This document shows positions 1 to 64,000 of a stretch of 64,000 bases of DNA, piece by piece. The position numbers were made by a program, and so were the translations under genes. This stretch comes from Vallitalea sp. (GTDB lineage: Bacteria > Bacillota > Clostridia > Lachnospirales > Vallitaleaceae). How positions within the stretch are numbered: the stretch's first letter is position 1; every line of letters starts with the position of its first letter. The stretch lies in the NCBI GenBank assembly GCA_025210235.1, contig JAOASG010000034.1, positions 63,922 to 127,921 of the forward strand, written 5' to 3'. The notes beneath the pieces are model-generated. The model searched no databases. It was not told where the DNA came from and saw only the letters and a list, made by a program, of their open reading frames with translations.

Positions 1-128
1 GTTAACTGTAAAACTAATATCATCTACAGCTTTAACTTTTTCGTATTCTTTTGTTAAATTAATTACTTCAAGCATAATATTCACCTCATAAGTTATTTTG
101 TATAATTTCTTTACTTTTCATTACCTAA

Positions 129-1013
129 TCAAACTTCCTCAAATGATGCATTTATAAGATGGTCTGGGTATATTTCTTCTGAAATGAATTCAGTTGTTGG
201 TGTGTTTTTATCTACTTCTTGAAAATCGGCATTATCAAACCAAATTTGTCCTTTATTACCAAGTAGCAATACGCCAATATTGATAATAGATGCGTTTTCT
301 GGGATGTCTAGTACACAAGAATAATAATTCCATTCAGTTGTTCCGGTAATTGCTCTGTTCTGCATATTATCAAGTTTTAATGAAACTCCCGAAGAACTGT
401 CTATTCTCATCCATAACCCACATGAACCCTCTACTCCTTTGGTTTTTACAAAACCTGAGAAGCGCATTCTCTTTCCGACAAAAGATTTTGCACTAATTTG
501 TTGCATTATAGTACCGTATTCATCAGTTGAAAATTCGTCCCCGATACAACGAATTGTAGCTGCTTTTGAACCCATGTGATATATTTCATTGTCTATTCCA
601 AACTGATATTTTTCAGGAGCTGTTCCTGTTATAATCCATCCTTTTATTCTATTTTGTTTATTCAAATTTATTCCTCCTATAATTAAATCTTTAATAGCTG
701 TTCGGTATCTTCCAGGGGGTAATTGATAGACACTTTTAAAAGCTCTTGTAAAGGATTCTTGAGATTCAAAACGATAGGTTAGGGCAATTTCTATTATAGA
801 TGTATTTGTATGTATTAAAACATAAGCTGCCCTAGTAAGTCTTCGCTTTCTGACATAATCATATAATGAAATTCCTACCTCTCTTTTGAAAATTCTATGA
901 AAATAGAATTTTGAAAAACCGACAACTTTAGAAATATCATCTAAAGTCAATTCTTCGTGTAAATTTGATTCAATATAATCTAGTGCAGTCTGAATTTCCT
1001 GAATATGCGTCAT
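129..1013 (-). CDS. AraC family transcriptional regulator (N-terminal AraC HTH, C-terminal effector-binding domain)
   Basis: 294-aa ORF. The N-terminus carries an AraC-type HTH signature (…FSKFYFHRIFKREVGISLYDYVRKRRL…ESQESFTRAFK…). Confidence 0.75.
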   Translation of the reverse strand: MTHIQEIQTALDYIESNLHEELTLDDISKVVGFSKFYFHRIFKREVGISLYDYVRKRRLTRAAYVLIHTNTSIIEIALTYRFESQESFTRAFKSVYQLPPGRYRTAIKDLIIGGINLNKQNRIKGWIITGTAPEKYQFGIDNEIYHMGSKAATIRCIGDEFSTDEYGTIMQQISAKSFVGKRMRFSGFVKTKGVEGSCGLWMRIDSSSGVSLKLDNMQNRAITGTTEWNYYSCVLDIPENASIINIGVLLLGNKGQIWFDNADFQEVDKNTPTTEFISEEIYPDHLINASFEEV

Positions 1014-1299
1014 ATTACCACCTCGTAATTATTATAGCACTTATTCTTATATCGTTTTTGATGATTCTTGCTCTATTTATTTTTAATTTAAGATTAATAT
1101 TGTAAGTTTAAAAATATAATGTATAGAAGTATTGAACAATTCAATTTATATATTACTATAGATTACACTATATTACTATATATTGGAGCAAATTTTGTTG
1201 GTTAGATTTTCTATCTAATAGAATAAATATGTGATAGAATTAAAGTAGCTTGTGCCAATGTATATTAGCACGTTTGTTGTACTTAACATTTCTTGGACC

Positions 1300-1328
1300 T
1301 TGACAAAGTAGGATAATGCGTATAAAAT
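1300..1328 (+). promoter_or_regulatory. sigma-A-type promoter for argF (TTGACA-17-TAAAAT)
   Basis: TTGACA at 1300-1305, a 17-nt spacer, then TAAAAT at 1323-1328, about 50 nt upstream of the argF start. Confidence 0.55.
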
Positions 1329-1377
1329 TATAATTATTAATTATAATGAATAAATATACAGACAAGGAGAGTGTGTT

Positions 1378-2313
1378 ATGGCAGTTAATTTAAAGGGAAA
1401 GAGTTTGCTTACATTAAAGGATTTTACAAAAGAAGAAATTGAATATTTATTAGATTTAGCTTCTGATTTAAAACAGAAGAAAAGAATGGGTATTATTGGT
1501 CAACAGTTAAAAGGGAAAAATGTAGCTTTGATTTTTGAAAAACCTTCCACGAGAACAAGATGTGCTTTTACAGTTGCATGTGTTGATGAAGGGGGACACC
1601 CTGAATACTTAGGGAAAAATGATATTCAGTTAGGGTATAAAGAATCAGTTGAGGATACAGCAAGAGTTCTTGGTAGATTATTTGATGGAATAGAATTTAG
1701 AGGGTTTTCTCAAGATCATGTAAATAAGTTAGCTAAATATAGTGGAGTTCCAGTATTTAATGGTTTAACAGATGATTATCATCCAACTCAAATATTAGCA
1801 GATTTATTAACGATAAAAGAGCAGTTTGGTAAATTAAAAGGTCTTAAGTTTACATATATTGGAGATGGACGTAACAATATGGCTAATAGTTTAATGATAG
1901 GATGTAGTAAAATTGGATTAGATTTTACTTTAGTTGCTCCAAAAGAGTTATGGCCAAATAATGATTTAATAAATGAATGTGAAGGATTTAGTTTGGATTC
2001 TGGTAGTAAGATAGTTATAACTGAAGATATTGATAAAGTTAAAGGATCACATGTGATATATACTGATGTATGGTGTTCTATGGGAGAAGAGGAACAAGCA
2101 GCTGATAGAATTAGTTTATTAAAGCCTTATCAAGTAAATAAAGAGCTTGTATTAAAAACTGAAAAAGATGATACTATTTGTATGCATTGTTTACCAGCAG
2201 TTAAGGGGAATGAAATTACAGAAGATGTATTTGAAAAACATTCAAAAGTAATATTTGATGAAGCAGAAAATAGGATGCATACTATAAAGGCTGTAATGGT
2301 TGCGATGATATAA
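1378..2313 (+). CDS. argF: ornithine carbamoyltransferase
   Basis: 311 aa with the STRTR carbamoyl-phosphate motif, HPTQ and HCLPA motifs. An RBS (GGAGAG) sits upstream. Confidence 0.85.
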   Translation: MAVNLKGKSLLTLKDFTKEEIEYLLDLASDLKQKKRMGIIGQQLKGKNVALIFEKPSTRTRCAFTVACVDEGGHPEYLGKNDIQLGYKESVEDTARVLGRLFDGIEFRGFSQDHVNKLAKYSGVPVFNGLTDDYHPTQILADLLTIKEQFGKLKGLKFTYIGDGRNNMANSLMIGCSKIGLDFTLVAPKELWPNNDLINECEGFSLDSGSKIVITEDIDKVKGSHVIYTDVWCSMGEEEQAADRISLLKPYQVNKELVLKTEKDDTICMHCLPAVKGNEITEDVFEKHSKVIFDEAENRMHTIKAVMVAMI

Positions 2314-2390
2314 ATGCTGTTGTTTATCCTTGAAGAGTTTAGGAAATAAATGTATAATGTATTCAGTACGTTTTGAAAGTAGGATGAACT

Positions 2391-3371
2391 ATGAAAGGGA
2401 AAGTGTTACAGTTATTAAATAATGCAGATGATTATATATCTGGGGAAGAGATTAGCAATAAACTTGGTGTTTCAAGAACTGCTATATGGAAAGTAATGAA
2501 TCAGTTAAGAGACAAGGGTTATGAGATTGAATCAGTTACACGTAAAGGTTATAGATTACTATCGTCTCCAGATATATTAAATGAAGCAGAGATAAAGTAT
2601 GATCTCAAAAGTAAATTAATTGGTAAAAAAGTTATTACATTTGATAGTATAGATTCGACTAATAAATATGGGAAAAAGATTGCTTTAGAAGGTGAAGAAG
2701 AAGGTACTGTTATTATTTCTGAAGAACAAAAAGCTGGAAAGGGTAGAAGGGGTAGGAATTGGGTATCTCCACCTAGAGAAGGTATATGGATGTCCATTAT
2801 TTTAAGACCTAATACAGCACCAGAAAATGCTTCTATGATAACGTTAGTTGCAGGACTAGCTGTTTGTAAAGCTATACGTGAAATTACAAGTTTAGAAGCT
2901 ATGATTAAATGGCCTAATGATATAGTTATAAACGGTAAAAAAATATGTGGGTTATTAACAGAGATGAATTCAGAAATAGATTTCATCAATTTTGTGATTG
3001 TTGGAATTGGAATTAACGTTAATATATCTAAGTTCCCGTCTGAACTTAAAGAAATTGCTACTTCTTTATTATTAGAAGGAAATGGCCCTTATAATAGAAA
3101 AATAATAGTTAAAAGAACTATTGAATTATTTGAAGATTATTATAACACATATCTTAAAACCGAAGATTTAACTAATATTATTGATGAATATAATGATTAT
3201 TGTATTAACATAAATAGAAAAGTTCAAGTTATAAGTAAAAAAGAAAATATATTAGGTACAGTTAAGAATGTTACTAAAAAAGGTGAACTTATAGTAACAA
3301 ACTCTAATGGAGATGATATGATAGTAACATCAGGTGAAGTTTCTGTTAGAGGATTATATGGATATGTTTAA
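2391..3371 (+). CDS. birA: bifunctional biotin-[acetyl-CoA-carboxylase] ligase / biotin operon repressor
   Basis: 326 aa with an N-terminal winged HTH and a biotin-protein-ligase core carrying the GRRGRNW motif. Confidence 0.85.
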   Translation: MKGKVLQLLNNADDYISGEEISNKLGVSRTAIWKVMNQLRDKGYEIESVTRKGYRLLSSPDILNEAEIKYDLKSKLIGKKVITFDSIDSTNKYGKKIALEGEEEGTVIISEEQKAGKGRRGRNWVSPPREGIWMSIILRPNTAPENASMITLVAGLAVCKAIREITSLEAMIKWPNDIVINGKKICGLLTEMNSEIDFINFVIVGIGINVNISKFPSELKEIATSLLLEGNGPYNRKIIVKRTIELFEDYYNTYLKTEDLTNIIDEYNDYCININRKVQVISKKENILGTVKNVTKKGELIVTNSNGDDMIVTSGEVSVRGLYGYV

Positions 3372-3391
3372 TATGAAAGGGTTTGATATAG

Positions 3392-3718
3392 ATGTTTGAT
3401 GAAAGAGTGATATTATCAGTTTCTAATGTATATGAAAAGAAATACTTTTTGAGTGAAGATTTTGAACAGTTACCACAAAACGTAAAAGATGAATTAAAAA
3501 TTTTATCTGTTTTATATACAGAAGATGTTGGTGGAATACTTACAATTGGATTTGAAGAGAATGGTGATTTGTATCTTGAAGTAGAAGCTAATGAGAATGA
3601 TTTATTATTTGATGATATAGGTAGTGTTTTAAAAATAAAACAATTACAAAATGATAAAAAAGAGTTATGGGAGTCATTAGAAACATATTTTAAAGTGTTT
3701 TATTTAGGAGAAGAATAG
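3392..3718 (+). CDS. hypothetical protein (acidic, 108 aa)
   Basis: ORF with an RBS, tightly packed after birA. No domain recognised. Confidence 0.5.
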   Translation: MFDERVILSVSNVYEKKYFLSEDFEQLPQNVKDELKILSVLYTEDVGGILTIGFEENGDLYLEVEANENDLLFDDIGSVLKIKQLQNDKKELWESLETYFKVFYLGEE

Positions 3719-3771
3719 GTAAATTTATAACTAATTACTTATTAAGAAGAATAAAAGTTGGAGGCAGATAT

Positions 3772-4077
3772 ATGATACGTCATGTAGTAATGTTTCAATA
3801 TAAGGAAGAAGCAGAAGGAAGTAAAAAAGAGAATAACTTAATAAAATCAAAAGAATTATTAGAAAGCTTAGTAAACAAAGTTAAAGAAATCAAGTGTTTA
3901 CATGTGGGATTAAATGATAAAGAAGCAGATAATTCAAACTTTGACTTAGTTTTAACCGTAGATGTAGAAAGTATGGCGGATTTAGAGGCGTATCAGATTA
4001 ATCCCGATCATAAAGAAGTTGGTAAATTTATTAAGAAGGTGGCAAAAGCAAGGGCATGTGTAGATTATAAAATGTAA
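3772..4077 (+). CDS. Dabb-family stress-responsive alpha/beta-barrel protein
   Basis: 101 aa beginning MIRHVVMF. Size and pattern fit the dimeric alpha-beta barrel (Dabb) family. An RBS (GGAGG) is present. Confidence 0.55.
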   Translation: MIRHVVMFQYKEEAEGSKKENNLIKSKELLESLVNKVKEIKCLHVGLNDKEADNSNFDLVLTVDVESMADLEAYQINPDHKEVGKFIKKVAKARACVDYKM

Positions 4078-4090
4078 AGATTTATTAATA

Positions 4091-4149
4091 GCTCAACTTT
4101 CTGACCTTGAATGAAATGCAGTTATTGAATTGTGGTGGGAAAGTTGAGT
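4091..4149 (+). promoter_or_regulatory. 11-bp perfect inverted repeat (GCTCAACTTTC … GAAAGTTGAGT) in the coaX leader, containing recurrent motif copy 1
   Basis: GCTCAACTTTC at 4091-4101 pairs with GAAAGTTGAGT at 4139-4149, with a 37-nt loop. The motif TGGGAAAGTTGAGT is also found at 30326 and 46175. Confidence 0.5.
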
Positions 4150-4332
4150 TATTAATTGAAAAAATATAAATAAAAATGTACAATATATAGTGGTAATAGG
4201 ACTTTATTTCAGTGTCCTTATATTACCACTAATTTAATAGGTAAATGCAAAACTAAGAAATTTTAATTCTTCTACATACAATATGTAGATTTGCAAATAC
4301 TTTACTAATTTGACAAACAAGGAAGTGATTAA

Positions 4333-5103
4333 ATGTTATTAGTTATTGACATTGGAAATACTAATATAGTATTAGGTGCATATAAGAATGATGAATTAGT
4401 AGCAAGTTGGAGGATGACAACAAAGACGCCTAGAACATCAGATGAATATGGATTATTTATGTATAGTCTACTTACACATAAAAATATAAATGTAGATGAT
4501 ATAAAAGATGTAATAATAGCTTCTGTAGTCCCTAATATTATGTATTCTTTAGTTAATGGTATTATTAAATATTTTCATACAAAACCAATTATTGTAGGAC
4601 CAGGGTTAAAAACAGGCATTAATATTAGGACGGATAATCCAAAAGAAGTAGGTGCAGATAGAATAGTTAATATAGTAAGTGCTTACTATACTTATGGTGG
4701 TCCAGCAATTGTTATTGATTTTGGTACAGCTACTACTTATGATATAGTAACAGAAGATGGTGTATTTAATGCGGCAATTACATCACCGGGTATTAAAATA
4801 AGCGCCAATGCATTAGGGAAAATGGCGGCAAAGCTTCCAGAGATAGAGATTAAAAAACCAGAAAGTATACTTGCAAAAAATACAATAACAAGTATGCAGG
4901 CAGGACTTATATATGGATATATAGGACAAGTAGAATACATTGTAACAAAAGTAAAAGAAGAAATGAATTTACCTGATATGAAAGTAGTTGCTACAGGCGG
5001 ACTTGCAAAAATAATTTTTTCAGAAACAGATAAAATAGATATATATGATCCTATGTTAACATTAAAGGGACTTAAAATTATATATGACAAAAACAAAAAA
5101 TGA
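4333..5103 (+). CDS. coaX: type III pantothenate kinase
   Basis: 256 aa with an [12 protein letters not shown]-terminus and the ASKHA fold signature of CoaX. Confidence 0.9.
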
Positions 5104-6089
5104 GTGATGTTATGAAACTTAAAATTAAGAATGTAGAATTAGAAAACAATGTTATATTAGCGCCTATGGCTGGGGTTACTGATTTGCCATATAGGATTTT
5201 ATGCAAGGAGCAAGGTTGTGGATTAGTTTATACAGAAATGGTTAGTGCAAAAGCTATTTATTATAATAATAAAAACACTAAGTTATTATTACAAATAAAT
5301 GAAAAAGAAAGACCAGTTGCTGTACAATTATTTGGCTCTGAACCTGATTTGATGGCAGATATGGCAAAAAAAATAGTACAAGAAAATCCCCTAATAGATA
5401 TAATAGATATTAATATGGGATGTCCAGTTCCAAAAGTAGTTAATAACAATGAAGGATCAGCGCTTATGAAAAATCCTAAACTTGTTGGAGAAATTGTTAA
5501 TAAAGTTTCAAAAGCTATTGATATACCACTAACAATTAAAATAAGAAAAGGATTTGATGAAAGTTCTATAAATGCTGTAGAGATAGCAAAAATAGCAGAA
5601 GAAAATGGTGCAGCGGCAATCGGAGTTCATGGGAGAACTAGAGAACAATATTATAGTGGCAAAGCCGATTGGAATATAATTAGGAAAGTAAAAGAATCGG
5701 TTTATATTCCTGTTCTTGGTAATGGAGATATATTTCAACCAGAAGATGCCAAACGAATGATTGACGAGACAAATTGTGATGGAATATTAATAGGTAGAGG
5801 AGCACAAGGTAATCCATGGATATTTAAGAGGATAATACATTATTTAAATAATGATGAATTATTATCATTACCAGACATTAATGAGATTGTTAATACTATG
5901 AGTAGACATTTAGAAATGCTAACTAATTATAAAGGGGAGTATACAGCTGTACGAGAGATGAGAAAGCATATATCTTGGTATACAAAAGGCTTACCAGGTT
6001 CGACATATATTAGAAAAGAGATTAATAGTATTGAATCTATGGATAAATTAAAAGATAAATTAAAAGAACTAAAGGATTTTTATCAATAA
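5100..6089 (+). CDS. dusB: tRNA-dihydrouridine synthase
   Basis: 329 aa, FMN-dependent Dus family (…LAPMAGVTD…NMGCP…). It overlaps the coaX stop by 4 bp. Confidence 0.85.
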
Positions 6090-6215
6090 CTTATTGTTAA
6101 TAGATCTTAAAAATATTAACTATACTAACATATATTATAAATACAAGAAAATTACATGTATAAAATTTATAATGTGATAATAAATTATACTAAAACATAA
6201 AACTGAAGTGAATGT

Positions 6216-7154
6216 ATGTTTAAAAAATATGCTATTATTAGAGCTAATAAAGAGCTAGAAGATATTAGTTTTAGAAATCCATTTATTAGATATTTTCCTA
6301 ATAAGATGATTCGAAAGTATATAATGAAAAAATTTCCTTTAGATATATCAGAAGTTAAATATTTAGATAATGTAGGACTTGATATTAAGTTACCTATTAT
6401 TGAAAAAGAAATAGAAGATGAATGGTATATTAGAAAAATAATTCAATTATTTAACAGTAGAATGTTGATTTATAATATTAATACAATAATTGTATCGAAA
6501 GAATTGGGAAACTTTAAACATGAATTTGAATCATTAATAGCAGATGAAAAAGCTATTCAATTTTTGTATATTGATAAAGTAATAGAAAAAATAACTAATT
6601 GTATAAATAAGGAATTAAAAGATATGAATTTTGTTATAATAGATGGAGATAATAGTAAAACTAGATATATTATAGATCAGATATATCATGGTATTAATTC
6701 TCTAACTATTGTAACATCAAAACCACAAATATTTGAGGATAGAGTTGAAGAAATTTTTAATGAAACAGGTTTAGCTATTGCAATAACTAATAACAGTATT
6801 AATCAAGATATATCTAGTGATATTGTTATAAATTGTAATAAAGAACAAGATAAGATTTTTTATTGCTTTGAAGAAGACTCATATATAATTGATTTTATAT
6901 CAAGTGATGATAAGATTAAAAACATAATTATAAAAAGAAGTGATATTAACATAGTTACAGGAATAGATATGTATGTTGATAATCGTCTTATTAGTAAAGA
7001 ATTATTCCATGGTATTTTACTAAATGAGAATCGTCTGTTAAGAAGTATGTATTTATATGGATATAAAACAAATATGTGTGATAGGTTAAACAAAATCAAA
7101 TCTAAATATCATCTAACGATAGGGAAAATATACCAAAGGAGTCAACAACTATAA
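6216..7154 (+). CDS. hypothetical protein (312 aa, Ile/Asn/Lys-rich)
   Basis: Long ORF between dusB and greA with no recognisable domain. Confidence 0.5.
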   Translation: MFKKYAIIRANKELEDISFRNPFIRYFPNKMIRKYIMKKFPLDISEVKYLDNVGLDIKLPIIEKEIEDEWYIRKIIQLFNSRMLIYNINTIIVSKELGNFKHEFESLIADEKAIQFLYIDKVIEKITNCINKELKDMNFVIIDGDNSKTRYIIDQIYHGINSLTIVTSKPQIFEDRVEEIFNETGLAIAITNNSINQDISSDIVINCNKEQDKIFYCFEEDSYIIDFISSDDKIKNIIIKRSDINIVTGIDMYVDNRLISKELFHGILLNENRLLRSMYLYGYKTNMCDRLNKIKSKYHLTIGKIYQRSQQL

Positions 7155-7215
7155 ATCAACGATAATAATAAGAAAGTAAAATGATTTTTTAAGAAAGAAT
7201 AAATAATTTTTAATA

Positions 7216-7244
7216 TTGACAACTTAGTATTATTAAGTTATAAT
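7216..7244 (+). promoter_or_regulatory. consensus sigma-A promoter for greA (TTGACA-17-TATAAT)
   Basis: TTGACA at 7216-7221 and TATAAT at 7239-7244, with an exact 17-nt spacer. Confidence 0.65.
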
Positions 7245-7401
7245 ACCTTGAATATGATACTATCAATTAATAAAATCAATAAGTATTGGGGAGCGATTAA
7301 TTTTATTAACTAAAACTTCATATTTCATAATTTATTAATTCTAAGTTAGAGGTTTGAGTTATTAGAAATAAAAATTATATTAAGAGGAAGGGTGTAGCAA
7401 G

Positions 7402-7878
7402 ATGCCTGACAAAAAAGTTATACTAACATATAATGGATTAAAAGAATTAGAAGAAGAAATTCAAAATCTAAAAATTGTTAGAAGAAAAGAAGTAGCAGAA
7501 AAGATAAAAGAAGCAAGAGCACAAGGTGACTTATCGGAGAATGCAGAATATGATGCAGCTAAAGAAGAACAAGGTGAAATAGAAACTAGAATTGTAGAGA
7601 TTGAGAAAATATTAAAAAATGCTGAAGTAATTGACGAAGAAGAAATTTCACTAGAAACAATTAATGTAGGATGTAAAGTAAATTTATATGATTTAGAATT
7701 TGAAGAAGAAGTTGACTATGCTATAGTTGGTTCAATGGAAGCTGATCCGTTGAATTATAAAATATCTAATGAATCACCAGTAGGAAGAGCTTTAATTGGT
7801 TCAAAAATTGGAGATTTAGTAGAGGCAGAGACTCCTAATGGAGTTGTAAAATTAAAAGTATTAGATATTCATAGATAA
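7402..7878 (+). CDS. greA: transcription elongation factor GreA
   Basis: 158 aa with an N-terminal coiled coil carrying acidic tip residues and a C-terminal FKBP-like domain. Confidence 0.9.
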
Positions 7879-7946
7879 TAATTATTGAACATATGATTTA
7901 GACTGTTTTGTACAAAAGATTATAAGTATACAAGGAGGGCTTGTAA

Positions 7947-9437
<1,491 letters not shown>

Positions 9438-9446
9438 TTTATATTG

Positions 9447-9477
9447 AAAACCTCTTATTGATTAAGGGGTTTTCTTT
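9447..9477 (+). terminator. rho-independent terminator after lysS
   Basis: AAAACCTCTT-attgatt-AAGGGGTTTT, a 10-bp stem with one G·U pair, followed by TTTCTTT. Confidence 0.7.
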
Positions 9478-9682
9478 ACGTTGATTAAGAAAATTTGTGT
9501 GTGCAATACTATAGATAAAATGTTTTATTTAAATTTAATTAAATACTAATTAAAAAGTGTCGAAAATAAAATTTTTATGTGATATAATTGAAATGATATT
9601 ATAATATGCGGATTGATCTAATAAATAATAGGTAATTTTTATAATTAATTAAAAAATAAGAGTAAAGAGAGGGAATATTTGG

Positions 9683-10945
9683 ATGGCTTATCTTAAGAGA
9701 CGCAATAAAAAGAAATACTGGATTTTGATTTTAGCAATTATCGTTGTGAGTATTCCCATAATATATGTTAATACTCATAAGAAAGATCAAGAAGATAAGA
9801 GTAATCTTAAGTTAGATAATAACACAGTAAATGAAAATAATGATATTAAGTCTAATGATAATTCATTAGAAGTTGGATTTGATGATTATATAGATACGCC
9901 TAATATTAATTATAGATTATATAAAAAGACACCAAAAGTAAAAGGACTTTATGTTAATGCTCATACGATTACTCAAAAGGAAAAGTTTAATTCCATTATT
10001 AATATAGCAAATACTACAGAAATTAATGCATTCGTAATTGATGTTAAAGACGATGAAGGTAAGATTACTTATAATATGAATAACAAAGAGTCAGATGATA
10101 TAAAGGCAGAAAGAGTAAGTATCCGAGATATAGACGGTCTTATGGATAGATTATATGAAAATGATATTTATCCTATAGCACGTATAGTTGCATTTAAAGA
10201 CCCTCATGCATCAAAAAATATTAAAGACTATGCAATTAAAAATAAAGATGGTAGTTTATGGGAATATGGTGAAATAACATGGCTTAATCCTTATAATGAA
10301 GGAGCATGGAATTATGTCATAAATGTTGCAAAAGAAGCAGCAAAAGCAGGATTTAAAGAAATCCAATTTGATTATATAAGATTTGAAGCTACTAAAAAAT
10401 TAAAGAATGCTTATTTTGGAGAAATAGGTGAAACCAAAAACAGGATGGAAACAATAGCTCATTTTGTTGAATATGCGATGAAAGAGTTAGAGCCATATAA
10501 TGTTAAAGTTTCGGCTGATGTATTTGGAACAATTATAACAAGTAAAGTAGATGCAAAAGCTATTGGACAAGATTATTTAAAGATGGCTGAAAAGCTAGAT
10601 GTTATTTGTCCTATGGTATATCCATCTCATTATGGGAAAGGTTTTTTTGGTATCCCAAAAAACAAACACTCTGATTTATATCCATATGAAACTATATTTG
10701 GATCTATGACAGCTTCTAATAAAAAATATGAAGAGTTAAAAGGGAAACGTGCTGCTATAGTAAGACCATGGCTTCAAGCTTTTACAGCTGGATATTTAGG
10801 TTCAGGTAATTATAAAATATATGGAGGAGAAGAAATTAGAGCTCAAATACAAGCAGTATATGATGCTGGACTGGATGAGTGGATTTTATGGCATGCAGGA
10901 TCTAGTTATACTAAAGATGGATTAATGAGTAATAATATACAGTAG
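9683..10945 (+). CDS. membrane-anchored putative glycoside-hydrolase-like TIM-barrel protein (DUF4015-like)
   Basis: 420 aa with an N-terminal TM helix. The pattern recalls GH-like TIM-barrel families, recalled from memory rather than searched. Confidence 0.45.
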   Translation: MAYLKRRNKKKYWILILAIIVVSIPIIYVNTHKKDQEDKSNLKLDNNTVNENNDIKSNDNSLEVGFDDYIDTPNINYRLYKKTPKVKGLYVNAHTITQKEKFNSIINIANTTEINAFVIDVKDDEGKITYNMNNKESDDIKAERVSIRDIDGLMDRLYENDIYPIARIVAFKDPHASKNIKDYAIKNKDGSLWEYGEITWLNPYNEGAWNYVINVAKEAAKAGFKEIQFDYIRFEATKKLKNAYFGEIGETKNRMETIAHFVEYAMKELEPYNVKVSADVFGTIITSKVDAKAIGQDYLKMAEKLDVICPMVYPSHYGKGFFGIPKNKHSDLYPYETIFGSMTASNKKYEELKGKRAAIVRPWLQAFTAGYLGSGNYKIYGGEEIRAQIQAVYDAGLDEWILWHAGSSYTKDGLMSNNIQ

Positions 10946-10974
10946 TAATAGATTTGGAATGAGGTGAGCACTGG

Positions 10975-11352
10975 GTGAATAAGGAAAAAGTTAAGATAAT
11001 GACTAATTTAGCAATTTATGAGAAGAATTTAGGTAAAGATGATTTTACCGTAAATAATTTTTTTAAATCTAATTATATATCTTATAATAATTTTAAAACA
11101 CGTTTAGGTGTTGCAATTGCAATGTGTATTATTTTTGCAGGAGATTTAATGAGAAGAATAACAAAAGATATTAATAATATAACTGAAATAGATTATGTTA
11201 GTATTGGTATTAGATATCTAATAATATTAGCGATTGTACTAACTATTTATACAATTTTATCAACTTTTATATATAAAAAAAGATATAAAAACGCAGAAAC
11301 AAGAATTGAAAAATATAAAAAACTAATTAATAAACTAGATAGTTACAAATAA
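10975..11352 (+). CDS. small membrane protein (2 TM)
   Basis: 125-aa ORF with two hydrophobic segments, 30 bp downstream of the preceding gene. Confidence 0.5.
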   Translation: MNKEKVKIMTNLAIYEKNLGKDDFTVNNFFKSNYISYNNFKTRLGVAIAMCIIFAGDLMRRITKDINNITEIDYVSIGIRYLIILAIVLTIYTILSTFIYKKRYKNAETRIEKYKKLINKLDSYK

Positions 11353-11397
11353 ATATTCAATTAAGAAGTTGGATAGTTAGATTTTAAGGAGGAAATA

Positions 11398-12363
11398 TTG
11401 GTTATGACTAAGCTTTATGAGATAAGAGAAGTACTCATAACATTTTTTAAGAGATATGAAAGGTTTATAGTACCAATAACTAAATTTATTTTTTCGTTAT
11501 TAGTTTTTACAAGATTAAATGGATTTTTAAATAATGCGAAATTATTAAATGGTGCTTTAATAAATGTTATACTAGCTGTTATTGGAAGTTTTATACCAGG
11601 TAATTGGCTATTACTATTAATAATTTTTGTTATTAGCTCTCACCTATTTTATGTTTCTATTGAAGCAGTAGCATTGATATTTGTAATTATGATTGTTATT
11701 TATCTTATGTATATTAGAATTTTTCCTAAGATGAGTTATTTTATTATTTTTGTACCATTAGCTTTTTCCTTGGGAATACCATATATAGTTCCAATTTTCG
11801 CAGGATTATTTTATGGACCAATTACAATTATATCTATTTGTTTAGGTGTTATAGTGTACTATTTTTCAGGGCATATGTCATCAATTATAGCAATTAAAGC
11901 TGCTGATTTAACTGATTTACCTGATTCAATTACTACTATGTACAAAACCATTATGGAATCTTTATTAAATGATAAGGCTATGATGTTAACAATTATTATT
12001 TTTATAGCAGTTATATTAATTACATATTTTATAAGTCGTTTAGAAATAGATTATGTGTGGTATATTTCAATTGTTACTGGTGGTATAACTAATATGCTTG
12101 GTTTTACTATTGGAAATATTATTTTAAAAACAGATATTAGTATAATTGGCGTAATCTTAGGTTCTATATTTGCAATAATTATTGTTACTATATGTCAGTT
12201 TTTAAAAGTATCACTTCATTATACTAGGGCTGAAAAAGTTCAATTTGAAGATGATGACTACATTTATTATGTTAAAGCTATACCAAAAATTAAAATTAGT
12301 AAACAAGTTCGAAGAGTTAAGCATATAAATAGTATTAAAAAAGAAGTAAAACATAAAAATTAA
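11398..12363 (+). CDS. polytopic integral membrane protein (≥8 TM)
   Basis: 321 aa, strongly hydrophobic with a basic C-terminal tail. No family recognised. Confidence 0.5.
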   Translation: MVMTKLYEIREVLITFFKRYERFIVPITKFIFSLLVFTRLNGFLNNAKLLNGALINVILAVIGSFIPGNWLLLLIIFVISSHLFYVSIEAVALIFVIMIVIYLMYIRIFPKMSYFIIFVPLAFSLGIPYIVPIFAGLFYGPITIISICLGVIVYYFSGHMSSIIAIKAADLTDLPDSITTMYKTIMESLLNDKAMMLTIIIFIAVILITYFISRLEIDYVWYISIVTGGITNMLGFTIGNIILKTDISIIGVILGSIFAIIIVTICQFLKVSLHYTRAEKVQFEDDDYIYYVKAIPKIKISKQVRRVKHINSIKKEVKHKN

Positions 12364-12375
12364 TATATATACTAT

Positions 12376-12410
12376 AAACGGAGGGATTATATCTCTTCGT
12401 TTTTCATTTT
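12376..12410 (+). terminator. rho-independent terminator
   Basis: AAACGGAGGG-attatat-CTCTTCGTTT stem-loop followed by TTTTCATTTTT. Confidence 0.55.
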
Positions 12411-12653
12411 TATCTTTTCTTATGTTTTCGAAAAATTTTTCAAAAATCTATTTTTCTAATATGATATTAATGTTATAATAAATTATGTACAGGTATCATT
12501 CATAAGTAATTACACCTGTTTAACTTAAAAAATAAATATAGATTTTGATATAATGAACAATAAATTGTAATAAACATTGTATTCTAAATTTACTATAAAT
12601 AATAGTATATGTTTTTATAATGAACATAGCTCAATTTAATAATAATTTAGTAG

Positions 12654-12683
12654 GTAATTGCACAATTTTATTTATGCAATTAC
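12654..12683 (+). promoter_or_regulatory. 9-bp inverted repeat GTAATTGCA-N12-TGCAATTAC immediately upstream of the cdaA RBS
   Basis: Perfect dyad at 12654-12662 and 12675-12683. An extended -10 (TGATATAAT) lies at 12546-12554. Confidence 0.4.
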
Positions 12684-12714
12684 TTAATAATTTCAGATAA
12701 AGAAGGTGTAATAC

Positions 12715-13581
12715 TTGAACAATTTGGATGTGTTTTGGGAAAATTTAAAATTAATACAATTAGAATTTCCTGTGATAAAACCTAAAGATTTAATAGAGAT
12801 AGCTTTAATAGCATTTGTAATTTATCAACTCCTGAAATGGGTAAGAGGCACTAGAGCGTGGACATTGTTTAAAGGAATGTTGATAATTTTTATTATAGCA
12901 TTTTTATCCATGATACTTAACCTTAATACAATTATGTTTATTTTTGTTAAGACCATTAATACTGGAATTATTGCGTTGCTAATTGTTTTTCAGCCAGAAC
13001 TTAGGAGTGCTTTAGAACAACTAGGACGTAGAAATTTATTTTCAACTTTTATGATATTTGATGAGCAAAAAGAAAAAAAAGAAAAACTTTCTTTAAAATC
13101 AATTCATGGAATTGTAAAAGCAACTGAGGAAATGGCTAAATATAAAACAGGGGCTCTTATAGTTATAGAAAAAGAAGTAAGACTTGGAGAATATGAAAGA
13201 ACAGGAATACCAATTAATGCGATTATTTCTAAAGAATTACTGATTAATATATTTGAACATAATACACCACTGCATGATGGAGCTATTATAATAAGAGATA
13301 ATAAAATTGTTGCTGCAACTTGTTATTTACCCTTATCAGATAATATGAGCCTTAGTAAAGAGTTAGGGACAAGACATAGAGCAGCAGTTGGTATAAGTGA
13401 AGTTTCTGATAGTATCGTTATTATTATTTCAGAAGAAACTGGGAAAGTATCTATGGCAATGGGTGGTAATATTATTAGAAATGTAGATAGTGATTACTTA
13501 ACTAATAAATTAATCTATCATAAAAAAACAGCTGAAATTAAGAAATTTAAAATATGGAAAGGTAGACAGAAGAATGGGTAA
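12715..13581 (+). CDS. cdaA: diadenylate cyclase CdaA (c-di-AMP synthase)
   Basis: 288 aa with N-terminal TM helices and a DisA_N/DAC domain (DGA and RHRAA motifs). The start codon is TTG, preceded by an AGAAGG RBS. Confidence 0.88.
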   Translation: MNNLDVFWENLKLIQLEFPVIKPKDLIEIALIAFVIYQLLKWVRGTRAWTLFKGMLIIFIIAFLSMILNLNTIMFIFVKTINTGIIALLIVFQPELRSALEQLGRRNLFSTFMIFDEQKEKKEKLSLKSIHGIVKATEEMAKYKTGALIVIEKEVRLGEYERTGIPINAIISKELLINIFEHNTPLHDGAIIIRDNKIVAATCYLPLSDNMSLSKELGTRHRAAVGISEVSDSIVIIISEETGKVSMAMGGNIIRNVDSDYLTNKLIYHKKTAEIKKFKIWKGRQKNG

Positions 13582-14920
13582 TGTATTTACAAGGAATATA
13601 GGGTGGAAGATTGTATCTATCGTGTTAGCCTTTTTTATTTGGTTTGCTGTTGTACGTTTTGAAGATCCATATGAAACTGAGTCATTTACACATATTCCTG
13701 TTACCGTACTTAATGCAGAAGTAATTACTTCAAAAAATCAATATATCAATTTTATAGAAGGACAATATGTGGATGTAATTTTACGTGGTAAACGATCGAT
13801 AATAGAGAACTTAAAAAATGAAGATATTAAAGCTTCTGTTGATATGAAATATTTATCTTATACAGATGCACTAGTTATTAATATTAATACAGAATATGAA
13901 GAAGCTATTGAAGTAATTAGAAAAAGTCCAGAAAATATGCGTATAATTAGAGAAAATGTTAAGACTGATATTAGAAAAGTTACATATGAATTAGAAGGTA
14001 GCCCAAAAGAGTCATATGTATATTTAGATCCAATAATTACTCCAAATACTATAGAAATTAAAGGACCAGAATCAAAAATTGCTTTAGTTAGACAGGTTAA
14101 GGTTAATATTAGAATAGATGATGCAACTACTGATAGGACCGCAGTTGGTTTAATAAAATTACTTGATCAAAGTGGTAACGAAGTAGATAATATTGAAAAA
14201 AGTGTAGATGAAGTTAATATTCAAGTTCCTATTAAAAAGTTGAAAAAAGTAAATCTTACAGTAAATCCTATTGGTAAGGTACCTAATGGATTTAAGTTGA
14301 CAGGAAGTCAAGTTATACCAAATATGATAACACTTATAGGTAGTGAAGAAAAAATAGATAAAATTAGTAATATTGCATTAGATATTTCTCTTAATGATCT
14401 AACCAAAGATACAACAAAAGAATTTAATTTAAGTGCAATACTACCAGATGGTATATCTAGATATAAAGAAAGTAATACAGTATCAGTAAATCTTAACATA
14501 GATAAAGTTCAAGATAGGCAAATTAAGATAGCGCCTCATGATGATATAAGTATAGAAAAACTACCTGAAGACCTTAATATATCTATTATTAATAAAGAAA
14601 GTTTTAAAATAGTATTTAGAGGAATTCAAGAAGATTTAAATAAAATAAATATTTTTACACTCAATCCAAAAGTTAATCTAAATAATTTAACAGAAGATCG
14701 ACATGAAGTAATGCTTAAACTTCAATATCCAAAAGAAGTAGAACTTATAACAGAACCACCAAAAGTTATTATTGAATTAACAAAACGTAAAGAGCAAGTT
14801 AATGAAAATAATGATAGTAATGATAATAGTAATAATAATAGTAGTAATAATAGCAATAATAATGATAATAGTGATAATAATGGTAGTGATAAAATTAAAG
14901 AACCTATAATAGAAGAATAA
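13574..14920 (+). CDS. cdaR: CdaA regulatory protein CdaR (YbbR-domain protein)
   Basis: 448 aa with an N-terminal TM helix and repeated YbbR-like domains. It overlaps cdaA by 8 bp. The C-terminal tail is low-complexity and Asn/Ser/Asp-rich. Confidence 0.8.
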   Translation: MGNVFTRNIGWKIVSIVLAFFIWFAVVRFEDPYETESFTHIPVTVLNAEVITSKNQYINFIEGQYVDVILRGKRSIIENLKNEDIKASVDMKYLSYTDALVININTEYEEAIEVIRKSPENMRIIRENVKTDIRKVTYELEGSPKESYVYLDPIITPNTIEIKGPESKIALVRQVKVNIRIDDATTDRTAVGLIKLLDQSGNEVDNIEKSVDEVNIQVPIKKLKKVNLTVNPIGKVPNGFKLTGSQVIPNMITLIGSEEKIDKISNIALDISLNDLTKDTTKEFNLSAILPDGISRYKESNTVSVNLNIDKVQDRQIKIAPHDDISIEKLPEDLNISIINKESFKIVFRGIQEDLNKINIFTLNPKVNLNNLTEDRHEVMLKLQYPKEVELITEPPKVIIELTKRKEQVNENNDSNDNSNNNSSNNSNNNDNSDNNGSDKIKEPIIEE

Positions 14921-14928
14921 CATATATT

Positions 14929-14956
14929 GAGTGTGCATGATGCACACTTTTTTTTC
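14929..14956 (+). terminator. rho-independent terminator after cdaR
   Basis: GTGTGC-atgat-GCACAC followed by a T8 run. Confidence 0.7.
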
Positions 14957-15056
14957 GCCTATACCTTCTAATCCAATAAGGGAATAGGAACAATAAATTT
15001 GTATGAAGCATACTTTATAGTATACCAATTGTAAAAGTGGTATATACCATGTGGTG

Positions 15057-15072
15057 AAATGGGGTCCCATTT
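15057..15072. promoter_or_regulatory. 16-bp dyad AAATGGGGTCCCATTT abutting the glmM promoter
   Basis: Half-sites 7+7 bp, lying 14 bp upstream of the -35 element. Candidate operator. Confidence 0.35.
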
Positions 15073-15085
15073 ATTGCATATTTTA

Positions 15086-15114
15086 TTGAAGGGAGAAAAT
15101 GGGAGTGCTATAAT
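15086..15114 (+). promoter_or_regulatory. sigma-A-type promoter for glmM (TTGAAG-17-TATAAT)
   Basis: TTGAAG at 15086-15091 and TATAAT at 15109-15114, with a 17-nt spacer. Confidence 0.55.
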
Positions 15115-15207
15115 TGTAAAAGTGTAGAGAATATTTTAAAAAAAAATACAATAAAAGACTTATAATTTGTTTAATTTATATTAGTAAAATGAGAGAGGAA
15201 ACTAAAT

Positions 15208-16557
15208 ATGGGTATATTATTTGGAACAGATGGTGTAAGAGGAATTGCAAACAAAGAACTTACTATAGAAATGGCATTTAAGTTAGGGCAAGCAGGAGCA
15301 CATGTACTGACTAAAGAAAATAAACATAAACCAACCATATTAATAGGCAGAGATACAAGAATTTCTGGAGAGATGTTAGAAGCGGCACTTATTTCAGGTA
15401 TATGCTCAGTTGGAGCCAATGCCGTTAGTATAGGAATAGTACCTACTCCAGCCGTAGCTTATTTAACAAAATTATATAATGCAGATGCAGGAGTAGTTAT
15501 TTCGGCGTCACACAATCCAGTAGAATATAATGGAATAAAATTTTTCAATAATAAAGGTTATAAACTGTCTGATCAATTAGAAGATGAAATTGAAGATATA
15601 ATGTTGCGTAGCTATGATAAAATAGAACTTCCTACAGGTACAAAGATAGGAAGGGTAAAGCATAAAAAAGAAAGTATTACAGACTATATTAATTATATTA
15701 AAAGTACAATTGATATGAATTTAGAAGGCATGAAGATAGTTATTGATTGTGCTAATGGTGCTTCCTATGTATCAGCTCCTGAAACATTAAGACAGTTAGG
15801 TGCAGAAGTGTTTATTATTCATAATGAGCCGGATGGAACAAATATTAATAAAAAATGCGGATCAACACACATGAAAGATTTACAGCATTTTGTAACACAA
15901 GTTGGAGCAGATATTGGTTTTGCTTATGACGGAGACGCAGATAGATGTCTTGCAGTAGATGAACTTGGTAATATAATTGATGGGGATCAAATTATGGCTA
16001 TCTGTGGATTATATATGAAAAGACAAGGAAAATTGTGTAAAGATACTGTAGTTGCTACTGTTATGAGCAATCTTGGATTTTTTATTATGGGTAAAGAGAA
16101 GGATATACATATAGAACAAACAAAAGTTGGGGATAGATACGTATTAGAAAAGATGATGGAAGAAGGATATAATTTAGGTGGAGAACAGTCTGGACATATT
16201 ATATTTTTAGACGAAAACACTACAGGCGATGGACTTCTTACTTCTTTACATCTATTAGAAGCACTCAAAAACTCAGATAAAAAATTATCTGAACTAGCAC
16301 AAGTAATGGAAGTATTACCACAAGTTTTAGTAAATGCAAAGGTTACTAATGGTAATAAATACAGTTATTTAGAAGATGAAGTTATAAAAGATGAAATTGG
16401 TAAATTAGAAGAAAAGTTTGATGGTGAAGGTAGAGTTTTAATTAGACCTTCTGGAACAGAACCATTAATTCGAGTAATGATAGAAGGAAAAAATCAAGAT
16501 ATACTTCTTGAGGAAGCAAAATCACTAGCTTCTTTGATTGAAAATAGATTAAATTAG
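15208..16557 (+). CDS. glmM: phosphoglucosamine mutase
   Basis: 449 aa with the active-site SASHNP motif and an [13 protein letters not shown]-terminus. Confidence 0.92.
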
Positions 16558-16567
16558 ATAAGTAACT

Positions 16568-16718
16568 CAAACTTCGCACTTCATAAATTTCTGTGAAGTA
16601 AACTAAATTAAGGATTTCATCAACAATAAAAATACAGATGATCCTACGTTTTTTATTGTTGATGATAAACTCATAAGCCTATATTTTGCTGAACTTAAAG
16701 TCAAAGTGCGAAGTTTGA
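16568..16718 (+). repeat. 151-bp element bounded by perfect 14-bp terminal inverted repeats (TCAAACTTCGCACT / AGTGCGAAGTTTGA), with internal hairpins, in the glmM-glmS spacer
   Basis: TIRs at 16568-16581 and 16705-16718. Nested palindromes ACTTCATAAATTTCTGTGAAGT and CATCAACAATAAAAA…TTTTTATTGTTGATG. A shortened inverted copy lies at 32621-32683. Confidence 0.6.
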
Positions 16719-16761
16719 TTAAGAGAATAAAAGTATAAATAAGTATTAGGAGGACATTAGT

Positions 16762-18594
16762 GTGTGTGGTATAGTTGGATATATAGGTAATAAAGAAGCG
16801 GCACCTATTTTAATTAATGGGTTAAAAAGTTTAGAATATAGAGGATATGATTCTGCAGGAATCTCTATATATGACAATAAGATAAATTCAGTAAAAACAA
16901 AAGGAAGATTAATTAATTTAGAAGAGCGTTTAAGTAATAACCAGTTAAATGGAACTATTGGGATAGGTCATACTCGTTGGGCTACTCATGGAGAACCTTC
17001 AGATATTAATTCACATCCTCATATGAATAGTACTAGTACGATATCATTGGTTCATAATGGAATTATTGAAAACTACATGACAATAAAAGAAAAATTACAG
17101 TTAAAGGGACAAGAGTTTGTATCTGAAACTGATACAGAAGTAGCAGTTCAGTTGATAGATTATTATTATAAAAAGAATAATAATTTATTAGATTCTGTTT
17201 TAAAAGCTATGGAAAAAATTGAAGGCTCTTATGCTTTTGGAGTAATATGTAATGATGAACCTGATAAAATAATTGCAGTTAGAAAAGATAGTCCATTAAT
17301 AATTGGAATTGGTAAAGGGGAAAATTATATAGCATCTGATATTCCTGCTATTTTAGAACATACAAGAGACGTATATCTATTAGAAGATAAAGAAATTGCA
17401 ATTGTAACAAAAGATAATGTTAAAATAATAGATACTGATAAAAATGAAGTAAAAAGAGATATTTATAATGTTACTTGGGATATTAAAGCTGCTAGAAAAG
17501 ATGGATATGAACATTTTATGTTAAAAGAAATTTTTGAACAACCAAAAGTTGTAAAAGATACTTTATCCCCAAGATTGCCTCTTGATATTGATGATATAGT
17601 TCTTGATGATATTAATTTATCCAAAGAGGTTATTAAAAAGATAAATAAAATATATATAGTAGCTTGTGGTACAGCTTCATATACTGGTTTAGTAGGTAAG
17701 TATTTAATTGAAAGAGTAGCTAGAATACCTGTAGTTGCAGAGGTAGCATCGGAATTTCGATATAGAGAACCTATAATTGATGAAAATACTTTAATGATTG
17801 TTGTTTCACAATCAGGTGAAACAGCGGATACTCTTGCAGCACTTCGTCTTGCAAAGAAAGCGGGAGCATATGTAATTGGGATTGTTAATGTAGTGGGGTC
17901 TACAATATCAAGAATTGCAGATGATGTTTTGTATACTTGGGCAGGTCCAGAAATAGCAGTAGCGTCAACTAAAGCATATTCAGCTCAATTATGTGCTATG
18001 TATCTACTCTCAATAAAGATAGCTATGGAATTTGGAAATATTTCAAAAGAAGAATTTTTACTTCTTAGAGAAGAGTTATATACTTTACCTGATAAGGTAT
18101 CTAAAATATTAGAGCAAGCAGATACTATTAAAAAATTAGCTAATAAATACATTAACTCTAAAAATGTATTTTATATTGGTAGAGGTCTTGACTATGCAGT
18201 ATCAATGGAAGGTGCTCTTAAATTAAAAGAGATTGCTTACCTTCATGCAGAACCTTATGCAGCTGGTGAGTTAAAACATGGTCCAATTGCACTTATTGAA
18301 GATAATTCACTTTTAGTTGCTCTTACAGGTCATGAAGAGCTTTTTGATAAGACAGTTAGTAATATAAAAGAAGTTAAAGCTAGAGGTGCTAAAGTGTTAG
18401 CTATTGCTTTAGAAGGTAATACAGAGATAAGTAAGATTGCTAATGATGTAATTTATGTACCAAGAACTAACTGGATGTTTACATCATTACTTGAAAACAT
18501 TCCACAACAAATATTTGCTTATTATATTTCAGTTGGACTGGGTAATGATGTTGATAAGCCAAGGAATTTGGCTAAGAGTGTGACTGTTGAGTAG
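16762..18594 (+). CDS. glmS: glutamine--fructose-6-phosphate aminotransferase (isomerising)
   Basis: 610 aa with GTG start, Cys1 (MCGIVGY), an Ntn amidotransferase domain and two SIS domains. An AGGAGG RBS is present. Confidence 0.93.
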   Translation: MCGIVGYIGNKEAAPILINGLKSLEYRGYDSAGISIYDNKINSVKTKGRLINLEERLSNNQLNGTIGIGHTRWATHGEPSDINSHPHMNSTSTISLVHNGIIENYMTIKEKLQLKGQEFVSETDTEVAVQLIDYYYKKNNNLLDSVLKAMEKIEGSYAFGVICNDEPDKIIAVRKDSPLIIGIGKGENYIASDIPAILEHTRDVYLLEDKEIAIVTKDNVKIIDTDKNEVKRDIYNVTWDIKAARKDGYEHFMLKEIFEQPKVVKDTLSPRLPLDIDDIVLDDINLSKEVIKKINKIYIVACGTASYTGLVGKYLIERVARIPVVAEVASEFRYREPIIDENTLMIVVSQSGETADTLAALRLAKKAGAYVIGIVNVVGSTISRIADDVLYTWAGPEIAVASTKAYSAQLCAMYLLSIKIAMEFGNISKEEFLLLREELYTLPDKVSKILEQADTIKKLANKYINSKNVFYIGRGLDYAVSMEGALKLKEIAYLHAEPYAAGELKHGPIALIEDNSLLVALTGHEELFDKTVSNIKEVKARGAKVLAIALEGNTEISKIANDVIYVPRTNWMFTSLLENIPQQIFAYYISVGLGNDVDKPRNLAKSVTVE

Positions 18595-18671
18595 TGAATT
18601 TTGGTTAAATAATATATATTGTAGACTTACAACAAAGTTGTTAAATAAACAATAAAGTTGTTAAATTAGTA

Positions 18672-18708
18672 AATCATGGTTTATCATAAATAGACCATGA
18701 TTTTTTTA
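18672..18708 (+). terminator. rho-independent terminator after glmS
   Basis: AATCATGGT with a 13-nt loop and ACCATGATT, followed by a T7 run. Confidence 0.7.
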
Positions 18709-18775
18709 GAATTTAATAATATAATTTCAAATCACAAAATAAAAAGTTAAGAATCGATAAAAGGAAGGTGTTTAT

Positions 18776-18892
18776 GTGATTGAAATCATGCCACTAATAT
18801 ATGAAGATGAACATTTTATAGTTGGGATTGCAAGATATCATACTTTAAGTGGTAATAAGAAGCAAAAAATAAAAGAGGCTTTACAAGGATAA
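18776..18892 (+). pseudogene. short ORF or gene remnant (38 aa, GTG start) in the glmS-downstream spacer
   Basis: An AAGGAAGG RBS followed by GTG and a 38-codon ORF (…IEIMPLIYEDEHFIVGIARYHTLSGNKKQ…). It is too short for the ORF track and looks like a truncated N-terminus. Confidence 0.25.
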
Positions 18893-19134
18893 TATTGTTA
18901 TGATACCTCTACTCTAGTCAAAATATATAAAGGATAAACATAAATAATTCATTTAATTGGTTTAATTTAGATACTATACTAATCAAAGCATTACTTGATA
19001 ATGCTGGAACCTGGAATATACTGTAAGATATTAAGACAAAAAGCCTCAAGCATCACAGATGCATTGATATTAATAAAATGAGTTAAAATATTATGAGAAA
19101 TTACAAAAAACATATGGTCCATAACATAAATATA

Positions 19135-19143
19135 TGATATAAT
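19135..19143 (+). promoter_or_regulatory. extended -10 (TGATATAAT) promoter candidate for the methyltransferase gene
   Basis: TGnTATAAT lies 37 nt upstream of the start codon. The -35 element is weak. Confidence 0.4.
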
Positions 19144-19179
19144 ATATTGGGCAATAATTAAAAATTTGGGTGAGAAAAA

Positions 19180-21093
19180 ATGTCAAGAAAATTGATTGAA
19201 AATATAATTCCTATTAAAGAATTAAGTGAATTAGCGAAAAAAGAAGGAAACAGTAAAAAACCTGTATATAGAATTCATAAATGGTGGGCTAGAAGATTAG
19301 GCTGTATAGTTAGAGCGCTCTATATTGCATCAGAATTACATTACGATGCTACAGATGAAGAATTTTGGGATAGATTTTACTCAAAAAATACAAGTGACTT
19401 GACAGTTTTAGATCCATTTATGGGTGGAGGGACTACGTTAGTAGAAGCTAAAAAAATGGGTATGAAAACAATAGGTGTTGATGTTGACCCACTTGCATGT
19501 TTTATTACGAAAAAGGAATTAGAAGATTGTAATTTGGATAGGATAAAAAAACAATATGAAATAATAGAAAAAAATATAGCTGAAAAGATTTTGAAACTAT
19601 ATACAACACGAATAGATGATAAGGAATATGAGATAATAAACGTCTTTTGGGTTTATGAAATTGATTGCCCAGAATGTAATTCTAAGGTTAGAACACACCC
19701 TCATTATAAATTATATTATAATAAAGAACAACAATATGTATTTTGTTCAGAGTGTGGAGAAGTAGATGTTATTGATATTAGCAAAGAAATTCATACGTGT
19801 AAATCCTGTGGATCAAAAACTAATATTGATAATGGTACCTACAAAAGAGGTAAGTGTAAATGTAAAATATGTAATACAGATTTTTTATTAAGAGATAATG
19901 TTAAAGGTAATAGAAACCTTCGATTATTTGCTTTAGAATATTTAGATGGAGAAAAAAGACTATTTAAAAAAGCAGACTATCAGGATATCAAGAAATATAA
20001 TGAATTAGAAACATATGATTATGTCCAAATACCAAATGAAAAAATTCCAAATGAAGCTAGAAAAGATATGAGACCTATTAGCTATGGATATAATAATTAT
20101 GGAGAGTTATTTAATAAGAGGCAAAGAATTGCTTTATCAATAATTTATAATGAAATTAATAATATTAAAAACGCATCAATTAAAGAATGGTTTACTATAA
20201 CTTTTTCAGATGCATTAGCATGTAATAATATGTTATGCAATTATGCTTATGGATATAGAAAATTAACACCGCTATTTGGTATTCATGCATTTACTGTACC
20301 TGTTAGACCTGTTGAAAATAACGTTTGGGGAACTACATTTGGAAGAGGCTCATTCAAAAAAGTTTTTAATAAGACTATTAGAGCAAAAGAATACTGTCAA
20401 AATACATATGAATCTAAATATGAAAAGGGTAAGCATAAAAGGATATATACAGGAGAAAGTATAAAGGCAAAGGTGACTTCAAATCCTGTGACTTTTTATA
20501 AAGGGAAAAGGGATAGTTTAATATTAAATCGTAGTTCTGCTCAATTAAAAGCAGTAAGAGACAAAACAGTTGATATTATAATGACGGATCCTCCATATTA
20601 CGATAATCTAAACTATTCTGAACTTGCACATTTTTATTATCAGTGGATAAAAGAGGATATTTCTTATAAATGTGATGATTATATGGATAAATCTCTTCAT
20701 GTCAATGATTTAGTGGAGAACTATCATGAGTTATTTGTAGACCAATTAACAAAAGTATTTAAGCAGTGTTATAAGAAGCTAAAAGATGATGGTATTATGG
20801 TTTTTTCATATCATCATAACAAAGAAGAAGCTTGGCAGGCATTAGGTAAAGCGATATATACTGCAGACTTTAAAATAGTTAATGTGTTTCCTGTTTTATC
20901 AGAAGGTAATAGTGCATATCATTCATCTGAAGGAACTATAAAGTGGGATTCAATCTTAGTACTCAAAAAAGCAGATAATTGTAAGAACATAACTAAAAAG
21001 AACATAGAATATTGGAAGCGATATTTCAAAGATAATAATTTAGAATTAAAACAATGTGACATAAATAGTATTTTGCAGTCAATTAAAATATAA
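19180..21093 (+). CDS. DNA (N6-adenine/N4-cytosine) methyltransferase, split-motif DUF1156-like type with Zn-ribbon insert
   Basis: 637 aa. N-terminal KKPVYRIHKWWARRLG box. AdoMet motif I VLDPFMGGGTTLVEA at about aa 75-90. Four CxxC pairs (CPEC, CSEC, CKSC, CKIC) in the middle. Catalytic motif IV IMTDPPYYDN at about aa 465. Confidence 0.75.
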   Translation: MSRKLIENIIPIKELSELAKKEGNSKKPVYRIHKWWARRLGCIVRALYIASELHYDATDEEFWDRFYSKNTSDLTVLDPFMGGGTTLVEAKKMGMKTIGVDVDPLACFITKKELEDCNLDRIKKQYEIIEKNIAEKILKLYTTRIDDKEYEIINVFWVYEIDCPECNSKVRTHPHYKLYYNKEQQYVFCSECGEVDVIDISKEIHTCKSCGSKTNIDNGTYKRGKCKCKICNTDFLLRDNVKGNRNLRLFALEYLDGEKRLFKKADYQDIKKYNELETYDYVQIPNEKIPNEARKDMRPISYGYNNYGELFNKRQRIALSIIYNEINNIKNASIKEWFTITFSDALACNNMLCNYAYGYRKLTPLFGIHAFTVPVRPVENNVWGTTFGRGSFKKVFNKTIRAKEYCQNTYESKYEKGKHKRIYTGESIKAKVTSNPVTFYKGKRDSLILNRSSAQLKAVRDKTVDIIMTDPPYYDNLNYSELAHFYYQWIKEDISYKCDDYMDKSLHVNDLVENYHELFVDQLTKVFKQCYKKLKDDGIMVFSYHHNKEEAWQALGKAIYTADFKIVNVFPVLSEGNSAYHSSEGTIKWDSILVLKKADNCKNITKKNIEYWKRYFKDNNLELKQCDINSILQSIKI

Positions 21094-21203
21094 AAGATTG
21101 ATATATTTAATAGAAAAAATAACTAAAGATAACATTAGTTGTTTTTTTTTGTATTTTTGTGTAAAATAATATTAGAGTATAAAAAATTAGAAAGGAGCAC
21201 ATA

Positions 21204-24200
21204 ATGAAATACATAGTAGATAAAAGTGTATTTACTAGCTTGGCAAATAATGGATGTAAAAAATATGCAATAAATCTTCTTTCAAAAAAATGGCAAGAAA
21301 GTTTGAAACAATCCAAATGTCAGTGTGGTTCAAATAAAAAAATGATTGAATGTTGTGGAAAAAATAAGAGTATTAATGAAATATTTCATGATTATAATTA
21401 TGTTGAAGAAAAATTAAAAATAAAAATTCCTCACGTTGATAAAGCTCCATTAGCAGCTCATATAAGGCAAGGTGAATATGCTGAAATTAAAAAGATTGAG
21501 GAATTGTCATATTATTATAATATAGGAACTCAATTACTAAATATAAAAAAATCAGAATTAATCAAGCCTTTTTCTAGTTCTGGAGAATTAGATATAACAT
21601 TTAATAAAAATAATTCAGAGCGACTTGGTCGATTAATATTTAAAAGAAAGATAAAAGGTAATGACTTCAAAATTCCTAAAGTGGGAGAAATTTGTAGTAT
21701 TGAGTTGTTTGAAAAGATAATCAGTAATGATAAATATGATTTTTTGTTTCAATTTAAATTTAATGTTAATAAGTATTTTTTTGCCTCTATTATTGGAAAG
21801 ATTGATTTTGAATCTATTTATACAAAATTACCGGATGTAGAGTTTTCAAATTGTATGCCTGATTTAATTCGTATAGTTCGCAAGAATGATGAGAAATATT
21901 ACAATTATAAAGTATTGGATGCTAATATGAATTCCGTTAATTCTAATAACGATAAAATTAAAATCATGGTTTGTGATATAAAAAATTCTGATTTTAGTAA
22001 TAAGTTCTTTGTTGAGTTAGGTCTATATATGTTGGCACTAAATTCTTATATTTATGATAATAATTTAGAAGAAATGGTTGAAGTAGTATCAGAAGGATTA
22101 ATATATCCTGAACTAGAGAATGAGATTGAAGAAGAAAGATTACACAGAATTAAGAATAAGGGAAAAGAATCAATTGCTAAATGGAGAGTAGAATTTTCAT
22201 CAATTAGAGAAGAAATAATAAAAGTATTTAAAGAGAAAATACCTGAATTAATACATATGGTTGAGCAAGGCAAGAGAAAAGATTATACAGAAATTAAAAT
22301 AACGCCAATGTGTACAACATGTGATTACTATGGTGGCCAAAATTCTGCTGAACTTAAAAAATATATAAATAATAATTTAGGAAAAGAACATTTTACATAT
22401 TCAAATATCGAAGAATATCTTAATGATCCAGACAATAACTTCTGTAGATATTGTGTTAAAAATGAAGAAAATATTAATTTGCTTCCGGATATTAATACTG
22501 GTGAAAAAAACACATTAATCAGTAATTCTATTTACAAAATTCGTGATTTAAAAAAAGCGATTCAAATAGATAATGGTATTTTTGATGAGAATATATCTCT
22601 AAAATCCGATAAAAAAATAATTGACATGGGATTAACCCTAAGAGAAAAACAGGAAAATTATACATTGCTAAATAAAAGAACAATAAATTTGCCTAAATTC
22701 TGTAATTTAAAGATATTTATAGATATTCAAAAAAGCTCCAAGGACCAAACGCTATCATTTGCATATAGTATTAATACTATTTATACTGATAAAGAAGGGA
22801 ATAAAATCAATGAAGGAGGATTGCTAAATCCCAAATTATCTATATCATTAATTGATGAATATTCGTTTAGAAATGATATTAAAGAATATCTAGAGTTTTT
22901 ATTTGACATAAATGATGTTTTGATAAACTTTGAAGATGTTGAAAATAAGTATGGTCAGCTAACATATTCATTAATATACTGGGGTCAATCTACTTATGAT
23001 CATATGAAGAAATTATTTCTTGTGATATTTCCTTATCTTAAACGTGATGGAAAAGGAATTGAAGAAATATATATATCTAGTAATGATACAACAATAGAAA
23101 ATAAAAAAAGGAAAATTAAACAGTTAAAAGAAAGGTTTTATACTTTGTTTGCACCTGAAGATGAATTGCAAGATTATCAGATTGTTGAAAAAAGTCCTTT
23201 TTTTGACATGAAAAAAGCCGTTACAGATACTCTTGTAATGAATGCAGATATTAGTCTAACTTTAGAGCAAGTGAATAGTTTGTTATCAAATTATAATTAT
23301 AGTTTTGGATATCATAAACCTGATTCGGATAGCTTTAGTGGATATGTGTATGGGCAAATATGGAATGTTGATAAGACTGGAAAAGAGAAAGATAATTTTA
23401 AAAAAGATATACAAAAGATTATTGAGCAAAGATTAAAGGCAATGATGGGTATTTATATCCATCTATCAAAAAAAGGCTATTTATATGGAGATTCTCCAAC
23501 AATTATTCCTTTGAAAAATAAAAATCTTTTTGGAAACTTTGATATAGCTAATGATTTATATTTGTATCATAAATTAGATAATGCTCATGAGTTAATTGAG
23601 AAAGAAAAAATACATAATGAAGAAATATATAAGAAAAAGATATTGGGTAAGGCTCTTTTTCTAAAGGAAGAAATTATCGGAAATGAAAGAAGTAAAATCT
23701 TAGAAAAATATGATATACCTAATAATGACGAATTTGTTGTATATGAGATTGGTGATGAGTCTGTTGAAACTAAGCTAGATAAAAAGAGTTTATGCTTAAC
23801 CATGTATCCAGAAGAAAAGAATGATTTTATATTTAAGAAGTTTGTACCATTAAAATATAATAACGTTATTTACTATGATGATAAGAAATATCCGATAGAC
23901 TGGGGATATAAAAGGAATCAACGTACGTATAAAAAGGCATTAGAAGTCAAGATACACTTGTTTAAGCGTTTTAATAAGATTATCGTTTTACGAATACCAT
24001 CATTAACTAAAGAGTTAATGAAGATATTGGTGAATGAATATAATTTTGATTTTAGTAGAAATATTATTATTGAATGTTTTCATCATGATTTCTGGGATTC
24101 GGTATTGAAAAGAACGTTGAATAAATTAAAAACTAATAAGGATAAAAGGAAGATGTTAGAGGATTTTGATCTAACTAAAATAAATGACTATTCATCCCAA

Positions 24201-25673
24201 AATATACTTGATGCTTTTAATGAATATTATGATGGGGTAGATATACCATTAGATAATTCGCAAGTAGGAGCTATTATTAAATCTTTAAATTATAACTTAA
24301 CATTGTTATGGGGACCACCTGGTACAGGAAAGACGCATACACTTGTTAACCTACTAGTTGCTTATAATATGCTTAATGATAAGCCTAAGCAAGTATTAAT
24401 AATGTGTAATACATATGACGCATTTGACAATATTATTTCAAAGCTTAGCGAAAACAAGATATTAGATTTTGAAGATATAGAGATTATTAGGTTAAGGAGT
24501 AATTATAGAGCTTCTAAAAAATATGAGTTTAATCATCTTAATTATCTTGATATTGGAAGTGGTGAATATAAAGAGAAGTTAAATGAATTATCTAAAAAAA
24601 ATATAAAACTACAAATAATTGCAAGTACCCCTCAACAGATAGGCAAAGTATTTGGAAACAGGCCACTAAAGAGTGCATTTAATATGGATCTTATTATTGT
24701 CGATGAGGCCTCACAAATGGATGTAGGACACTTTACTCCTGCACTTTTAAAATATAGTAAAGGTACACAAATTGTTTTAGCAGGTGATGATAGACAATTA
24801 CCGCCAATTACCAAAGTAAACCTTGAAAATGCAAAAGAAAATTATTATGGTTCTATATTCAGCCACTACTTATTAATGTTAGGTGATAAACTAAGGGTAT
24901 CATTAAATAATAATAGAAGATCAAATAAGACAATTGTTAATTTCTCTAAATTTACTTTTGATTATGACGATGATTATAGGGCAGTATATGAAAATAGAAA
25001 GATTGGTTTTGATAAAGTAAATAAAAATGATGATGTTTATAGTAAAATTTTGAACCCGAACAACTCTATGGTTCTATTACATTATGATGATGGTAATGCA
25101 AATCAATTAAATAAATTTGAGGCTAAAGAGGTTGTAAATATAATAAGACATATTTGGGATAATGGATTATTAGATGATAACAATAATAGATATAATATTC
25201 AGGATTTCCTTAAAAAAGGTATTGGTGTTGTTGTTCCACATACTGCACAAAGAAGGCATATACAAGATTTGTTAATACAATTATTTATCGATGAGTTACA
25301 TTTGGATAAAGATATAGATAAAGAAATTTTAGCGGATAATATTATATCAAGTGTAGATACGGTTGAACGATATCAAGGTCAGGAAAGAGATATAATGATT
25401 TGTAGCTATGTTCTTGGAGATTTAGATGTAATCAATCAAGAAGAAGATTTTATCTATAGCCCAAATAGATTAAATGTAATGATTTCTAGAGCTAAGGCAA
25501 AAGCAATTATTCTAGCATCAAATGAACTTATCCTAAATATAAGTAATAATTTAGAGATTATAGATGCTCAAAAATCACTAAAAGAACTGTTAAATTATTG
25601 TAATGATGAAATACATAAGATTGGTGAAGGAGAATGGAAAAACAAAAATGGAGTAATTAGAATAAAAAAATAG
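21204..25673 (+). CDS. giant nuclease-helicase: SEC-C Zn motif + RecB/Cas4-like PD-(D/E)XK nuclease with Cys cluster + Upf1/Dna2-like SF1 helicase
   Basis: 1489 aa. N-terminal CQCGSNKKMIECCG (SEC-C-like). MVCDIKNSD and ELGLYMLAL resemble the RecB-family DxK and QxxxY motifs. CTTCDYYGG and NFCRYC form an Fe-S-type Cys cluster. C-terminal motifs: I GPPGTGKT, II IIVDEASQ, III LAGDDRQLPP, and VI-like RYQGQERD / NRLNVMISRA. Confidence 0.7.
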   Translation: MKYIVDKSVFTSLANNGCKKYAINLLSKKWQESLKQSKCQCGSNKKMIECCGKNKSINEIFHDYNYVEEKLKIKIPHVDKAPLAAHIRQGEYAEIKKIEELSYYYNIGTQLLNIKKSELIKPFSSSGELDITFNKNNSERLGRLIFKRKIKGNDFKIPKVGEICSIELFEKIISNDKYDFLFQFKFNVNKYFFASIIGKIDFESIYTKLPDVEFSNCMPDLIRIVRKNDEKYYNYKVLDANMNSVNSNNDKIKIMVCDIKNSDFSNKFFVELGLYMLALNSYIYDNNLEEMVEVVSEGLIYPELENEIEEERLHRIKNKGKESIAKWRVEFSSIREEIIKVFKEKIPELIHMVEQGKRKDYTEIKITPMCTTCDYYGGQNSAELKKYINNNLGKEHFTYSNIEEYLNDPDNNFCRYCVKNEENINLLPDINTGEKNTLISNSIYKIRDLKKAIQIDNGIFDENISLKSDKKIIDMGLTLREKQENYTLLNKRTINLPKFCNLKIFIDIQKSSKDQTLSFAYSINTIYTDKEGNKINEGGLLNPKLSISLIDEYSFRNDIKEYLEFLFDINDVLINFEDVENKYGQLTYSLIYWGQSTYDHMKKLFLVIFPYLKRDGKGIEEIYISSNDTTIENKKRKIKQLKERFYTLFAPEDELQDYQIVEKSPFFDMKKAVTDTLVMNADISLTLEQVNSLLSNYNYSFGYHKPDSDSFSGYVYGQIWNVDKTGKEKDNFKKDIQKIIEQRLKAMMGIYIHLSKKGYLYGDSPTIIPLKNKNLFGNFDIANDLYLYHKLDNAHELIEKEKIHNEEIYKKKILGKALFLKEEIIGNERSKILEKYDIPNNDEFVVYEIGDESVETKLDKKSLCLTMYPEEKNDFIFKKFVPLKYNNVIYYDDKKYPIDWGYKRNQRTYKKALEVKIHLFKRFNKIIVLRIPSLTKELMKILVNEYNFDFSRNIIIECFHHDFWDSVLKRTLNKLKTNKDKRKMLEDFDLTKINDYSSQNILDAFNEYYDGVDIPLDNSQVGAIIKSLNYNLTLLWGPPGTGKTHTLVNLLVAYNMLNDKPKQVLIMCNTYDAFDNIISKLSENKILDFEDIEIIRLRSNYRASKKYEFNHLNYLDIGSGEYKEKLNELSKKNIKLQIIASTPQQIGKVFGNRPLKSAFNMDLIIVDEASQMDVGHFTPALLKYSKGTQIVLAGDDRQLPPITKVNLENAKENYYGSIFSHYLLMLGDKLRVSLNNNRRSNKTIVNFSKFTFDYDDDYRAVYENRKIGFDKVNKNDDVYSKILNPNNSMVLLHYDDGNANQLNKFEAKEVVNIIRHIWDNGLLDDNNNRYNIQDFLKKGIGVVVPHTAQRRHIQDLLIQLFIDELHLDKDIDKEILADNIISSVDTVERYQGQERDIMICSYVLGDLDVINQEEDFIYSPNRLNVMISRAKAKAIILASNELILNISNNLEIIDAQKSLKELLNYCNDEIHKIGEGEWKNKNGVIRIKK

Positions 25674-25818
25674 TATGTCAATAGGATGGAATATTCAATG
25701 TATATATAGTAATATAAAGATGATCTTGACATTGATTTATATATATACTGGATAACAAAGAATAATTGGTGAAAAAGTCTAATAAGCACTAATTTTGAAA
25801 TGATGAAAGGGTGAGAAA

Positions 25819-26748
25819 ATGGCAAATATATATTATGTAAAAGTCAATATAAATTCAGAAATTTATAATGTCTATAAAGGTTATGCGTCTATAAGCAATA
25901 TAATGGATGAGGTATTTGAAAAAATTAATGATGAAGTGGATTATGTTCATACTGTGGTTGGACATAATAAGAAAAATCAAAGGTTTGAAAAAGAGGATAT
26001 ATATAGCTTTTCAGAATTACAAAAATTGAAAGATGATGGTAAAGAGTATATCATAGGTAAAATTAATAGGAGGTATCCTATTTTTACAGAAGAATTTGAT
26101 GAAGAAACAAGAAAATCTAAGCCAATTGTAATTGATAATAATTCTATCAGTATTCAATTCTATTTTGATTTGAAATCAGAGATTATAACATTTTGCAAGA
26201 GAAATAAATTTGGCGAAAAGCAGTTTGCACTAGGATTTGAAGGCTTATTAAATGAAATTATGAGAACACAAGATTTTACCATTTTTTTGATTAAAGATCC
26301 TTTCAGTATAGAAGAAAATTTAAAACTTGCTCATAAAATAGTAAAATTAAAAACTATTACTGTAGCCCCAAACGCTAATGAAGAGGAATTAGCTGAGTTA
26401 TATGATGTAGATGTAAAAGATATGGAAACCGCAAATATACATAGAAAAACAAGTATTTTTGAGAGTTCAGATAAAAATAAAGGATTAAATATTAACTCTA
26501 AACTTATAAAAAGTAGTTTGCATCTTAATAAAGCGTATAAAAACTTTCAACGGGGGTATGGCAAACTTGAATTTGATGCCATATCTGAAGAAGGTTCTGA
26601 ATACCATTATGATTCAGATGAAAATTCTCCATTTATGACACACATTAATGATGATTTGAAAAATAATAAAGAGTATTTTATGAAAGAAAGTAAAATAGGT
26701 ATACAAAGAATTATAACTAAAGAAATAATTGAAGCATATGTAAAATAG
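25819..26748 (+). CDS. hypothetical protein (309 aa), co-oriented with the MTase/helicase pair
   Basis: ORF with an RBS (AAAGGGTGAG). No recognisable domain. The C-terminal half is acidic. Confidence 0.5.
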   Translation: MANIYYVKVNINSEIYNVYKGYASISNIMDEVFEKINDEVDYVHTVVGHNKKNQRFEKEDIYSFSELQKLKDDGKEYIIGKINRRYPIFTEEFDEETRKSKPIVIDNNSISIQFYFDLKSEIITFCKRNKFGEKQFALGFEGLLNEIMRTQDFTIFLIKDPFSIEENLKLAHKIVKLKTITVAPNANEEELAELYDVDVKDMETANIHRKTSIFESSDKNKGLNINSKLIKSSLHLNKAYKNFQRGYGKLEFDAISEEGSEYHYDSDENSPFMTHINDDLKNNKEYFMKESKIGIQRIITKEIIEAYVK

Positions 26749-26765
26749 AAGAATGGAGGATTAGT

Positions 26766-27518
26766 ATGAAAAATGACCACTTAGGATTTAAAGCATTATT
26801 TAATGAATTATATGGTAAAAGTAAAAATCCATTGTTTAAATTTAGCTCATTTGAATGTTATTTTTCTATTATAATTTCAATGATTATATCTTCCTTAGGA
26901 TACTTTATTTATCAAGTTAATGGGATCCAAAATTTTACATCAATTATCAAAAATGTAATTTTAGGATTTGGATTTTCATTAATTGGTCTATTAGGATTTA
27001 TTATAACAGGTTTATCTATCATGATAAGTACTTTTGATAATAAATCTATTGATACAATACGCAAATCAGGTAGATTAATTAGACTAAAATCTATATTATT
27101 TAGTTTCTATTTTATTGGTTTAGTTATAGGAGTTGAAGTATTATTTTCATTTATATTATTTTTTATAGTTTCAATTGATATATCATTTAATATGACTTTT
27201 TACTGGATATCCTGTTTATTATATACTTACGTTGCTAGCTTTGTCTTATTATATTCTGTTTCATTACTAGGAACTTGTTTCCATATGTTTTTTATAAAAT
27301 TTGGTTATCAAGAAAGTAGTAAAAATACATTGCAGCAAGAAATTAATTTTTTACATCTTAAAGTCGATGCTTTATCAAAGATTTTATATGGTAATGATAT
27401 ATATGAATATGATCAATTTATTGAATGCCTAGAGCAAATTATAAATGATGAGTATCCCGAATGTAAAGAGGAGTTATTTAAAAGAATTAATGAATATTAT
27501 AATTTAAAGATTGGATAA
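26766..27518 (+). CDS. integral membrane protein (4-5 TM) with cytoplasmic coiled-coil C-terminus
   Basis: 250 aa, starting 18 bp after the previous gene. Hydrophobic segments (FSIIISMIISSLGYFIY, ILGFGFSLIGLLGFIITGL and others) precede a soluble tail. Confidence 0.5.
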   Translation: MKNDHLGFKALFNELYGKSKNPLFKFSSFECYFSIIISMIISSLGYFIYQVNGIQNFTSIIKNVILGFGFSLIGLLGFIITGLSIMISTFDNKSIDTIRKSGRLIRLKSILFSFYFIGLVIGVEVLFSFILFFIVSIDISFNMTFYWISCLLYTYVASFVLLYSVSLLGTCFHMFFIKFGYQESSKNTLQQEINFLHLKVDALSKILYGNDIYEYDQFIECLEQIINDEYPECKEELFKRINEYYNLKIG

Positions 27519-27699
27519 ATAGAAAACAATAGTTAGAAAATAATTATAAAATTTTATGGATTATTGCTAGTTATAAAACCAATTAACTTAAATGATACTA
27601 AAATACTTGTAGTTACTAAGAAATTACTAAATTTGATATTAAGGATGTATTCCGCTACAATAAAAATTCAACAACTATCTAACAAAAAGAAAAAAGGGG

Positions 27700-27970
27700 G
27701 TACTTTTGCTATTATATTTATGATATTTGAAGCAATATAGGTATTTCCAGTGATGTATGAATTATCGGTCTTAAACGCAGGTATGATTGTTTTCTCAACA
27801 ATTATTTCAGACCAATATGATAGGACTTGGATTACGTGTTTGCTTAGAATGGGGAAGTATCCATAGTAAGGAATTTAACCATTGCTAATATTCTCTTAAC
27901 GTATATTCCTATTGTCGTAGTAATTATTATTGGTTATGTATTTACAGGTTACTATCCAAACAATAATTAA
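27700..27970 (+). pseudogene. frameshifted C-terminal remnant of a membrane (permease-like) protein
   Basis: Two adjacent frames encode …YELSVLNAGMIVFSTIISDQYDRTWITCLLRMGKYP* and …NLTIANILLTYIPIVVVIIIGYVFTGYYPNNN*. There is no start codon or RBS. A hairpin follows at 27996-28030. Confidence 0.3.
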
Positions 27971-28069
27971 AATGCTAATTAAAAATAAGGGTGTAAGCAC
28001 TGGATAATGTAAGTGCTTACACTTTTTGGTATAGCACACTAAGTACTACTAAATAGATATGTATTATTT

Positions 28070-28495
28070 TTAGCCATTTAAACGTTTCAAGTTTTCGTGA
28101 GCTTTTGCTTCAAAATATTGATATAATGGTATTATATCAAATTTCTTAGGAAATTCCAATTTTTTTTCGCTGACAGTGATATTGTTAGCTCTATGATATG
28201 GTGATTTTATAAATGAAATAGTAAGTTCACTATCATCAATACCAGCACCGGCTGTTTCACAGCTCACTTCAAATATTGAATTTAAATAGATTGAATCTGC
28301 TCTCATTTTTTTCCCAGTTGCACCTTGTTTGTCAAAAATTAGAACTCGATGATTAGTTATAACAATAGCATCTCGAATAAGTTTATACCCTGATTTTATT
28401 TCTTCGGTGTCCAATAAATATTGACCATAACTTTTCTCTACATCTTCTTTTGATAATTCTGATAAATTTCCTGCTAGACCTTGAAAAATACCCAT
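28070..28495 (-). CDS. bacterial PH-domain (YdbT/GRAM-like) protein
   Basis: 141 aa. The pattern fits small bacterial pleckstrin-homology-like proteins, recalled from memory. Confidence 0.4.
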   Translation of the reverse strand: MGIFQGLAGNLSELSKEDVEKSYGQYLLDTEEIKSGYKLIRDAIVITNHRVLIFDKQGATGKKMRADSIYLNSIFEVSCETAGAGIDDSELTISFIKSPYHRANNITVSEKKLEFPKKFDIIPLYQYFEAKAHENLKRLNG

Positions 28496-28623
28496 ATTAA
28501 ATCCTCCTTATAATTCTAACATAATATACTACAAAAAAATAACATATATAACATATAATGTCAATAGTTTGTCGAATATAATACAAAAGTTAGTGTAAAG
28601 ATTTAAATTAAAAACAGGATTAA

Positions 28624-29070
28624 TTAATCAACGCTAAATTTATAATAAGATAAAATATCATCATCATATAGATGTTCAAATCCTAATTTGTCTAAAATAT
28701 GTATACTTCTAAGATTTCTATGTACTGCATCTGCATAAATTGTACAAATGCCTAATTCTCTAATGGCATATTCAATTATTAATTGTTCAGCTTCTGTTCC
28801 AAATCCTTTTCCTTTAACAGAATCATTAATTAAATGAATGCTTAGAGTTCCACAGAGATTAACAAAATCAATTCGTTTTAACTGAATTTCACCAATAACT
28901 TTATTATTATAACAAATTGCAAAAAAACGTCTTTTGGTATCTAAAACTTTATTTTGATAATAGTTATCTACTTTTTCCTTATTGTAAATATATATATTAT
29001 ATGTCATTGCTGGGTCTGATATATAGTTTTTATAAAATTCATGGCATCTTTCTAGTGTATATGATCTCAA
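28624..29070 (-). CDS. GNAT family N-acetyltransferase
   Basis: 148 aa with an acetyl-CoA-binding motif (…VKGKGFGTEAEQLII…) in RimJ/RimL-like organisation. Confidence 0.65.
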   Translation of the reverse strand: MRSYTLERCHEFYKNYISDPAMTYNIYIYNKEKVDNYYQNKVLDTKRRFFAICYNNKVIGEIQLKRIDFVNLCGTLSIHLINDSVKGKGFGTEAEQLIIEYAIRELGICTIYADAVHRNLRSIHILDKLGFEHLYDDDILSYYKFSVD

Positions 29071-29260
29071 TACTATTTTTTATCCTATTAATTCTATGTT
29101 AATCACCTCACTAAGATATAGTCTCTTTTATTATTAAATTATATACATTATATTAAACAATATCAATTAATTTTGTTTAGTATAGAGAAAAATCAATTTA
29201 TGGATTATAATAGATACATATATAAGTATATATGACATTTATGAGAAGGAGCTTACAACT

Positions 29261-29746
29261 ATGAATGGTTATGCAATGTATATAATAGCTATAGGTTTGC
29301 TTATTGTATCTTATTATAAAGATAAGAAAAAGACGAAAAAAGCTATGAAGAAGGCTTGGAAGTCATTTAATAATATCCTGCCACAGTTTCTTGGAGTAAT
29401 ATTATTTGTTGGAATATTACTTGCTGTATTTGATACTGAATTTATATCTAAGATAATAGGAGCTAAATCAGGATGGATTGGAGTTGTTGTATCAGCTATT
29501 GTTGGTGCTGTAACACTCATTCCGGGGTTTGTTGCATTTCCTACTGCTGCGATGTTACTACAAAGGGGAGCAGGATATATGCAGATAGGGGCTTTTATTT
29601 CTACACTAATGATGGTTGGAGTAATCACAGCACCTGTCGAGATTAAGTATTTTGGTAAGAAGCTAACAATAATTAGAAATATATTAGCATTTGTTTTTTC
29701 TTTTATTGTTGCCTATATAATAGGAAAGGTGGTAACTAACCTATGA
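29261..29746 (+). CDS. two-component membrane permease complex, subunit 1 (DUF318/permease half)
   Basis: 161 aa, 4 TM. Gly-rich G..G..G.P repeat shared with the next ORF. Confidence 0.55.
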   Translation: MNGYAMYIIAIGLLIVSYYKDKKKTKKAMKKAWKSFNNILPQFLGVILFVGILLAVFDTEFISKIIGAKSGWIGVVVSAIVGAVTLIPGFVAFPTAAMLLQRGAGYMQIGAFISTLMMVGVITAPVEIKYFGKKLTIIRNILAFVFSFIVAYIIGKVVTNL

Positions 29747-30273
29747 AAACTTTAAAAAGGTATACTTTTGCAATTATTATTATAACTACAATAATATTAT
29801 TACTAATATTTAATAGAGATATAGGACTGAAAGCTATAAATATTACGTCTAGTAATCTAAAAGAAATGATTCTTGTAATACCACCTGTTTTTATACTATT
29901 AGGATTATTAGATGTATGGGTTCCAAAAGAAACTATGATGAAGTATATGGGGGAAAAATCAGGTATTAAGGGAATAGTATTATCTATAATATTAGGTTCA
30001 GCAGCAGCAGGACCACTATATGGAGCTTTTCCAGTAGCAGCTGTATTTATGAAAAAAGGCGTAAAGTTTAGTAATGTATTAATATTTATCGGAGCTTGGT
30101 CAACCACCAAAATACCAATGTTTTTATTTGAAATATCAGCTCTAGGATCAAAATTTGCAGTTACAAGATTATTAATTGATATTCCTGGAATAATTATAAT
30201 TGCCTATATTTTAAATGGATTAATAAATAAAGAAGAAGTAAAAAGAATATATGAAAATGCTGAGTTAATGTAA
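29743..30273 (+). CDS. two-component membrane permease complex, subunit 2
   Basis: 176 aa, 4 TM. Overlaps the previous gene by 4 bp. Same internal repeat (…LGSAAAGPLYGAFPVAAVF…). Confidence 0.55.
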   Translation: MKTLKRYTFAIIIITTIILLLIFNRDIGLKAINITSSNLKEMILVIPPVFILLGLLDVWVPKETMMKYMGEKSGIKGIVLSIILGSAAAGPLYGAFPVAAVFMKKGVKFSNVLIFIGAWSTTKIPMFLFEISALGSKFAVTRLLIDIPGIIIIAYILNGLINKEEVKRIYENAELM

Positions 30274-30463
30274 GGTTATCTATATTTTTATTCTGCAAAG
30301 CCATATAATTAGCTTATTTGCATAGAATATTGATGTGGGAAAGTTGAGTAACTAATCTTATTTAAATAAAATAATATCACTAGATAATATTGATATTACT
30401 TAGCACTAAGAATCAAGTAATTCATGAGGAAATATCTATAATATTAATCAGGGAGATGATTTT

Positions 30464-31312
30464 ATGAATTGGGTCAAAGCACTTACAGAGTCTATTGATT
30501 ATATAGAGGATAATCTGACAGAATCATTGAAAATAGAAAAGGTAGCAGGCATTGCAATGTCTTCGCCTTATCATTATCAAAGGATGTTCTATATATTGAC
30601 AGGGTTCACAGTACAAGAATACATTAGAAACAGAAGGCTTTCAATGGCTGCTGTTGACATAGCTACAACTAATATAAAAGTAATTGACTTAGCATTAAAA
30701 TATGGTTATGAATCCTCAGAAGCTTTTTCAAGAGCCTTTAAGAAAATGCATGGTGCTAACCCAACAAAGGTTAAGAAAAATGGAGCAATTGTAAAAACAT
30801 TTCCCAAATTAGTAATTCAAATAACTTTAAAAGGAGATGTACCTATGAATTATAGGATTGAGAGAAAGGAAGCTTTTAATTTCTGTGGTATGACTAGAAA
30901 TATTTCAACTGAAAATGGTGCTAATTTTATTAATATACCTAAATTTTGGCAGGAAGTTTGTGACGAAGGAAAACTTGATAAAATGATGGAAAAAGGTGAA
31001 GATGATAGGTATATTGGAGTATGCATGCCTATGAACCCACAAACAGATAATAGTTTTGATTATATAATTGGAATGTTTTCAAATAATGAAATACCTGAAT
31101 ATGATAATCATGAAGTACCATCAGCTGATTGGGCTGTTTTTGTAGTAAAAGGTTCAATAGAAGAACTTCAAAATACTTGGAAACGTATTTTTTCTGAATG
31201 GTTTCCATCAACTGATTTTCAACACGCTAATTTACCTGAATTTGAGGTGTATTATGGCGATATGCAAAGTCCAGATTTTTTTACTGAAATATGGATTCCA
31301 ATTACTAAATGA
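30464..31312 (+). CDS. AraC family transcriptional regulator with GyrI-like small-molecule-binding domain
   Basis: 282 aa. N-terminal AraC HTH (…YHYQRMFYILTG…SSEAFSRAFKK…) and a C-terminal GyrI-like domain. Confidence 0.7.
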   Translation: MNWVKALTESIDYIEDNLTESLKIEKVAGIAMSSPYHYQRMFYILTGFTVQEYIRNRRLSMAAVDIATTNIKVIDLALKYGYESSEAFSRAFKKMHGANPTKVKKNGAIVKTFPKLVIQITLKGDVPMNYRIERKEAFNFCGMTRNISTENGANFINIPKFWQEVCDEGKLDKMMEKGEDDRYIGVCMPMNPQTDNSFDYIIGMFSNNEIPEYDNHEVPSADWAVFVVKGSIEELQNTWKRIFSEWFPSTDFQHANLPEFEVYYGDMQSPDFFTEIWIPITK

Positions 31313-31350
31313 TGATAGAAGTTTACATGATATAGATTATAATAAAAGTC

Positions 31351-31370
31351 GGGGCTATTTTAAAAGCCCC
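31351..31370. terminator. bidirectional terminator hairpin between convergent genes
   Basis: GGGGCT-attttaaa-AGCCCC, A/T-flanked on both sides. It sits between the AraC (+) and SPFH (-) stop codons. Confidence 0.55.
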
Positions 31371-31445
31371 TAAAAGTATATTGAAATAATTACTATATAA
31401 AAGTCTAACATTCTATAGAAGAAGTGAACGAAGAATTTATTTGCA

Positions 31446-32573
31446 CTAAAAAAGTTCATTTAACCTTTCTAAAACATTACCGCCTCCATTAAGTGAAATA
31501 TTACCTACTTTCTCACATATTTTTTCAATATGTTCTAGTTCTTTGAGTTTGTATAAAGTCTTGTTTTCGTCCATAAGCTTTGCTGTGTTTAATAGGCTTC
31601 TAGTAGATGCAATTTCTTCTCGTCTTGTTATAACATTAGCTTGAGCTTTTTTCTCTGCTAATAAAACAGTATTAAGTATATCTTTTATTTCACCTGGGAG
31701 AATAACATCTTTTATGCCAGCATAAATAAATTCAATACCCATCTCGGATTCTTTTTCTTTTAATTTAGATAGGACATAATATCCAATTTCTTGTTTCATT
31801 TTTAATAAATCATCTAGTCTTATTGTACCTATATATTCACGTAGTATAAGTTGTATAAGGATATATACTTGTTTTACATAATTTTTTATTTCAAGTGTTA
31901 CTTTTAGAACATCTGTAACTTTGTATTGACAGAAGAAGTTTAATCTAAGGGTTACTTTATCAGCTGTCATAATCTCTTGGCCACAGATATCTAATTGATT
32001 TTGTCTCATATCTATGTTTTCAGATGTAACATTAATATATTTAGTCCAATAAAAATATCTACCGGCATCAAGGATTTTTACAAAATTATTATTATAAAAT
32101 ATCACTGCTTTTTCATATGGGGCTACATACACTTCAGTAAATTTATCTCTTAATACCTGATTATATAGATTATTATCACTAAATAAATCTAATACAATAT
32201 CTTCACTAACTTCAGGTTCAGTCATATCTATTATTTTAAATTCGTTTTTCTTATGTATTTTCCAAAAGGCATATTTACCTGTTTCATATATGTTTGATAA
32301 TTTCCCATTTATGTAATGTAAAACTAATTCGTTATCTTTGACATCTATAATATCTAGTTCACTTAATAACTTATCATCATCCATTAATATATCTAGGTCA
32401 AAGTTAACATCAAAACGTTGATTAGTTATATCTAGAATAACAACTTTATAATTTAGAAAGGATAAAAATGAATATTTGCCTGGGTCAAGGGACTTAACAT
32501 AATCTCCATTTTTAAATAAAAGACCTCTTTCAGTTTTTTTAATATAATATTTCATTGTAAAATCTCCTTCCAC
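31446..32573 (-). CDS. SPFH/band-7 (stomatin/flotillin-like) domain protein with N-terminal non-membrane extension
   Basis: 375 aa. The C-terminal half has band-7 features (…IEFIYAGIKDVILPGEIKDILNTVLLAEKKAQANVITRREEIA…). No N-terminal TM helix. Confidence 0.6.
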   Translation of the reverse strand: MEGDFTMKYYIKKTERGLLFKNGDYVKSLDPGKYSFLSFLNYKVVILDITNQRFDVNFDLDILMDDDKLLSELDIIDVKDNELVLHYINGKLSNIYETGKYAFWKIHKKNEFKIIDMTEPEVSEDIVLDLFSDNNLYNQVLRDKFTEVYVAPYEKAVIFYNNNFVKILDAGRYFYWTKYINVTSENIDMRQNQLDICGQEIMTADKVTLRLNFFCQYKVTDVLKVTLEIKNYVKQVYILIQLILREYIGTIRLDDLLKMKQEIGYYVLSKLKEKESEMGIEFIYAGIKDVILPGEIKDILNTVLLAEKKAQANVITRREEIASTRSLLNTAKLMDENKTLYKLKELEHIEKICEKVGNISLNGGGNVLERLNELF

Positions 32574-32620
32574 ATAAGTAATTTTAATTACCTAGTAACT
32601 TAAAACATGAATAATAATTA

Positions 32621-32683
32621 CTCAAACTTCAATCTTTGACTTTTAGTTTGCTTCACAGAAATTTATGAAGTGCTAAGTCTGAG
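32621..32683 (-). repeat. shortened (~63 bp) copy of the glmS-leader TIR element, in the 5' leader of the SPFH gene
   Basis: 32621-32650 is the reverse complement of the right arm (16693-16722). 32647-32690 is the reverse complement of the left arm (16565-16604), with about 40/44 identity. The central ~90 nt are absent. Confidence 0.55.
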
Positions 32684-33027
32684 ATAATGAGTCTAATTCC
32701 TCCAAACCAAGTGCGGGGTTAATGTTTAGTATGGAATATTTTATACCGAATATAATTAACGTAACTATTAACATAACAAGATGTTACATTAAATTATACG
32801 ATAATATTGGATATAATTTATTCTAAACGGTATCCCAATAACCTCAAAGCACTTGATTTGTTAAACTTAAAAACTTGTTATATGGTATCTTGAAAATCAA
32901 GATACTTATAATAGTTTTTTGTACATAGAATTAGACAAATTAAAATTATAATAGGGCAACGTGACAGGTTGCATTTTCATAGGGATTTGAACCCCGAACA
33001 TTATTTTTAATGTTTTAACCATCAACA

Positions 33028-33070
33028 GCTCAAATTTGAGCTAAGAGAGGACCTTAACCTCTTTTTTTTT
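33028..33070 (+). terminator. tandem hairpins plus U-tract (GCTCAAATTTGAGC; AAGAGAGG-accttaa-CCTCTTTTTTTTT)
   Basis: A perfect 14-nt palindrome is followed by a 5-8 bp GC stem and a T9 run. There is no upstream + strand CDS, which suggests an orphan terminator or sRNA 3' end. Confidence 0.5.
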
Positions 33071-33340
33071 GTACTTCTCGGCATACCTGATAGAGAACTC
33101 TTAGGCACCGCAAGACATCAAAAGTCTTAGCATAGAAAAGTTACAAATGACATCGTCATGAACCATATGTTACCATTTAACCTATAATTTATCATTAAAA
33201 AAAAGTTGCGAACTTAATTAGTATTACTTTAATATTAAATTTATAAATTGACATAGTTTTTCTATAATGATAGTATTTTTCTTGAACACATTAAGTTTTT
33301 CTTTAATCGGAAAGTTATACGAAAAGGGTAGGTAATAGAT

Positions 33341-34612
33341 ATGACTAGCTTTAATGAGTTAATAAAAAATTATGAAAAGATAAGAGATTATTTAAGAGAC
33401 TTTCATATATATGGTTATAAATGTCGTAATGATTTTGATTCAAAAAGTGGTAGAAGTTATGATAATGAGAGAAGAAGAATTGAAAATTATTTGTCAGGAT
33501 ATATAGGACATGAAAATTCAATAAGAGGTAAAAAGTTATTTATAACAGCGGATACTATTGATTTAGAGGAAAATCCACTTTTTGTAACTTGGATGACAAA
33601 AACTTTTACTAAGAATGATGTAATGTTACATTTTATTATATTGGATATTCTAAATATTAATGATGGAATAACATTAAATGAGATTATAGATATTATAGTT
33701 AATGAATATCTAAGTAGATTTGAAGAGATTAAGATACCAGATAATATGACTATAAGAAATAAACTGAAAGAGCTTGAAAATATAGGATTTCTACATAGTA
33801 TTAAAAATGGTAAAGCATTACATTACTATATTAGTAAACAAGAAATTTATTTATTATCAAGAGAAATAATTAATAAACTCCTTCATACATGTGGTTATTA
33901 TCAAAATGTTTTCCCAGCTGGAGTTCTAGGAAATTTTATACGGTATAGAGTAGATAGTTCTATTGTTAAAGAACCTTTATTCTCATTTCGTCATATTTAC
34001 TTAGCTCACACATTAGATGATGAGATTTTGCTTAATATTCTAATAGCTATTGGTGAACATAGAAATATTGAGTTTAAACATGCTAATAAAAGAAATAGTA
34101 AAGTAAAAATAAGAGCTTTACCTTTAAAAATATTAGATAATGTTAGTAGTGGTAGAAGGTATCTTGCGGCTTATGATAATAAGAATAATTGTTTCGTAAC
34201 ATATAGAATAGATAACATAAAAGAAGTCATAGTTAAGGATATATGTGATGGTTATGATGAGTATGTAAAAAACCTAGTAGAGATTTTAAACAAAAGTTGG
34301 GGCGTTACTATATCTAATAAAAAAAATTTAGAAAAACTAGAAGTAACTTTGATTATTAATAATAATGAAGATTACATATTAAAAAGAATTAATAGAGAAG
34401 GTAAACATGGTACTATAGAGAAGATTGGAGAAAATACTTATCTATATACAATTGAAGTTATTGATTCTAATGAAATGGTACCTTGGCTTAGGACATTAAT
34501 AGGGAGAATAATTTCGTTTAAGTGTACTAATAAAATAGTAGAAGAAAAATTTATAAGAGATATTGATGTAATGTATGAAATGTATAGGGGGGTAGGGCAT
34601 GAACCTTTTTAG
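33341..34612 (+). CDS. WYL-domain transcriptional regulator (wHTH + WYL)
   Basis: 423 aa. HTH-like region (…ITLNEIIDIIVNEYLSRFEEI…NKLKELENIGFLHS…). WYL-domain pattern IKIRALPLKILDNVSSGRRYLAAYDNKNNCFVTYRIDNIKEV. Confidence 0.55.
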   Translation: MTSFNELIKNYEKIRDYLRDFHIYGYKCRNDFDSKSGRSYDNERRRIENYLSGYIGHENSIRGKKLFITADTIDLEENPLFVTWMTKTFTKNDVMLHFIILDILNINDGITLNEIIDIIVNEYLSRFEEIKIPDNMTIRNKLKELENIGFLHSIKNGKALHYYISKQEIYLLSREIINKLLHTCGYYQNVFPAGVLGNFIRYRVDSSIVKEPLFSFRHIYLAHTLDDEILLNILIAIGEHRNIEFKHANKRNSKVKIRALPLKILDNVSSGRRYLAAYDNKNNCFVTYRIDNIKEVIVKDICDGYDEYVKNLVEILNKSWGVTISNKKNLEKLEVTLIINNNEDYILKRINREGKHGTIEKIGENTYLYTIEVIDSNEMVPWLRTLIGRIISFKCTNKIVEEKFIRDIDVMYEMYRGVGHEPF

Positions 34613-35591
34613 TGAAGTATATGGAAAGTATTATCAATTGATAAGCCAGATATTAAATGAAGCTCAAAATAAATCTATTTCAATAGAATATATATATGAA
34701 ATAATAAGAGAGCAAGGTTTTGAAGATACTCTTATAACTCTAGCGCCTAGAATTATAAATAATGATAAAGATAGTTATAATCTATTAAATAGAAATTCAA
34801 AAGGTTATCAATCTATATTAAGTAAAGAACCTTCGGTTTTATTAACTACACTAGAATTAAGATGGATAAAAACATTACTTATGGATAAGCGAATACAATT
34901 GTTTTTAAATGAAGAGGAATTAATGTTATTAAAGGAACAATTGATAGATGTAAAGGAATTGTTTGACGAAGATACAATAGTGTACATAGGACAAGCAAAT
35001 GATGGAGATCCATATGATGATATTAATTACATTAAATATTTTAGACAACTATTATATGCTGTAAATAATAAGAAATGTTTAAATATAACATACTATAATT
35101 CAGAGGGTATTAGAAGATGTGCTACTTACGCAGGATATAGAATAGAATACTCAGTAAAAGATGATAAATTTCGTTTGAACGCAGTTCTTATTAAGAGGGG
35201 TAAAATAATTTATCATAGTAAGATTAATGTGGCGAGAATAATTAATGCCCAGATTATAGAATCAGCTAATTATCCATCAGATATATCTGAATACATATAT
35301 GCTCATAAAATGCCCGAACCAATAGAAGTCATAGTAAATAATGAAAGAAATGGTTTTGAACGAGTCTTTGTCCATCTTTCAAACTATGAAAGAAATGCAG
35401 AATATCATGAAGAAACAAATACTTGCAAAGTTAAAATATATTACTATGATTTTGATGAAACAGAACTATTAATACAGCTTTTATCATATGGACCTATTCT
35501 AAAAGTGGTGGGACCAGAAGAATTTAAGAAAAAAGTAGTAGATAGGATTGATAGACAGAAGAAACTATGGAGAACATATTGTTCCTCATAG
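34599..35591 (+). CDS. WYL-domain protein, paralogous partner
   Basis: 330 aa, overlapping the previous gene by 14 bp. WYL-like stretch CLNITYYNSEGIRRCATYAGYRIEYSVKDDKFRLNAVLI…NVARIINAQI. Confidence 0.5.
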   Translation: MNLFSEVYGKYYQLISQILNEAQNKSISIEYIYEIIREQGFEDTLITLAPRIINNDKDSYNLLNRNSKGYQSILSKEPSVLLTTLELRWIKTLLMDKRIQLFLNEEELMLLKEQLIDVKELFDEDTIVYIGQANDGDPYDDINYIKYFRQLLYAVNNKKCLNITYYNSEGIRRCATYAGYRIEYSVKDDKFRLNAVLIKRGKIIYHSKINVARIINAQIIESANYPSDISEYIYAHKMPEPIEVIVNNERNGFERVFVHLSNYERNAEYHEETNTCKVKIYYYDFDETELLIQLLSYGPILKVVGPEEFKKKVVDRIDRQKKLWRTYCSS

Positions 35592-35759
35592 TTTTTATTT
35601 TTAATACTTTCCAATATTATTAATATAAATCAAATAATTTTATATTTTTTTGAATTAGTTAAAAGTGTATATTTATAATCAAGGACTGTGATACAATATA
35701 ATCTATATTAATTGTTATATTGTGAACAGATTTCTAAATAAATAAAAGGAGACGGTTAT

Positions 35760-37097
35760 ATGCAAAAGAAATTTGTATCATTATTATTAGTAATACTATT
35801 AGTGTCCATAAGTATAATTGGATGTGGAGAAAAAAATACAAACAGCGATACTCCTACGTCTAAAGATAACACTGAAAAACCTAATAATGAAGTTGCTAAG
35901 AAAAAACAGGAGAAAATTATAATTGATATTTTCCCAGATTTATGGCCTGACAAAATGATGAAAAGCTTAGAAGCAGCTGGATTAGCTGATATGGTTGAAT
36001 TTAGAGAAACACCTCAAAATCAATATGAAAGTAAAATAAGAATGATGATTGCAGGTGGAGAAATTGGAGATTTAATATGTATTGATGCACCTAACATTGC
36101 GTATTATGCAAATATGGGGTCTCTTGAAGCATTAGATGATTATTGGGATCAGTCAGATTTTGATGATTTAGTTCCTTCAGCTCAAACAGCTATGCAATAT
36201 AATGGTAGTAAGTGGGCAGCACCATTAAATGAATCTAGTGTGGTTTTATATTATAATAAAGAAATGTTTGAAGAAGCAGGAATTACACCTGCAAAAACAT
36301 TAGAAGAGTCATGGACTTTTGACCAAGTTTTAGACGCTGCAAAAAAATTAACTAAGAAAGATGATAGTGGTAATATAATTAGATATGGAATTCTTCCAAC
36401 AATGTTTACACCAAATAATCGTAACGAAGGTATGACATATACACAAATGATGTGGTCATGGTGGGCTGGAGCAGATATTATTAGTCCAGATGGAACAACT
36501 GTAGAGGGATATTTTAATAGTGAAGCTAATAAAGAAGCTCTTCAATTCTTCTATGATCTTCATAATACATATAAAGTAGCTCCAACAGAAGACATGCAAA
36601 GTGCATTTGCAGGAGAAAAAGTAGCTATGTGGATTAATGGACCATGGATGACTAATGTATGGGAAGAAAATTTCCCTGATTTTGTAGATAAATGGGGAGC
36701 GATGCCATTACCTCACAATAAAGCAAAAGTTACTAATTCAGGTAGCTGGAATATAGCTATTACTAAACAGTGTAAGAACAAAGAATTAGCATATAAAGTA
36801 CTTGAAGCATTAACAAATGAAGAAGGAGCTAAGATTTATTGTAAAGAATCAAGAAATATACCTGCTAGAAAATCTATTTTAGAATCAGAACCAATGTTTA
36901 GTGAAGGACATTTATGGGAAATACTTAATGCACAAATAGTTAATTGGTCAAAAGCTAGACCAGTAACACCAGTATATCCTCAGATATCAGAAGCTTTAAT
37001 GGATTGTTACAATGCATTAGCATTTGGTCAAGACGTTGATTCGGCTATGAAGGAAGCTTCAGCAAAAATGGAGAAAGCTTTAAAATCTGTAAAATAA
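35760..37097 (+). CDS. ABC transporter extracellular solute-binding lipoprotein (sugar, family 1)
   Basis: 445 aa with a lipobox (…SIIGC) and the SBP_bac_1 pattern. Confidence 0.75.
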   Translation: MQKKFVSLLLVILLVSISIIGCGEKNTNSDTPTSKDNTEKPNNEVAKKKQEKIIIDIFPDLWPDKMMKSLEAAGLADMVEFRETPQNQYESKIRMMIAGGEIGDLICIDAPNIAYYANMGSLEALDDYWDQSDFDDLVPSAQTAMQYNGSKWAAPLNESSVVLYYNKEMFEEAGITPAKTLEESWTFDQVLDAAKKLTKKDDSGNIIRYGILPTMFTPNNRNEGMTYTQMMWSWWAGADIISPDGTTVEGYFNSEANKEALQFFYDLHNTYKVAPTEDMQSAFAGEKVAMWINGPWMTNVWEENFPDFVDKWGAMPLPHNKAKVTNSGSWNIAITKQCKNKELAYKVLEALTNEEGAKIYCKESRNIPARKSILESEPMFSEGHLWEILNAQIVNWSKARPVTPVYPQISEALMDCYNALAFGQDVDSAMKEASAKMEKALKSVK

Positions 37098-37256
37098 TTG
37101 CGGCATCTATAAAACTATTACAAAACTCTAATATTATAAGTAGTAATTATTTACAAGAATATAGTATAATTTGTAGAAAAATGTTATAATATATCCTATC
37201 TTGTTAGTTGTTTTTACATTTTATGAATAAAATTATATTAATAAGTAGGTGTAATA

Positions 37257-38966
37257 ATGAATAATAAAAGTAAGATAATACCCCTTAAAATAAAGTTGAT
37301 GATTGCATTTTCCATTGTTGTAATAATAAGTCTTCTTATTCAGGTAGGTATATCTTACTTTTTTTTATATGATGTTGTTGAAAAAAAGACAACAGAAAAT
37401 TATAAACAAACTATCATACAAGCTAATAGGAGAATTGATGAATCATTGTATTCATATGAAAAAATAACAAGAAATATTATTGCTAATAATATAATACAAG
37501 ATTGCTTAAGAAATATAATGAATGATGAATTCTCAGATGCCAATCTAAAAATAAAACAAGAATTGGCTAAAATAACTATATCAGATGAAAATATTAATTC
37601 TATACATATAGTTCCTAAAGATTACAAAACGATAAGTTATATATTTATGTCAAATTATGCAGATTACGATGCGAATAAAAAATTACCGTGGTTTAATAAA
37701 GTGAAAAACTCTACAGGAGAAGTAATATGGGGTAAAACAATGCCTATTAATAAAGTTATGATAGGAAATATTGAGACATATGTTTTTTCTGCAATTAGGA
37801 AGATAAATGATATCAACACGGGAAAAGAACTGGGAATTGTTATTGTTAATATTGATGCGAAACATCTTAAAAATATTATTGATGAAATAGAATTGGGAGA
37901 AAATGGAGATATATATTTAATTGATAATGAAAATACTATTGTATATTTTAAAAATCAGGATTTAATAGGGGAAAAGCTAGATATAGATTATGATAAAGAT
38001 AATATAGTTGTTTCTGACATTTCACTAAAAAGTAACTGGAAATTGATTGGAATAGTACCAAAAAATAGTTATAGAAAAGAAATTGAACAATTTAATAGAA
38101 TATTTTTGTGCTTTTCTATAATTGCAATATTAACTATTATAATTTTTTCCGTAATTATTTCTAAAAGTATAGAGTCTCCAATTAATAATTTAATTGACGC
38201 TATGAAACAAGTTCAAAAAGGCAATCTAAATGTAAATATAATAAAAAAGCAGAAAAATGAAATAGGAATATTAGCAAATCATTTTGAAGAAATGATTGAT
38301 GAACTTAAATATTTCATTGATAAAGTATATAAACAAGAAATTATTAACAGGGAAGCAGAAATAAAAGCTTTACATGCTCAGCTAAATCCACATTTTTTAT
38401 ATAATACTCTAGATACAATATATTGGATGCTTATAATAAAAGAAGAAGAGGAAATTGGAGATTTAGTTGTAGCATTAGCAAATATATTAAGGTATTCAAT
38501 AAGTAGAGGAGAAGAGTTTGTTACTATAAAAGAAGATATTGAGCAATTAAGAAATTATCTTTATATACAAAAAACTAGATTTGAGGATAAATTAATTGTT
38601 GATATAGATATTTCAAATTGTATAGATGACTATACGATCCCCAAATTACTTTTACAACCATTAGTTGAAAATTCAATAAATCATGGATTCAAAAAAATGA
38701 AAATCAACGGTAAAATCCACATAAAAGGATATATTGACAATAATGAAATTATATTTGAAGTTATAGATAATGGTATAGGAATGTCGCATGAAAAAATTAA
38801 AAATATATTTAATGGTAAGTTAAAAGTAGATAATAAACATACGGGATTAGGTTTAAAAGCTGTTGACGAAAGAATTAAAATTATATATGGATGTCAGTAT
38901 GGATTAAATATAAGTAGTGTACCTAATGAATATACACATGTTAAGGTAACACTTCCTATTAAATAG
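37257..38966 (+). CDS. two-component sensor histidine kinase (YesM-like)
   Basis: 569 aa with two TM helices, a HAMP domain, a His_kinase region (LHAQLNPHFLYNTL) and a HATPase_c domain. Confidence 0.8.
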   Translation: MNNKSKIIPLKIKLMIAFSIVVIISLLIQVGISYFFLYDVVEKKTTENYKQTIIQANRRIDESLYSYEKITRNIIANNIIQDCLRNIMNDEFSDANLKIKQELAKITISDENINSIHIVPKDYKTISYIFMSNYADYDANKKLPWFNKVKNSTGEVIWGKTMPINKVMIGNIETYVFSAIRKINDINTGKELGIVIVNIDAKHLKNIIDEIELGENGDIYLIDNENTIVYFKNQDLIGEKLDIDYDKDNIVVSDISLKSNWKLIGIVPKNSYRKEIEQFNRIFLCFSIIAILTIIIFSVIISKSIESPINNLIDAMKQVQKGNLNVNIIKKQKNEIGILANHFEEMIDELKYFIDKVYKQEIINREAEIKALHAQLNPHFLYNTLDTIYWMLIIKEEEEIGDLVVALANILRYSISRGEEFVTIKEDIEQLRNYLYIQKTRFEDKLIVDIDISNCIDDYTIPKLLLQPLVENSINHGFKKMKINGKIHIKGYIDNNEIIFEVIDNGIGMSHEKIKNIFNGKLKVDNKHTGLGLKAVDERIKIIYGCQYGLNISSVPNEYTHVKVTLPIK

Positions 38967-38980
38967 AGGGGTGAGTTATT

Positions 38981-40534
38981 ATTCTAAGAGTAGTATTAGT
39001 TGACGATGAAAATATTGTTTTAAAAGGTATGCAACACGTATTAAGAAAACTAGATAACGTGTGTGAAGTAGTAGGTGTAGCTAATGGAGGGAAAATAGCT
39101 TTAGAAATGATTGAACGTCTTGCTCCTGATGTAGTTATAACAGATGTTAAAATGCCTGATATTGACGGTATAGAGTTAACAAAAACTGTCATGGAAAAAA
39201 AACCTAATACATATATTATAATTCTAAGCGGACATGCAGATTTTCAATTTGCTAGAGATGCTCTTAGATATGGAGCTTATGATTATTTATTAAAACCATG
39301 TAAATTTAGAGAAATAACAAATATTTTAGAAAAGATTAATATTGAAGTAGATATGAAAAAAAATAGTAATAGTAATCAAAATGAATTAAAAACCAAATTA
39401 GAATATAGTAAAAGAGAAAATACAAAAGGAAAACTTCTTAATTATTTGCTAAATGATAAGTCTATTGATAATATAGAAATTAATATTCCTAGAGTTAGGA
39501 TAATTACGTTTAGATATAATGATTATTATATTAATAAAGATAATATTAACGAGATATTAAAAAAACTACTATTTGATAAGATAAGCTCTAATCATATAGT
39601 TGAAATATTAGAGTATAATAATCAATTCATTATAATAATAAATGAAACATGCGATATGAATTTACTGATTAAATTATTATCTATGGTAAAACTTGAATTG
39701 ACTAAAAAAGGTTCGTGGATATGTGCTGGAATAAGTGACGTATATTATTCATTAGATGGACTAAAGGAAGGTTATAAAGAGAGTTATTCAATATTAGAAT
39801 TTCTATTATTTAATGAGATATATGAAATCCTTCAAAAAAGTGAAATTGATAGTAAGTATTATAACTATATAAGTTCATTTAATGATAATTTTATTGAGGA
39901 AGATAAAATTATTAAAATGCTGTTTATAGGAAATACGAATAAATTAGAAAAGTATTTAAATCAAGTAATAAGAAAGATATTTAGTAATAATAAAGTATAT
40001 AATACATATGAGTTCAAATCACGTATAAAAAAGATGATGATAATTGTCGAGAAAAAATTAACTCAAAATGATATAGATATGAGATCAATATTTAATCGAT
40101 CGATAGAATGCATATTTGAAATTGAAAGAATAAATAGTTATAAACAACTATTGAATTGGGTAAAAAATATGCTTTTAACAATAAGTAACTATATAGAAGA
40201 AAAAAAGAATCAATATCCTAAACCAATACAAGAAGCAGTTAAATATATTGATAGTAATTATAACAAAGATATTTCAATGAAATTAATAGCTGACATTGTT
40301 TTTTTAAATCCTAGTTATTTTAGCGAATTATTTAAGGAGACAATAGGTATTCCTTTTTCCGACTATATTACTCAACTAAGAATAGATAAGGCTAAAGAAC
40401 TTTTAAGCACTACACATTTTACTAATTACCAAATTGCAGAAAAAGTAGGATTCAAAAATGCAACATATTTTAATGTAGTATTTAAAAAAATAGAAGGTGT
40501 AACTCCCAAGAATTATAGAAAATTATTAGGATAA
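38981..40534 (+). CDS. two-component response regulator, CheY receiver + AraC-type HTH (YesN-like)
   Basis: The receiver domain begins upstream of the first ATG (…ILRVVLVDDENIVLKGMQHV…). A GAGGGG RBS lies at 38966-38971. The likely start is a non-ATG codon near 38978-38990. The AraC HTH is at the C-terminus. Confidence 0.7.
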   Translation: MLRVVLVDDENIVLKGMQHVLRKLDNVCEVVGVANGGKIALEMIERLAPDVVITDVKMPDIDGIELTKTVMEKKPNTYIIILSGHADFQFARDALRYGAYDYLLKPCKFREITNILEKINIEVDMKKNSNSNQNELKTKLEYSKRENTKGKLLNYLLNDKSIDNIEINIPRVRIITFRYNDYYINKDNINEILKKLLFDKISSNHIVEILEYNNQFIIIINETCDMNLLIKLLSMVKLELTKKGSWICAGISDVYYSLDGLKEGYKESYSILEFLLFNEIYEILQKSEIDSKYYNYISSFNDNFIEEDKIIKMLFIGNTNKLEKYLNQVIRKIFSNNKVYNTYEFKSRIKKMMIIVEKKLTQNDIDMRSIFNRSIECIFEIERINSYKQLLNWVKNMLLTISNYIEEKKNQYPKPIQEAVKYIDSNYNKDISMKLIADIVFLNPSYFSELFKETIGIPFSDYITQLRIDKAKELLSTTHFTNYQIAEKVGFKNATYFNVVFKKIEGVTPKNYRKLLG

Positions 40535-40554
40535 TAAATTCCTATCTTAGTGTT

Positions 40555-40590
40555 TAAAAAAGCTTGCTAATTACGGTGAGCTTTTTTAAT
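40555..40590 (+). terminator. rho-independent terminator after response regulator
   Basis: AAAAAAGCT with a 13-nt loop and AGCTTTTTT. Confidence 0.55.
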
Positions 40591-40745
40591 ACCCAATAAT
40601 ATTTAAAGAAAACTAATGGTTATTTATTTATCTAGTATTCAAAAAGATATATATTATTATCAACGGATACATCTTTTATGGATGAATGAAAATATTGCTA
40701 TTAAAAATACATGTAGCAAAGATTTTAAAAAGAAGGAGGAGAATA

Positions 40746-41653
40746 TGTTGCAAAACAGCTTAGTTATTAAAAATAAAGTTAGCAAAAAACAAAAAAAAGA
40801 AATGATGATTGCATATTTGTTTTTACTCCCAGCTTTATTGGTAATTGGGATATTCGTAATAATTCCAATTTGTAAATTATTTTATACTAGTATGAGAAGT
40901 ACTGATTTAATGGGTGGCAATGATGTTTTTATAGGTCTAAAAAATTATAGTGATTTGATTCATGATGCAGAATTTATTAGATCATTTAAGGCGTCATTAT
41001 ATTTTATGATAATTGTTATGCCGTTGCAAACATTACTATCATTATTTATGGCGATTCAAGTTAACAAAAAAATAAAAGGTGTAGGCATATATAGGAGTAT
41101 TTATTTTTTACCTGTAGTTACTTCTTTTCTAGTAATATCATATTTATGGAAGTTTATGTATAATACCAACTTTGGATTAATTAATGAAATTCTAAATGTT
41201 TTACATATAACAAGAGTTAATTTCTTAGGTAATACTAACACTGCCATGAATAGTATAATTGTTGCTTGTATCTGGAAATCGTGGGCATTTTTTATGATGA
41301 TATACCTCGCAGGGTTAAAAGAGATACCAATATCATTATATGAATCAGCAGCTATTGATGGAGTTAATTCATGGCAAAAATTTAGATATATAACATTTCC
41401 AATGTTAAAGAAAACAACATTATTTATTGTTATGATAACAAGTATGGATGCGTTTGTAAAAGTATTTGTACCAGTGTTTGCTATGACTCAGGGAGGGCCT
41501 AGAGGAACAACAAATATATTAGTTTTCCATATATGGCGACAAGCTTTTCGATTGAATCAAGTAGGATATGCTTCAGCAGCAGCAGTAATAATGTTCTTAT
41601 TCGTATTAATAATGAGTATAATACAATTTAAAATAGGCGATGACAAAGAATAA
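40746..41653 (+). CDS. sugar ABC transporter permease (CUT1, MalF/UgpA-like)
   Basis: BPD_transp_1 signature. The ORF opens at 40616, but the likely start is the Met at 40746, preceded by AAGGAGGAG. Confidence 0.7.
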
Positions 41654-42505
41654 TTGGAGGTGGATATCATGACAAAGAAAAATAAAAATATAGGAACACA
41701 CATAATTCTAATATTATTTGTAATTATAACAATTATTCCAATGGCTTGGGGGGTAGGAAATGCTTTTCGAAGTAATGAAGAGTTGGCTGCCATGTCAGGT
41801 CTAAGTATAAATACGTTTATACCAAAATGTTTTACAATGAATAATTTTACAACAATGTTTTCAGCATTGAATTTTACTAAGGTATTTATGAATACTCTTT
41901 TTATAGCACTTACAGTAACTGCTGGAAATATAATATTTAATGCTATGGCTGGATATGCATTTGCAAGATTAAATTTTCCAGGGAAAAATATAATTTTCAT
42001 CATTTTATTAGCTACATTAATGGTACCATTAGAAGTGTTGATTATACCTTTATATAGTACTTTGAGAGATTTGCATATGATGAATAGTTATTCGGCACTC
42101 ATTATTCCATTTATGGCTAATGCATTTGGTATATTTTATTTTAGACAATTTATTAGTAATATACCAAAAGAACTTGATGAGGCAGCTATTATAGATGGAT
42201 GTAATCAATTTGGTATTTTTAGAAGAATTATATTCCCATTATTAAAATCAGCTATGGTAACACTGGGTATTATAGTATTTTTACAACAGTGGGATAGTTT
42301 TATTGTACCAGTTACAGTAATCCATTCAAAATCAAAAATGGTTCTTCAAGTTGCACTACAGGATTTACAATTTGGTCTATATAGTAATGATTATGGTGTT
42401 ATGTTTGCAGGAATAGTAGTATCTGCTTTACCAGTTATAATTGTATTTCTATTTTTGCAAAAATATTATGTAGAAGGAATTAGTTCAAGTGGATTAAAAG
42501 GCTAA
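41654..42505 (+). CDS. sugar ABC transporter permease (CUT1, MalG/UgpE-like)
   Basis: 283 aa with six TM helices and an EAA-loop region. Confidence 0.75.
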   Translation: MEVDIMTKKNKNIGTHIILILFVIITIIPMAWGVGNAFRSNEELAAMSGLSINTFIPKCFTMNNFTTMFSALNFTKVFMNTLFIALTVTAGNIIFNAMAGYAFARLNFPGKNIIFIILLATLMVPLEVLIIPLYSTLRDLHMMNSYSALIIPFMANAFGIFYFRQFISNIPKELDEAAIIDGCNQFGIFRRIIFPLLKSAMVTLGIIVFLQQWDSFIVPVTVIHSKSKMVLQVALQDLQFGLYSNDYGVMFAGIVVSALPVIIVFLFLQKYYVEGISSSGLKG

Positions 42506-42518
42506 AAGGAGGATAATT

Positions 42519-44633
42519 ATGTGGATAGATAATAGTAGAAGAAGAATTTTTTTTGATATGCATTTACCTGATTGGGAAGATACTAACATTGCTAATGATT
42601 TTCAACCTAAAAAAATAGCAGAAACCTTTTCAAAAAGTAAAGTAGACTCAGTTGTTGTATATGCAAAATGTCAATATGGAAATTTTTATTACGATACTAA
42701 ATTAGGTCATAAACATTCTGGTCTTGGAAAACAAAATCTGTTCAGAGAAATGTCAGAGGCATTACATGAAAAAGGTATAAAAGTTATTGCTTATTATTCT
42801 GTTTCATGGGATGAGTGGGTAAGTAATAATAATAAAGAATGGCTAGTTGAAGGGTCAGATGGCACTAGTGACACAGACGAATTTAGATGGCAAACATTAT
42901 GTATTAATAGTCCTTATAGACAACAAGTTATAAGTCATATAAAAGAAATTATGGAAATGGAAAATCCAGATGGATTTTGGATTGATATGACAATTATTGG
43001 TAGTGATAAATGTCATTGTAAATATTGTAAAGCTAAGTTTAAGGAAAAATACGGTTTTGATATGCCTGTAGACAAACAAGATGAAAATTATGATATTTTT
43101 ATGAAGTTTAGGTATGATTATATAGAGGAATTCTATAGAGAATTAAGAGAAGTAGTAAAAGGTATAAATAATGAAACTATTATTACTAATAACTACTGGG
43201 GGTATCCATATTCAACTGCGACAATGGGTAGTAGAGCTGTTGGAGCAGTTTCAAATACAGATTTTGTAACGGGAGAAGCATATACAGATTGGACAGGACT
43301 TAATGCGCCAAGTTTCTTTACGAAATTTTTACGAGGGGTTGCTAATGGAAAACCTTACGAAGCTGTAATTGGTAGGTTCTATAATACATGGGATTACACT
43401 GTTAAGCCATATGAACAAATGGCATTTGAGACATATAGTGTTATAGCAAATGGTGCTGTAGCTACGATAGATGATGAACCTTATCATGATGGTAATATTG
43501 ATGAACAATTCTATGAGGATTTAGGTAAAATATTTAGTAATGTTCAAAAAAGAGAAAAATATTTAAAAGGTAAGCATGTCAAGTATGCTGCAATTTTTCA
43601 TTCTCAACAGACAAAAGATTATTTTAATGATTATGGTAATAGCGAATTTATCCGAAGTATTGCCGGCAGTTTTAAATTGTTAAGGGATTTACATTATCCT
43701 ATAGATTTTATTTTTGATGATAATGCAAATGATGTTAATTGGTTTGACTATAAAATCATTATAATGCCTAGTGTGGCAGTTGTTTCAAAGGAAATTGTTA
43801 TTAAACTAAAACAATTTGTTGAAAAAGGTGGAACATTATTAATGTCAGGTCAATGTATGCTATACACTATAGAAGATGATAAGTTATGTAGAAATACTCA
43901 ATTAATGAAAGAATATTTTAATATAGATGTAGAAGAGCAAAATACATATTCAATGTCATATATGAGTTCAGCTAACTTATTTAATAATCAGTATATTAAT
44001 AGTGACAGACCTATTTTAGTAAAAGGTAAATATGTTAACTATAAAAAAAGCAGTTTTAATGAAGTAGATAGTATAATTATTGAACCAATATGCGAGACGT
44101 CAAAAGAAAAATTCTATCATAATAATTTACCATCTCCATATAAATCTACAAAAAATACTGCTATAGGGTATAAATCATTTGGATTAGGTAATGTTATATG
44201 TTTTGCTCAACCAATATTTTCTCATTATGCAAAACAAAGTCAAGTGGAATTAAGGGAAATAATTGACGCCTATACTAGAAAAATAACTGGGCAGCCATTA
44301 GTCACGTTTGAATGTGTAAATAGAATGGATGTAGCAGTTTGGGAGAGAGATAAGGAAATTATAGTACATATGCTAAATCCAAATCCAGGAATGTCTGTAT
44401 GTTGTGGATATATGGATCCTTTTGAAGGAGCTTATCCTAGGACTTTTGAATATATGGATGAGATTATTCCAGTATATAACAGTAAAATTATTATTGATAA
44501 GTCTATAATAGTAGAAAGTGCTGAAAGTGTAGTAGAAAATGCAAAGTTAGATATAGTAAATAGAGATGGAAAAACAATTATCAATGTAGATAAAATTGAT
44601 TTATGGGAAACAATTTGTATTAAGTTAAAATAG
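42519..44633 (+). CDS. putative glycoside hydrolase-like protein (TIM barrel, GH42/GHL-type)
   Basis: 704-aa cytoplasmic protein within the sugar ABC/TCS locus. The family assignment is from memory and of low certainty. Confidence 0.45.
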   Translation: MWIDNSRRRIFFDMHLPDWEDTNIANDFQPKKIAETFSKSKVDSVVVYAKCQYGNFYYDTKLGHKHSGLGKQNLFREMSEALHEKGIKVIAYYSVSWDEWVSNNNKEWLVEGSDGTSDTDEFRWQTLCINSPYRQQVISHIKEIMEMENPDGFWIDMTIIGSDKCHCKYCKAKFKEKYGFDMPVDKQDENYDIFMKFRYDYIEEFYRELREVVKGINNETIITNNYWGYPYSTATMGSRAVGAVSNTDFVTGEAYTDWTGLNAPSFFTKFLRGVANGKPYEAVIGRFYNTWDYTVKPYEQMAFETYSVIANGAVATIDDEPYHDGNIDEQFYEDLGKIFSNVQKREKYLKGKHVKYAAIFHSQQTKDYFNDYGNSEFIRSIAGSFKLLRDLHYPIDFIFDDNANDVNWFDYKIIIMPSVAVVSKEIVIKLKQFVEKGGTLLMSGQCMLYTIEDDKLCRNTQLMKEYFNIDVEEQNTYSMSYMSSANLFNNQYINSDRPILVKGKYVNYKKSSFNEVDSIIIEPICETSKEKFYHNNLPSPYKSTKNTAIGYKSFGLGNVICFAQPIFSHYAKQSQVELREIIDAYTRKITGQPLVTFECVNRMDVAVWERDKEIIVHMLNPNPGMSVCCGYMDPFEGAYPRTFEYMDEIIPVYNSKIIIDKSIIVESAESVVENAKLDIVNRDGKTIINVDKIDLWETICIKLK

Positions 44634-44789
44634 ATATATAATATTTATTATGAGATTATAAATAACTATAAATTTGGGAAATGTTATTAAAATAATAAGG
44701 GTTCAAAATTAGTAGATTCAGTAATTAGCGATGTTGCTTATACTGGATCTATTTATATTATCCAAAATAATATAAAGCAAAATTAGTTA

Positions 44790-44818
44790 TTGACAAATAC
44801 AATTAAATTGAGTAAAAT
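44790..44818 (+). promoter_or_regulatory. sigma-A promoter for gpx (TTGACA-17-TAAAAT)
   Basis: TTGACA at 44790-44795 and TAAAAT at 44813-44818. Confidence 0.55.
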
Positions 44819-44863
44819 TAAATTACATTAAATTAAATAGAAGAAAATTTAAGGAGGAATAAG

Positions 44864-45409
44864 ATGAGTATATATAATTTTTCAGCAAAGACTATTGATG
44901 GTAAGGTTAGAAATTTTGATGAATACAAAGGAAAGGTACTTATTATTGTTAATACTGCTAGTAAATGTGGTTTTACTCCTCAATATGACGATCTGCAAAA
45001 ACTATATAAAGAGTATATGGATAAAGGAGTAGAAATACTAGGATTTCCTTGTAATCAATTTGCTGCACAAGAACCAGGTAGTAGTAAAGATGTAAAGGAA
45101 TTTTGTACATTAAACTTTGGGGTTACATTTCAATTATTTGAGAAAATAGACGTTAATGGAGCAAACGCACATCCTCTTTTCAAATACTTAATTGATAAGG
45201 CACCATTTAATGGATTTGATATGAGTAATCCAAGTAATAAAATTTTAGATTCTTTAATTAAAAACAGATATCCAGAACTAGTAACGGGAGATTCTATAAG
45301 ATGGAATTTTACGAAATTCTTAATTGATAGAAAAGGAAATGTTGTTAATAGGTTTGAATCATCTGTAGATCCTATGGATTTAAAACCATATATTGAGGAA
45401 ATACTATAA
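44864..45409 (+). CDS. gpx: glutathione peroxidase
   Basis: 181 aa with an NTASKCGFT active-site motif. Confidence 0.88.
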   Translation: MSIYNFSAKTIDGKVRNFDEYKGKVLIIVNTASKCGFTPQYDDLQKLYKEYMDKGVEILGFPCNQFAAQEPGSSKDVKEFCTLNFGVTFQLFEKIDVNGANAHPLFKYLIDKAPFNGFDMSNPSNKILDSLIKNRYPELVTGDSIRWNFTKFLIDRKGNVVNRFESSVDPMDLKPYIEEIL

Positions 45410-45448
45410 TAAAGTTAAGTTTATTAGATGTAGACGAAAGGACTTATT

Positions 45449-45883
45449 ATGAATAATTACGATGCACTTAAACTAGAAAATCAACTTTGTTTTCCGTTAT
45501 ATGCTTGTTCAAGAGAAATAATAAAATTATATAAACCATTTCTAAATAAAATTGATTTAACATATACTCAGTATATTACTTTAATGGTTTTATGGGATAT
45601 AGAAGAAATTACTGTAAAGGAATTAGGAAAAAAACTATATCTTGATTCTGGAACATTAACTCCATTATTAAAGAAACTAGAATCTAAAGGATTAGTTAAG
45701 AGAAAAAGGTCAGAAAAAGATGAAAGAATTATGATAATAACCATTACTGAAGAAGGAAAAAAATTAAAAGAAAAGGCTGTAGATATACCAAAAGGAGTTT
45801 TTTGCGAAACTCATTTAGATAGAGAAGATGCCATGATACTTAAAGAATATCTAAATAAGTTGTTACAAAAAATTGATAAGTAA
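45449..45883 (+). CDS. MarR family transcriptional regulator (OhrR-like)
   Basis: 144 aa with a winged HTH (…LTYTQYITLMVLWD…). Confidence 0.75.
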   Translation: MNNYDALKLENQLCFPLYACSREIIKLYKPFLNKIDLTYTQYITLMVLWDIEEITVKELGKKLYLDSGTLTPLLKKLESKGLVKRKRSEKDERIMIITITEEGKKLKEKAVDIPKGVFCETHLDREDAMILKEYLNKLLQKIDK

Positions 45884-46220
45884 TAGGTATAAATAGACAA
45901 AGGTATATATATTAAACCATATATAATAATAATATGTTCTTGTTACGTTTGTTGTTTTATCTGTCTTAATCCGTAAAGGGCGTTTATTATTAATATATAT
46001 GGTTTTTTGTTATATTACCATTCTTTTTTATTTCGTCCTGTACTTCATAAAAAAGCTAATAAGATAAATACATAACATATTTTCAATAAATTATTGATAT
46101 TATATACTAGTATTTGGTATTATAGATATAGAAAAATGTGGAAATATATAATAATTACTACATTGATTCTATGATGGGAAAGTTAAATACTTAAATAAAG
46201 GGAAGGATTGAAGTATAACG

Positions 46221-49200
46221 ATGAAGAATACTAGTTTTATAAAAAAGATAAAAGATGCTACTAAAAAGCAAAAAATATTGGGTGTGGTTACTACAGTAAT
46301 AATACTTACAGTTATTATAACTGGTATTGTCTTTTTGGTTAATAAAGATAATAAAAATACTAAAGAGATAGTAAATAATAGTTCTAATAATAAAGAAAAA
46401 GAAATAGAACAAGATAATGAAAAAAATAATAAAGAAGATAATTATATAGAACCAACAGATGTTAAGGTTGAGGCAGTATCCAATACGCCTTTTGGAATAT
46501 CAACAGATACAAAGTTAAGATTAACTTCGAAGACCCCTATGAGAGAAGAAAGTATCAAAAAGAATTTAAGGATGAGTCCAAATAGAGATTATAGTATAGA
46601 AAAGGTTAATGACAAAGAATATTTACTAGCTGTAGATACACCTTTTGAAAATAATCAAATTGTAAAAGTAAATTATGCAACTAAGAAAGAAAACTTAGGG
46701 TGGGCTTTTCAAACAGTAAAGAAATTTAATATTGCATACACACACCCATCAGATGAAGGATATAATGTACCTATAGATAGTGGGATAGAAATCCAGTTTA
46801 CTAAAAATATAGGTGATGAAAAAATAGATAGCTATTTTGAAATAAAACCTTCTGTAAAAGGTCAGTTTAAATATGAAAACAATAAAGTAATATTTATGCC
46901 TAACAATAAATTGAAAAAAAACACAAAATATCAAGTTACAGTTAGAAAAGGTTATAGTAATAAAACAGAAACAATTAATGAAGATTATACATTTACTTTT
47001 AAAACAGATGGATATAACTATCAGAGTGAATATATTACACTTTATGGTGCAACAGATCATCTTACATATCTTAAGCCTAATATGCCACAGTTAATTAATT
47101 GTTACATACATAAAAATGATGAAAAAGAGAGTAAGGTAGATATTTCTATATATAAATTTAATAATAAGAATGATTTTATAAAAGGTTATAATAAAAAACA
47201 ATCAATAGATCCAAATAATTATGTAACAACTATTTCATCTAGTGAAAAATATTCTTATACTATAACACCAGGAAGGTATAATTACAATTACAATAAATAT
47301 TTAGAATTGCAAAATCTTGAAGAGGGATATTATTTTCTAACAGCAAAATTTGGAGAATGTGTAGATTATATGTTTGTCCAAATATCTCCTTATAATGCAT
47401 ATACAGCAGTAGATAAAGATAAATTTTTAGTTTGGATGGTAGATGGGACAACTTCACAATTAGTAAATGATGCTAAGATTATATTGGATAATAAAGTAGT
47501 AGGGAAAACAAATGAGGATGGAATTGCTTTTGTTAATAAAGAAGAAAAACATATTGAGGATGTAGTAATGGAACTTCAAGTAGGTGATGAAAATCCATTA
47601 ATTATGCCTTTAGAAATTGAGGAATACCATAAAAATCCAGAATGTTTATATTGGTCTCATATTTATTTTGATAGAGGGCTATACTTACCTACTGATGAAA
47701 TTAACATATTTGGTTTTGTTCAACATAGAATGGGAAAAGATGTAAAAGATATAAAAGTTCAAATGTACAATTCAAATAATACACTTATGGAAGAAAAAGA
47801 AGTAAAATTATCTAAAATTGGATGTTATAAAACAAGCTTTAAAGTTAATAATTATCTTGATGATTATGTGAAAGTTAAGGTTATAGTTGATAATAATATA
47901 GTAGAGGATAAATGGGTTGATATTGGTGAATTTGAAAAACCTATCTATAAAATGAAAACTTCTCTAGATAAAGATTTTATTATGATGGGAGATTCTATCA
48001 CTTATTCTTCAGATACTAGTTTTTATGAAGGAACTCCTGTTGCAAATGCTAAAACTCTAGTAAACTCTTATAACATAAAATTATTTGGTAAAGAATCAAA
48101 AACACAAGAAAAGTATACTGGTAATGAAAAGGGACATAAAGAAGTAATATTAAAACCATATGTGGAGACCAAGCTTTGGAAACCTATTTATATGGATATA
48201 CAAACTAATTTAGAAAACTTGCAAAAAAGATATATTATTGATAGAACAAATGCAATTTTATTCCCAAGAGATATAATGGTTGAAACAGAAGATAATAAAA
48301 TATCAGACAATAAAGTAGAAATAAAAACTAATATTAATTATATAGATTTAAGTAATTTTAGTGGGAAAATTTATGATTATGATTCATATAGAGCAAAAGG
48401 TGTACCATCAAAAGAAGTTGATGTTGATATAGTTGAGACATATTATGAAAAAATATATGAAGGAAAAGGCTATGATTTTATTAATAAGGTAAGTTTTGAT
48501 AAGTATAGTTATGAAAAACATGAAAATACTGTTGATACAATTAGTGGAGTTACAGATGAAGATGGTATATTAACTTTTTCTTATGATAAAATTATTGCTG
48601 ACAGAGGATATTGTTTTGTTATTAAAACAAAAGATACAAAAGATAGATTTATTCAATGGAAACATAATTATTCAATAGCATCTCATAATAATTCAGATAA
48701 TTATTTTGATAGATATTCTTTAAATGCAGATAAATGGAGACTTAAGAAAAATGATTCTATAAAACTAACTATTGAACAAGGTTATGAACAAATACTAAAA
48801 AGAGATAAAGATAAATCATTAATCTTTATATGTAAAGATGGAATTATGGATTATGTAATAAGCGATGATACCCAAATTGATATGAAGTTTTTACCAGAAT
48901 ACATACCTAATGCAAATATTTATGTTGTATATTTTGATGGGAAGTCATTACACAATGATTATAATATGAGTGAGTATATTTATTATAATTATGATGATGA
49001 AGAGCTTAATATAAATATAGGTACAGAAAAAAAGGATTATAGGCCAGGCGACAAGGTGAAAATATCAATTAACGTAACAGATAAAGATAATAATCCTATA
49101 TCAACGGATGTTAATATAAGTGTAGTTAATGAAGCATTTTTTGCAATATGTGAAGATAATACTAATGTTTTAAGTAACTTATATAGAAGTTGTTTTTCAT

Positions 49201-51143
49201 CAGGTCTTATAGGAGAATATCTAGCTGCGTATAACATTTATGACTATTTTGAAGGAGCAGAATGTGGTGGAGAAGGAGATGCTGATTATATACGTAGTGA
49301 TTTTAAAAATACAGCAAGTTTTGATATTGTCACAACAGATAAAAATGGTAATGGTTATAAAGAAATAACTTTGCCAGATGATTTAACTAGTTGGAGAATT
49401 ACATGTACAGCTATTGATAATAAAATTAGAGCAGGAAAAGAAAAATATAATATAAATGCAAAATTACCATTTTTTATTTCTACCATTATTAATGATAGTT
49501 ACTTAGAAGGAGATTTAATAGAAGCAACTGTTAAAACAGCTGGAGAAAAGCTTAACAAAGATGATAGTGTAGATTTTTCTTGTGTTATAGAAAAAGAAAA
49601 TAAAGAAATAATAAAATTAAATAAAACAGGAAAAGGTCATGAGTATATTAATATTCCTATAGGTAAACTTGAAAAAGGTAAACATAAAATTACTATTTCA
49701 GCAACTATGGGTAAGTATAAAGACGGAGAACAATTTGAGGTAAATATTACAGATACTTTGCATTATTTTGATGTTATAAAGAAGGAAAATTTAACAAACG
49801 ACATGAAAATTATAAGCAATAATCAATATGTACACCTAGACTTTTTTAACAAAGAAGCAAGTGATCATTATTATGAATTGTTAAATATATATAGTAATAA
49901 AATTGGAAAAAGAAGTGAATATCAAATAGCTTCTTATATGGCTGGGGAAGAGTTAAACAAAAAATATAATAAAAATTATAAACAAGATAAAGATGTGTTT
50001 AAGGATTATATATCATATAATGGCTTATATAGAGACTTTGTTTATGGTAATTCTAGTGCAGAGATAACAGCTAATCTCATTTCTATTGGATATATTCAAG
50101 ATATTGAAAAGTTAAAACAAGGATTATTAAAACAAGCCAAAAACAATAACACTACAAAAATAGAAAACATTGCAGCTTTATGGGGACTTAGTATGTTAGG
50201 GGAACCTGTGCTATTAAATATTGAATCATTATATAATGAAATAAATAGCCAAAAAATAAGTATAGAAAAAATGTATATGATGCTAACTTTAATAGAAAGC
50301 GGAGAATTACAAAAGGGAAAAGCACTATACAATGATATTAAGAAAAATTATTTGAAGAAAAAGCAAGAATTATTATATATAGAATTTGACAATAAATATA
50401 CTGCTTTGATGATGTTAGCAGCAATTAAATTAGATTTAATAGATGATGCAAAGGGTATGCATGCATATTTACAAATTAATAGTGATGTTAAAGATACTAC
50501 GATTACTCAGCAGTTATATTATTTGCAGAAAATAAAACCTAAAAAGAATAAGTGTGGATTCCAATTTGATTTAAATGGAAAAAAAGAAAAAGTGAGTTTA
50601 GGAATAACAGATAATTATTCTTTAGATTTAACACCAAAAGAAGCTAATAGTATTAGATTTAGTAATATTGAAGGAAATGTTAGAGTAATAAAAGACTATA
50701 TTGGAACGGTAAAAGATATTAATAAAACAGATAAATATTCTATAGAAAAATGGTATACAACAGATAATAAGTCATCAAAAATAAAACAAGGAGAAATTGT
50801 AACAGTTCATATTAAAGTAAATGTACTTGATAATAGGTTATCTTCATTTATAATGGAAGATATTCTACCAGCAGGATTGGCGTATTTAGGTAATGAAAAA
50901 ATTATAGATCATGATGATAGATCTTTCGTATGGGGTGAGAACAAAGATAAACAAACAAAACTTCATGCATATATATATGGTTCAAAAGAGGCAGATAGTT
51001 ATAATTTTGAAGTTACTTATAAAGCAAGAGCTATTTTACCAGGAGAATATAAATCAGAACCAGTAGTTATTAGAGATAATACTTTCTATAATATTTCTTA
51101 TAGCGATGAAGCACAAGTTAAAATAAATGGTTTTGGAGAATGA
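46221..51143 (+). CDS. alpha-2-macroglobulin family protein, thioester-lacking, N-terminally membrane-anchored
   Basis: 1640 aa with an N-terminal TM helix and repeated beta-rich MG-like domains. Conserved …ITLPDDLTSWRITCTAID… motif. No CGEQ thioester motif. Confidence 0.5.
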   Translation: MKNTSFIKKIKDATKKQKILGVVTTVIILTVIITGIVFLVNKDNKNTKEIVNNSSNNKEKEIEQDNEKNNKEDNYIEPTDVKVEAVSNTPFGISTDTKLRLTSKTPMREESIKKNLRMSPNRDYSIEKVNDKEYLLAVDTPFENNQIVKVNYATKKENLGWAFQTVKKFNIAYTHPSDEGYNVPIDSGIEIQFTKNIGDEKIDSYFEIKPSVKGQFKYENNKVIFMPNNKLKKNTKYQVTVRKGYSNKTETINEDYTFTFKTDGYNYQSEYITLYGATDHLTYLKPNMPQLINCYIHKNDEKESKVDISIYKFNNKNDFIKGYNKKQSIDPNNYVTTISSSEKYSYTITPGRYNYNYNKYLELQNLEEGYYFLTAKFGECVDYMFVQISPYNAYTAVDKDKFLVWMVDGTTSQLVNDAKIILDNKVVGKTNEDGIAFVNKEEKHIEDVVMELQVGDENPLIMPLEIEEYHKNPECLYWSHIYFDRGLYLPTDEINIFGFVQHRMGKDVKDIKVQMYNSNNTLMEEKEVKLSKIGCYKTSFKVNNYLDDYVKVKVIVDNNIVEDKWVDIGEFEKPIYKMKTSLDKDFIMMGDSITYSSDTSFYEGTPVANAKTLVNSYNIKLFGKESKTQEKYTGNEKGHKEVILKPYVETKLWKPIYMDIQTNLENLQKRYIIDRTNAILFPRDIMVETEDNKISDNKVEIKTNINYIDLSNFSGKIYDYDSYRAKGVPSKEVDVDIVETYYEKIYEGKGYDFINKVSFDKYSYEKHENTVDTISGVTDEDGILTFSYDKIIADRGYCFVIKTKDTKDRFIQWKHNYSIASHNNSDNYFDRYSLNADKWRLKKNDSIKLTIEQGYEQILKRDKDKSLIFICKDGIMDYVISDDTQIDMKFLPEYIPNANIYVVYFDGKSLHNDYNMSEYIYYNYDDEELNINIGTEKKDYRPGDKVKISINVTDKDNNPISTDVNISVVNEAFFAICEDNTNVLSNLYRSCFSSGLIGEYLAAYNIYDYFEGAECGGEGDADYIRSDFKNTASFDIVTTDKNGNGYKEITLPDDLTSWRITCTAIDNKIRAGKEKYNINAKLPFFISTIINDSYLEGDLIEATVKTAGEKLNKDDSVDFSCVIEKENKEIIKLNKTGKGHEYINIPIGKLEKGKHKITISATMGKYKDGEQFEVNITDTLHYFDVIKKENLTNDMKIISNNQYVHLDFFNKEASDHYYELLNIYSNKIGKRSEYQIASYMAGEELNKKYNKNYKQDKDVFKDYISYNGLYRDFVYGNSSAEITANLISIGYIQDIEKLKQGLLKQAKNNNTTKIENIAALWGLSMLGEPVLLNIESLYNEINSQKISIEKMYMMLTLIESGELQKGKALYNDIKKNYLKKKQELLYIEFDNKYTALMMLAAIKLDLIDDAKGMHAYLQINSDVKDTTITQQLYYLQKIKPKKNKCGFQFDLNGKKEKVSLGITDNYSLDLTPKEANSIRFSNIEGNVRVIKDYIGTVKDINKTDKYSIEKWYTTDNKSSKIKQGEIVTVHIKVNVLDNRLSSFIMEDILPAGLAYLGNEKIIDHDDRSFVWGENKDKQTKLHAYIYGSKEADSYNFEVTYKARAILPGEYKSEPVVIRDNTFYNISYSDEAQVKINGFGE

Positions 51144-52102
51144 AAATAATGAGACGATTGTATATGGTAATTATGGCAATAATAATTATTTTGTCTGGTT
51201 GTAATTATAAATCTAACGTGGCGGATAAAAAAATCGAAATAGATGAAAATAAAGTAATTAAAGATGAAGAAATAATAGCTGTAAAAGATCAAACTAAAAA
51301 AGAGAGGCCACCTACATTAGATAGTACTGACTTTATAAGAAAAAAGACTTTTTATAATTCAATTGGAAAGAGCAGTAAATTTGATAGCAGTAATATTATA
51401 GCTGGTATTATTCCTCATCATGATGTAGCATGTAAATATATTGCTTCTTTTTATAAGACAGTTGCTGAACAAAAAGACCCAGATATAGTTATTATAATAG
51501 GACCAAATCATCCTGGAACAGGACCAAGATTTCAGGTTGGTAATTTTGATTTTAATACTAGATCAGGAGTAATTAATAGTAATTCAAATATTATTTATAA
51601 TTTAGCTAAAAATCCTATCATGTATTTATCAGAAAAAGATGTATTTGAAAAGGAACATTCAGTAGGATTACATATGAATTATATACGATATTATTTTCCT
51701 AGTGCAGAAGTTGTACCAATAATAATAGGAGAAACAAGAAATTTAGATGGGATATTAGAAGTGGCACAAGATGTTGTTAAAGAAATAAAAGATAAAGATA
51801 TACTTTTAATAGCTTCTATAGATTTTTCTCATTATTTAACACTTGAGCAAGCTAATGAAAAAGATAAACTTACAAGAGAAATAATAAATAATTCTGATGT
51901 TAGACAAATGATTGGTTTAGGAAATGACCATATTGATTCTCCTTCTTCTTATGGATTACTTATGGAAATATTAAATCAGATGGGGATAACTTATAAATGT
52001 AAAATTAACGGAAATGATAATTCAGCAAATATAATAGGAGATACTGATATAAAAGAAACTACTAGTTATTTTTTTGTGAGTTATGAAAGAGTTGATGATT
52101 AA
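51140..52102 (+). CDS. secreted MEMO1-family (AmmeMemoRadiSam system protein B-like) lipoprotein
   Basis: 320 aa with a lipobox (LSGC) and a MEMO-like core (…GIIPHHDVACKYIA…IIIGPNHPG…). Overlaps the preceding gene by 4 bp. Confidence 0.5.
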   Translation: MKIMRRLYMVIMAIIIILSGCNYKSNVADKKIEIDENKVIKDEEIIAVKDQTKKERPPTLDSTDFIRKKTFYNSIGKSSKFDSSNIIAGIIPHHDVACKYIASFYKTVAEQKDPDIVIIIGPNHPGTGPRFQVGNFDFNTRSGVINSNSNIIYNLAKNPIMYLSEKDVFEKEHSVGLHMNYIRYYFPSAEVVPIIIGETRNLDGILEVAQDVVKEIKDKDILLIASIDFSHYLTLEQANEKDKLTREIINNSDVRQMIGLGNDHIDSPSSYGLLMEILNQMGITYKCKINGNDNSANIIGDTDIKETTSYFFVSYERVDD

Positions 52103-52289
52103 TCAGCTTTAAACTATTATAGTAAACATTACAATAATGTAAGTTGTAACCACATATTGTAAGTTATAACGATGGAGAATCTATAACTAAAAAGTTACAA
52201 TATTAACATAATCAATAACATATATAATAATTAGGTTTATTAAGATATTTATTAATTAAGCCTTGATTTAATACTAGGAGGATAAGATT

Positions 52290-53627
52290 ATGTTAAAACG
52301 AAAACTTTCAATTATACTAATATTAATATTAGCAATAGGAATAGTAGGATGTGATAAAATACAAACTAGTGAACAATGGTATGAAAAAAATACTTATGAA
52401 ATTAAATCTTTAGATTCTGATGATTATAGTGACTTAGAATTTTTAAAACCATTGTTAAAAAACAAAAGAGTAGTTTCTTTAGGGGAAAATTTTCATAGAG
52501 TTTCAGAATATAGAACAATAAAAACTAAGATAATTAAGTATCTACATGAAGAACTAGGATATGATGCAATAGGATTTGAATCAGGTCTTGGTGAATGCGC
52601 AATGGTAATGAATAACAATGAGTTAACACCTAGACAAATGATGGAAAACAGTACTTTACCAGTATGGCATTCAGAAGAAACACTTAAATTATTTGACTAC
52701 ATAAAAGAGCAAAAAGAAACAGAACAACCTTTAGAACTTTTTGGATACGATATGCAATTTACATCAATGTATTTTATTGATTATATGACACAATGGCTAG
52801 CAAAAGTAGATGAAAAAAAAGCTGAAGAATATAGTCAAATGGAAATTGGTTTTCTTCAAAGCTATTATACTCTTTTGAATAAATATGGATTTGAAACAGT
52901 TGGACATATAAATGAGTATCAGAAAATTATTGATAAATATCAGAAGCCCTATAATGAACTAATCAAATATATAAAAGATAATAGAAACGCACTAGAAAAC
53001 GTTTATCCAGAAAATAAAAATTTAGTAGATTGCGCTATTAGAACACTTGATAAACGTATGACTATAGTCAAAATGAGCATGGTTAATACTGTAGAAAGTT
53101 ATAATCTAAGAGATGTAATTATGGCTGAAAATGTAGAGTGGTATTTAACAGTTAATCCAGACAAAAAAATTATTTTATGGGCACATAATGATCACTTAAC
53201 TAGGAATACATCAAAAATGCTTACTCTTGAAAAAGATGAATGGGTTAATAGTTTCAAGAGTATGGGAGAAATATTAAGTGAAAATCTAGAAGATGATATT
53301 TATGTTCTAGGATTTTACATGAAAAGTGGTAGGGCAACTAGTATTAATACTGTAAAAGATTTTGAAATACCAGAAGTACCAGAAGGTAGTTTAGAGGAAA
53401 TTATTAATAGAAGTGGTTATGAAAATACTTTTGTTGATTTATCTAAACACACAAAAGAAAATAAATTTAATAAGTGGATGTTTTCTAAACAATATGCCAG
53501 TGAAGATGGGTTATCATATGAAACTATAAGAACAAATGCAATGCAATTTATACCAAAAGAACAATATGATGGAATAATAGTATTAAAGCAAGTATCATCA
53601 CCAATATTATTACAACAAGATAAATAA
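52290..53627 (+). CDS. erythromycin esterase family lipoprotein (Ere/ChaN-like)
   Basis: 445 aa with a lipobox (IVGC) and a W.HN.HL-like motif (ILWAHNDHLTRN). Confidence 0.5.
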   Translation: MLKRKLSIILILILAIGIVGCDKIQTSEQWYEKNTYEIKSLDSDDYSDLEFLKPLLKNKRVVSLGENFHRVSEYRTIKTKIIKYLHEELGYDAIGFESGLGECAMVMNNNELTPRQMMENSTLPVWHSEETLKLFDYIKEQKETEQPLELFGYDMQFTSMYFIDYMTQWLAKVDEKKAEEYSQMEIGFLQSYYTLLNKYGFETVGHINEYQKIIDKYQKPYNELIKYIKDNRNALENVYPENKNLVDCAIRTLDKRMTIVKMSMVNTVESYNLRDVIMAENVEWYLTVNPDKKIILWAHNDHLTRNTSKMLTLEKDEWVNSFKSMGEILSENLEDDIYVLGFYMKSGRATSINTVKDFEIPEVPEGSLEEIINRSGYENTFVDLSKHTKENKFNKWMFSKQYASEDGLSYETIRTNAMQFIPKEQYDGIIVLKQVSSPILLQQDK

Positions 53628-53759
53628 ATGACAAATGAATAATTATAAAGGAAAAAAACAATAATAATATTCTATAAATAGTATAAACATAATTTCTTAG
53701 GTAATATTAGGTAAAGTACTCCAATAAAATATACTAATACAATAATAAGATGTGATAAG

Positions 53760-54308
53760 ATGAAGTGTAATAATAAGTTATTAATATCAGAGTTTGTTGG
53801 AATTATTATTATAATAGCATTAGGTTTTCTTTTCCATGAGCTTTATGAAATAAGTGGTAATAATACTATTGTGGGTTTATTTGCTCCTGTTAATGAAAGC
53901 AAATGGGAGCATTGGAAGATTGCTTTTTTTCCTGCATTAATATATAGCATTATAGAATATCCATTTGTAAAAGATGATGCTAATAATTTTATTTTTTCAA
54001 AGGCTATCTCAATACTTACCTTCTTCCTTGTTACATTTGGATTAATAGAATTGTATGAATTGTGCATTGGGGAAAGTGAATTTTGTTTACATATTACTAC
54101 ATTCATTTTAGGAGCTATAATATCACAAATAGTTAGTTATTTGCTAATAACAAAAACAAAAGAGAATAGAAACTTAAGAAGTATAGGTATACTAATACTT
54201 TCAGTTCTATTCTTTATTTTTATTATCTTTACTATAAAACCTCCAAAGATAGAATACTTTAAAGATCCAATAGATGGAACATATGGAATTAAAAATACTT
54301 ATTCTTAA
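53760..54308 (+). CDS. membrane protein (5 TM)
   Basis: 182-aa hydrophobic ORF. Confidence 0.45.
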   Translation: MKCNNKLLISEFVGIIIIIALGFLFHELYEISGNNTIVGLFAPVNESKWEHWKIAFFPALIYSIIEYPFVKDDANNFIFSKAISILTFFLVTFGLIELYELCIGESEFCLHITTFILGAIISQIVSYLLITKTKENRNLRSIGILILSVLFFIFIIFTIKPPKIEYFKDPIDGTYGIKNTYS

Positions 54309-54415
54309 TCTAATAATAAGCAATAGTAATTTGACTTTTTTGTAGCAAGATGTTAAATTAAAAATAATAAAATAATACGAAGTAAAAACAATATTATGGT
54401 TGAGAAGGGTGACGT

Positions 54416-55453
54416 ATGGGAAATATTACAATTAGAGATATAGCTATGAGAGCAAATGTATCATCCACGACAGTTTCTCGTGTATTAAACAATTCAGGTT
54501 ATGTCAAAGATACAACTAAAAAGAAAATATTAAATGCAATAAAAGAGTTGAATTATGTTCCTAACGCCGTAGCAAGAAGCTTATCTATTAATAAAACAAA
54601 TATTATAGGGGTTATGGTTCCTGATTTAAATAACCCATTCTTTACTGAGGTTGTTCAAGGTATAAGTAATGTTGCAGATGAAAATGATTTAAACATTATT
54701 TTATGCGATTCTAATGAAAATTTCCTAGAAAAAGAGATAAAATATTTAAAGATGTTGAAGGAACAAAGGATAAGAGGCTTAATTATTACCCCCACATCTG
54801 AAGAAAATAAGTACAATAGCATGTATTTAAGTCTTCTAGAAGATTTAGGTATACCTATTGTATTAGTTGACAGAGATGTAAAGCACTCTTCTTTTGATGG
54901 AGTTTTTATTGATAATGTTAAAGGGGCTCATGAGGGAACAGAAGCTTTGATTAAATCAGGACATAAATATATAGCTATTATCGCAGGACCTAATACTTCA
55001 AAACCTGGTAGAGATAGATTGGTAGGTTATAAAAAAGCTTTAAATAGTTACGATATTCCTATCAAAGATAAGTATATAATGCATGGTAATTTCAAGTTAC
55101 AAAGCGGATATGAATTAACAATGAAACTGATGGAAATGGAAGTACCACCAACTGCAATATTTTCCTCTAATAACTTGATGACATTAGGGTGCGTGAAAGC
55201 TTTAAGAAGATTGAATCTTAAAATACCAGAGGATATAGCTCTAATAGGATTTGATGAAATAGAAATCTTTAATATTTTAGATTTGAATATAAGTGTTATA
55301 TCAAGGCCTACACATGAAATGGGTAAATTGGCAATGAAAATTTTATTGGAGAAAATCAATAAAGAGTCTAGCGATGATTCCCCAACTAAAAGATTAATTT
55401 TATCACCAAAACTATTATTAAAAGGGTCTGAAAAATATAATTTCAAGGGTTGA
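54416..55453 (+). CDS. LacI family transcriptional regulator
   Basis: 345 aa with an N-terminal HTH (ITIRDIAMRANVSSTTVSRVLNN) and a periplasmic-binding-fold effector domain. Confidence 0.85.
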   Translation: MGNITIRDIAMRANVSSTTVSRVLNNSGYVKDTTKKKILNAIKELNYVPNAVARSLSINKTNIIGVMVPDLNNPFFTEVVQGISNVADENDLNIILCDSNENFLEKEIKYLKMLKEQRIRGLIITPTSEENKYNSMYLSLLEDLGIPIVLVDRDVKHSSFDGVFIDNVKGAHEGTEALIKSGHKYIAIIAGPNTSKPGRDRLVGYKKALNSYDIPIKDKYIMHGNFKLQSGYELTMKLMEMEVPPTAIFSSNNLMTLGCVKALRRLNLKIPEDIALIGFDEIEIFNILDLNISVISRPTHEMGKLAMKILLEKINKESSDDSPTKRLILSPKLLLKGSEKYNFKG

Positions 55454-55606
55454 AGGTTTTGGAAGAAATGCTATATATACTAGTAAAAAAAGTAATAACA
55501 TAGGATGTTTTTTATAAAAATAGACTTTACAACTATGTTTTATGACGAAATTGACGAATAAATATAGAAAATAAGTAAAAAAAATGTAAAAAAAGCGCAA
55601 AAACTA

Positions 55607-55635
55607 TTGACATATTAAAAATGATGTAATAGAAT
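55607..55635 (+). promoter_or_regulatory. sigma-A promoter for the ribokinase/ABC operon (TTGACA-17-TAGAAT)
   Basis: TTGACA at 55607-55612 and TAGAAT at 55630-55635. Confidence 0.5.
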
Positions 55636-55650
55636 AAAGACAGGAAAACA

Positions 55651-55664
55651 TGGAACCGATAACA
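55651..55664. promoter_or_regulatory. LacI-family/cre-like operator TGGAACCGATAACA
   Basis: 14-bp pseudo-palindrome with a CG centre matching TGWAANCGNTNWCA. It lies immediately downstream of the -10 element. Confidence 0.5.
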
Positions 55665-55735
55665 TATAATGCATAATTAATTAAATATTAATCCAATAAA
55701 TTCCAAGGTTTTATAAATTTTTTTTAACTTAATTA

Positions 55736-55749
55736 TGGTATCGGTTACA
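55736..55749. promoter_or_regulatory. second cre-like operator TGGTATCGGTTACA overlapping the rbsK RBS region
   Basis: Partner of the first site. Its core AACCGATA/TATCGGTT is an 8-bp inverted repeat, and the two sites lie 85 bp apart. Confidence 0.45.
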
Positions 55750-55766
55750 CATAAGGAGGTTTTTTA

Positions 55767-56693
55767 ATGATAAAACCAAAAGTAGCTGTTATGGGTAGTT
55801 TTGTTGTAGATTTAATGGCAAGAACTCCTCACTTGCCTGTAGTTGGAGAAACAGTAAAAGGTTCTTTGTTTAAAATGGGACCAGGAGGGAAAGGCTCTAA
55901 TCAAGGTGTATCAGCTCAAAGATCAGGGTCTGATGTTACTATGATTACTAAAATAGGGCAAGATGTCTTTGGAGATATAGCTTGTAATAATTTTTTAAAA
56001 GAAAAAATGAATTTAACATACGTATTTAGAGACGAAGAAAAAGAAACAGGCACAGCTTTGATTATGGTTGATGAAAACACTAGCGATAATAAAATATTGG
56101 TTACTTTAGGAGCATGTGGTAATTTAACAAAAGAAAATATTGAAAAGACTAAAGAGGTTATTGAATCCTCAGATGTTTTTTTAACACAACTTGAAACAAA
56201 TATGGATGCGGTTACACAAGCTATCGACATAGCTTATAATAAGGACATACCTGTAATATTAAATCCAGCACCAATACAAGAGATTCCAGATGGACTTTTA
56301 AAAAAAGTTTATATCTTAACACCTAATGAAACAGAAGCTGCTGCTTTAACAGGCATAAAAGTTGAGACGTTAGAGGATGCAAAGGAATCTGCTAAAATTT
56401 TGAAAAGAAAAGGTGCCCACAATGTTATTATTACAATGGGAAGTAAAGGGGCTTTAATTGCTACAAAAGATTCTGAAATATGGGTGGAGAGTTTAAAAGT
56501 TAATGCTATAGATACTACAGGAGCAGGAGATGCTTTTAATGGTGCTTTAGCAACTGCTTTAGCAGAAGGTAAGAATATTGAACAAGCAGCTATTTTTGCT
56601 AATGCAGCAGCAGCAATATCCGTTACTAGAATGGGGACGGCAGTATCAATGGCTTATAAAGATGAAATTGAAACATTATTAAATACTAAATAA
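55767..56693 (+). CDS. rbsK: ribokinase (or deoxyribokinase), PfkB family
   Basis: 308 aa with a GG dipeptide and the GAGDAFNGALA anion-hole motif. Confidence 0.85.
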   Translation: MIKPKVAVMGSFVVDLMARTPHLPVVGETVKGSLFKMGPGGKGSNQGVSAQRSGSDVTMITKIGQDVFGDIACNNFLKEKMNLTYVFRDEEKETGTALIMVDENTSDNKILVTLGACGNLTKENIEKTKEVIESSDVFLTQLETNMDAVTQAIDIAYNKDIPVILNPAPIQEIPDGLLKKVYILTPNETEAAALTGIKVETLEDAKESAKILKRKGAHNVIITMGSKGALIATKDSEIWVESLKVNAIDTTGAGDAFNGALATALAEGKNIEQAAIFANAAAAISVTRMGTAVSMAYKDEIETLLNTK

Positions 56694-56717
56694 GGTAAGA
56701 CTTTAAGGAGGAAAACA

Positions 56718-57755
56718 ATGGGTTCAATTAAATTAAAAAACATAAAAAAATCATTTGGGAAAGATGTAATTATACCTGATTTGAATTTAACTATTGATGA
56801 TGGTTCATTTACAGTTTTAGTTGGTCCATCTGGGTGTGGTAAATCAACCACATTAAGAATGATAGCAGGACTTGAGACTCCTACTTCAGGAAATATATAT
56901 ATTGATGATAAAGATGTTGTTGAAACACCTCCAGGAAAAAGAGGTATAGCAATGGTTTTCCAAAATTATGCACTATACCCTACTATGACAGTTAGAAAAA
57001 ACATTGAGTTCGGTCTAGTGAATAAAAAAGTTCCAAAGTCAGAACGAGATAAAACAATAGGTGAAATAAGCGAAATTGTAGGGCTTGAGAAATATCTTGA
57101 TAGAAAGCCTTCATCATTATCAGGGGGGCAGAGACAAAGAGTTGCTTTGGCAAGGGCTATGGTAAAAAAACCAAAAGTATTTCTAATGGATGAACCTCTT
57201 TCTAACCTTGATGCTAAATTAAGAGCACAGATGAGAGTAGAATTAATTCAGTTGCATAAAAAACTAGGAACAACATTTGTATATGTAACCCATGATCAAG
57301 TAGAGGCAATGTCTATGGGAGATAATATTGTTTTAATGAATAAAGGAGTTATTATGCAAAGATCAACTCCTAAGGAAATGTACCATAATCCTCAGAATGT
57401 ATTTACATCACAATTTATAGGAACACCTCCAATGAATGTTTTTGATGGTGTGTTGACTAATGATTATAAAATTGGATTTAGACCTGAGAAAATAGAATTC
57501 TTTCCACAAGACAAAGATGAGATGTTCTTAATAAAAGGTAGAGTAATTACAAAAGAACAATTAGGTTCTGAAGTTATATATTCGATTGATACAAAATACG
57601 GAATGGTAATGGTAAAAAAGGCTGATGATATAGAAGAAGAGAATATTATACTAGGAATTAAATATAAAAATATATTTATGTTTGATGAACAATCACAACG
57701 TACAGTTTTAAGTGATAAAATAAAAAAAGAACTTGCAAATATGTATCATAAATAA
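56718..57755 (+). CDS. ABC transporter ATP-binding protein (MsmK/UgpC-like, with C-terminal TOBE domain)
   Basis: 345 aa with Walker A (GPSGCGKST), an LSGGQRQR signature motif and Walker B. Confidence 0.85.
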   Translation: MGSIKLKNIKKSFGKDVIIPDLNLTIDDGSFTVLVGPSGCGKSTTLRMIAGLETPTSGNIYIDDKDVVETPPGKRGIAMVFQNYALYPTMTVRKNIEFGLVNKKVPKSERDKTIGEISEIVGLEKYLDRKPSSLSGGQRQRVALARAMVKKPKVFLMDEPLSNLDAKLRAQMRVELIQLHKKLGTTFVYVTHDQVEAMSMGDNIVLMNKGVIMQRSTPKEMYHNPQNVFTSQFIGTPPMNVFDGVLTNDYKIGFRPEKIEFFPQDKDEMFLIKGRVITKEQLGSEVIYSIDTKYGMVMVKKADDIEEENIILGIKYKNIFMFDEQSQRTVLSDKIKKELANMYHK

Positions 57756-57767
57756 GGAGGAGTACAA

Positions 57768-58676
57768 ATGGCATCCATTGAAAAACAAAAGGATAGACAA
57801 TCATTTCGTACTAGTATAAAAGGTTATTTATTAGTTGCTCCTGCAATTATACTTTTATGTATATTTACTGTATATCCTATATTTTATTTAATTCATGCTA
57901 GTATGTTAAAAGGCAGTATTATAAGTGCTAAAAAGAAGTTTGTAGGTCTTGATAACTATAAGTATCTCTTTTCTTCACCCGATTTTGGAAAAGTAGTCAT
58001 TAATACAGTTTTATATAGTTTTATACTAGTTGCTGTTGTAATGGTTCTTGCAGTTTTAGTTGCTGTATGGATTAATTCAAATAAAAATAGTAAAATCAAC
58101 CAGCTTACACAAGCAGCTATATTTACACCACATATTACATCTTTAGTTGCAGTTTCAATGGTATTTATGTGGTTAATGGACCCTCAGATAGGATTTATAA
58201 ATTCTATTTTAACTAGTATTGGTTTACCAAGGTTTTCTTTTTTAGCTAGTCCTAAAACAGCATTAATATCACTAGTATTAGTAATGGTATGGAAGACAAC
58301 AGGATATTTTACACTACTAATATTAGCTGCACTTAATACAATTCCAAAAAGTATTTATGAAGCAGCTGAATTGGATGATACACCAAAGTATAGAGTACTT
58401 TTAAGGATAACAATTCCAATGATATCACCTACTTTATTCTTTACTACTATTATTGCTACAATAGGATCATTTAGAGTATTTGAGACAGTTAACTTAATGA
58501 CACAAGGTGGACCTGTAAATTCAACAAATACATTAGTGTATTACATATACGAATATGCATTTAAATATGCTAAGCTTGGAAGAGCTTCTGCGGCGGGTGT
58601 AGTTTTACTATTATTTGTTGGGATTTTAACATTTGTATATTTTAAATGCTTGAGTAAAAAAGTACATTATAAATAA
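57768..58676 (+). CDS. sugar ABC transporter permease
   Basis: 302 aa, 6 TM, BPD_transp_1 family. Confidence 0.75.
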   Translation: MASIEKQKDRQSFRTSIKGYLLVAPAIILLCIFTVYPIFYLIHASMLKGSIISAKKKFVGLDNYKYLFSSPDFGKVVINTVLYSFILVAVVMVLAVLVAVWINSNKNSKINQLTQAAIFTPHITSLVAVSMVFMWLMDPQIGFINSILTSIGLPRFSFLASPKTALISLVLVMVWKTTGYFTLLILAALNTIPKSIYEAAELDDTPKYRVLLRITIPMISPTLFFTTIIATIGSFRVFETVNLMTQGGPVNSTNTLVYYIYEYAFKYAKLGRASAAGVVLLLFVGILTFVYFKCLSKKVHYK

Positions 58677-58691
58677 GAGGGGGGTAAGAAA

Positions 58692-59531
58692 GTGAATAGT
58701 AATAAAAAATTAATCAATTATATTTCTAACGGATTACAAAATTTAGTAAAACTATTAATTGTAGTAATTATGGCTTTTCCATTCTATTGGATGGTTGTTA
58801 CGTCATTAAAAACTATTCAAGAGACTAAGGTGTTTCCTCCTACATTGTGGCCTAAAATTATTCAATGGGAGAACTATGCACAAGTATGGAAATCAATACC
58901 ATTTGGGTTATATACCAAAAACTCGCTAATTGTTAGTTTATCTGTATTGATATTACAATTCTTAGTTATTATACCAGCGGCATATGCTTTTGCAAGATAT
59001 AAGTTTAAAGGGAAAAATGTTTTATTTGGTATAGTTTTAATGGGATTTATGATTCCACAACAAGTAACATTTATTCCAATTTATATGATGTTTAGTAAAT
59101 TGAAATTATTTTCTACATATATTCCTCTTGTTGCACCTTTTATTGCTAATGCGTTTGGAATATTCTTATTACGACAATATTTTATGAAAGTTCCTGAGGA
59201 AATAATAGAGGCTGCTAGACTTGATGATGCTGGAGAACTAAAAATTATTTGGAGAATAATGATGCCAATGGCTAAACCTGCAATCGTTACAATTGGTTTA
59301 TTAAGTTTCATTGCTACTTGGAACTCATACTTCTGGCCACTTGTTATGACTACAAGAGATGAATTTAGGACTCTTCCAATTGGTGTTACCATGATGAGTG
59401 GACTAGAGGGAGAGACTATGTGGAACTTTGTTATGGGAGCCAATGTAATACTTATTGCACCAGTTCTTATTATATACTTGTTAGCTAGTAAACAAATTAG
59501 AAAAGCTTTTGTGTATTCAGGAATAAAATAG
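58692..59531 (+). CDS. sugar ABC transporter permease
   Basis: 279 aa, 6 TM, with an EAA loop (…EAARLDDAGELKIIWRIMMP…). Confidence 0.75.
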   Translation: MNSNKKLINYISNGLQNLVKLLIVVIMAFPFYWMVVTSLKTIQETKVFPPTLWPKIIQWENYAQVWKSIPFGLYTKNSLIVSLSVLILQFLVIIPAAYAFARYKFKGKNVLFGIVLMGFMIPQQVTFIPIYMMFSKLKLFSTYIPLVAPFIANAFGIFLLRQYFMKVPEEIIEAARLDDAGELKIIWRIMMPMAKPAIVTIGLLSFIATWNSYFWPLVMTTRDEFRTLPIGVTMMSGLEGETMWNFVMGANVILIAPVLIIYLLASKQIRKAFVYSGIK

Positions 59532-59562
59532 TTTACAAGATCAATGAATAATTTAAAAGGAA

Positions 59563-60861
59563 GTGAAAAAGTTGAGTAAAAAACTTATAGTTTTATCAGT
59601 TGATTCATTATTTCATGAGGAAATAGAGTATATCAGAACACTACCCAATCTTAAGATGCTTTTTGAAAAAGGTTCTTATGCAGAGGGAATGCGTACTATA
59701 TATCCATCACTTACATATCCAGCTCATGCATCAATAATAACAGGTGTAAATCCAAAATTTCATGGTATATGTCACAATGAAAAAGTGGAAGTAGGAAATG
59801 ACCATCCAGATTGGTATTGGTACCATAAAGATATTAAGGTAGACACTTTAATTGATGTAGCAAAGAAAAATGGGTTATCTACGAGTGTTGTCCTATGGCC
59901 TGTTATGGGAGGATGTAAGAATGTTGATTATTTAATGACAGAAATATGGGCAGAAAAACCTGATGATGACCCAAGACCAGTATTTGAAAATAGTTCATCA
60001 AAGATATTAATGGATACTATTTTTGAAAAACATAGACATCACCTTAGATGGAAAACACAGCCTTATTTAGACGAATTTGGAATTTGTTGTTCAGAAGATA
60101 TTATAAAAACTTATAAACCAGATGTTATGTTTATACATCTTGCTCATTTAGATCATACAAGACATGCACATGGTTTACATAATGAACAGGTAAATAAAGC
60201 TTTAGAAGATAATGATAAGTGGTTTGGAAGAATAGTACAAGCTACAAAAGATGCAGGTGTATTTGAAGATACTAATTTTGTTGTATTGGGTGATCATGGA
60301 CATTTAGAAGTTAATCAAGTTATTTGTCCAAATATAATTTTTGCAGAAAATGATTTAATTAAACTAGATGAAGAAGGAAATGTCATTTCCTATGATGCTT
60401 ATTGTCATTCAGCATCTTTATCATCTCAAGTTGTTTTAAAAGATCCAACAAATAAAGAGGTTAAAGAGAAGGTTTTTCGTTTGTTAGAAGAAATGCAAAG
60501 ACGACCAGAGTTGGGAATTGAGCAGATAATTACTAAAGAAGAAGCTGATAAGAAGTATCAGGTTACAGGACCTTTTGACTATATTTTAGAAGGAACTAAT
60601 GGTACGTCATTTCATAACCAATGTACAGGGGAGGTGATTAGGAAACCGGATAATAGTGATTATAAGTTCTCTAAAGCATCACATGGACATCTTCCACATA
60701 AAGGGGCTCAACCAGCTTTTATAGCTTGTGGACCTAGAATCAAAGAAGGAATAGTGGTAGGACTACATAGTGTTTTAGATGAAGCTCCAACATTTGCAGA
60801 AATTTTAGGTATTACTATGAATGATGTTCAAGGAAAAGCTATCAAAGAAATTATCAAATAA
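59563..60861 (+). CDS. alkaline-phosphatase-superfamily nucleotide pyrophosphatase/phosphodiesterase (type I phosphodiesterase family)
   Basis: 432 aa with GTG start. Pattern (…SLTYPAHASIITG…GDHGH…) of the AlkP-like metal-dependent phosphodiesterase family. Confidence 0.6.
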   Translation: MKKLSKKLIVLSVDSLFHEEIEYIRTLPNLKMLFEKGSYAEGMRTIYPSLTYPAHASIITGVNPKFHGICHNEKVEVGNDHPDWYWYHKDIKVDTLIDVAKKNGLSTSVVLWPVMGGCKNVDYLMTEIWAEKPDDDPRPVFENSSSKILMDTIFEKHRHHLRWKTQPYLDEFGICCSEDIIKTYKPDVMFIHLAHLDHTRHAHGLHNEQVNKALEDNDKWFGRIVQATKDAGVFEDTNFVVLGDHGHLEVNQVICPNIIFAENDLIKLDEEGNVISYDAYCHSASLSSQVVLKDPTNKEVKEKVFRLLEEMQRRPELGIEQIITKEEADKKYQVTGPFDYILEGTNGTSFHNQCTGEVIRKPDNSDYKFSKASHGHLPHKGAQPAFIACGPRIKEGIVVGLHSVLDEAPTFAEILGITMNDVQGKAIKEIIK

Positions 60862-60876
60862 AAGGAGAAGATAATT

Positions 60877-62205
60877 ATGAGAAAAGCAAAAATATTATTT
60901 ATAGCGGTAATGGTTATTTCATTATTGGTAGGTTGTTCAGGTGGTAATAAAAAAGATAGTTCAAATAACTCAACAAATAATAATAATAAAGAAAATCAAC
61001 AGACAGTTAAAAAAGATCCAGTAACAGTAAAATTTTGGTCTAGCATGAGAGGTGGTATGGGAGAAGTACAACAATCTATCATTGATGATTTCAATAATAG
61101 TCAAGATGAAGTGATTGTAGAAGTATTATTCCAAGGAAACTATTATGATATGGGTGCCAAACTTCAAGCAGCAGTTGCGTCAGGAGATGTACCTCATATA
61201 GCTCAATTAGAAATGTCAAGGATTAAATTGTTTGATGAAGCCGGTGCTTTAGCAGATATGAAACCATATATTAATAAAAATAATATTGATCTTAATGATT
61301 TTGTTGAAGGACTTATGTCATTCTCTTATGTTGATGATAGGATTGTTTCTTTACCATTTAATAGAAGTACTCCATTATTCTATTATAACAAAGATCAATT
61401 CAAAGAAGTAGGATTAGATCCAGAAAATCCTCCTAAAACTTGGGATGAATTAAAAGAATTTGCAAAAAAACTTTCTATCCCAGAAAAAAGATGGGGATAT
61501 TCAGTACCAATTGATACATGGTTCTATGAAGGAATGATTATGCAAAATGATGGTAGGATTTTTAATGAAGATGAAACAGGTATTGGTTTCGATAATGAAA
61601 TAGGAACAAAGCCTTTATATTTTTGGAAAGATATGATAAAAGATGGTTCTATGAAAATACCACCAGGTAAAGAGTACAATTCATTTGAGGTTGCAAGAAA
61701 TGATTTTGCAGCTGGAATCGTATCTATGATTTCTGATAGTACAGGAGCTTTAAGATTACATCAAGATACATGCGAATTTGAAGTAGGAACTGCGTTTTTA
61801 CCAAAAGACAGTAGATACGGTGTTCCTACAGGTGGAGCAAATGTTATTATGATGAGTGGACATCCTAAAGAAGAAGAAGAGGCTGCTTGGAAATTTGTAG
61901 AGTTTCTTACAAATACTGAAAATGTAGCTAAATGGGCAAAAGGTACAGGATATCTGCCAGCACGTAAATCTTCTATAGAAAGTGATGATTTTAAAAATTA
62001 TTTAAAAGAAAATCCAAATGCTCAAACAGCTATAGATCAACTTGAATATACAGATATACCTCGTCCATTTCATGATAAATTTACTGAAATTCACTTTGTA
62101 ACAATTATGGATGCTATTCAAAAATGTATTTTAGTAGATAATTATACTCCTGAACAAGCTGTAGCGGACATTGCAAAAGAAGCAAAAGAATTACTAAGCG
62201 AATAA
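60877..62205 (+). CDS. ABC transporter solute-binding lipoprotein
   Basis: 442 aa with a lipobox (LVGC) and the SBP_bac_1 pattern. Confidence 0.75.
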   Translation: MRKAKILFIAVMVISLLVGCSGGNKKDSSNNSTNNNNKENQQTVKKDPVTVKFWSSMRGGMGEVQQSIIDDFNNSQDEVIVEVLFQGNYYDMGAKLQAAVASGDVPHIAQLEMSRIKLFDEAGALADMKPYINKNNIDLNDFVEGLMSFSYVDDRIVSLPFNRSTPLFYYNKDQFKEVGLDPENPPKTWDELKEFAKKLSIPEKRWGYSVPIDTWFYEGMIMQNDGRIFNEDETGIGFDNEIGTKPLYFWKDMIKDGSMKIPPGKEYNSFEVARNDFAAGIVSMISDSTGALRLHQDTCEFEVGTAFLPKDSRYGVPTGGANVIMMSGHPKEEEEAAWKFVEFLTNTENVAKWAKGTGYLPARKSSIESDDFKNYLKENPNAQTAIDQLEYTDIPRPFHDKFTEIHFVTIMDAIQKCILVDNYTPEQAVADIAKEAKELLSE

Positions 62206-62238
62206 TATTTAAATAAATTATAATATTGTTACATAAAA

Positions 62239-62283
62239 GCGGAAGGCAATTAAACTTAGTACTATTATAAGTGACCCTTCCGC
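62239..62283 (+). terminator. stem-loop (GCGGAAGG … CCTTCCGC) after the SBP gene
   Basis: 8-bp GC-rich stem with a 29-nt loop. The downstream T-tract is weak. Confidence 0.4.
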
Positions 62284-62323
62284 ATATACTTATTAAAAAA
62301 ATATAATTTGGAGGATTAAGAAG

Positions 62324-62968
62324 ATGAATGTTCAATCAATAATAGATTATACATTATTAAAACCAGAGTCTAAAACAAGTGATATTAAGAAATTGTGTGA
62401 AGATGCGATGAAATATAAGTTTGCATCAGTTTGTGTTAACCCTACACATGTAAAGATGGTCGCAGATATTTTAAAAGATACAGATATTAATGTATGTACT
62501 GTAGTTGGTTTTCCTTTAGGAGCAAATACAACTAAAGTAAAGGTTTTTGAAACAGAGGATGCAATACAAAATGGAGCTGTAGAAATAGATATGGTACTTA
62601 ATATAGGTGCTATGAAAGAAAAAAATTATGGTTTAGTAGAATGTGATATAAAAGCAGTTGTTGATAAATGTAAAGAATACAAAGTTTTGTCTAAAGTCAT
62701 TTTAGAGAATTGTTTGCTAGAGAAAGAAGAAATAGTGAAGGCATGTGAAATATGTAAAAAAGCAGGAGCTGATTTTGTTAAAACCTCTACAAGTTTTAAT
62801 TCAGGTGGTGCTACAGTTGAAGATATTCGATTAATGAGAGAAACAGTAGGAGCTGAAATGGGTGTTAAAGCATCAGGTGGAGTAAGAGACCATAAAACAG
62901 CACTAGAGATAATTGGAGCAGGTGCCAGCCGTATTGGTGCATCTAGAAAATTATTACCAGAAGAGTAA
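62324..62968 (+). CDS. deoC: deoxyribose-phosphate aldolase
   Basis: 214-aa DeoC TIM barrel (…[10 protein letters not shown]…KASGGVR…). Confidence 0.88.
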
Positions 62969-62986
62969 TAGAAAGGATGAAAGCTT

Positions 62987-63382
62987 GTGAAGAAAGATAG
63001 AATATTACATAAAGAATTAAATAAGGCACTTAGTAGTTTGGGACATTATGATACAATAATAGTTTGCGATGCGGGATTACCAATTCCAAAAGAAGAACAA
63101 CGAATTGAATTAGCAATAAAACCAGGGGTACCTAGTTTTGTAGATGTTATAGAAGCTATAATGGAAGATTTAGAGGTTGAAAAAGTTTATGTAGCAGAAG
63201 AAGTAAAAAGTATAAGTCCAGATATGAGTAAGGAGCATGAAAGAATTTTTAAGAATATGGATGTAGAGCATGTTCCTCATTCAAGATTTAAAGAAATGAG
63301 TAAAGAGTGTAAAGTTATAGTAAGGACTGGAGAATATACTAAATTTTCTAGTGCATTATTAGTTTGTGGTTGTGCTTATTAG
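62987..63382 (+). CDS. rbsD: D-ribose pyranase
   Basis: 131 aa with GTG start. RbsD/FucU family (…HKELNKALSSLGHYDTIIVCDAGLPIP…). Confidence 0.8.
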   Translation: MKKDRILHKELNKALSSLGHYDTIIVCDAGLPIPKEEQRIELAIKPGVPSFVDVIEAIMEDLEVEKVYVAEEVKSISPDMSKEHERIFKNMDVEHVPHSRFKEMSKECKVIVRTGEYTKFSSALLVCGCAY

Positions 63383-63397
63383 ATTGACATTATAGAT

Positions 63398-63865
63398 TTG
63401 GAGGATTTTATGATACAATTACCAGTTGATGAAAGTATAATTCGTATAGTTTTATCTTATTTAGTGGGTGCGGTTATAGGATATGAAAGAGAAAGCACTA
63501 ATAGACCTGCCGGATTTAGAACGCACATAATTGTATCTTTAGGTTCTTGTTTGGCTATGTTAATAAATTATGAGATATTTGCAACTTTTGGAAATTCTAC
63601 TACAATGGACCCTGGACGAATGGGCTCCTATGTAATAAGTGGAATTGGATTTCTAGGGGCAGGTACTATAATTAAAGAAGGTGCTTCGGTTAAAGGATTG
63701 ACAACTGCTGCAAGTTTATGGACAAGTGCTATGCTAGGATTAGCTTTGGGTGCAGGATTATATAAAATAAGTTTAGTTGTGACAGTACTTGTTATATTTA
63801 CTTTATTTGTTGTTAATAAGATTGAATTTAGAATGAATGTAAGACGTACTAATAGAAGAAGATGA
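63398..63865 (+). CDS. MgtC/SapB family membrane protein
   Basis: 155 aa with four TM helices. MgtC family pattern (…GYERE…GFRTH…). Confidence 0.7.
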   Translation: MEDFMIQLPVDESIIRIVLSYLVGAVIGYERESTNRPAGFRTHIIVSLGSCLAMLINYEIFATFGNSTTMDPGRMGSYVISGIGFLGAGTIIKEGASVKGLTTAASLWTSAMLGLALGAGLYKISLVVTVLVIFTLFVVNKIEFRMNVRRTNRRR

Positions 63866-63945
63866 TATATTAAATTATATTTGAAGAACTAATAATGGGC
63901 TATATTTTTAGATATCTTCAAAATACATATAAGAAGGTGAAAATA

Positions 63946-64000
63946 TGGCTAATGTAACGATTAAAGATATTGCTAACAAAGCGAATGTATCATCTACAAC
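63946..64000 (+). CDS. LacI family transcriptional regulator (5' end only; runs off window)
   Basis: MANVTIKDIANKANVSSTT is a canonical LacI HTH start. The gene is truncated by the window edge. Confidence 0.6.

Follow-up and report, generated by a model that had tools for sequence, protein, structure and literature searches.

Does the inverted-repeat-bounded sequence between glmM and glmS in an uncultured marine Vallitalea belong to the regulation of glmS, or is it a mobile element that happens to lie there? The window analyzed here is the whole 64-kb stretch of DNA. It has a G+C content of 27.4%, and the proteins it encodes match those of a GenBank MAG with the annotation Vallitalea sp. (Clostridia). 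In the first-pass annotation, the element was noted in the place where a glmS ribozyme would be expected and was described as either a MITE-like mobile repeat or a structured cis-regulatory leader. The genes around it are arranged as follows.

12715–13581: cdaA
13574–14920: cdaR/YbbR
15208–16557: glmM
between glmM and glmS: spacer of 204 bp, carrying the 154-bp element
16762–18594: glmS, GTG start, product beginning MCGIVGY

The element is real. A repeat search identifies a perfect 15-nt inverted repeat, TCAAACTTCGCACTT at 16567–16581 and AAGTGCGAAGTTTGA at 16704–16718, with 122 nt between the arms. The first-pass annotation had placed the right arm correctly and had recognized the repeat as perfect, but had given it 14 nt rather than 15, and the left 14-mer that it quoted starts at 16567, not 16568. 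With a terminal C at 16566 and a mismatched T at 16719, the arms of the 154-bp element extend to 16 nt. The near-palindromic and AT-rich hairpins reported within it are also present, as a subterminal ACTTCA...TGAAGT hairpin at 16578–16599 and a perfect 16-nt stem, 16617–16632 paired with 16650–16665, around a 17-nt loop. The features used below are these.

16566–16719, plus strand: full-length non-autonomous element, very probably a MITE, 154 bp; ends set by homology to the insertion sequence (IS) termini CTCAAACTTCGCACTT ... AAGTGCGAAGTTTGA(G>T)
16566–16581, plus strand: left terminal inverted repeat CTCAAACTTCGCACTT, equal to the left repeat (IRL) of the IS copies in L036, L062 and L082–L091 and fitting the ISPepr1 signature
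16704–16719, plus strand: right terminal inverted repeat AAGTGCGAAGTTTGAT, last base T where the IS copies have G
16559–16565, no strand: left copy of the 7-bp target-site duplication, TAAGTAA (empty site TAAGAAA)
16720–16726, no strand: right copy of the 7-bp target-site duplication, TAAGAGA
16576–16598, plus strand: subterminal block GCACTTCATAAATTTCTGTGAAG, folding into a small hairpin that reaches into the inner end of the left terminal repeat
16617–16665, plus strand: perfect 16-bp AT-rich hairpin with a 17-nt loop, within the ~88-bp middle section that is missing from a second, short copy

By itself, the 15-nt inverted repeat is only modestly unusual in DNA of this composition. The 64-kb window has just two perfect inverted repeats with arms of 15 nt or more no further than 300 nt apart, both inside the 154-bp element, and at least one such 15-mer pair is found in 28 of 200 Markov-simulated windows. 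That frequency, at 27% G+C, is the argument for regarding the structure as a palindrome that arose by chance, or as an ordinary intergenic terminator hairpin, and that was never mobile. We consider this reading refuted, since it cannot account for a 161-bp polymorphism between strains, for the 16-nt identity of the ends with those of insertion sequences, for the second copy or for the absence of a U-tract, all of which are described below.

Exact look-up of the GlmM protein led to contigs of the same species from several metagenomes, five of which encode an identical GlmM; exact look-up of GlmS, beginning with either V or M, gave no match. One of them (L001, JGI 3300045489) has the same 204-bp glmM–glmS spacer as the window, and two others (L004 and L005, from Logan) contain the same insertion and end within it. 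In the remaining two (L002, JGI 3300045483, and L003, Logan SRR21418666), the spacer measures just 43 bp. The filled and empty alleles are identical through window position 16562 and then differ in length by exactly 161 bp, which is the sum of the 154-bp element, with its ends as defined by the IS copies, and a 7-bp duplication. The difference is an insertion. DNA identity between filled and empty strains is 99.93% in glmM, 99.4% in cdaR and 98.6% in glmS, and a conserved regulatory leader would not vary in presence among strains as close as these. The duplication is of the length found for the related IS copies (7–8 bp) and is imperfect: the flanks TAAGTAA and TAAGAGA are each one position away from the empty-site TAAGAAA and agree with one another at five of seven positions, so that only TAAG is perfectly duplicated. 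The insertion point follows the glmM stop codon by 1 nt and precedes the glmS start by 36 nt. The AGGAGG ribosome-binding site is thereby spared, and both this site and the start codon are unaltered.

Sequence identity falls across the insertion site, from 99.93% in glmM to 98.6% in glmS, with two differences in the 43-bp spacer between the window and L002. The drop is suggestive of a recombination boundary lying at the element or close to it, perhaps linked to the gain of an island downstream of glmS. About 9.4 kb in that region (18594–27958) is present in the window and in L001 and is replaced by ~30 bp in L002. It encodes a 637-aa DUF1156 / N6_N4 DNA methylase and a 1,489-aa protein, along with two smaller ORFs, and looks like a strain-variable restriction or defense island. 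The two Logan contigs that end within the insertion (SRR21418665 for L004 and SRR21418663 for L005) are independent assemblies, and both stop at base 3092, in the loop of the inner hairpin; the shared break could be a sign that the population contains repeat copies, variants of the loop or inverted loops.

The ends of the element identify its relatives. A scan of a viral-contig collection with the 15-mer TCAAACTTCGCACTT gave 57 loci, mostly chance matches within genes. In one contig (L036), the 15-mer occurs twice in inverted orientation and bounds a 1,555-bp unit, CTCAAACTTCGCACTTG ... CAAGTGCGAAGTTTGAG. Inside this unit is a DDE transposase with a frameshift, and on either side of the unit lies TCAAAAA, a perfect 7-bp duplication. 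The transposase matches the NCBIfam model NF049925 (transpos_IS4_4, IS4 family) with 349 bits against a cut-off of 250, and also Pfam DDE_Tnp_1. In this IMG/VR contig, the transposase (5061–6447) is split by the frameshift near profile positions 129–138, and the G+C content of the IS copy is 53%, compared with ~43–46% in its flanks. Four further loci (L018, L040, L045 and L062) begin with the same 20 nt as the L036 unit, and L062 holds an intact 1,589-bp IS with a 457-aa transposase containing YGKRWDIEVFFKVCK. The non-coding ends of the full-length IS are 133 and 82 nt long.

Homologs of the L062 transposase number more than 7,500, and the few with a named source come from Lachnospiraceae and Anaerobium. 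It is 43–53% identical to plasmid-borne IS4-family transposases, including that of ISTeha4 (43%) and that of a Selenomonas ruminantium element. The Selenomonas copy (L070) has CTCAAACTTCGCA at both ends and a perfect 7-bp duplication, TAAATAA, and ten more insertions of one close homolog (L082–L091) have essentially the same ends. Altogether, 13 IS copies of 1,555–1,590 bp share these ends; the left repeat CTCAAACTTCGCACTTG is exact in 11 of the 13, with one mismatch each in L070 and L089, and the related full-length units contain the motif YGxRWxIExxFKxxK. Perfect 7-bp duplications flank L036, L070, L083 and L086, an 8-bp duplication flanks L084, and all flanks are AT-rich. The copies with no duplication lie on short metagenomic contigs, and probably owe its absence to the ease with which the flanks of a multicopy IS are mis-joined there. 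Both ends of the window element match those of L036, L062 and L082–L091, except at the right terminal base, which is a T in place of the G of the IS copies.

These properties place the ends in a described subgroup. According to De Palmenaer, Siguier & Mahillon (2008; Table 1, PMC2266710), members of the ISPepr1 subgroup of the IS4 family are 1,500–1,600 bp long and have an intact YREK motif; their ends read YT-AA-YTT---A, their direct repeats are 7–8 bp, and they show a preference for AT-rich targets and for 5'-CT ends (PMC2266710). The end of the window element, CTCAAACTTCGCA, agrees with this signature at 9 of 9 specified positions, and its targets, TAAGAAA and, for the short copy, T(C/A)ATTAT, are AT-rich 7-bp sites. 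The element therefore resembles the ISPepr1-subgroup IS (L036, L062, L070 and L082–L091, and the named relatives ISTeha4 and ISTeha8; PMC10269466) in its ends, its 7-bp duplication and its AT-rich site. It differs from them in measuring 154 bp rather than 1,500–1,600 bp, in having no transposase gene with a YREK motif and in having an interior unrelated to the sampled copies, with which no similarity beyond the ends was seen. Since it has no transposase gene, it counts as a derivative rather than as an IS of the subgroup. Nor is a transposase of the ISPepr1-type IS4 family encoded anywhere within the 64-kb window. The element has no ORF of its own; the sole overlapping ORF is an antisense frame of 45 aa (16442–16579) that lies mostly within glmM. 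It thus has the small size and lack of coding capacity of a MITE, together with terminal inverted repeats that are perfect over 15 nt, or over 16 nt with one terminal mismatch. An IS200/IS605-type palindromic element, a possibility raised by the subterminal hairpin, was rejected on account of the true terminal repeats, the target duplication and the IS4-type ends.

A second copy lies elsewhere in the window, as the first-pass annotation had reported: a ~63-bp derivative at 32621–32683, which is on the minus strand and without the ~88-bp middle section. A possible third copy is doubtful.

32621–32683, minus strand: short 63-bp copy CTCAGACTTAGCACTTCATAAATTTCTGTGAAGCAAACTAAAAGTCAAAGATTGAAGTTTGAG, a fusion of the long copy's left 41 nt with its right 22 nt
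32684–32690, minus strand: flank TCATTAT, one copy of the duplication, 6/7 match to the other flank
32614–32620, minus strand: flank TAATTAT, the other copy of the duplication
7310–7358, minus strand: possible third relic, 49 bp, strongly decayed, CTCAAACCTCTAACTT...GAAGTTTTAG; tentative

The long and short copies are 93% identical over 42 nt and have GCACTTCATAAATTTCTGTGAAG in common as their sole identical 23-nt stretch; 22 nt of this block were found by pattern search and the extra G was read from both sequences. A 6/7 match between the flanks TCATTAT and TAATTAT has a chance of ~1% by our own estimate, which assumes a per-position match probability of ~0.36 in AT-rich DNA. Downstream of the short copy, and in the same orientation, is an SPFH/Band_7 gene whose ATG (32555) is 65 nt away. 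A contig found via the SPFH product carries the same short copy and so gives no empty site for this locus. The tentative relic, 43 nt upstream of greA, has 7-bp flanks CTAATAA and TTAATAA, which match at 6/7 positions. Each of the five strains examined has it, with the same 247-bp spacer at greA, so this locus offers no empty site either.

The first-pass annotation had proposed that copies be counted and target-site duplications sought. Duplications, although imperfect, are found at both loci, and a combination of nhmmer and a fuzzy terminal-repeat search gave two copies and one doubtful relic in ~84 kb of host DNA (the window and its 10-kb flanks), with no further copies in the flanks. Exact scans of public genome, metagenome and viral contig collections with the conserved internal 20-mer CTTCATAAATTTCTGTGAAG gave chance matches only; those in L006–L010 are unrelated coding sequence of other organisms. 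A blastn search of the element against plasmids and phages gave no meaningful match.

Because the sequence common to the two copies is confined to their end-proximal parts (41 nt on the left and 22 nt on the right), they might be in-situ remnants: a full-length IS would have inserted at each locus and later lost its interior, and the 154-bp unit would never have moved as such. The 133- and 82-nt non-coding ends of the IS are long enough for such leftovers, and just two copies are known. This history, however, requires two events per locus with similar outcomes at both, and the 99.93% glmM identity between filled and empty strains leaves little time for two events. Furthermore, no IS with matching subterminal sequence was found by the exact 20-mer in the genome, metagenome or viral collections. 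We therefore consider the remnant explanation unlikely, and it would leave the fundamental nature of the element unchanged.

Two observations concern the copies in their settings. The 23-nt hairpin block (16576–16598 and 32650–32672) is invariant, against 2–3 mismatches per 15–16 nt in the terminal repeats of the short copy, and in L062-type IS copies a small hairpin, GCACTTGAATAAGTGC, likewise overlaps the inner end of the left repeat; the subterminal hairpin could be a conserved functional feature of the L062-type IS lineage. In addition, 42–43 nt separate the glmS copy and the putative greA relic from the start codon downstream (16720–16761 and 7359–7401), and 65 nt separate the short copy from the SPFH ATG. 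This spacing may reflect nothing more than an AT-rich target preference combined with selection against hits in ribosome-binding sites.

The other possibility in the first-pass annotation was a structured leader. In its favor, the element lies 5' of glmS in sense orientation and is predicted to fold well (−46.2 kcal/mol, z = −3.9); the short copy is likewise sense-oriented upstream of a gene; and the CACTT segment could pair either locally or with the distal arm. The predicted fold is a product of the terminal repeats and the inner palindrome, however, and is no evidence for an RNA function. The hairpins are properties of a transposon, the outer one being its two ends pairing with each other. 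Against a structured cis-regulatory RNA of glmS, whether a ribozyme substitute or an attenuator, the element is missing from strains with identical GlmM, is present in a second copy before an unrelated SPFH gene and matches no Rfam family. Moreover, the arms of the short copy differ at 5 of 16 positions, where two changes give G-U pairs, three give mismatches and none is compensatory. Such changes mostly break pairs, as expected for two protein-binding sites decaying independently. An origin of the element as an RNA leader is therefore highly improbable.

No likeness to the glmS ribozyme (RF00234) remains beyond a position upstream of glmS in a Firmicute; the element has no sequence or structure match to it and is missing from sister strains. 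At the gathering score, Rfam gives no match in the whole 64-kb window, which contains no glmS ribozyme anywhere. The first-pass annotation had seen a resemblance to part of the ribozyme's P3/P4 region, yet RF00234 is not listed for the region 16400–16900 even at E ≤ 10. The expectation of a ribozyme at this position was itself misplaced: instead of a structure conserved upstream of glmS in close relatives, the sister strains have a 43-bp spacer, which cannot hold one, so a glmS ribozyme is not to be expected here in this lineage. The best sub-threshold Rfam match, to the 23S-methyl motif (20.6 bits against a gathering score of 50), was rejected as two generic hairpins.

The element does not resemble a terminator either. 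The inner hairpin had been described as followed by U residues, but its 3' arm runs into TAAACTCATAAG. Its stem is AT-rich and is followed by TAAACTCAT rather than by the U-tract of an intrinsic terminator, which is absent on either strand. A promoter and terminator scan found zero terminator-like sites in 16300–16900 and no promoter-like sites inside the element, and the idea that it serves as a promoter source or a terminator was accordingly rejected.

Given the empty site, the IS4-type termini, the duplication of 7 bp and the second copy, all of which are directly observed, the 154-bp element is very probably a non-autonomous MITE of IS4/ISPepr1 type that inserted before glmS. Its 16-bp ends would be the binding and cleavage sites of an ISPepr1-type DDE transposase, presumably supplied in trans by a full-length IS. 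The element would have been excised by cut-and-paste and inserted into the AT-rich TAAGAAA with a 7-bp staggered cut, so that 7 bp were duplicated. We infer this chemistry from the IS4 family, for whose transposases, e.g., those of Tn5 and Tn10, the cut-and-paste route is established. In those strains of the Vallitalea species that carry it, the insertion has extended the glmM–glmS spacer from 43 to 204 bp, and the 63-bp copy before the SPFH gene would be an internally shortened relative that inserted separately. With no promoter-like or terminator-like site within the element, we would predict that glmS is hardly affected except in having a longer, structured intercistronic region before it, and that the insertion is probably near-neutral.

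Several small elements of known kinds are comparable. Correia elements of Neisseria, RUP of Streptococcus pneumoniae and ERIC/IRU of enterobacteria are intergenic, co-transcribed bacterial MITEs. As in Correia, RUP and ERIC, the window element is in the range of ~100–160 bp, has terminal repeats that fold into a long RNA hairpin, is inserted between operon genes and occurs in long and short variants differing by an internal segment. Those families have tens to hundreds of copies, other parent transposases and TA or other short duplications, whereas the window element is known from two clear copies in ~84 kb. MIC231 and other IS231-derived, non-autonomous elements of the Bacillus cereus group (De Palmenaer et al., 2004; reviewed in PMC6199540) belong to the IS4 family and are mobilized in trans by a cognate transposase recognizing their inverted repeats; like the window element, these have IS4-family ends without a transposase. 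MICs are 0.7–3 kb long, carry passenger genes, belong to the IS231 subgroup and have CAT ends and 10–12-bp duplications, whereas the window element is much smaller and gene-less and has ends of ISPepr1 type.

It is conceivable, although quite improbable, that the 154-nt insert has been co-opted to uncouple or tune glmS relative to the cdaA-cdaR-glmM operon (c-di-AMP / cell-wall precursor) in this lineage without a glmS ribozyme. The 23-nt hairpin, retained in the short copy before the SPFH gene, would then be a module carried by the MITE that works as RNA or binds a protein, for instance by affecting RNA processing or stability or by partly controlling read-through. For the locus as a whole, a false lead is removed, as neither a new glmS riboswitch nor a substitute for the ribozyme is present. 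What is found is ordinary mobile DNA of a known kind that would not surprise a mobile-DNA specialist, namely, a small, probably non-autonomous derivative of the widespread ISPepr1-type IS4 elements whose presence or absence is polymorphic within a conserved operon of an uncultured marine lineage of Clostridia. Such elements are useful as strain markers, explain assembly breaks and can occasionally alter the expression of downstream genes.

The surroundings of the short copy have features of their own. The mechanically called start of the SPFH/Band_7 ORF (31446–32573) is a GTG at 32573; the real start, with GGAGG ahead of it, is the ATG at 32555, and the database record for the gene contains only the 369-aa product. 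Between this gene and a divergent WYL-domain gene lies a 785-bp non-coding gap (32556–33340, minus strand), in which ARAGORN finds no tRNA and Rfam gives no match at E ≤ 1. It does contain a motif resembling a tRNA T-arm, GGGGTTCAAATCCCT at 32981–32995, as well as several hairpins, and could be an integration-site remnant or an unclassified RNA.

What the first reader, a model, noticed from the sequence alone, without database searches (positions are those of the whole stretch)
19180..27518. Candidate undescribed restriction-like defence module: split-motif MTase + 1489-aa nuclease-helicase + two accessory genes, inserted right after glmS
Four co-directional genes sit immediately downstream of glmS, a classic insertion hotspot, with decayed gene remnants on both sides (18776-18892 and 27700-27970). 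Gene 1 is an amino-MTase with the AdoMet motif at the N-terminus and DPPY about 390 aa later, separated by four CxxC Zn-ribbon pairs and preceded by a WWARR box that I recall from DUF1156-type methylases. Gene 2 fuses a SEC-C Zn motif, a RecB/Cas4-like Fe-S nuclease and an Upf1/Dna2-type SF1B helicase. DUF1156 methylases are usually described with a DUF499 ATPase and a DUF3883 helicase in three-gene helicase/methylase/ATPase modules. Here no ATPase gene is present, and the partner is a Dna2-like nuclease-helicase. That does not fit Type I (no HsdS/HsdR), Type III (no Res), BREX (no PglZ or BrxC), DISARM (no DUF1998 or PLD) or Hachiman/Mokosh layouts. Two downstream genes, a 309-aa unknown protein and a 250-aa polytopic membrane protein, are within 146 bp and 18 bp and may be effector or abortive-infection components.
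Basis: partly seen in the sequence, partly recalled or inferred. Interest (0 to 1): 0.85.

Follow-up and report, generated by a model that had tools for sequence, protein, structure and literature searches.

The report
Two defence modules in Tn7 relic
The four genes after glmS are the leftover cargo of a decayed Tn7-like transposon and are two separate two-gene units: a rare, unnamed pair of a DNA methylase and a Dna2-like nuclease-helicase that looks like a new kind of restriction-modification system, followed by an already recognised phage-exclusion pair.

Summary
The four-gene unit is not. Twenty-five bp after the glmS stop there is a Tn7-like transposon end (TGT terminus plus two 18-nt repeats). 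It is followed by a 38-codon tnsD/tniQ fragment, and no tnsA/B/C/E gene or left end is present. This is a decayed Tn7-like element at attTn7.

Genes 3 and 4 have no homologs in those loci. They form their own pair, a DUF4747-family protein plus a 4-TM protein, adjacent in 18 of 18 other loci, including phages. This matches the published DUF4747/CarolAnn (RexAB-like) system.

Best reading for genes 1 and 2: a Mod/Res-like, ATP-dependent R-M system with a non-homologous Dna2-like effector. That makes it a new variant of a known kind, with no experimental test yet.

The parts
16762..18594 (+). glmS. Its 3' end is the target that canonical Tn7 TnsD recognises (attTn7).
   Evidence: Pfam GATase_6/7 plus two SIS domains, 610 aa. 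glmM lies directly upstream at 15208-16557.
18620..18666 (+). Remnant of a Tn7-like transposon right end: TGTAG terminus plus two direct 18-nt repeats (18629-18646 and 18649-18666), taken as putative TnsB-binding sites. It starts exactly 25 bp after the glmS stop codon.
   Evidence: Sequence read. The repeats occur only here in the window. The terminus resembles the reverse complement of the left-end terminus of the related C. botulinum element (TGTAGGTTTGTAAAAAAGTT...). That these repeats bind TnsB is an inference.
18776..18892 (+). Pseudogene fragment of tnsD/tniQ: the first 38 codons, then a stop.
   Evidence: It aligns with the TnsD N-termini of five related elements; Y..DE....RYH..GN is invariant. 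A TnsD N-terminal profile searched against all 1455 six-frame segments of the window gives one significant hit, this segment, at E 3.3e-4; the next best is 0.41.
19180..21093 (+). Short-form DUF1156 amino-MTase, 637 aa. It has the DUF1156/WWARR N-terminus, AdoMet motif FMGGGT, a variable insert with two Zn ribbons (residues ~126-300, probable target-recognition domain) and the DPPY catalytic motif. It lacks the C-terminal ~240 positions of the 960-position DUF1156_antiphage profile.
21204..22523 (+). Gene 2, residues 1-440: Cas4/Dna2-type PD-(D/E)xK nuclease domain with four conserved cysteines (C18, C370, C373, C414). Catalytic candidates are G90xxxE94, D220, D258-x-K260 and E271xxxY275.
22524..24218 (+). 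Gene 2, residues 441-1005: conserved middle region of unknown fold. W593 is invariant. The only structural hint is a weak, unreliable resemblance to RNase H-like folds.
   Evidence: Low-confidence AF2 model (pLDDT 52). No significant fold or sequence hits.
24219..25673 (+). Gene 2, residues 1006-1489: SF1B (Upf1/Dna2-like) helicase with all motifs intact, including GPPGTGKT at 1037-1044 and DEASQ at 1167-1171.
   Evidence: Pfam AAA_11 and AAA_12. The best match among PDB sequences is DNA2 (5eaw, E 6e-16), followed by Upf1, IGHMBP2 and Sen1. Motif conservation is shown.
25819..26748 (+). Soluble 309-aa protein of the DUF4747 family; the cytoplasmic component of a CarolAnn/Sbash/RexAB-like exclusion pair. 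It is independent of genes 1 and 2.
   Evidence: Twelve homologs at 28-49% identity, 10 of them with a precomputed Pfam PF15931 hit; UniRef names P0016 a 'DUF4747 family protein'. Literature: PMC6426606, PMC6426596, PMC7542560, PMC13373217.
26766..27518 (+). 250-aa membrane protein with four hydrophobic segments and a ~70-aa soluble C-terminal tail. It is the membrane partner of the DUF4747 protein.
   Evidence: Hydropathy profile. Homologs lie immediately downstream of the DUF4747 gene in 18 of 18 loci.
27519..28069 (.). Unassigned spacer before the next host-like genes (bPH at 28070-28495 and GNAT at 28624-29070, both on the minus strand). No Tn7 left end was recognised here.

Best explanation
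A Tn7-like transposon once inserted at attTn7, 25 bp downstream of glmS. It then decayed. tnsA/B/C/E and most of tnsD were deleted and no left end can be recognised, so its cargo is now fixed in place. That cargo holds two independent defence units.

Unit A is genes 1 and 2. I read it as a two-gene, Mod/Res-like, ATP-dependent restriction-modification system. The short DUF1156 N6-adenine MTase would mark host DNA at a motif read by its variable Zn-ribbon insert. The 1489-aa partner would use its SF1B motor to translocate on unmarked DNA and its Cas4/Dna2-type Fe-S nuclease to degrade it. Specificity would come either from the unknown ~560-aa middle region or from a complex with the MTase.

Unit B is genes 3 and 4. 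It is a DUF4747 + 4-TM pair of the CarolAnn/Sbash (RexAB-like) type. By analogy, it is a cytoplasmic sensor that activates a membrane protein and aborts infection.

Shown here: the anatomy, the domain identities, the conserved gene pairing and the Tn7 context. Inferred: methylation specificity, self/non-self discrimination, nuclease and helicase activity, and anti-phage function.
For: Tn7 relic. A TGT end plus two 18-nt repeats lies 25 bp after the glmS stop. The tnsD N-terminal fragment is the only significant TnsD match in the window (E 3.3e-4). No other tns gene is present in the window.

Genes 1 and 2 as a pair. The MTase lies directly upstream of the nuclease-helicase, on the same strand, with a gap of 4-123 bp, in the window and in 9 other distinct loci: L001/2/12, L003/4/9, L005, L006, L007, L008, L093, L094 and L096. 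This holds even where the helicase is only 23-26% identical to the window's. In 6 of 6 close-clade loci with enough upstream DNA, the pair directly follows tnsA-E. Other defence cargo sits nearby, including an HD-domain protein (dGTPase-like by my reading) and pPIWI_RE/PRTase-CE genes. Tn7-like cargo is known to be enriched in defence systems, with R-M the commonest (PMC8649781).

Catalytic integrity. The MTase motifs are invariant, and the Zn-ribbon insert is the most variable region (47% against 62-67% pairwise identity), as expected of a specificity domain.

Partner swapping. Related short DUF1156 MTases pair elsewhere with classical or helicase-type restriction partners: an EcoO109I-like REase, SNF2+NOV_C, or DUF499+PglZ-like proteins. 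So this MTase family is habitually the modification half of R-M-like systems.

Genes 3 and 4. They have no homologs in any MTase-helicase locus. They are adjacent to each other in 18 of 18 other loci: beside a Type I R-M system, beside Dnd-like genes, beside a PycTM gene on a Bacillus plasmid, in the lysogeny module of Clostridium phage HM T, and in 14 IMG/VR contigs. Published DUF4747 + 4-TM systems defend against phage (PMC6426606, PMC6426596, PMC7542560), and the 'DUF4747/CarolAnn prophage system' is listed as an immune operon in PMC13373217.
Against: There is no experimental or methylome evidence, so function rests on domain content and context alone.

How an SF1B/Dna2-like enzyme would sense methylation is unknown. 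Dna2-type enzymes normally need free ssDNA ends. The middle region has no recognisable reader domain.

The window's MTase is shorter at both ends than its homologs and could be impaired.

No sequence-level Pfam or PDB hit supports the nuclease. Foldseek E-values are modest (4.5e-3), and clustering of the four Cys in the model was not checked.

No left end or target-site duplication was found, so the island's right boundary is undefined. The resemblance of the right end to related elements is limited to the terminus and an AAAGTT core.

In L094 the pair sits after an SNF2 helicase and a 1175-aa MTase-like gene, so two genes may not be the whole system in every lineage.

Profile comparison with lambda RexA and RexB was negative.
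Confidence: 0.6

Rival explanations
1. Gene 2 is a stand-alone, Nhi-like nuclease-helicase immunity protein. It would sense phage replication intermediates or DNA ends directly. The adjacent MTase would be functionally separate: an orphan or epigenetic MTase, or the surviving half of another R-M system.
For: Nhi is a single protein with an N-terminal PD-(D/E)xK nuclease and an SF1B helicase, and it defends without any MTase (bioRxiv 10.1101/776245). Dna2/Cas4-type nucleases act on ends or ssDNA rather than on recognition sites. Gene 2 shows no methyl-reader domain.
Against: The MTase is directly upstream in 10 of 10 distinct loci, across helicase identities from 23 to 53%. That is hard to explain without a functional link. 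The PADLOC library returned only seven families for gene 2, none of them Nhi. Gene 2 is also more than twice the size of Nhi.
Confidence: 0.15
2. The pair is a stripped-down Hma / BREX-related (BR) system. Its ATPase (DUF499) and SNF2 helicase-nuclease functions would be replaced by, or merged into, gene 2, and it would work by the still-unknown BREX-like mechanism rather than by classical restriction.
For: The best PADLOC and NCBIfam hits for the MTase are PglXI, HmaB, DUF1156_MTase and DUF1156_antiphage. BR systems are defined as DUF499 ATPase + DUF1156 MTase + Swi2/Snf2 helicase-nuclease (bioRxiv 10.1101/2025.10.09.681413). More distant MTase relatives do sit next to DUF499+PglZ-like or SNF2+NOV_C genes. 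In L094 an SNF2 helicase lies directly upstream of the MTase of the pair.
Against: There is no DUF499, PglZ or SNF2 gene in the window or in the 8 other close-clade loci. The MTase scores 108.8 bits against an NCBIfam cut-off of 1000 and lacks the C-terminal third of that profile. The helicase is SF1B, not SF2.
Confidence: 0.12
3. The pair is not an immune system. It would serve the transposon itself, for example by processing DNA ends, competing with other elements for attTn7, or acting as an addiction module that stabilises the element.
For: It is found almost only as the first cargo after tnsE in Tn7-like elements of Clostridia. R-M-like pairs can act as addiction modules. In L003, remnants of a second Tn7-like element lie downstream, which shows competition for the same site.
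Against: Distant members occur outside a visible Tn7 context (L094; also L093 next to toxin-antitoxin genes). In the window the pair remains intact although the transposition genes are gone. This suggests selection on the host rather than on the transposon.
Confidence: 0.08

Closest known systems
Type III restriction-modification (Mod + Res)
   Same: A two-gene operon with the MTase first and a large ATP-dependent helicase-nuclease second. The MTase carries an internal variable target-recognition insert. The presumed logic is that methylation protects self DNA and the motor-nuclease attacks unmarked DNA.
   Different: Res is an SF2 helicase with a C-terminal PD-(D/E)xK nuclease. Here the motor is SF1B (Upf1/Dna2-like) and the nuclease is an N-terminal Cas4/Dna2-type domain with four conserved cysteines, separated from the motor by a ~560-aa unknown region. 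The MTase is of the DUF1156 type, not a Type III Mod.
Hma / Type-1 BREX-related systems (DUF499 ATPase + DUF1156 MTase + SNF2 helicase-nuclease)
   Same: A DUF1156-type N6-MTase with a TRD insert between motif I and DPPY, paired with a helicase-nuclease fusion.
   Different: There is no DUF499 ATPase. The helicase belongs to a different superfamily and the nuclease to a different family. The MTase is ~300 aa shorter and lacks the C-terminal part of the 960-position profile.
Eukaryotic Dna2 and bacterial Cas4 / AddB / Exo5 nucleases
   Different: There is a ~560-aa insertion between the domains. The third-to-fourth Cys spacing is ~13-40 residues rather than 5. The context is a mobile defence island with an MTase, not replication or repair.
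Nhi (nuclease-helicase immunity, Staphylococcus)
   Same: A single polypeptide with an N-terminal PD-(D/E)xK nuclease and a C-terminal SF1B helicase, used against phage.
   Different: Nhi is ~72 kDa, has no MTase partner, and its helicase overlaps DUF2075. No PADLOC Nhi hit was returned for gene 2.
DUF4747/CarolAnn, Sbash gp30/31, Butters gp30/31 and lambda RexAB (for genes 3 and 4)
   Same: A soluble ~300-aa DUF4747-family protein followed by a membrane protein with four hydrophobic helices. The pair is encoded in prophage lysogeny modules and in defence islands.
   Different: The membrane partner is larger (250 aa against 144 for RexB) and has a soluble C-terminal tail. No detectable sequence or profile similarity to lambda RexA or RexB was found here.
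Tn7 and Tn7-like transposons at attTn7 (glmS)
   Same: Insertion ~25 bp downstream of the glmS stop, a TGT terminus with subterminal repeats, a TnsD/TniQ gene, and defence cargo.
   Different: Only a right-end remnant and 38 codons of tnsD survive. There is no tnsA/B/C/E gene and no recognisable left end, so the element is immobile.

Membership tests
Tn7-like transposon (intact element) | Core genes tnsA/tnsB/tnsC plus a target selector (tnsD/tniQ) | tested here: not met
   tblastn with TnsA-E from related elements finds only the 38-codon tnsD fragment. This is a relic, not a functional element.
Tn7-like transposon (intact element) | Arrays of inverted TnsB-binding repeats at both ends, with TGT...ACA termini and a 5-bp target duplication | tested here: not met
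   A right-end-like TGT terminus plus two repeats lies at 18620-18666. No inverted copies exist anywhere in the window at up to 3 mismatches, and only a lone 13-mer with 2 mismatches occurs at 27666-27678.
Tn7-like transposon (insertion at attTn7) | The element end lies ~23-25 bp downstream of the glmS stop codon | tested here: met
   The glmS stop is at 18592-18594 and the TGT terminus at 18620, a 25-bp spacer. The canonical distance is taken from established knowledge of Tn7.
Type III R-M | Res subunit: an SF2 (DEAD/ResIII) helicase with a C-terminal PD-(D/E)xK nuclease | tested here: not met
   The helicase is SF1B (AAA_11/AAA_12; best PDB matches DNA2 and Upf1). The ResIII hit scores 21.7 bits, below the cut-off of 22.5. 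The nuclease is N-terminal.
Type I R-M | HsdS specificity subunit and HsdR | tested here: not met
   No such genes are present in the window's island or in related loci.
Hma / BREX-related type 1 | DUF499 (BrxC-like) ATPase gene in the locus | tested here: not met
   No DUF499 hit in the window ORFs at 15-45 kb or in L001-L008 and L096.
Hma / BREX-related type 1 | Swi2/Snf2 helicase fused to, or next to, a DUF3883/NOV_C nuclease | tested here: not met
   Gene 2 has no SNF2 or NOV_C match. Such partners do occur next to more distant MTase relatives.
Hma / BREX-related type 1 | Full-length DUF1156 anti-phage MTase (NCBIfam NF042963, cut-off 1000 bits) | tested here: not met
   The score is 108.8 bits, and only profile positions ~440-717 of 960 are matched in the best stretch. 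The Pfam DUF1156 N-terminal domain itself is met at 25.6 bits against a cut-off of 24.
BREX | PglZ and BrxC/PglY | tested here: not met
   Both are absent from the window island and from close-clade loci. The PglXI hit on the MTase is partial.
Mokosh / Dpd / PLuB / ProA (helicase models that hit gene 2) | Full-length match to the system's model | tested here: not met
   The hits cover only the helicase core (residues ~970-1468). NCBIfam scores are 111 against a cut-off of 999 and 73 against 1500.
Cas4/Dna2/AddB-type Fe-S RecB nuclease (fold family) | PD-(D/E)xK core with D...(D/E)xK...(Q/E)xxxY motifs | tested here: met
Cas4/Dna2/AddB-type Fe-S RecB nuclease (fold family) | Four cysteines (one N-terminal, three C-terminal) that bind a 4Fe-4S cluster | tested here: inconclusive
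   C18, C370, C373 and C414 are 95-100% conserved in the right topology. However, the last spacing is 13-40 residues, not 5. Their spatial clustering and metal binding could not be checked.
Nhi | Match to the Nhi models in PADLOC | tested here: not met
   None of the seven PADLOC families returned for gene 2 is Nhi.
DUF4747/CarolAnn (RexAB-like) exclusion system | Cytoplasmic component with a DUF4747 (PF15931) domain | tested here: inconclusive
   Ten of 12 homologs carry a precomputed PF15931 hit and UniRef names P0016 a DUF4747 family protein.
DUF4747/CarolAnn (RexAB-like) exclusion system | An adjacent, co-directional membrane partner with four TM helices | tested here: met
   Four hydrophobic segments. 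The partner is adjacent in 18 of 18 loci.
Lambda RexA/RexB (Pfam PF15969/PF15968) | Sequence or profile similarity to RexA and RexB | tested here: not met
   hhalign probabilities are 0.2-0.3%. There are no PHROG or Pfam Rex hits.

The most novel reading that the evidence does not exclude
The DUF1156 MTase plus Dna2-like (Cas4-type Fe-S nuclease + SF1B helicase) pair is a previously unnamed class of ATP-dependent restriction-modification system. It would have evolved independently of Type I/III Res and HsdR enzymes, spread mainly as the first cargo of glmS-targeting Tn7-like transposons, and use its unknown ~560-aa middle region to read methylation state.
Probability: 0.4. Interest if true: 0.65.

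Novelty: new variant of a known kind. Interest (0 to 1): 0.5.

Why it matters
If genes 1 and 2 are a working system, they show that the restriction half of an R-M system can be built from a Dna2-like chassis, that is, an Fe-S Cas4-type nuclease plus an SF1B motor. All classical ATP-dependent restriction enzymes use SF2 motors instead. The pair would also be a compact two-gene system for asking how an end-processing nuclease-helicase is coupled to methylation status.

The pair is also an example of how Tn7-like elements deliver defence cargo to attTn7 and then decay, leaving a fixed defence islet after glmS.

For genome annotation there are two practical points. The ~1500-aa proteins now labelled 'DEAD/DEAH box helicase' or 'AAA domain-containing protein' form a definable family. 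And the two small genes should be annotated as a DUF4747/CarolAnn-type pair, not as accessories of the MTase-helicase pair.

Tried and rejected
- **Four-gene module.** Rejected. tblastn with genes 3 and 4 against every MTase-helicase locus found nothing.
- **Left end of the transposon.** Searched with the 18-mer, the 13-mer core and the terminal motif, allowing mismatches, and with general inverted-repeat detection. Only a lone weak 13-mer was found at 27666-27678, so no left end is called.
- **Remnant at 27700-27970.** It has only ORFs of 25-47 aa and no similarity to Tns proteins or to related loci. It remains unresolved.
- **Nucleotide similarity of the two flanking spacers to related elements.** None found.
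- **Sequence-level identification of the N-terminal 1000 aa.** Pfam, PADLOC, NCBIfam and PDB profile searches gave nothing. The only hit was an insignificant match to the SEC-C-like peptide of YchJ.
- **First AF2 model (residues 1-1005, 7 sequences).** Too poor to use (pLDDT 52). Its fold search gave only insignificant RNase H-like hits, so the middle region stays unassigned.
- **Lambda RexA/RexB homology of genes 3 and 4.** Negative by hhalign and PHROGs.
- **DUF4747 in this session's Pfam copy.** Not reproduced.
- **Carriage of the nuclease-helicase on plasmids or viral contigs.** None found. The metagenome scan added only one locus, L096.
- **Promoter and terminator scan.** Uninformative in this 26% GC DNA.
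- **Right ends of related elements.** They lie just outside every fetched locus; L012, for example, starts at tnsA. I therefore could not check directly whether those elements also sit at glmS.


Full report
**Observation**

The window has four intact, co-directional ORFs at exactly the stated coordinates: 19180-21093 (637 aa), 21204-25673 (1489 aa), 25819-26748 (309 aa) and 26766-27518 (250 aa). They follow glmM (15208-16557) and glmS (16762-18594), both identified by Pfam. GC content is 23-31% across the region, with no compositional break at the island. A database protein identical to gene 2 is labelled as coming from a Vallitalea sp. MAG.

**The insertion site: a decayed Tn7-like element**

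Every relative of gene 2 for which enough upstream DNA was available lies directly downstream of tnsA-tnsB-tnsC(tniB)-tnsD(tniQ)-tnsE. This holds for C. botulinum L001/L012 and for the metagenomic loci L003/4/9, L005, L006, L007 and L096.

Canonical Tn7 inserts just downstream of glmS (established knowledge), so I re-read the spacer after glmS. Exactly 25 bp after the stop codon the sequence reads TGTAGACTTACAACAAAGTTGTTAAATAAACAATAAAGTTGTTAAAT. That is a TGT terminus followed by two 18-nt direct repeats found nowhere else in the window. The terminus resembles the reverse complement of the left-end terminus of the C. botulinum element (…TTTTTTACAAACCTACA), which is itself preceded by repeated TTTTGATYAAAC…TTTT units.

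A TnsD N-terminal profile searched against all 1455 six-frame segments of the window finds only this segment (E 3.3e-4; the next best is 0.41).

No other tns gene is present in the 64 kb, and no inverted copy of the end repeats exists. The island is therefore the immobilised cargo of a Tn7-like element whose transposition genes and left end were lost. The second 'remnant' (27700-27970) could not be substantiated.

**Genes 1 and 2 are a conserved pair**

The MTase lies directly upstream of the nuclease-helicase, on the same strand, with a gap of 4-123 bp, in the window and in nine other distinct loci.

The pairing survives large divergence. In L093 the MTase is 53% identical to the window's but the helicase only 26%. 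In L094 the figures are 31% and 23%.

An exhaustive profile search with the N-terminal 1005 residues found only 77 cluster representatives among 1.84 billion proteins. About 52 of them are full length, at 1400-1650 aa. The only names attached to sampled members are generic, such as 'DEAD/DEAH box helicase' and 'AAA domain-containing protein', for example in Orenia marismortui. The family was not found in the plasmid or viral collections.

**Gene 1: the MTase**

Pfam gives a DUF1156 N-terminal domain (25.6 bits against a cut-off of 24) and a split N6_N4_Mtase match. The FMGGGT AdoMet motif is at residues 80-85 and DPPY at 470-473. Between them lie four invariant Cys pairs, which would make two Zn ribbons. 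This insert (residues 126-300) is the least conserved part of the protein, at 47% mean pairwise identity against 62-67% elsewhere. That is the behaviour expected of a target-recognition domain.

PADLOC and NCBIfam give partial hits to PglXI, HmaB, DUF1156_MTase and DUF1156_antiphage. The NCBIfam score is 108.8 bits against a cut-off of 1000, and the C-terminal ~240 profile positions are missing.

A genome scan with the MTase alignment found more than 564 relatives. Those at 28-42% identity, mostly archaeal and Chloroflexota, sit beside other partners: an EcoO109I-like Type II REase, an SNF2 helicase plus NOV_C nuclease, or a DUF499 ATPase plus a PglZ-like protein. This MTase family is thus a modular modification component that has been combined with several different restriction-type effectors. 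The nuclease-helicase is one such effector.

**Gene 2: the nuclease-helicase**

The C-terminal 480 residues are an SF1B helicase (Pfam AAA_11 and AAA_12). The best match among PDB sequences is DNA2 (E 6e-16), followed by Upf1, IGHMBP2 and Sen1.

Across 61 full-length members, the conserved N-terminal residues are C18, G90, P219-D220, D258-x-K260, E271xxxY275, C370-xx-C373 and C414, at 95-100%. These are the catalytic motifs of that nuclease family plus one N-terminal and three C-terminal cysteines in the family's usual arrangement.

Residues 441-1005 are conserved within the family but remain unassigned, because the full-length N-terminal model was poor.

The protein is therefore a bacterial Dna2-like nuclease-helicase with a large insertion between the two domains.

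**Genes 3 and 4 are a separate, known kind of system**

Neither gene has a homolog in any MTase-helicase locus.

Homologs of gene 3 (28-49% identity) carry precomputed Pfam PF15931 (DUF4747), and one is named 'DUF4747 family protein'. Homologs of gene 4 were found independently. The two are adjacent, in the same order, in 18 of 18 loci:
- beside a Type I R-M system (L089);
- beside Dnd-like genes in Formimonas (L090);
- beside a PycTM gene on a Bacillus plasmid (L091);
- in the lysogeny module of Clostridium phage HM T, between the recombinase/Zn-peptidase genes and the repressor-type regulators (HMT_3/HMT_4);
- in 14 IMG/VR viral contigs.

Gene 4 has four hydrophobic segments and a soluble tail. 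Gene 3 is soluble.

This is the architecture of the experimentally shown defence pairs CarolAnn gp44/43, Sbash gp30/31 and Butters gp30/31, which their authors compare to lambda RexA/RexB (PMC6426606, PMC6426596, PMC7542560). The 'DUF4747/CarolAnn prophage system' is listed as an immune operon in PMC13373217.

Two caveats apply. Profile comparison with lambda RexA and RexB was negative.

**Mechanism**

For genes 1 and 2 the most economical reading is a Mod/Res-like R-M system. The MTase would mark self DNA, and the motor-nuclease would destroy unmarked DNA. Four observations support this:
- the strict MTase-first operon structure;
- the variable TRD-like insert in the MTase;
- the habit of this MTase family of pairing with restriction-type effectors;
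- the defence-rich Tn7 cargo context (PMC8649781), with an HD-domain (dGTPase-like) gene and pPIWI_RE/PRTase-CE genes as neighbours in related elements.

All steps beyond domain identity are inferred. How methylation would be sensed is open; the candidates are the unknown middle region or a complex with the MTase.

The rivals are an Nhi-like stand-alone immunity protein with an unrelated MTase, a reduced Hma/BREX-related system, and a transposon-serving or addiction function. I consider each of these less likely, for the reasons given in the rival entries.

**Comparison with known systems, and novelty**

The pair fails the defining features of Type I, Type III, BREX, Hma/BR, Mokosh, Dpd and Nhi (see the membership table). 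The literature I could search describes DUF1156 MTases only in DUF499-centred Hma/BR systems. The only 'DNA2-like helicase/nuclease' it mentions is in an unrelated Dpd-like context.

I therefore rate genes 1 and 2 as a new variant of a known kind: an R-M-like system with a non-homologous, Dna2-like effector. Genes 3 and 4 are a new member of a known kind. The glmS location is fully explained by Tn7 biology.

Interest is moderate. The four-gene module does not. Function is untested, and new R-M-like gene pairs are not rare.

Noticed in passing
window 16558-16761: No glmS ribozyme, and no other Rfam family, reaches the gathering threshold anywhere in the 64-kb window. No tRNA genes are present either. 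The 205-bp glmM-glmS spacer therefore lacks the riboswitch that is common upstream of glmS in many Firmicutes.
   Followed up: partly
window 33341-35591: A 423-aa WYL-domain protein is followed, with a 14-bp overlap, by a 330-aa protein with no Pfam hit. WYL regulators often accompany defence or mobile genes, so this may be another small defence-related pair ~6 kb downstream of the island.
   Followed up: no
window 29261-30273: Two overlapping ORFs of 161 and 176 aa both match the N-terminal half of the ArsP_1 'predicted permease' profile. This could be a two-piece permease or a duplicated or split gene.
   Followed up: no
L001 6086-7618; L006 5441-6967; L012: In the C. botulinum-type Tn7-like elements, a 508-510-aa HD + HD_assoc protein sits between tnsE and the MTase. 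It is dGTPase-like by my reading and is probably another defence cargo gene.
   Followed up: no
L003 18524-24632 (also L004): Downstream of the MTase-helicase cargo there are remnants of a second Tn7-like element (TnsA_C and TnsB_N fragments), followed by PRTase-CE and pPIWI_RE_REase genes. This suggests tandem or nested Tn7-like insertions that stack defence cargo at one site.
   Followed up: no
L094 1-7987: In a distant member, the MTase and nuclease-helicase are preceded by a 1175-aa ORF with weak similarity to the MTase (22% identity over residues 200-597), a 164-aa ORF and a 929-aa SNF2 helicase. This may be a larger five-gene variant of the system.
   Followed up: partly
L028, L029, L034, L073, L077 (Asgard archaeal MAGs): Two short DUF1156-type MTase genes flank a PhoU_div/PHO4 phosphate-transporter pair and are preceded by an Eco57I/MmeI-like N6-MTase gene. 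This arrangement is conserved and odd, and I cannot explain it.
   Followed up: no
P0012-P0021 (homologs of window 25819-26748): The protein database lists Pfam PF15931 (DUF4747) for 10 of 12 homologs. The Pfam-A copy used by the scan tool gave no DUF4747 hit for any of 13 family members, even at E <= 1. This is a discrepancy between the two resources.
   Followed up: partly
window 19166-19182 and 25805-25821: Genes 1 and 3 start with nearly the same ribosome-binding context (GGGTGAGAAAA followed by ATG). Each therefore appears to head its own translation unit, which fits two separate modules.
   Followed up: no

Follow-up and report, generated by a model that had tools for sequence, protein, structure and literature searches.

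A short-form DUF1156 DNA methyltransferase and a Dna2/Bad-like nuclease-helicase beside glmS: a candidate two-gene restriction–modification-like module linked to Tn7-like elements

The window analysed here, a 64,000-nt stretch of a Vallitalea sp. contig, contains a cdaA-cdaR-glmM-glmS block whose last gene, glmS (16762..18594, +; Pfam GATase_6/7 and SIS), is followed by a vestigial Tn7-like right end (18620..18666, +). Beyond this lie an ORF for a short-form DUF1156/COG1743 DNA methyltransferase (19180..21093, +; 637 aa), with N6-methyladenine (m6A) as its predicted product, and, as the next gene, an ORF for a Dna2/Bad-like nuclease-helicase (21204..25673, +; 1489 aa), below called the partner. 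The two are separated by 110 nt and together occupy 6.5 kb.

The methylase ORF has an ATG start with a ribosome-binding site, GGGTGAG, 7 nt upstream. Its N-terminal helical box (19207..19332, +; aa 10-51, with HKWWARR and with YRIHKWWARRLG from aa 30) matches Pfam PF06634 at 25.6 bits against a cutoff of 24; the resemblance to DUF1156, which an earlier note on this DNA had pointed out, is real. The AdoMet-binding motif I (DPFMGGG; 19405..19461, +; aa 76-94, VLDPFMGGGTTLVEAKKMG from aa 76) and the catalytic motif IV (IIMTDPPYYDN; 20575..20607, +; aa 466-476, DPPY at aa 470-473) lie where that note had placed them in the 637-aa ORF, and a two-stretch Pfam match to N6_N4_Mtase (49 bits) agrees with its reading of the protein as an amino-methyltransferase. 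We aligned 30 bacterial and archaeal homologues of 41-78% identity: D78, F80, G82, G83 and G84 of motif I, D101, and D470, P471, P472 and Y473 of motif IV were all invariant, and by entropy the HKWWARR box was among the most conserved blocks. Because they are invariant across the 30 homologues, these motif features are not due to chance. The motifs support an AdoMet-dependent amino-methyltransferase of the N6_N4_Mtase kind with a DUF1156 N-terminus. From the DPPY motif, the family name and the restriction–modification (R–M) contexts of relatives, we infer that the product is m6A and the substrate DNA.

In the AlphaFold2 (AF2) model (pLDDT 88, pTM 0.88), the chain ends ~40 aa past the last core strand. 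Comparison with profiles and chains showed that the core is circularly permuted relative to the beta-class DNA MTases; motif I, N-terminal here, matches the C-terminus of beta-class profiles, and the half with DPPY matches their N-terminus. The secondary structure of the model puts an insert of ~330 aa between core strands 2 and 3 (19522..20514, +; aa ~115-445), in the order long helix, beta-rich Zn-ribbon module, alpha/beta module. Its placement after strand 2 agrees with the published description of a target-recognition insert, and no solved structure aligned past the ~180-residue MTase core. The earlier note had called the separation of the two motifs unusually wide; this does not hold, as a catalytic-domain insert of ~330 aa is the norm of the DUF1156/COG1743 family.

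The four CxxC pairs that had been noted in the insert are present as two Zn-ribbon-like CxxC...CxxC pairs (19666..19872, +; aa 163-231, with CxxC at aa 163, 189, 207 and 228), and all eight cysteines (C163, C166, C189, C192, C207, C210, C228 and C231) are invariant in the 30-homologue alignment, with variable loops between them. Pfam gives a weak match to Zn_Ribbon_TF at aa 163-196. The second ribbon (aa 196-240) is, its cysteines excepted, among the most variable stretches of the methylase, as would be expected of a specificity element, and it is plausible from these sequence features that the ribbons read the target DNA. Further along is a block (20215..20349, +; aa 346-390, NNMLC..YRKLTPLFGIH..RPVENNVWG..GRG) that is a hallmark of the family; its entropy is as low as that of the catalytic motifs, and the NCBIfam DUF1156_antiphage match spans it. 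For the most part, however, the insert shows high conservation and little variability; this is not usual in a specificity domain and counts against the explanation we prefer.

Taken by itself the methylase is an ordinary, already annotated protein: a short form of DUF1156/COG1743 that fits normally into this known family of DNA adenine methylases with zinc ribbons, for which a target-recognition insert behind core strand 2 has already been described in print. Among 8000 candidates scored there were at least 2188 relatives, and most of the best family matches are 660-730 aa long with the same layout. Homologues are named in their sources 'Adenine-specific DNA methylase, contains a Zn-ribbon domain'. 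PADLOC gave partial matches to PglXI (aa 428-588, 96 bits), HmaB and DUF1156_MTase. The NCBIfam equivalog NF042963 (DUF1156_antiphage) matched in part (aa 284-609 to profile positions 440-717 of 960), with 108.8 bits against a curated cutoff of 1000. No named defence-system model in PADLOC 2.0 or NCBIfam 2026 covered either the methylase or the partner at family level.

The N-terminus of the partner is a Cas4/RecB-family PD-(D/E)xK nuclease (21204..22463, +) with a 1+3 cysteine 'iron-staple' (Fe-S-type) pattern (C18; C370, C373, C414) and candidate catalytic residues D220, D258-x-K260 and E271..Y275. Both the cysteine pattern and the D..DxK..ExxxY motifs are kept in an alignment of its homologues. 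The canonical iron-staple spacing is CxxCx5C; in the partner, the third and fourth cysteines are far wider apart. An insertion confined to the nearest clade in the alignment, CQCGSNKKMIECCG (21318..21359, +; aa 39-52), forms a SEC-C-like metal-binding motif, resembling the C-terminal motif of SecA; Pfam at a lax threshold gave no hits to the N-terminal and central parts, SEC-C and Cas4 models included. The central region, of about 500-550 aa (22641..24143, +), shows conservation from end to end among members of the family, and aa 480-980 have no relatives outside the family in Pfam, PADLOC or NCBIfam. The C-terminus is an SF1B (Upf1/Dna2-like) helicase (24243..25607, +; Pfam AAA_11/AAA_12) with intact motifs GPPGTGKT, DEASQ, GDxxQLPP and VERYQGQ, all invariant in the alignment. 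Its closest solved relatives are DNA2 (the best match), Upf1/Nam7, IGHMBP2 and Sen1.

The family is small. An exhaustive phmmer search with the N-terminal and central 980 aa returned 33 cluster representatives among 1.84 billion; a word-indexed search, run twice, found 9-10 true relatives and was swamped by low-complexity AT-rich sequence. In its fold and its 1+3 cysteines the nuclease matches the iron-staple nucleases (eukaryotic and archaeal Dna2, AddB and Cas4), although identity in the nuclease is only ~10-13% and the partner has an extra central domain of ~550 aa. Like Dna2, the partner combines this nuclease with an SF1B helicase in one protein; unlike that of Dna2, its gene is associated with an MTase and with mobile elements, not with replication genes. 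One Dna2-like protein (H22) is archaeal and of replication type, with no MTase nearby. Such Dna2-like proteins, which look like housekeeping enzymes and occur without a methylase, count against reading the pair as a defence module, as does the lack of a named defence model.

Methylase and partner are adjacent in every close relative examined; the earlier note had mentioned neither this partner nor the Tn7/glmS setting. The pair occurs in Caminicella, Listeria, Clostridium botulinum and Methanococcus (here in divergent orientation), and in metagenome-assembled genomes of Bacillota, Planctomycetota, Nitrospirota, Synergistota and Gammaproteobacteria. The partner is present with every MTase at least 48% identical to the methylase, the identities of the two proteins fall in parallel across loci, and some loci have the two genes overlapping or with 3 nt between them. 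Conversely, every member of the partner family whose locus was examined adjoins a DUF1156 MTase. The 110-nt gap of the window contains a hairpin with a U-run (21118..21150, +; fold -7.2 kcal/mol, z -2.3), followed by a -10-like box, TGTGTAAAAT, and then by an AAGGAG ribosome-binding site. Equivalent intergenic hairpins with other stem sequences occur in three of five relatives; the evidence from this hairpin is weak. Given this gap and its terminator-like hairpin, the two genes need not be co-transcribed here. A promoter scan was uninformative (68 sites against 62 expected in DNA of 27% GC). Two ORFs downstream of the pair (25819-26748 and 26766-27518) were considered as third components and rejected: they are not conserved beside it, show no relationship to the ORF that takes their place at the L087 locus and have no library match.

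The 3' end of glmS is the attachment landmark (attTn7) of Tn7-like elements, which are known to carry defence cargo (PMC8649781). In the window, the right-end sequence TGTAGACTTACAACAAAGTTGTTAAAT starts 25 bp after the glmS stop and has the make-up of such an end, a terminal TG followed by repeated TnsB-type sites: a 13-nt site, AAAGTTGTTAAAT, is present at 18634 and again 20 bp further on, at 18654. The sequence and its placement match, on alignment, both ends of the intact element of the L006 locus, which is inserted 24 bp after glmS, and also the left end of the L087 element. The order glmS then module is shared with Caminicella and L006. Three relatives (L010, L006 and L087) carry the pair as cargo within Tn7-like transposons that have tnsABCDE, and in L087 the cargo consists of the pair, two small ORFs without known function (58 and 322 aa) and nothing else. 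In comparison with full Tn7-like transposons, the window retains the right end but lacks tns genes (tblastn with the L010 Tns proteins gave nothing below E = 0.3), and no inverted left end was found. Because of these absences, the element is a remnant that is no longer mobile. A composition profile gave no island signal.

We consider it probable that methylase and partner form a two-gene, R–M-like defence module derived from Tn7-like transposon cargo. The methylase would be the modification half: a stand-alone enzyme whose Rossmann-type core is broken after strand 2 by the ~330-aa insert, in which a conserved alpha/beta module accompanies two structural Zn ribbons. This insert is most likely what supplies DNA-sequence recognition. 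As the insert would read the target sequence, no S subunit would be needed; the earlier note had reported no specificity subunit nearby, and Pfam, PADLOC and NCBIfam found no HsdS-like gene among the neighbours. The other half would be the partner, in which a Cas4/Dna2-type nuclease with an Fe-S-type cysteine pattern is joined to a central domain without known function and a 5'-3' SF1B helicase. Its proposed action follows an analogy with Geobacillus stearothermophilus Bad (below): it would load onto DNA, move along it or unwind it, and cleave single strands, so that unmethylated DNA is destroyed whilst host DNA is guarded by the methylase. The module would have come in as Tn7-like cargo at the glmS attachment site, with later loss of the transposition genes. 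The antiphage function of the pair is our inference, and a coupling of the nuclease to methylation state is suggested by the same analogy.

The strongest alternative, which we nevertheless regard as unlikely, is that the two genes are unlinked neighbours: a solitary or type II-like methylase and, independent of it, a defence or repair enzyme that acts on DNA ends or junctions (cf. Nhi, AddAB, Dna2), the two simply sharing an island or transposon. The 110-nt gap, the terminator-like hairpin and a possible separate promoter would fit this, as would the existence of Dna2-like proteins without MTases and the activity of Bad in vitro without any MTase (PMC7430649). Members of the methylase family also have unrelated partners elsewhere: in nine relatives the MTase gene follows immediately after, and overlaps, a gene for an EcoO109I-like type II restriction endonuclease, and others sit with SNF2 and NOV_C genes. 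Against this, the pairing spans bacterial phyla and archaea and includes the overlapping or 3-nt-spaced genes; the two proteins diverge in parallel; the pair and two small ORFs are the entire cargo in L087; and the partner family is rare, with 33 representatives, yet all the loci examined are beside a DUF1156 MTase.

There is very little chance that the methylase belongs to a known DUF1156 system (Hma, the DUF499-centred BREX-related systems or BREX type 3) whose other parts are elsewhere or lost. Its best PADLOC matches are indeed PglXI and HmaB, its best NCBIfam match is DUF1156_antiphage, and long-form relatives adjoin DUF499, SNF2 and PglZ genes. The DUF1156 MTases of these systems (HmaB, the BREX-related MTases and relatives of PglXI) share with it the DUF1156 box, the order motif I, insert after strand 2, DPPY, the Zn-ribbon module and the conserved insert block, and likewise associate with helicase-nuclease defence genes. 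However, the methylase is ~250-300 aa shorter than the DUF499-linked forms (637 versus 840-970 aa), without the C-terminal HTH-like triad and ~250-aa extension of the Hma and DUF499-linked MTases, and its NCBIfam score of 109 bits compares with a cutoff of 1000. Among the window ORFs at 9.7-35.6 kb there is no DUF499, SNF2 (or DUF3883), PglZ or BrxC gene; the BREX type 3 neighbours BrxC, PglZ, BrxHII and BrxA/B were not found around the methylase, and its close relatives consistently have the SF1B partner instead. That the methylase modifies RNA rather than DNA, as an m2G-type tRNA or rRNA enzyme of the Trm11/Trm14/RlmL kind, is similarly improbable. The EcoO109I-like neighbours of the nine relatives support a DNA substrate and a specificity of the methylase's own.

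Type III enzymes combine a beta-class Mod with an SF2 Res that has a C-terminal PD-(D/E)xK nuclease; the pair does not have this composition, and its methylase differs from Mod in the permuted core. Compared with both type III and type I/ISP enzymes, the motor is an SF1B helicase and not an SF2 translocase, the nuclease is N-terminal and of the Fe-S Cas4/Dna2 type, and there is no HsdS. The likeness to these enzymes would lie in an MTase, the likely carrier of specificity, coupled to an ATP-dependent motor-nuclease, with m6A as the mark of self versus non-self. A type II system would have a stand-alone restriction endonuclease; Pfam, PADLOC and NCBIfam found none beside the methylase in the window.

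The closest studied analogue of the partner, compared here by its published description, is Bad (WP_053413574), in which an Fe-S nuclease and an SF1B helicase are joined with a central domain without known function and which acts as a processive 5'-3' motor and ssDNA endonuclease (PMC7430649). Its gene is always beside an m6A MTase, which is reported to be of the type III Mod-like kind, and in 2020 its authors proposed that such enzymes make up a new restriction class (PMC7430649); we found no published test of this proposal. The partner has the same three parts, its nuclease being of the RecB family with an Fe-S-type cysteine pattern, and the locus, like that of Bad, has an adenine MTase as neighbour and is sporadic in Bacillota and methanogens. 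The sizes differ (1245 aa for Bad, 1489 aa for the partner), and phmmer with the N-terminal 980 aa of the partner returned no protein of Bad's length; in a plasmid collection, matches were to the helicase domain only.

We tentatively suggest that the pair is a distinct, unnamed class of ATP-dependent R–M system and the in vivo context of 'Bad-type' enzymes. In such a class, unmethylated DNA would be destroyed by a helicase-nuclease that truly unwinds it 5'-3', in place of an SF2 translocase; methylation state might be read by the methylase or by the partner's central orphan domain of ~550 aa; and Tn7-like transposons would carry the module to glmS sites. If true, this would add a mechanistically new type of motor to R–M biology and give a function to the large orphan domain.

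The value of the locus is in the pairing and not in the methylase: with two genes, it is a clean and minimal candidate for a restriction-like system that has a Dna2-type helicase-nuclease at its base. The module is directly testable, since it is compact, mobilised by Tn7-like elements and present in cultivable hosts, its cultivable carriers being C. botulinum, Listeria monocytogenes, Methanococcus maripaludis and Caminicella. At one further locus (L086), the pair adjoins a Shedu gene.

The methylase gene at 19180-21093 (+), a genuine ORF of 637 aa with an ATG start and a GGGTGAG ribosome-binding site 7 nt upstream, precedes a gene at 21204-25673 (+) encoding a 1489-aa partner protein. The methylase itself belongs to a known, already annotated family with an ordinary architecture; what is new is that it forms a two-gene module together with a rare nuclease-helicase of Dna2/Bad-like type, and that Tn7-like elements carry this module. 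At family level, PADLOC 2.0 and NCBIfam (June 2026) have no model for it. The two genes are also adjacent in Caminicella sporogenes, Listeria monocytogenes and Clostridium botulinum, in MAGs of Bacillota, Phycisphaerae, Nitrospirota, Synergistaceae and Sedimenticola, and, in divergent orientation, in Methanococcus maripaludis. The partner was present at every locus with a methylase at least 48% identical to that of the window, and across loci the identities of the two proteins fall in parallel. The genes overlap or lie 3 nt apart in more distant clades, and are separated by ~70-125 nt in the window's clade. Four of the six spacers examined (the window, at 21118-21150; Caminicella; C. botulinum; and the metagenome scaffold L087) contain a hairpin and U-run with differing stem sequences, then a -10-like TGTAAAAT box (TGTGTAAAAT in the window), which hints weakly that the nuclease gene is transcribed separately. 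Such a terminator-like hairpin would suit two unlinked neighbours, as would the activity in vitro, independent of an MTase, of Bad, the Dna2-like helicase-nuclease of Geobacillus stearothermophilus; however, the pairing is both broad and tight, and we consider it unlikely that the genes are unlinked. An HD/dGTPase-like gene also lies beside the pair in the C. botulinum and Listeria loci.

The C-terminal third of the partner is an Upf1/Dna2-like SF1B helicase (Pfam AAA_11/AAA_12) with all helicase motifs intact, and the nearest solved structures are DNA2, Nam7/Upf1, IGHMBP2 and Sen1. Comparison of the partner with nucleases gave Cas4 10.4, DNA2 10.0, AdnAB 8.0, Exo5 7.9 and AddB 6.9; the nuclease site is intact and its cysteines are arranged in an Fe-S-type pattern. 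An insertion with a SEC-C-like CxCGSxKK...CCG motif of metal-binding type (CQCGSNKKMIECCG; aa 39-52, window 21318-21359) sits close to the first of these cysteines and is confined to the nearest homologue clade. Between the two domains, the central ~550 aa are kept within the family and have no detectable relatives. The family is rare, since the N-terminal 980 aa matched just 33 cluster representatives among 1.84 billion. In architecture, the closest studied analogue is Bad, which joins a RecB-family Fe-S nuclease to an SF1B helicase, with a domain of unknown function between them (PMC7430649). Bad is specific for ss/dsDNA junctions, translocates processively 5'-3' for > 4 kb and is an ssDNA endonuclease; its gene always lies beside that of an m6A methylase, with the motif GCCAT according to REBASE (PMC7430649). 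We found no later paper testing its authors' proposal of a new class of restriction enzyme.

As cargo of intact tnsABCDE elements (L006 318-19220 and 19440-20867; L010 22-8165; L087 1-15770), the pair comes right after tnsA-tnsB-tnsC-tnsD-tnsE in C. botulinum (L010), in L087 and in a MAG of Bacillota (L006). The L006 element begins 24 bp past the glmS stop codon and has inverted ends (TGAGGAAT.../...ATTCCTCA) with repeated AAAAAGTTGTAAAAT sites. In L087, three sites of this kind mark the left end, directly after a cargo in which the methylase and partner genes are accompanied by a small ORF before them and another ORF behind. Two Tn7-like elements stand in tandem after glmS in L006. In the window, TGTAGACTTACAACAAAGTTGTTAAAT, with the terminal TGTAGAC..., lies 25 bp past the glmS stop, and a second AAAGTTGTTAAAT site follows 20 bp on; this stretch (18620-18666) aligns with the L006 and L087 ends. 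Neither tns genes nor an inverted left end were found in the window. We read the locus as what is left of a Tn7-like element that inserted at the glmS site and decayed, with 18620-18666 as its right end. In Caminicella the pair also follows glmS, with an IS transposase between, and at a further locus (L086) it adjoins a Shedu gene; Tn7-like cargo is rich in defence systems (PMC8649781). The glmS leader (16558-16761) and the region 10000-34000 gave no glmS ribozyme and no other Rfam family at gathering score or E<=1. This absence is unexpected for a Bacillota glmS gene.

The motifs quoted in the earlier note were each found in the methylase at the place given there: YRIHKWWARRLG starts at aa 30 and motif I (VLDPFMGGG) at aa 76, the CxxC pairs lie at aa 163, 189, 207 and 228, and TDPPY spans aa 469-473. 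They are under selection: among 30 homologues (41-78% identity, Bacillota to Thermoplasmata and Methanosarcinales), F80/G82-84, D101, D470-Y473 and all eight cysteines are invariant. The guess of a DUF1156 protein was correct, and the proposed Pfam search matched both DUF1156 (25.6 bits, cutoff 24) and N6_N4_Mtase (49 bits, two stretches), with a weak Zn-ribbon match. An identical database entry is already named "DNA methyltransferase [Vallitalea sp.]", and one homologue bears the COG1743 name, "Adenine-specific DNA methylase, contains a Zn-ribbon domain". There are at least 2188 relatives among 8000 candidates scored, the best mostly of 660-730 aa with the same layout. That the protein is instead an RNA methylase, a view drawing on a fold ranking, two borderline Pfam hits and nothing else, is highly improbable. 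On the antisense strand within the methylase gene, 20678-20705 (-) holds a perfect 12/12 sigma-70 consensus (TTGACA, 16 nt, TATAAT), a match that AT-rich DNA could produce by chance but that could also be an antisense promoter.

The motif I region matches the C-terminal end of beta-class MTase profiles and chains (e.g. MboIIA, CcrM) and the DPPY half their N-terminal end; the core is thus circularly permuted relative to that class. A confident AlphaFold2 model built on the alignment (pLDDT 88, pTM 0.88) begins with strand 1, a helix and strand 2 (aa 75-101). An insert of ~330 aa follows (a long helix, a beta-rich module with the four CxxC pairs and an alpha/beta module), then strands 3 and 4 with DPPY (together aa 446-473) and the remaining Rossmann fold. 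Because this topology fits the "TRD-insert after core strand-2" published for DUF1156 and type 3 BREX methylases, the motif split that had seemed unusually wide is the family norm. Within the insert, aa 346-390 are as conserved as the catalytic motifs; aa 121-150, 196-240, 256-285 and 406-450 are variable, although aa 196-240, the second Zn ribbon, retains its cysteines. This pattern is compatible with ribbon loops that act in specificity, though no proof of it.

The DUF1156 methylases that have been described measure ~850-970 aa, and their operons also encode a DUF499 ATPase and an SNF2 helicase-nuclease (Hma/"BREX-related"). The window methylase lacks their C-terminal extension, reaches 109 bits against the NCBIfam DUF1156_antiphage cutoff of 1000, and has no DUF499, SNF2 or PglZ gene nearby; it falls outside these systems, and hardly any likelihood is left that it is a stray component of one. 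Clustering the neighbours at 80 loci fetched for methylase relatives gave at least four partner sets: long-form methylases with DUF499 and a PglZ-like gene; and short forms paired with an SNF2 helicase and NOV_C/DUF3883 nuclease, immediately following (with overlap) an EcoO109I-like type II endonuclease gene, or, as in the window, adjoining an SF1 helicase protein of ~1430-1540 aa. The endonuclease arrangement is good evidence for a DNA methylase that is self-sufficient and sequence-specific; in that clade (loci L017-L026, e.g. L018 1471-2196) the module takes the part of the methylase in a classical type II R-M system.

Read from sequence, the module has an intact amino-MTase active site, nuclease site and SF1B motor, a conserved pairing, and a mobile and defence context; our analysis classes it as a putative R-M-like defence system. 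The methylase would use its insert to read a motif and would place m6A there on host DNA, and the partner would unwind and cut DNA without the mark. To discriminate, the partner might form a complex with the methylase, as happens in type I and III systems, or might rely on its own orphan central domain.

Directly 3' of the partner, the ORFs at 25819-26748 (309 aa) and 26766-27518 (250 aa) had no Pfam, NCBIfam, PADLOC or PHROGs match and are not kept beside the pair in other genomes. At 33341-35591, a WYL-domain protein (423 aa) and an overlapping 330-aa ORF without a family match may be another regulator/defence pair.
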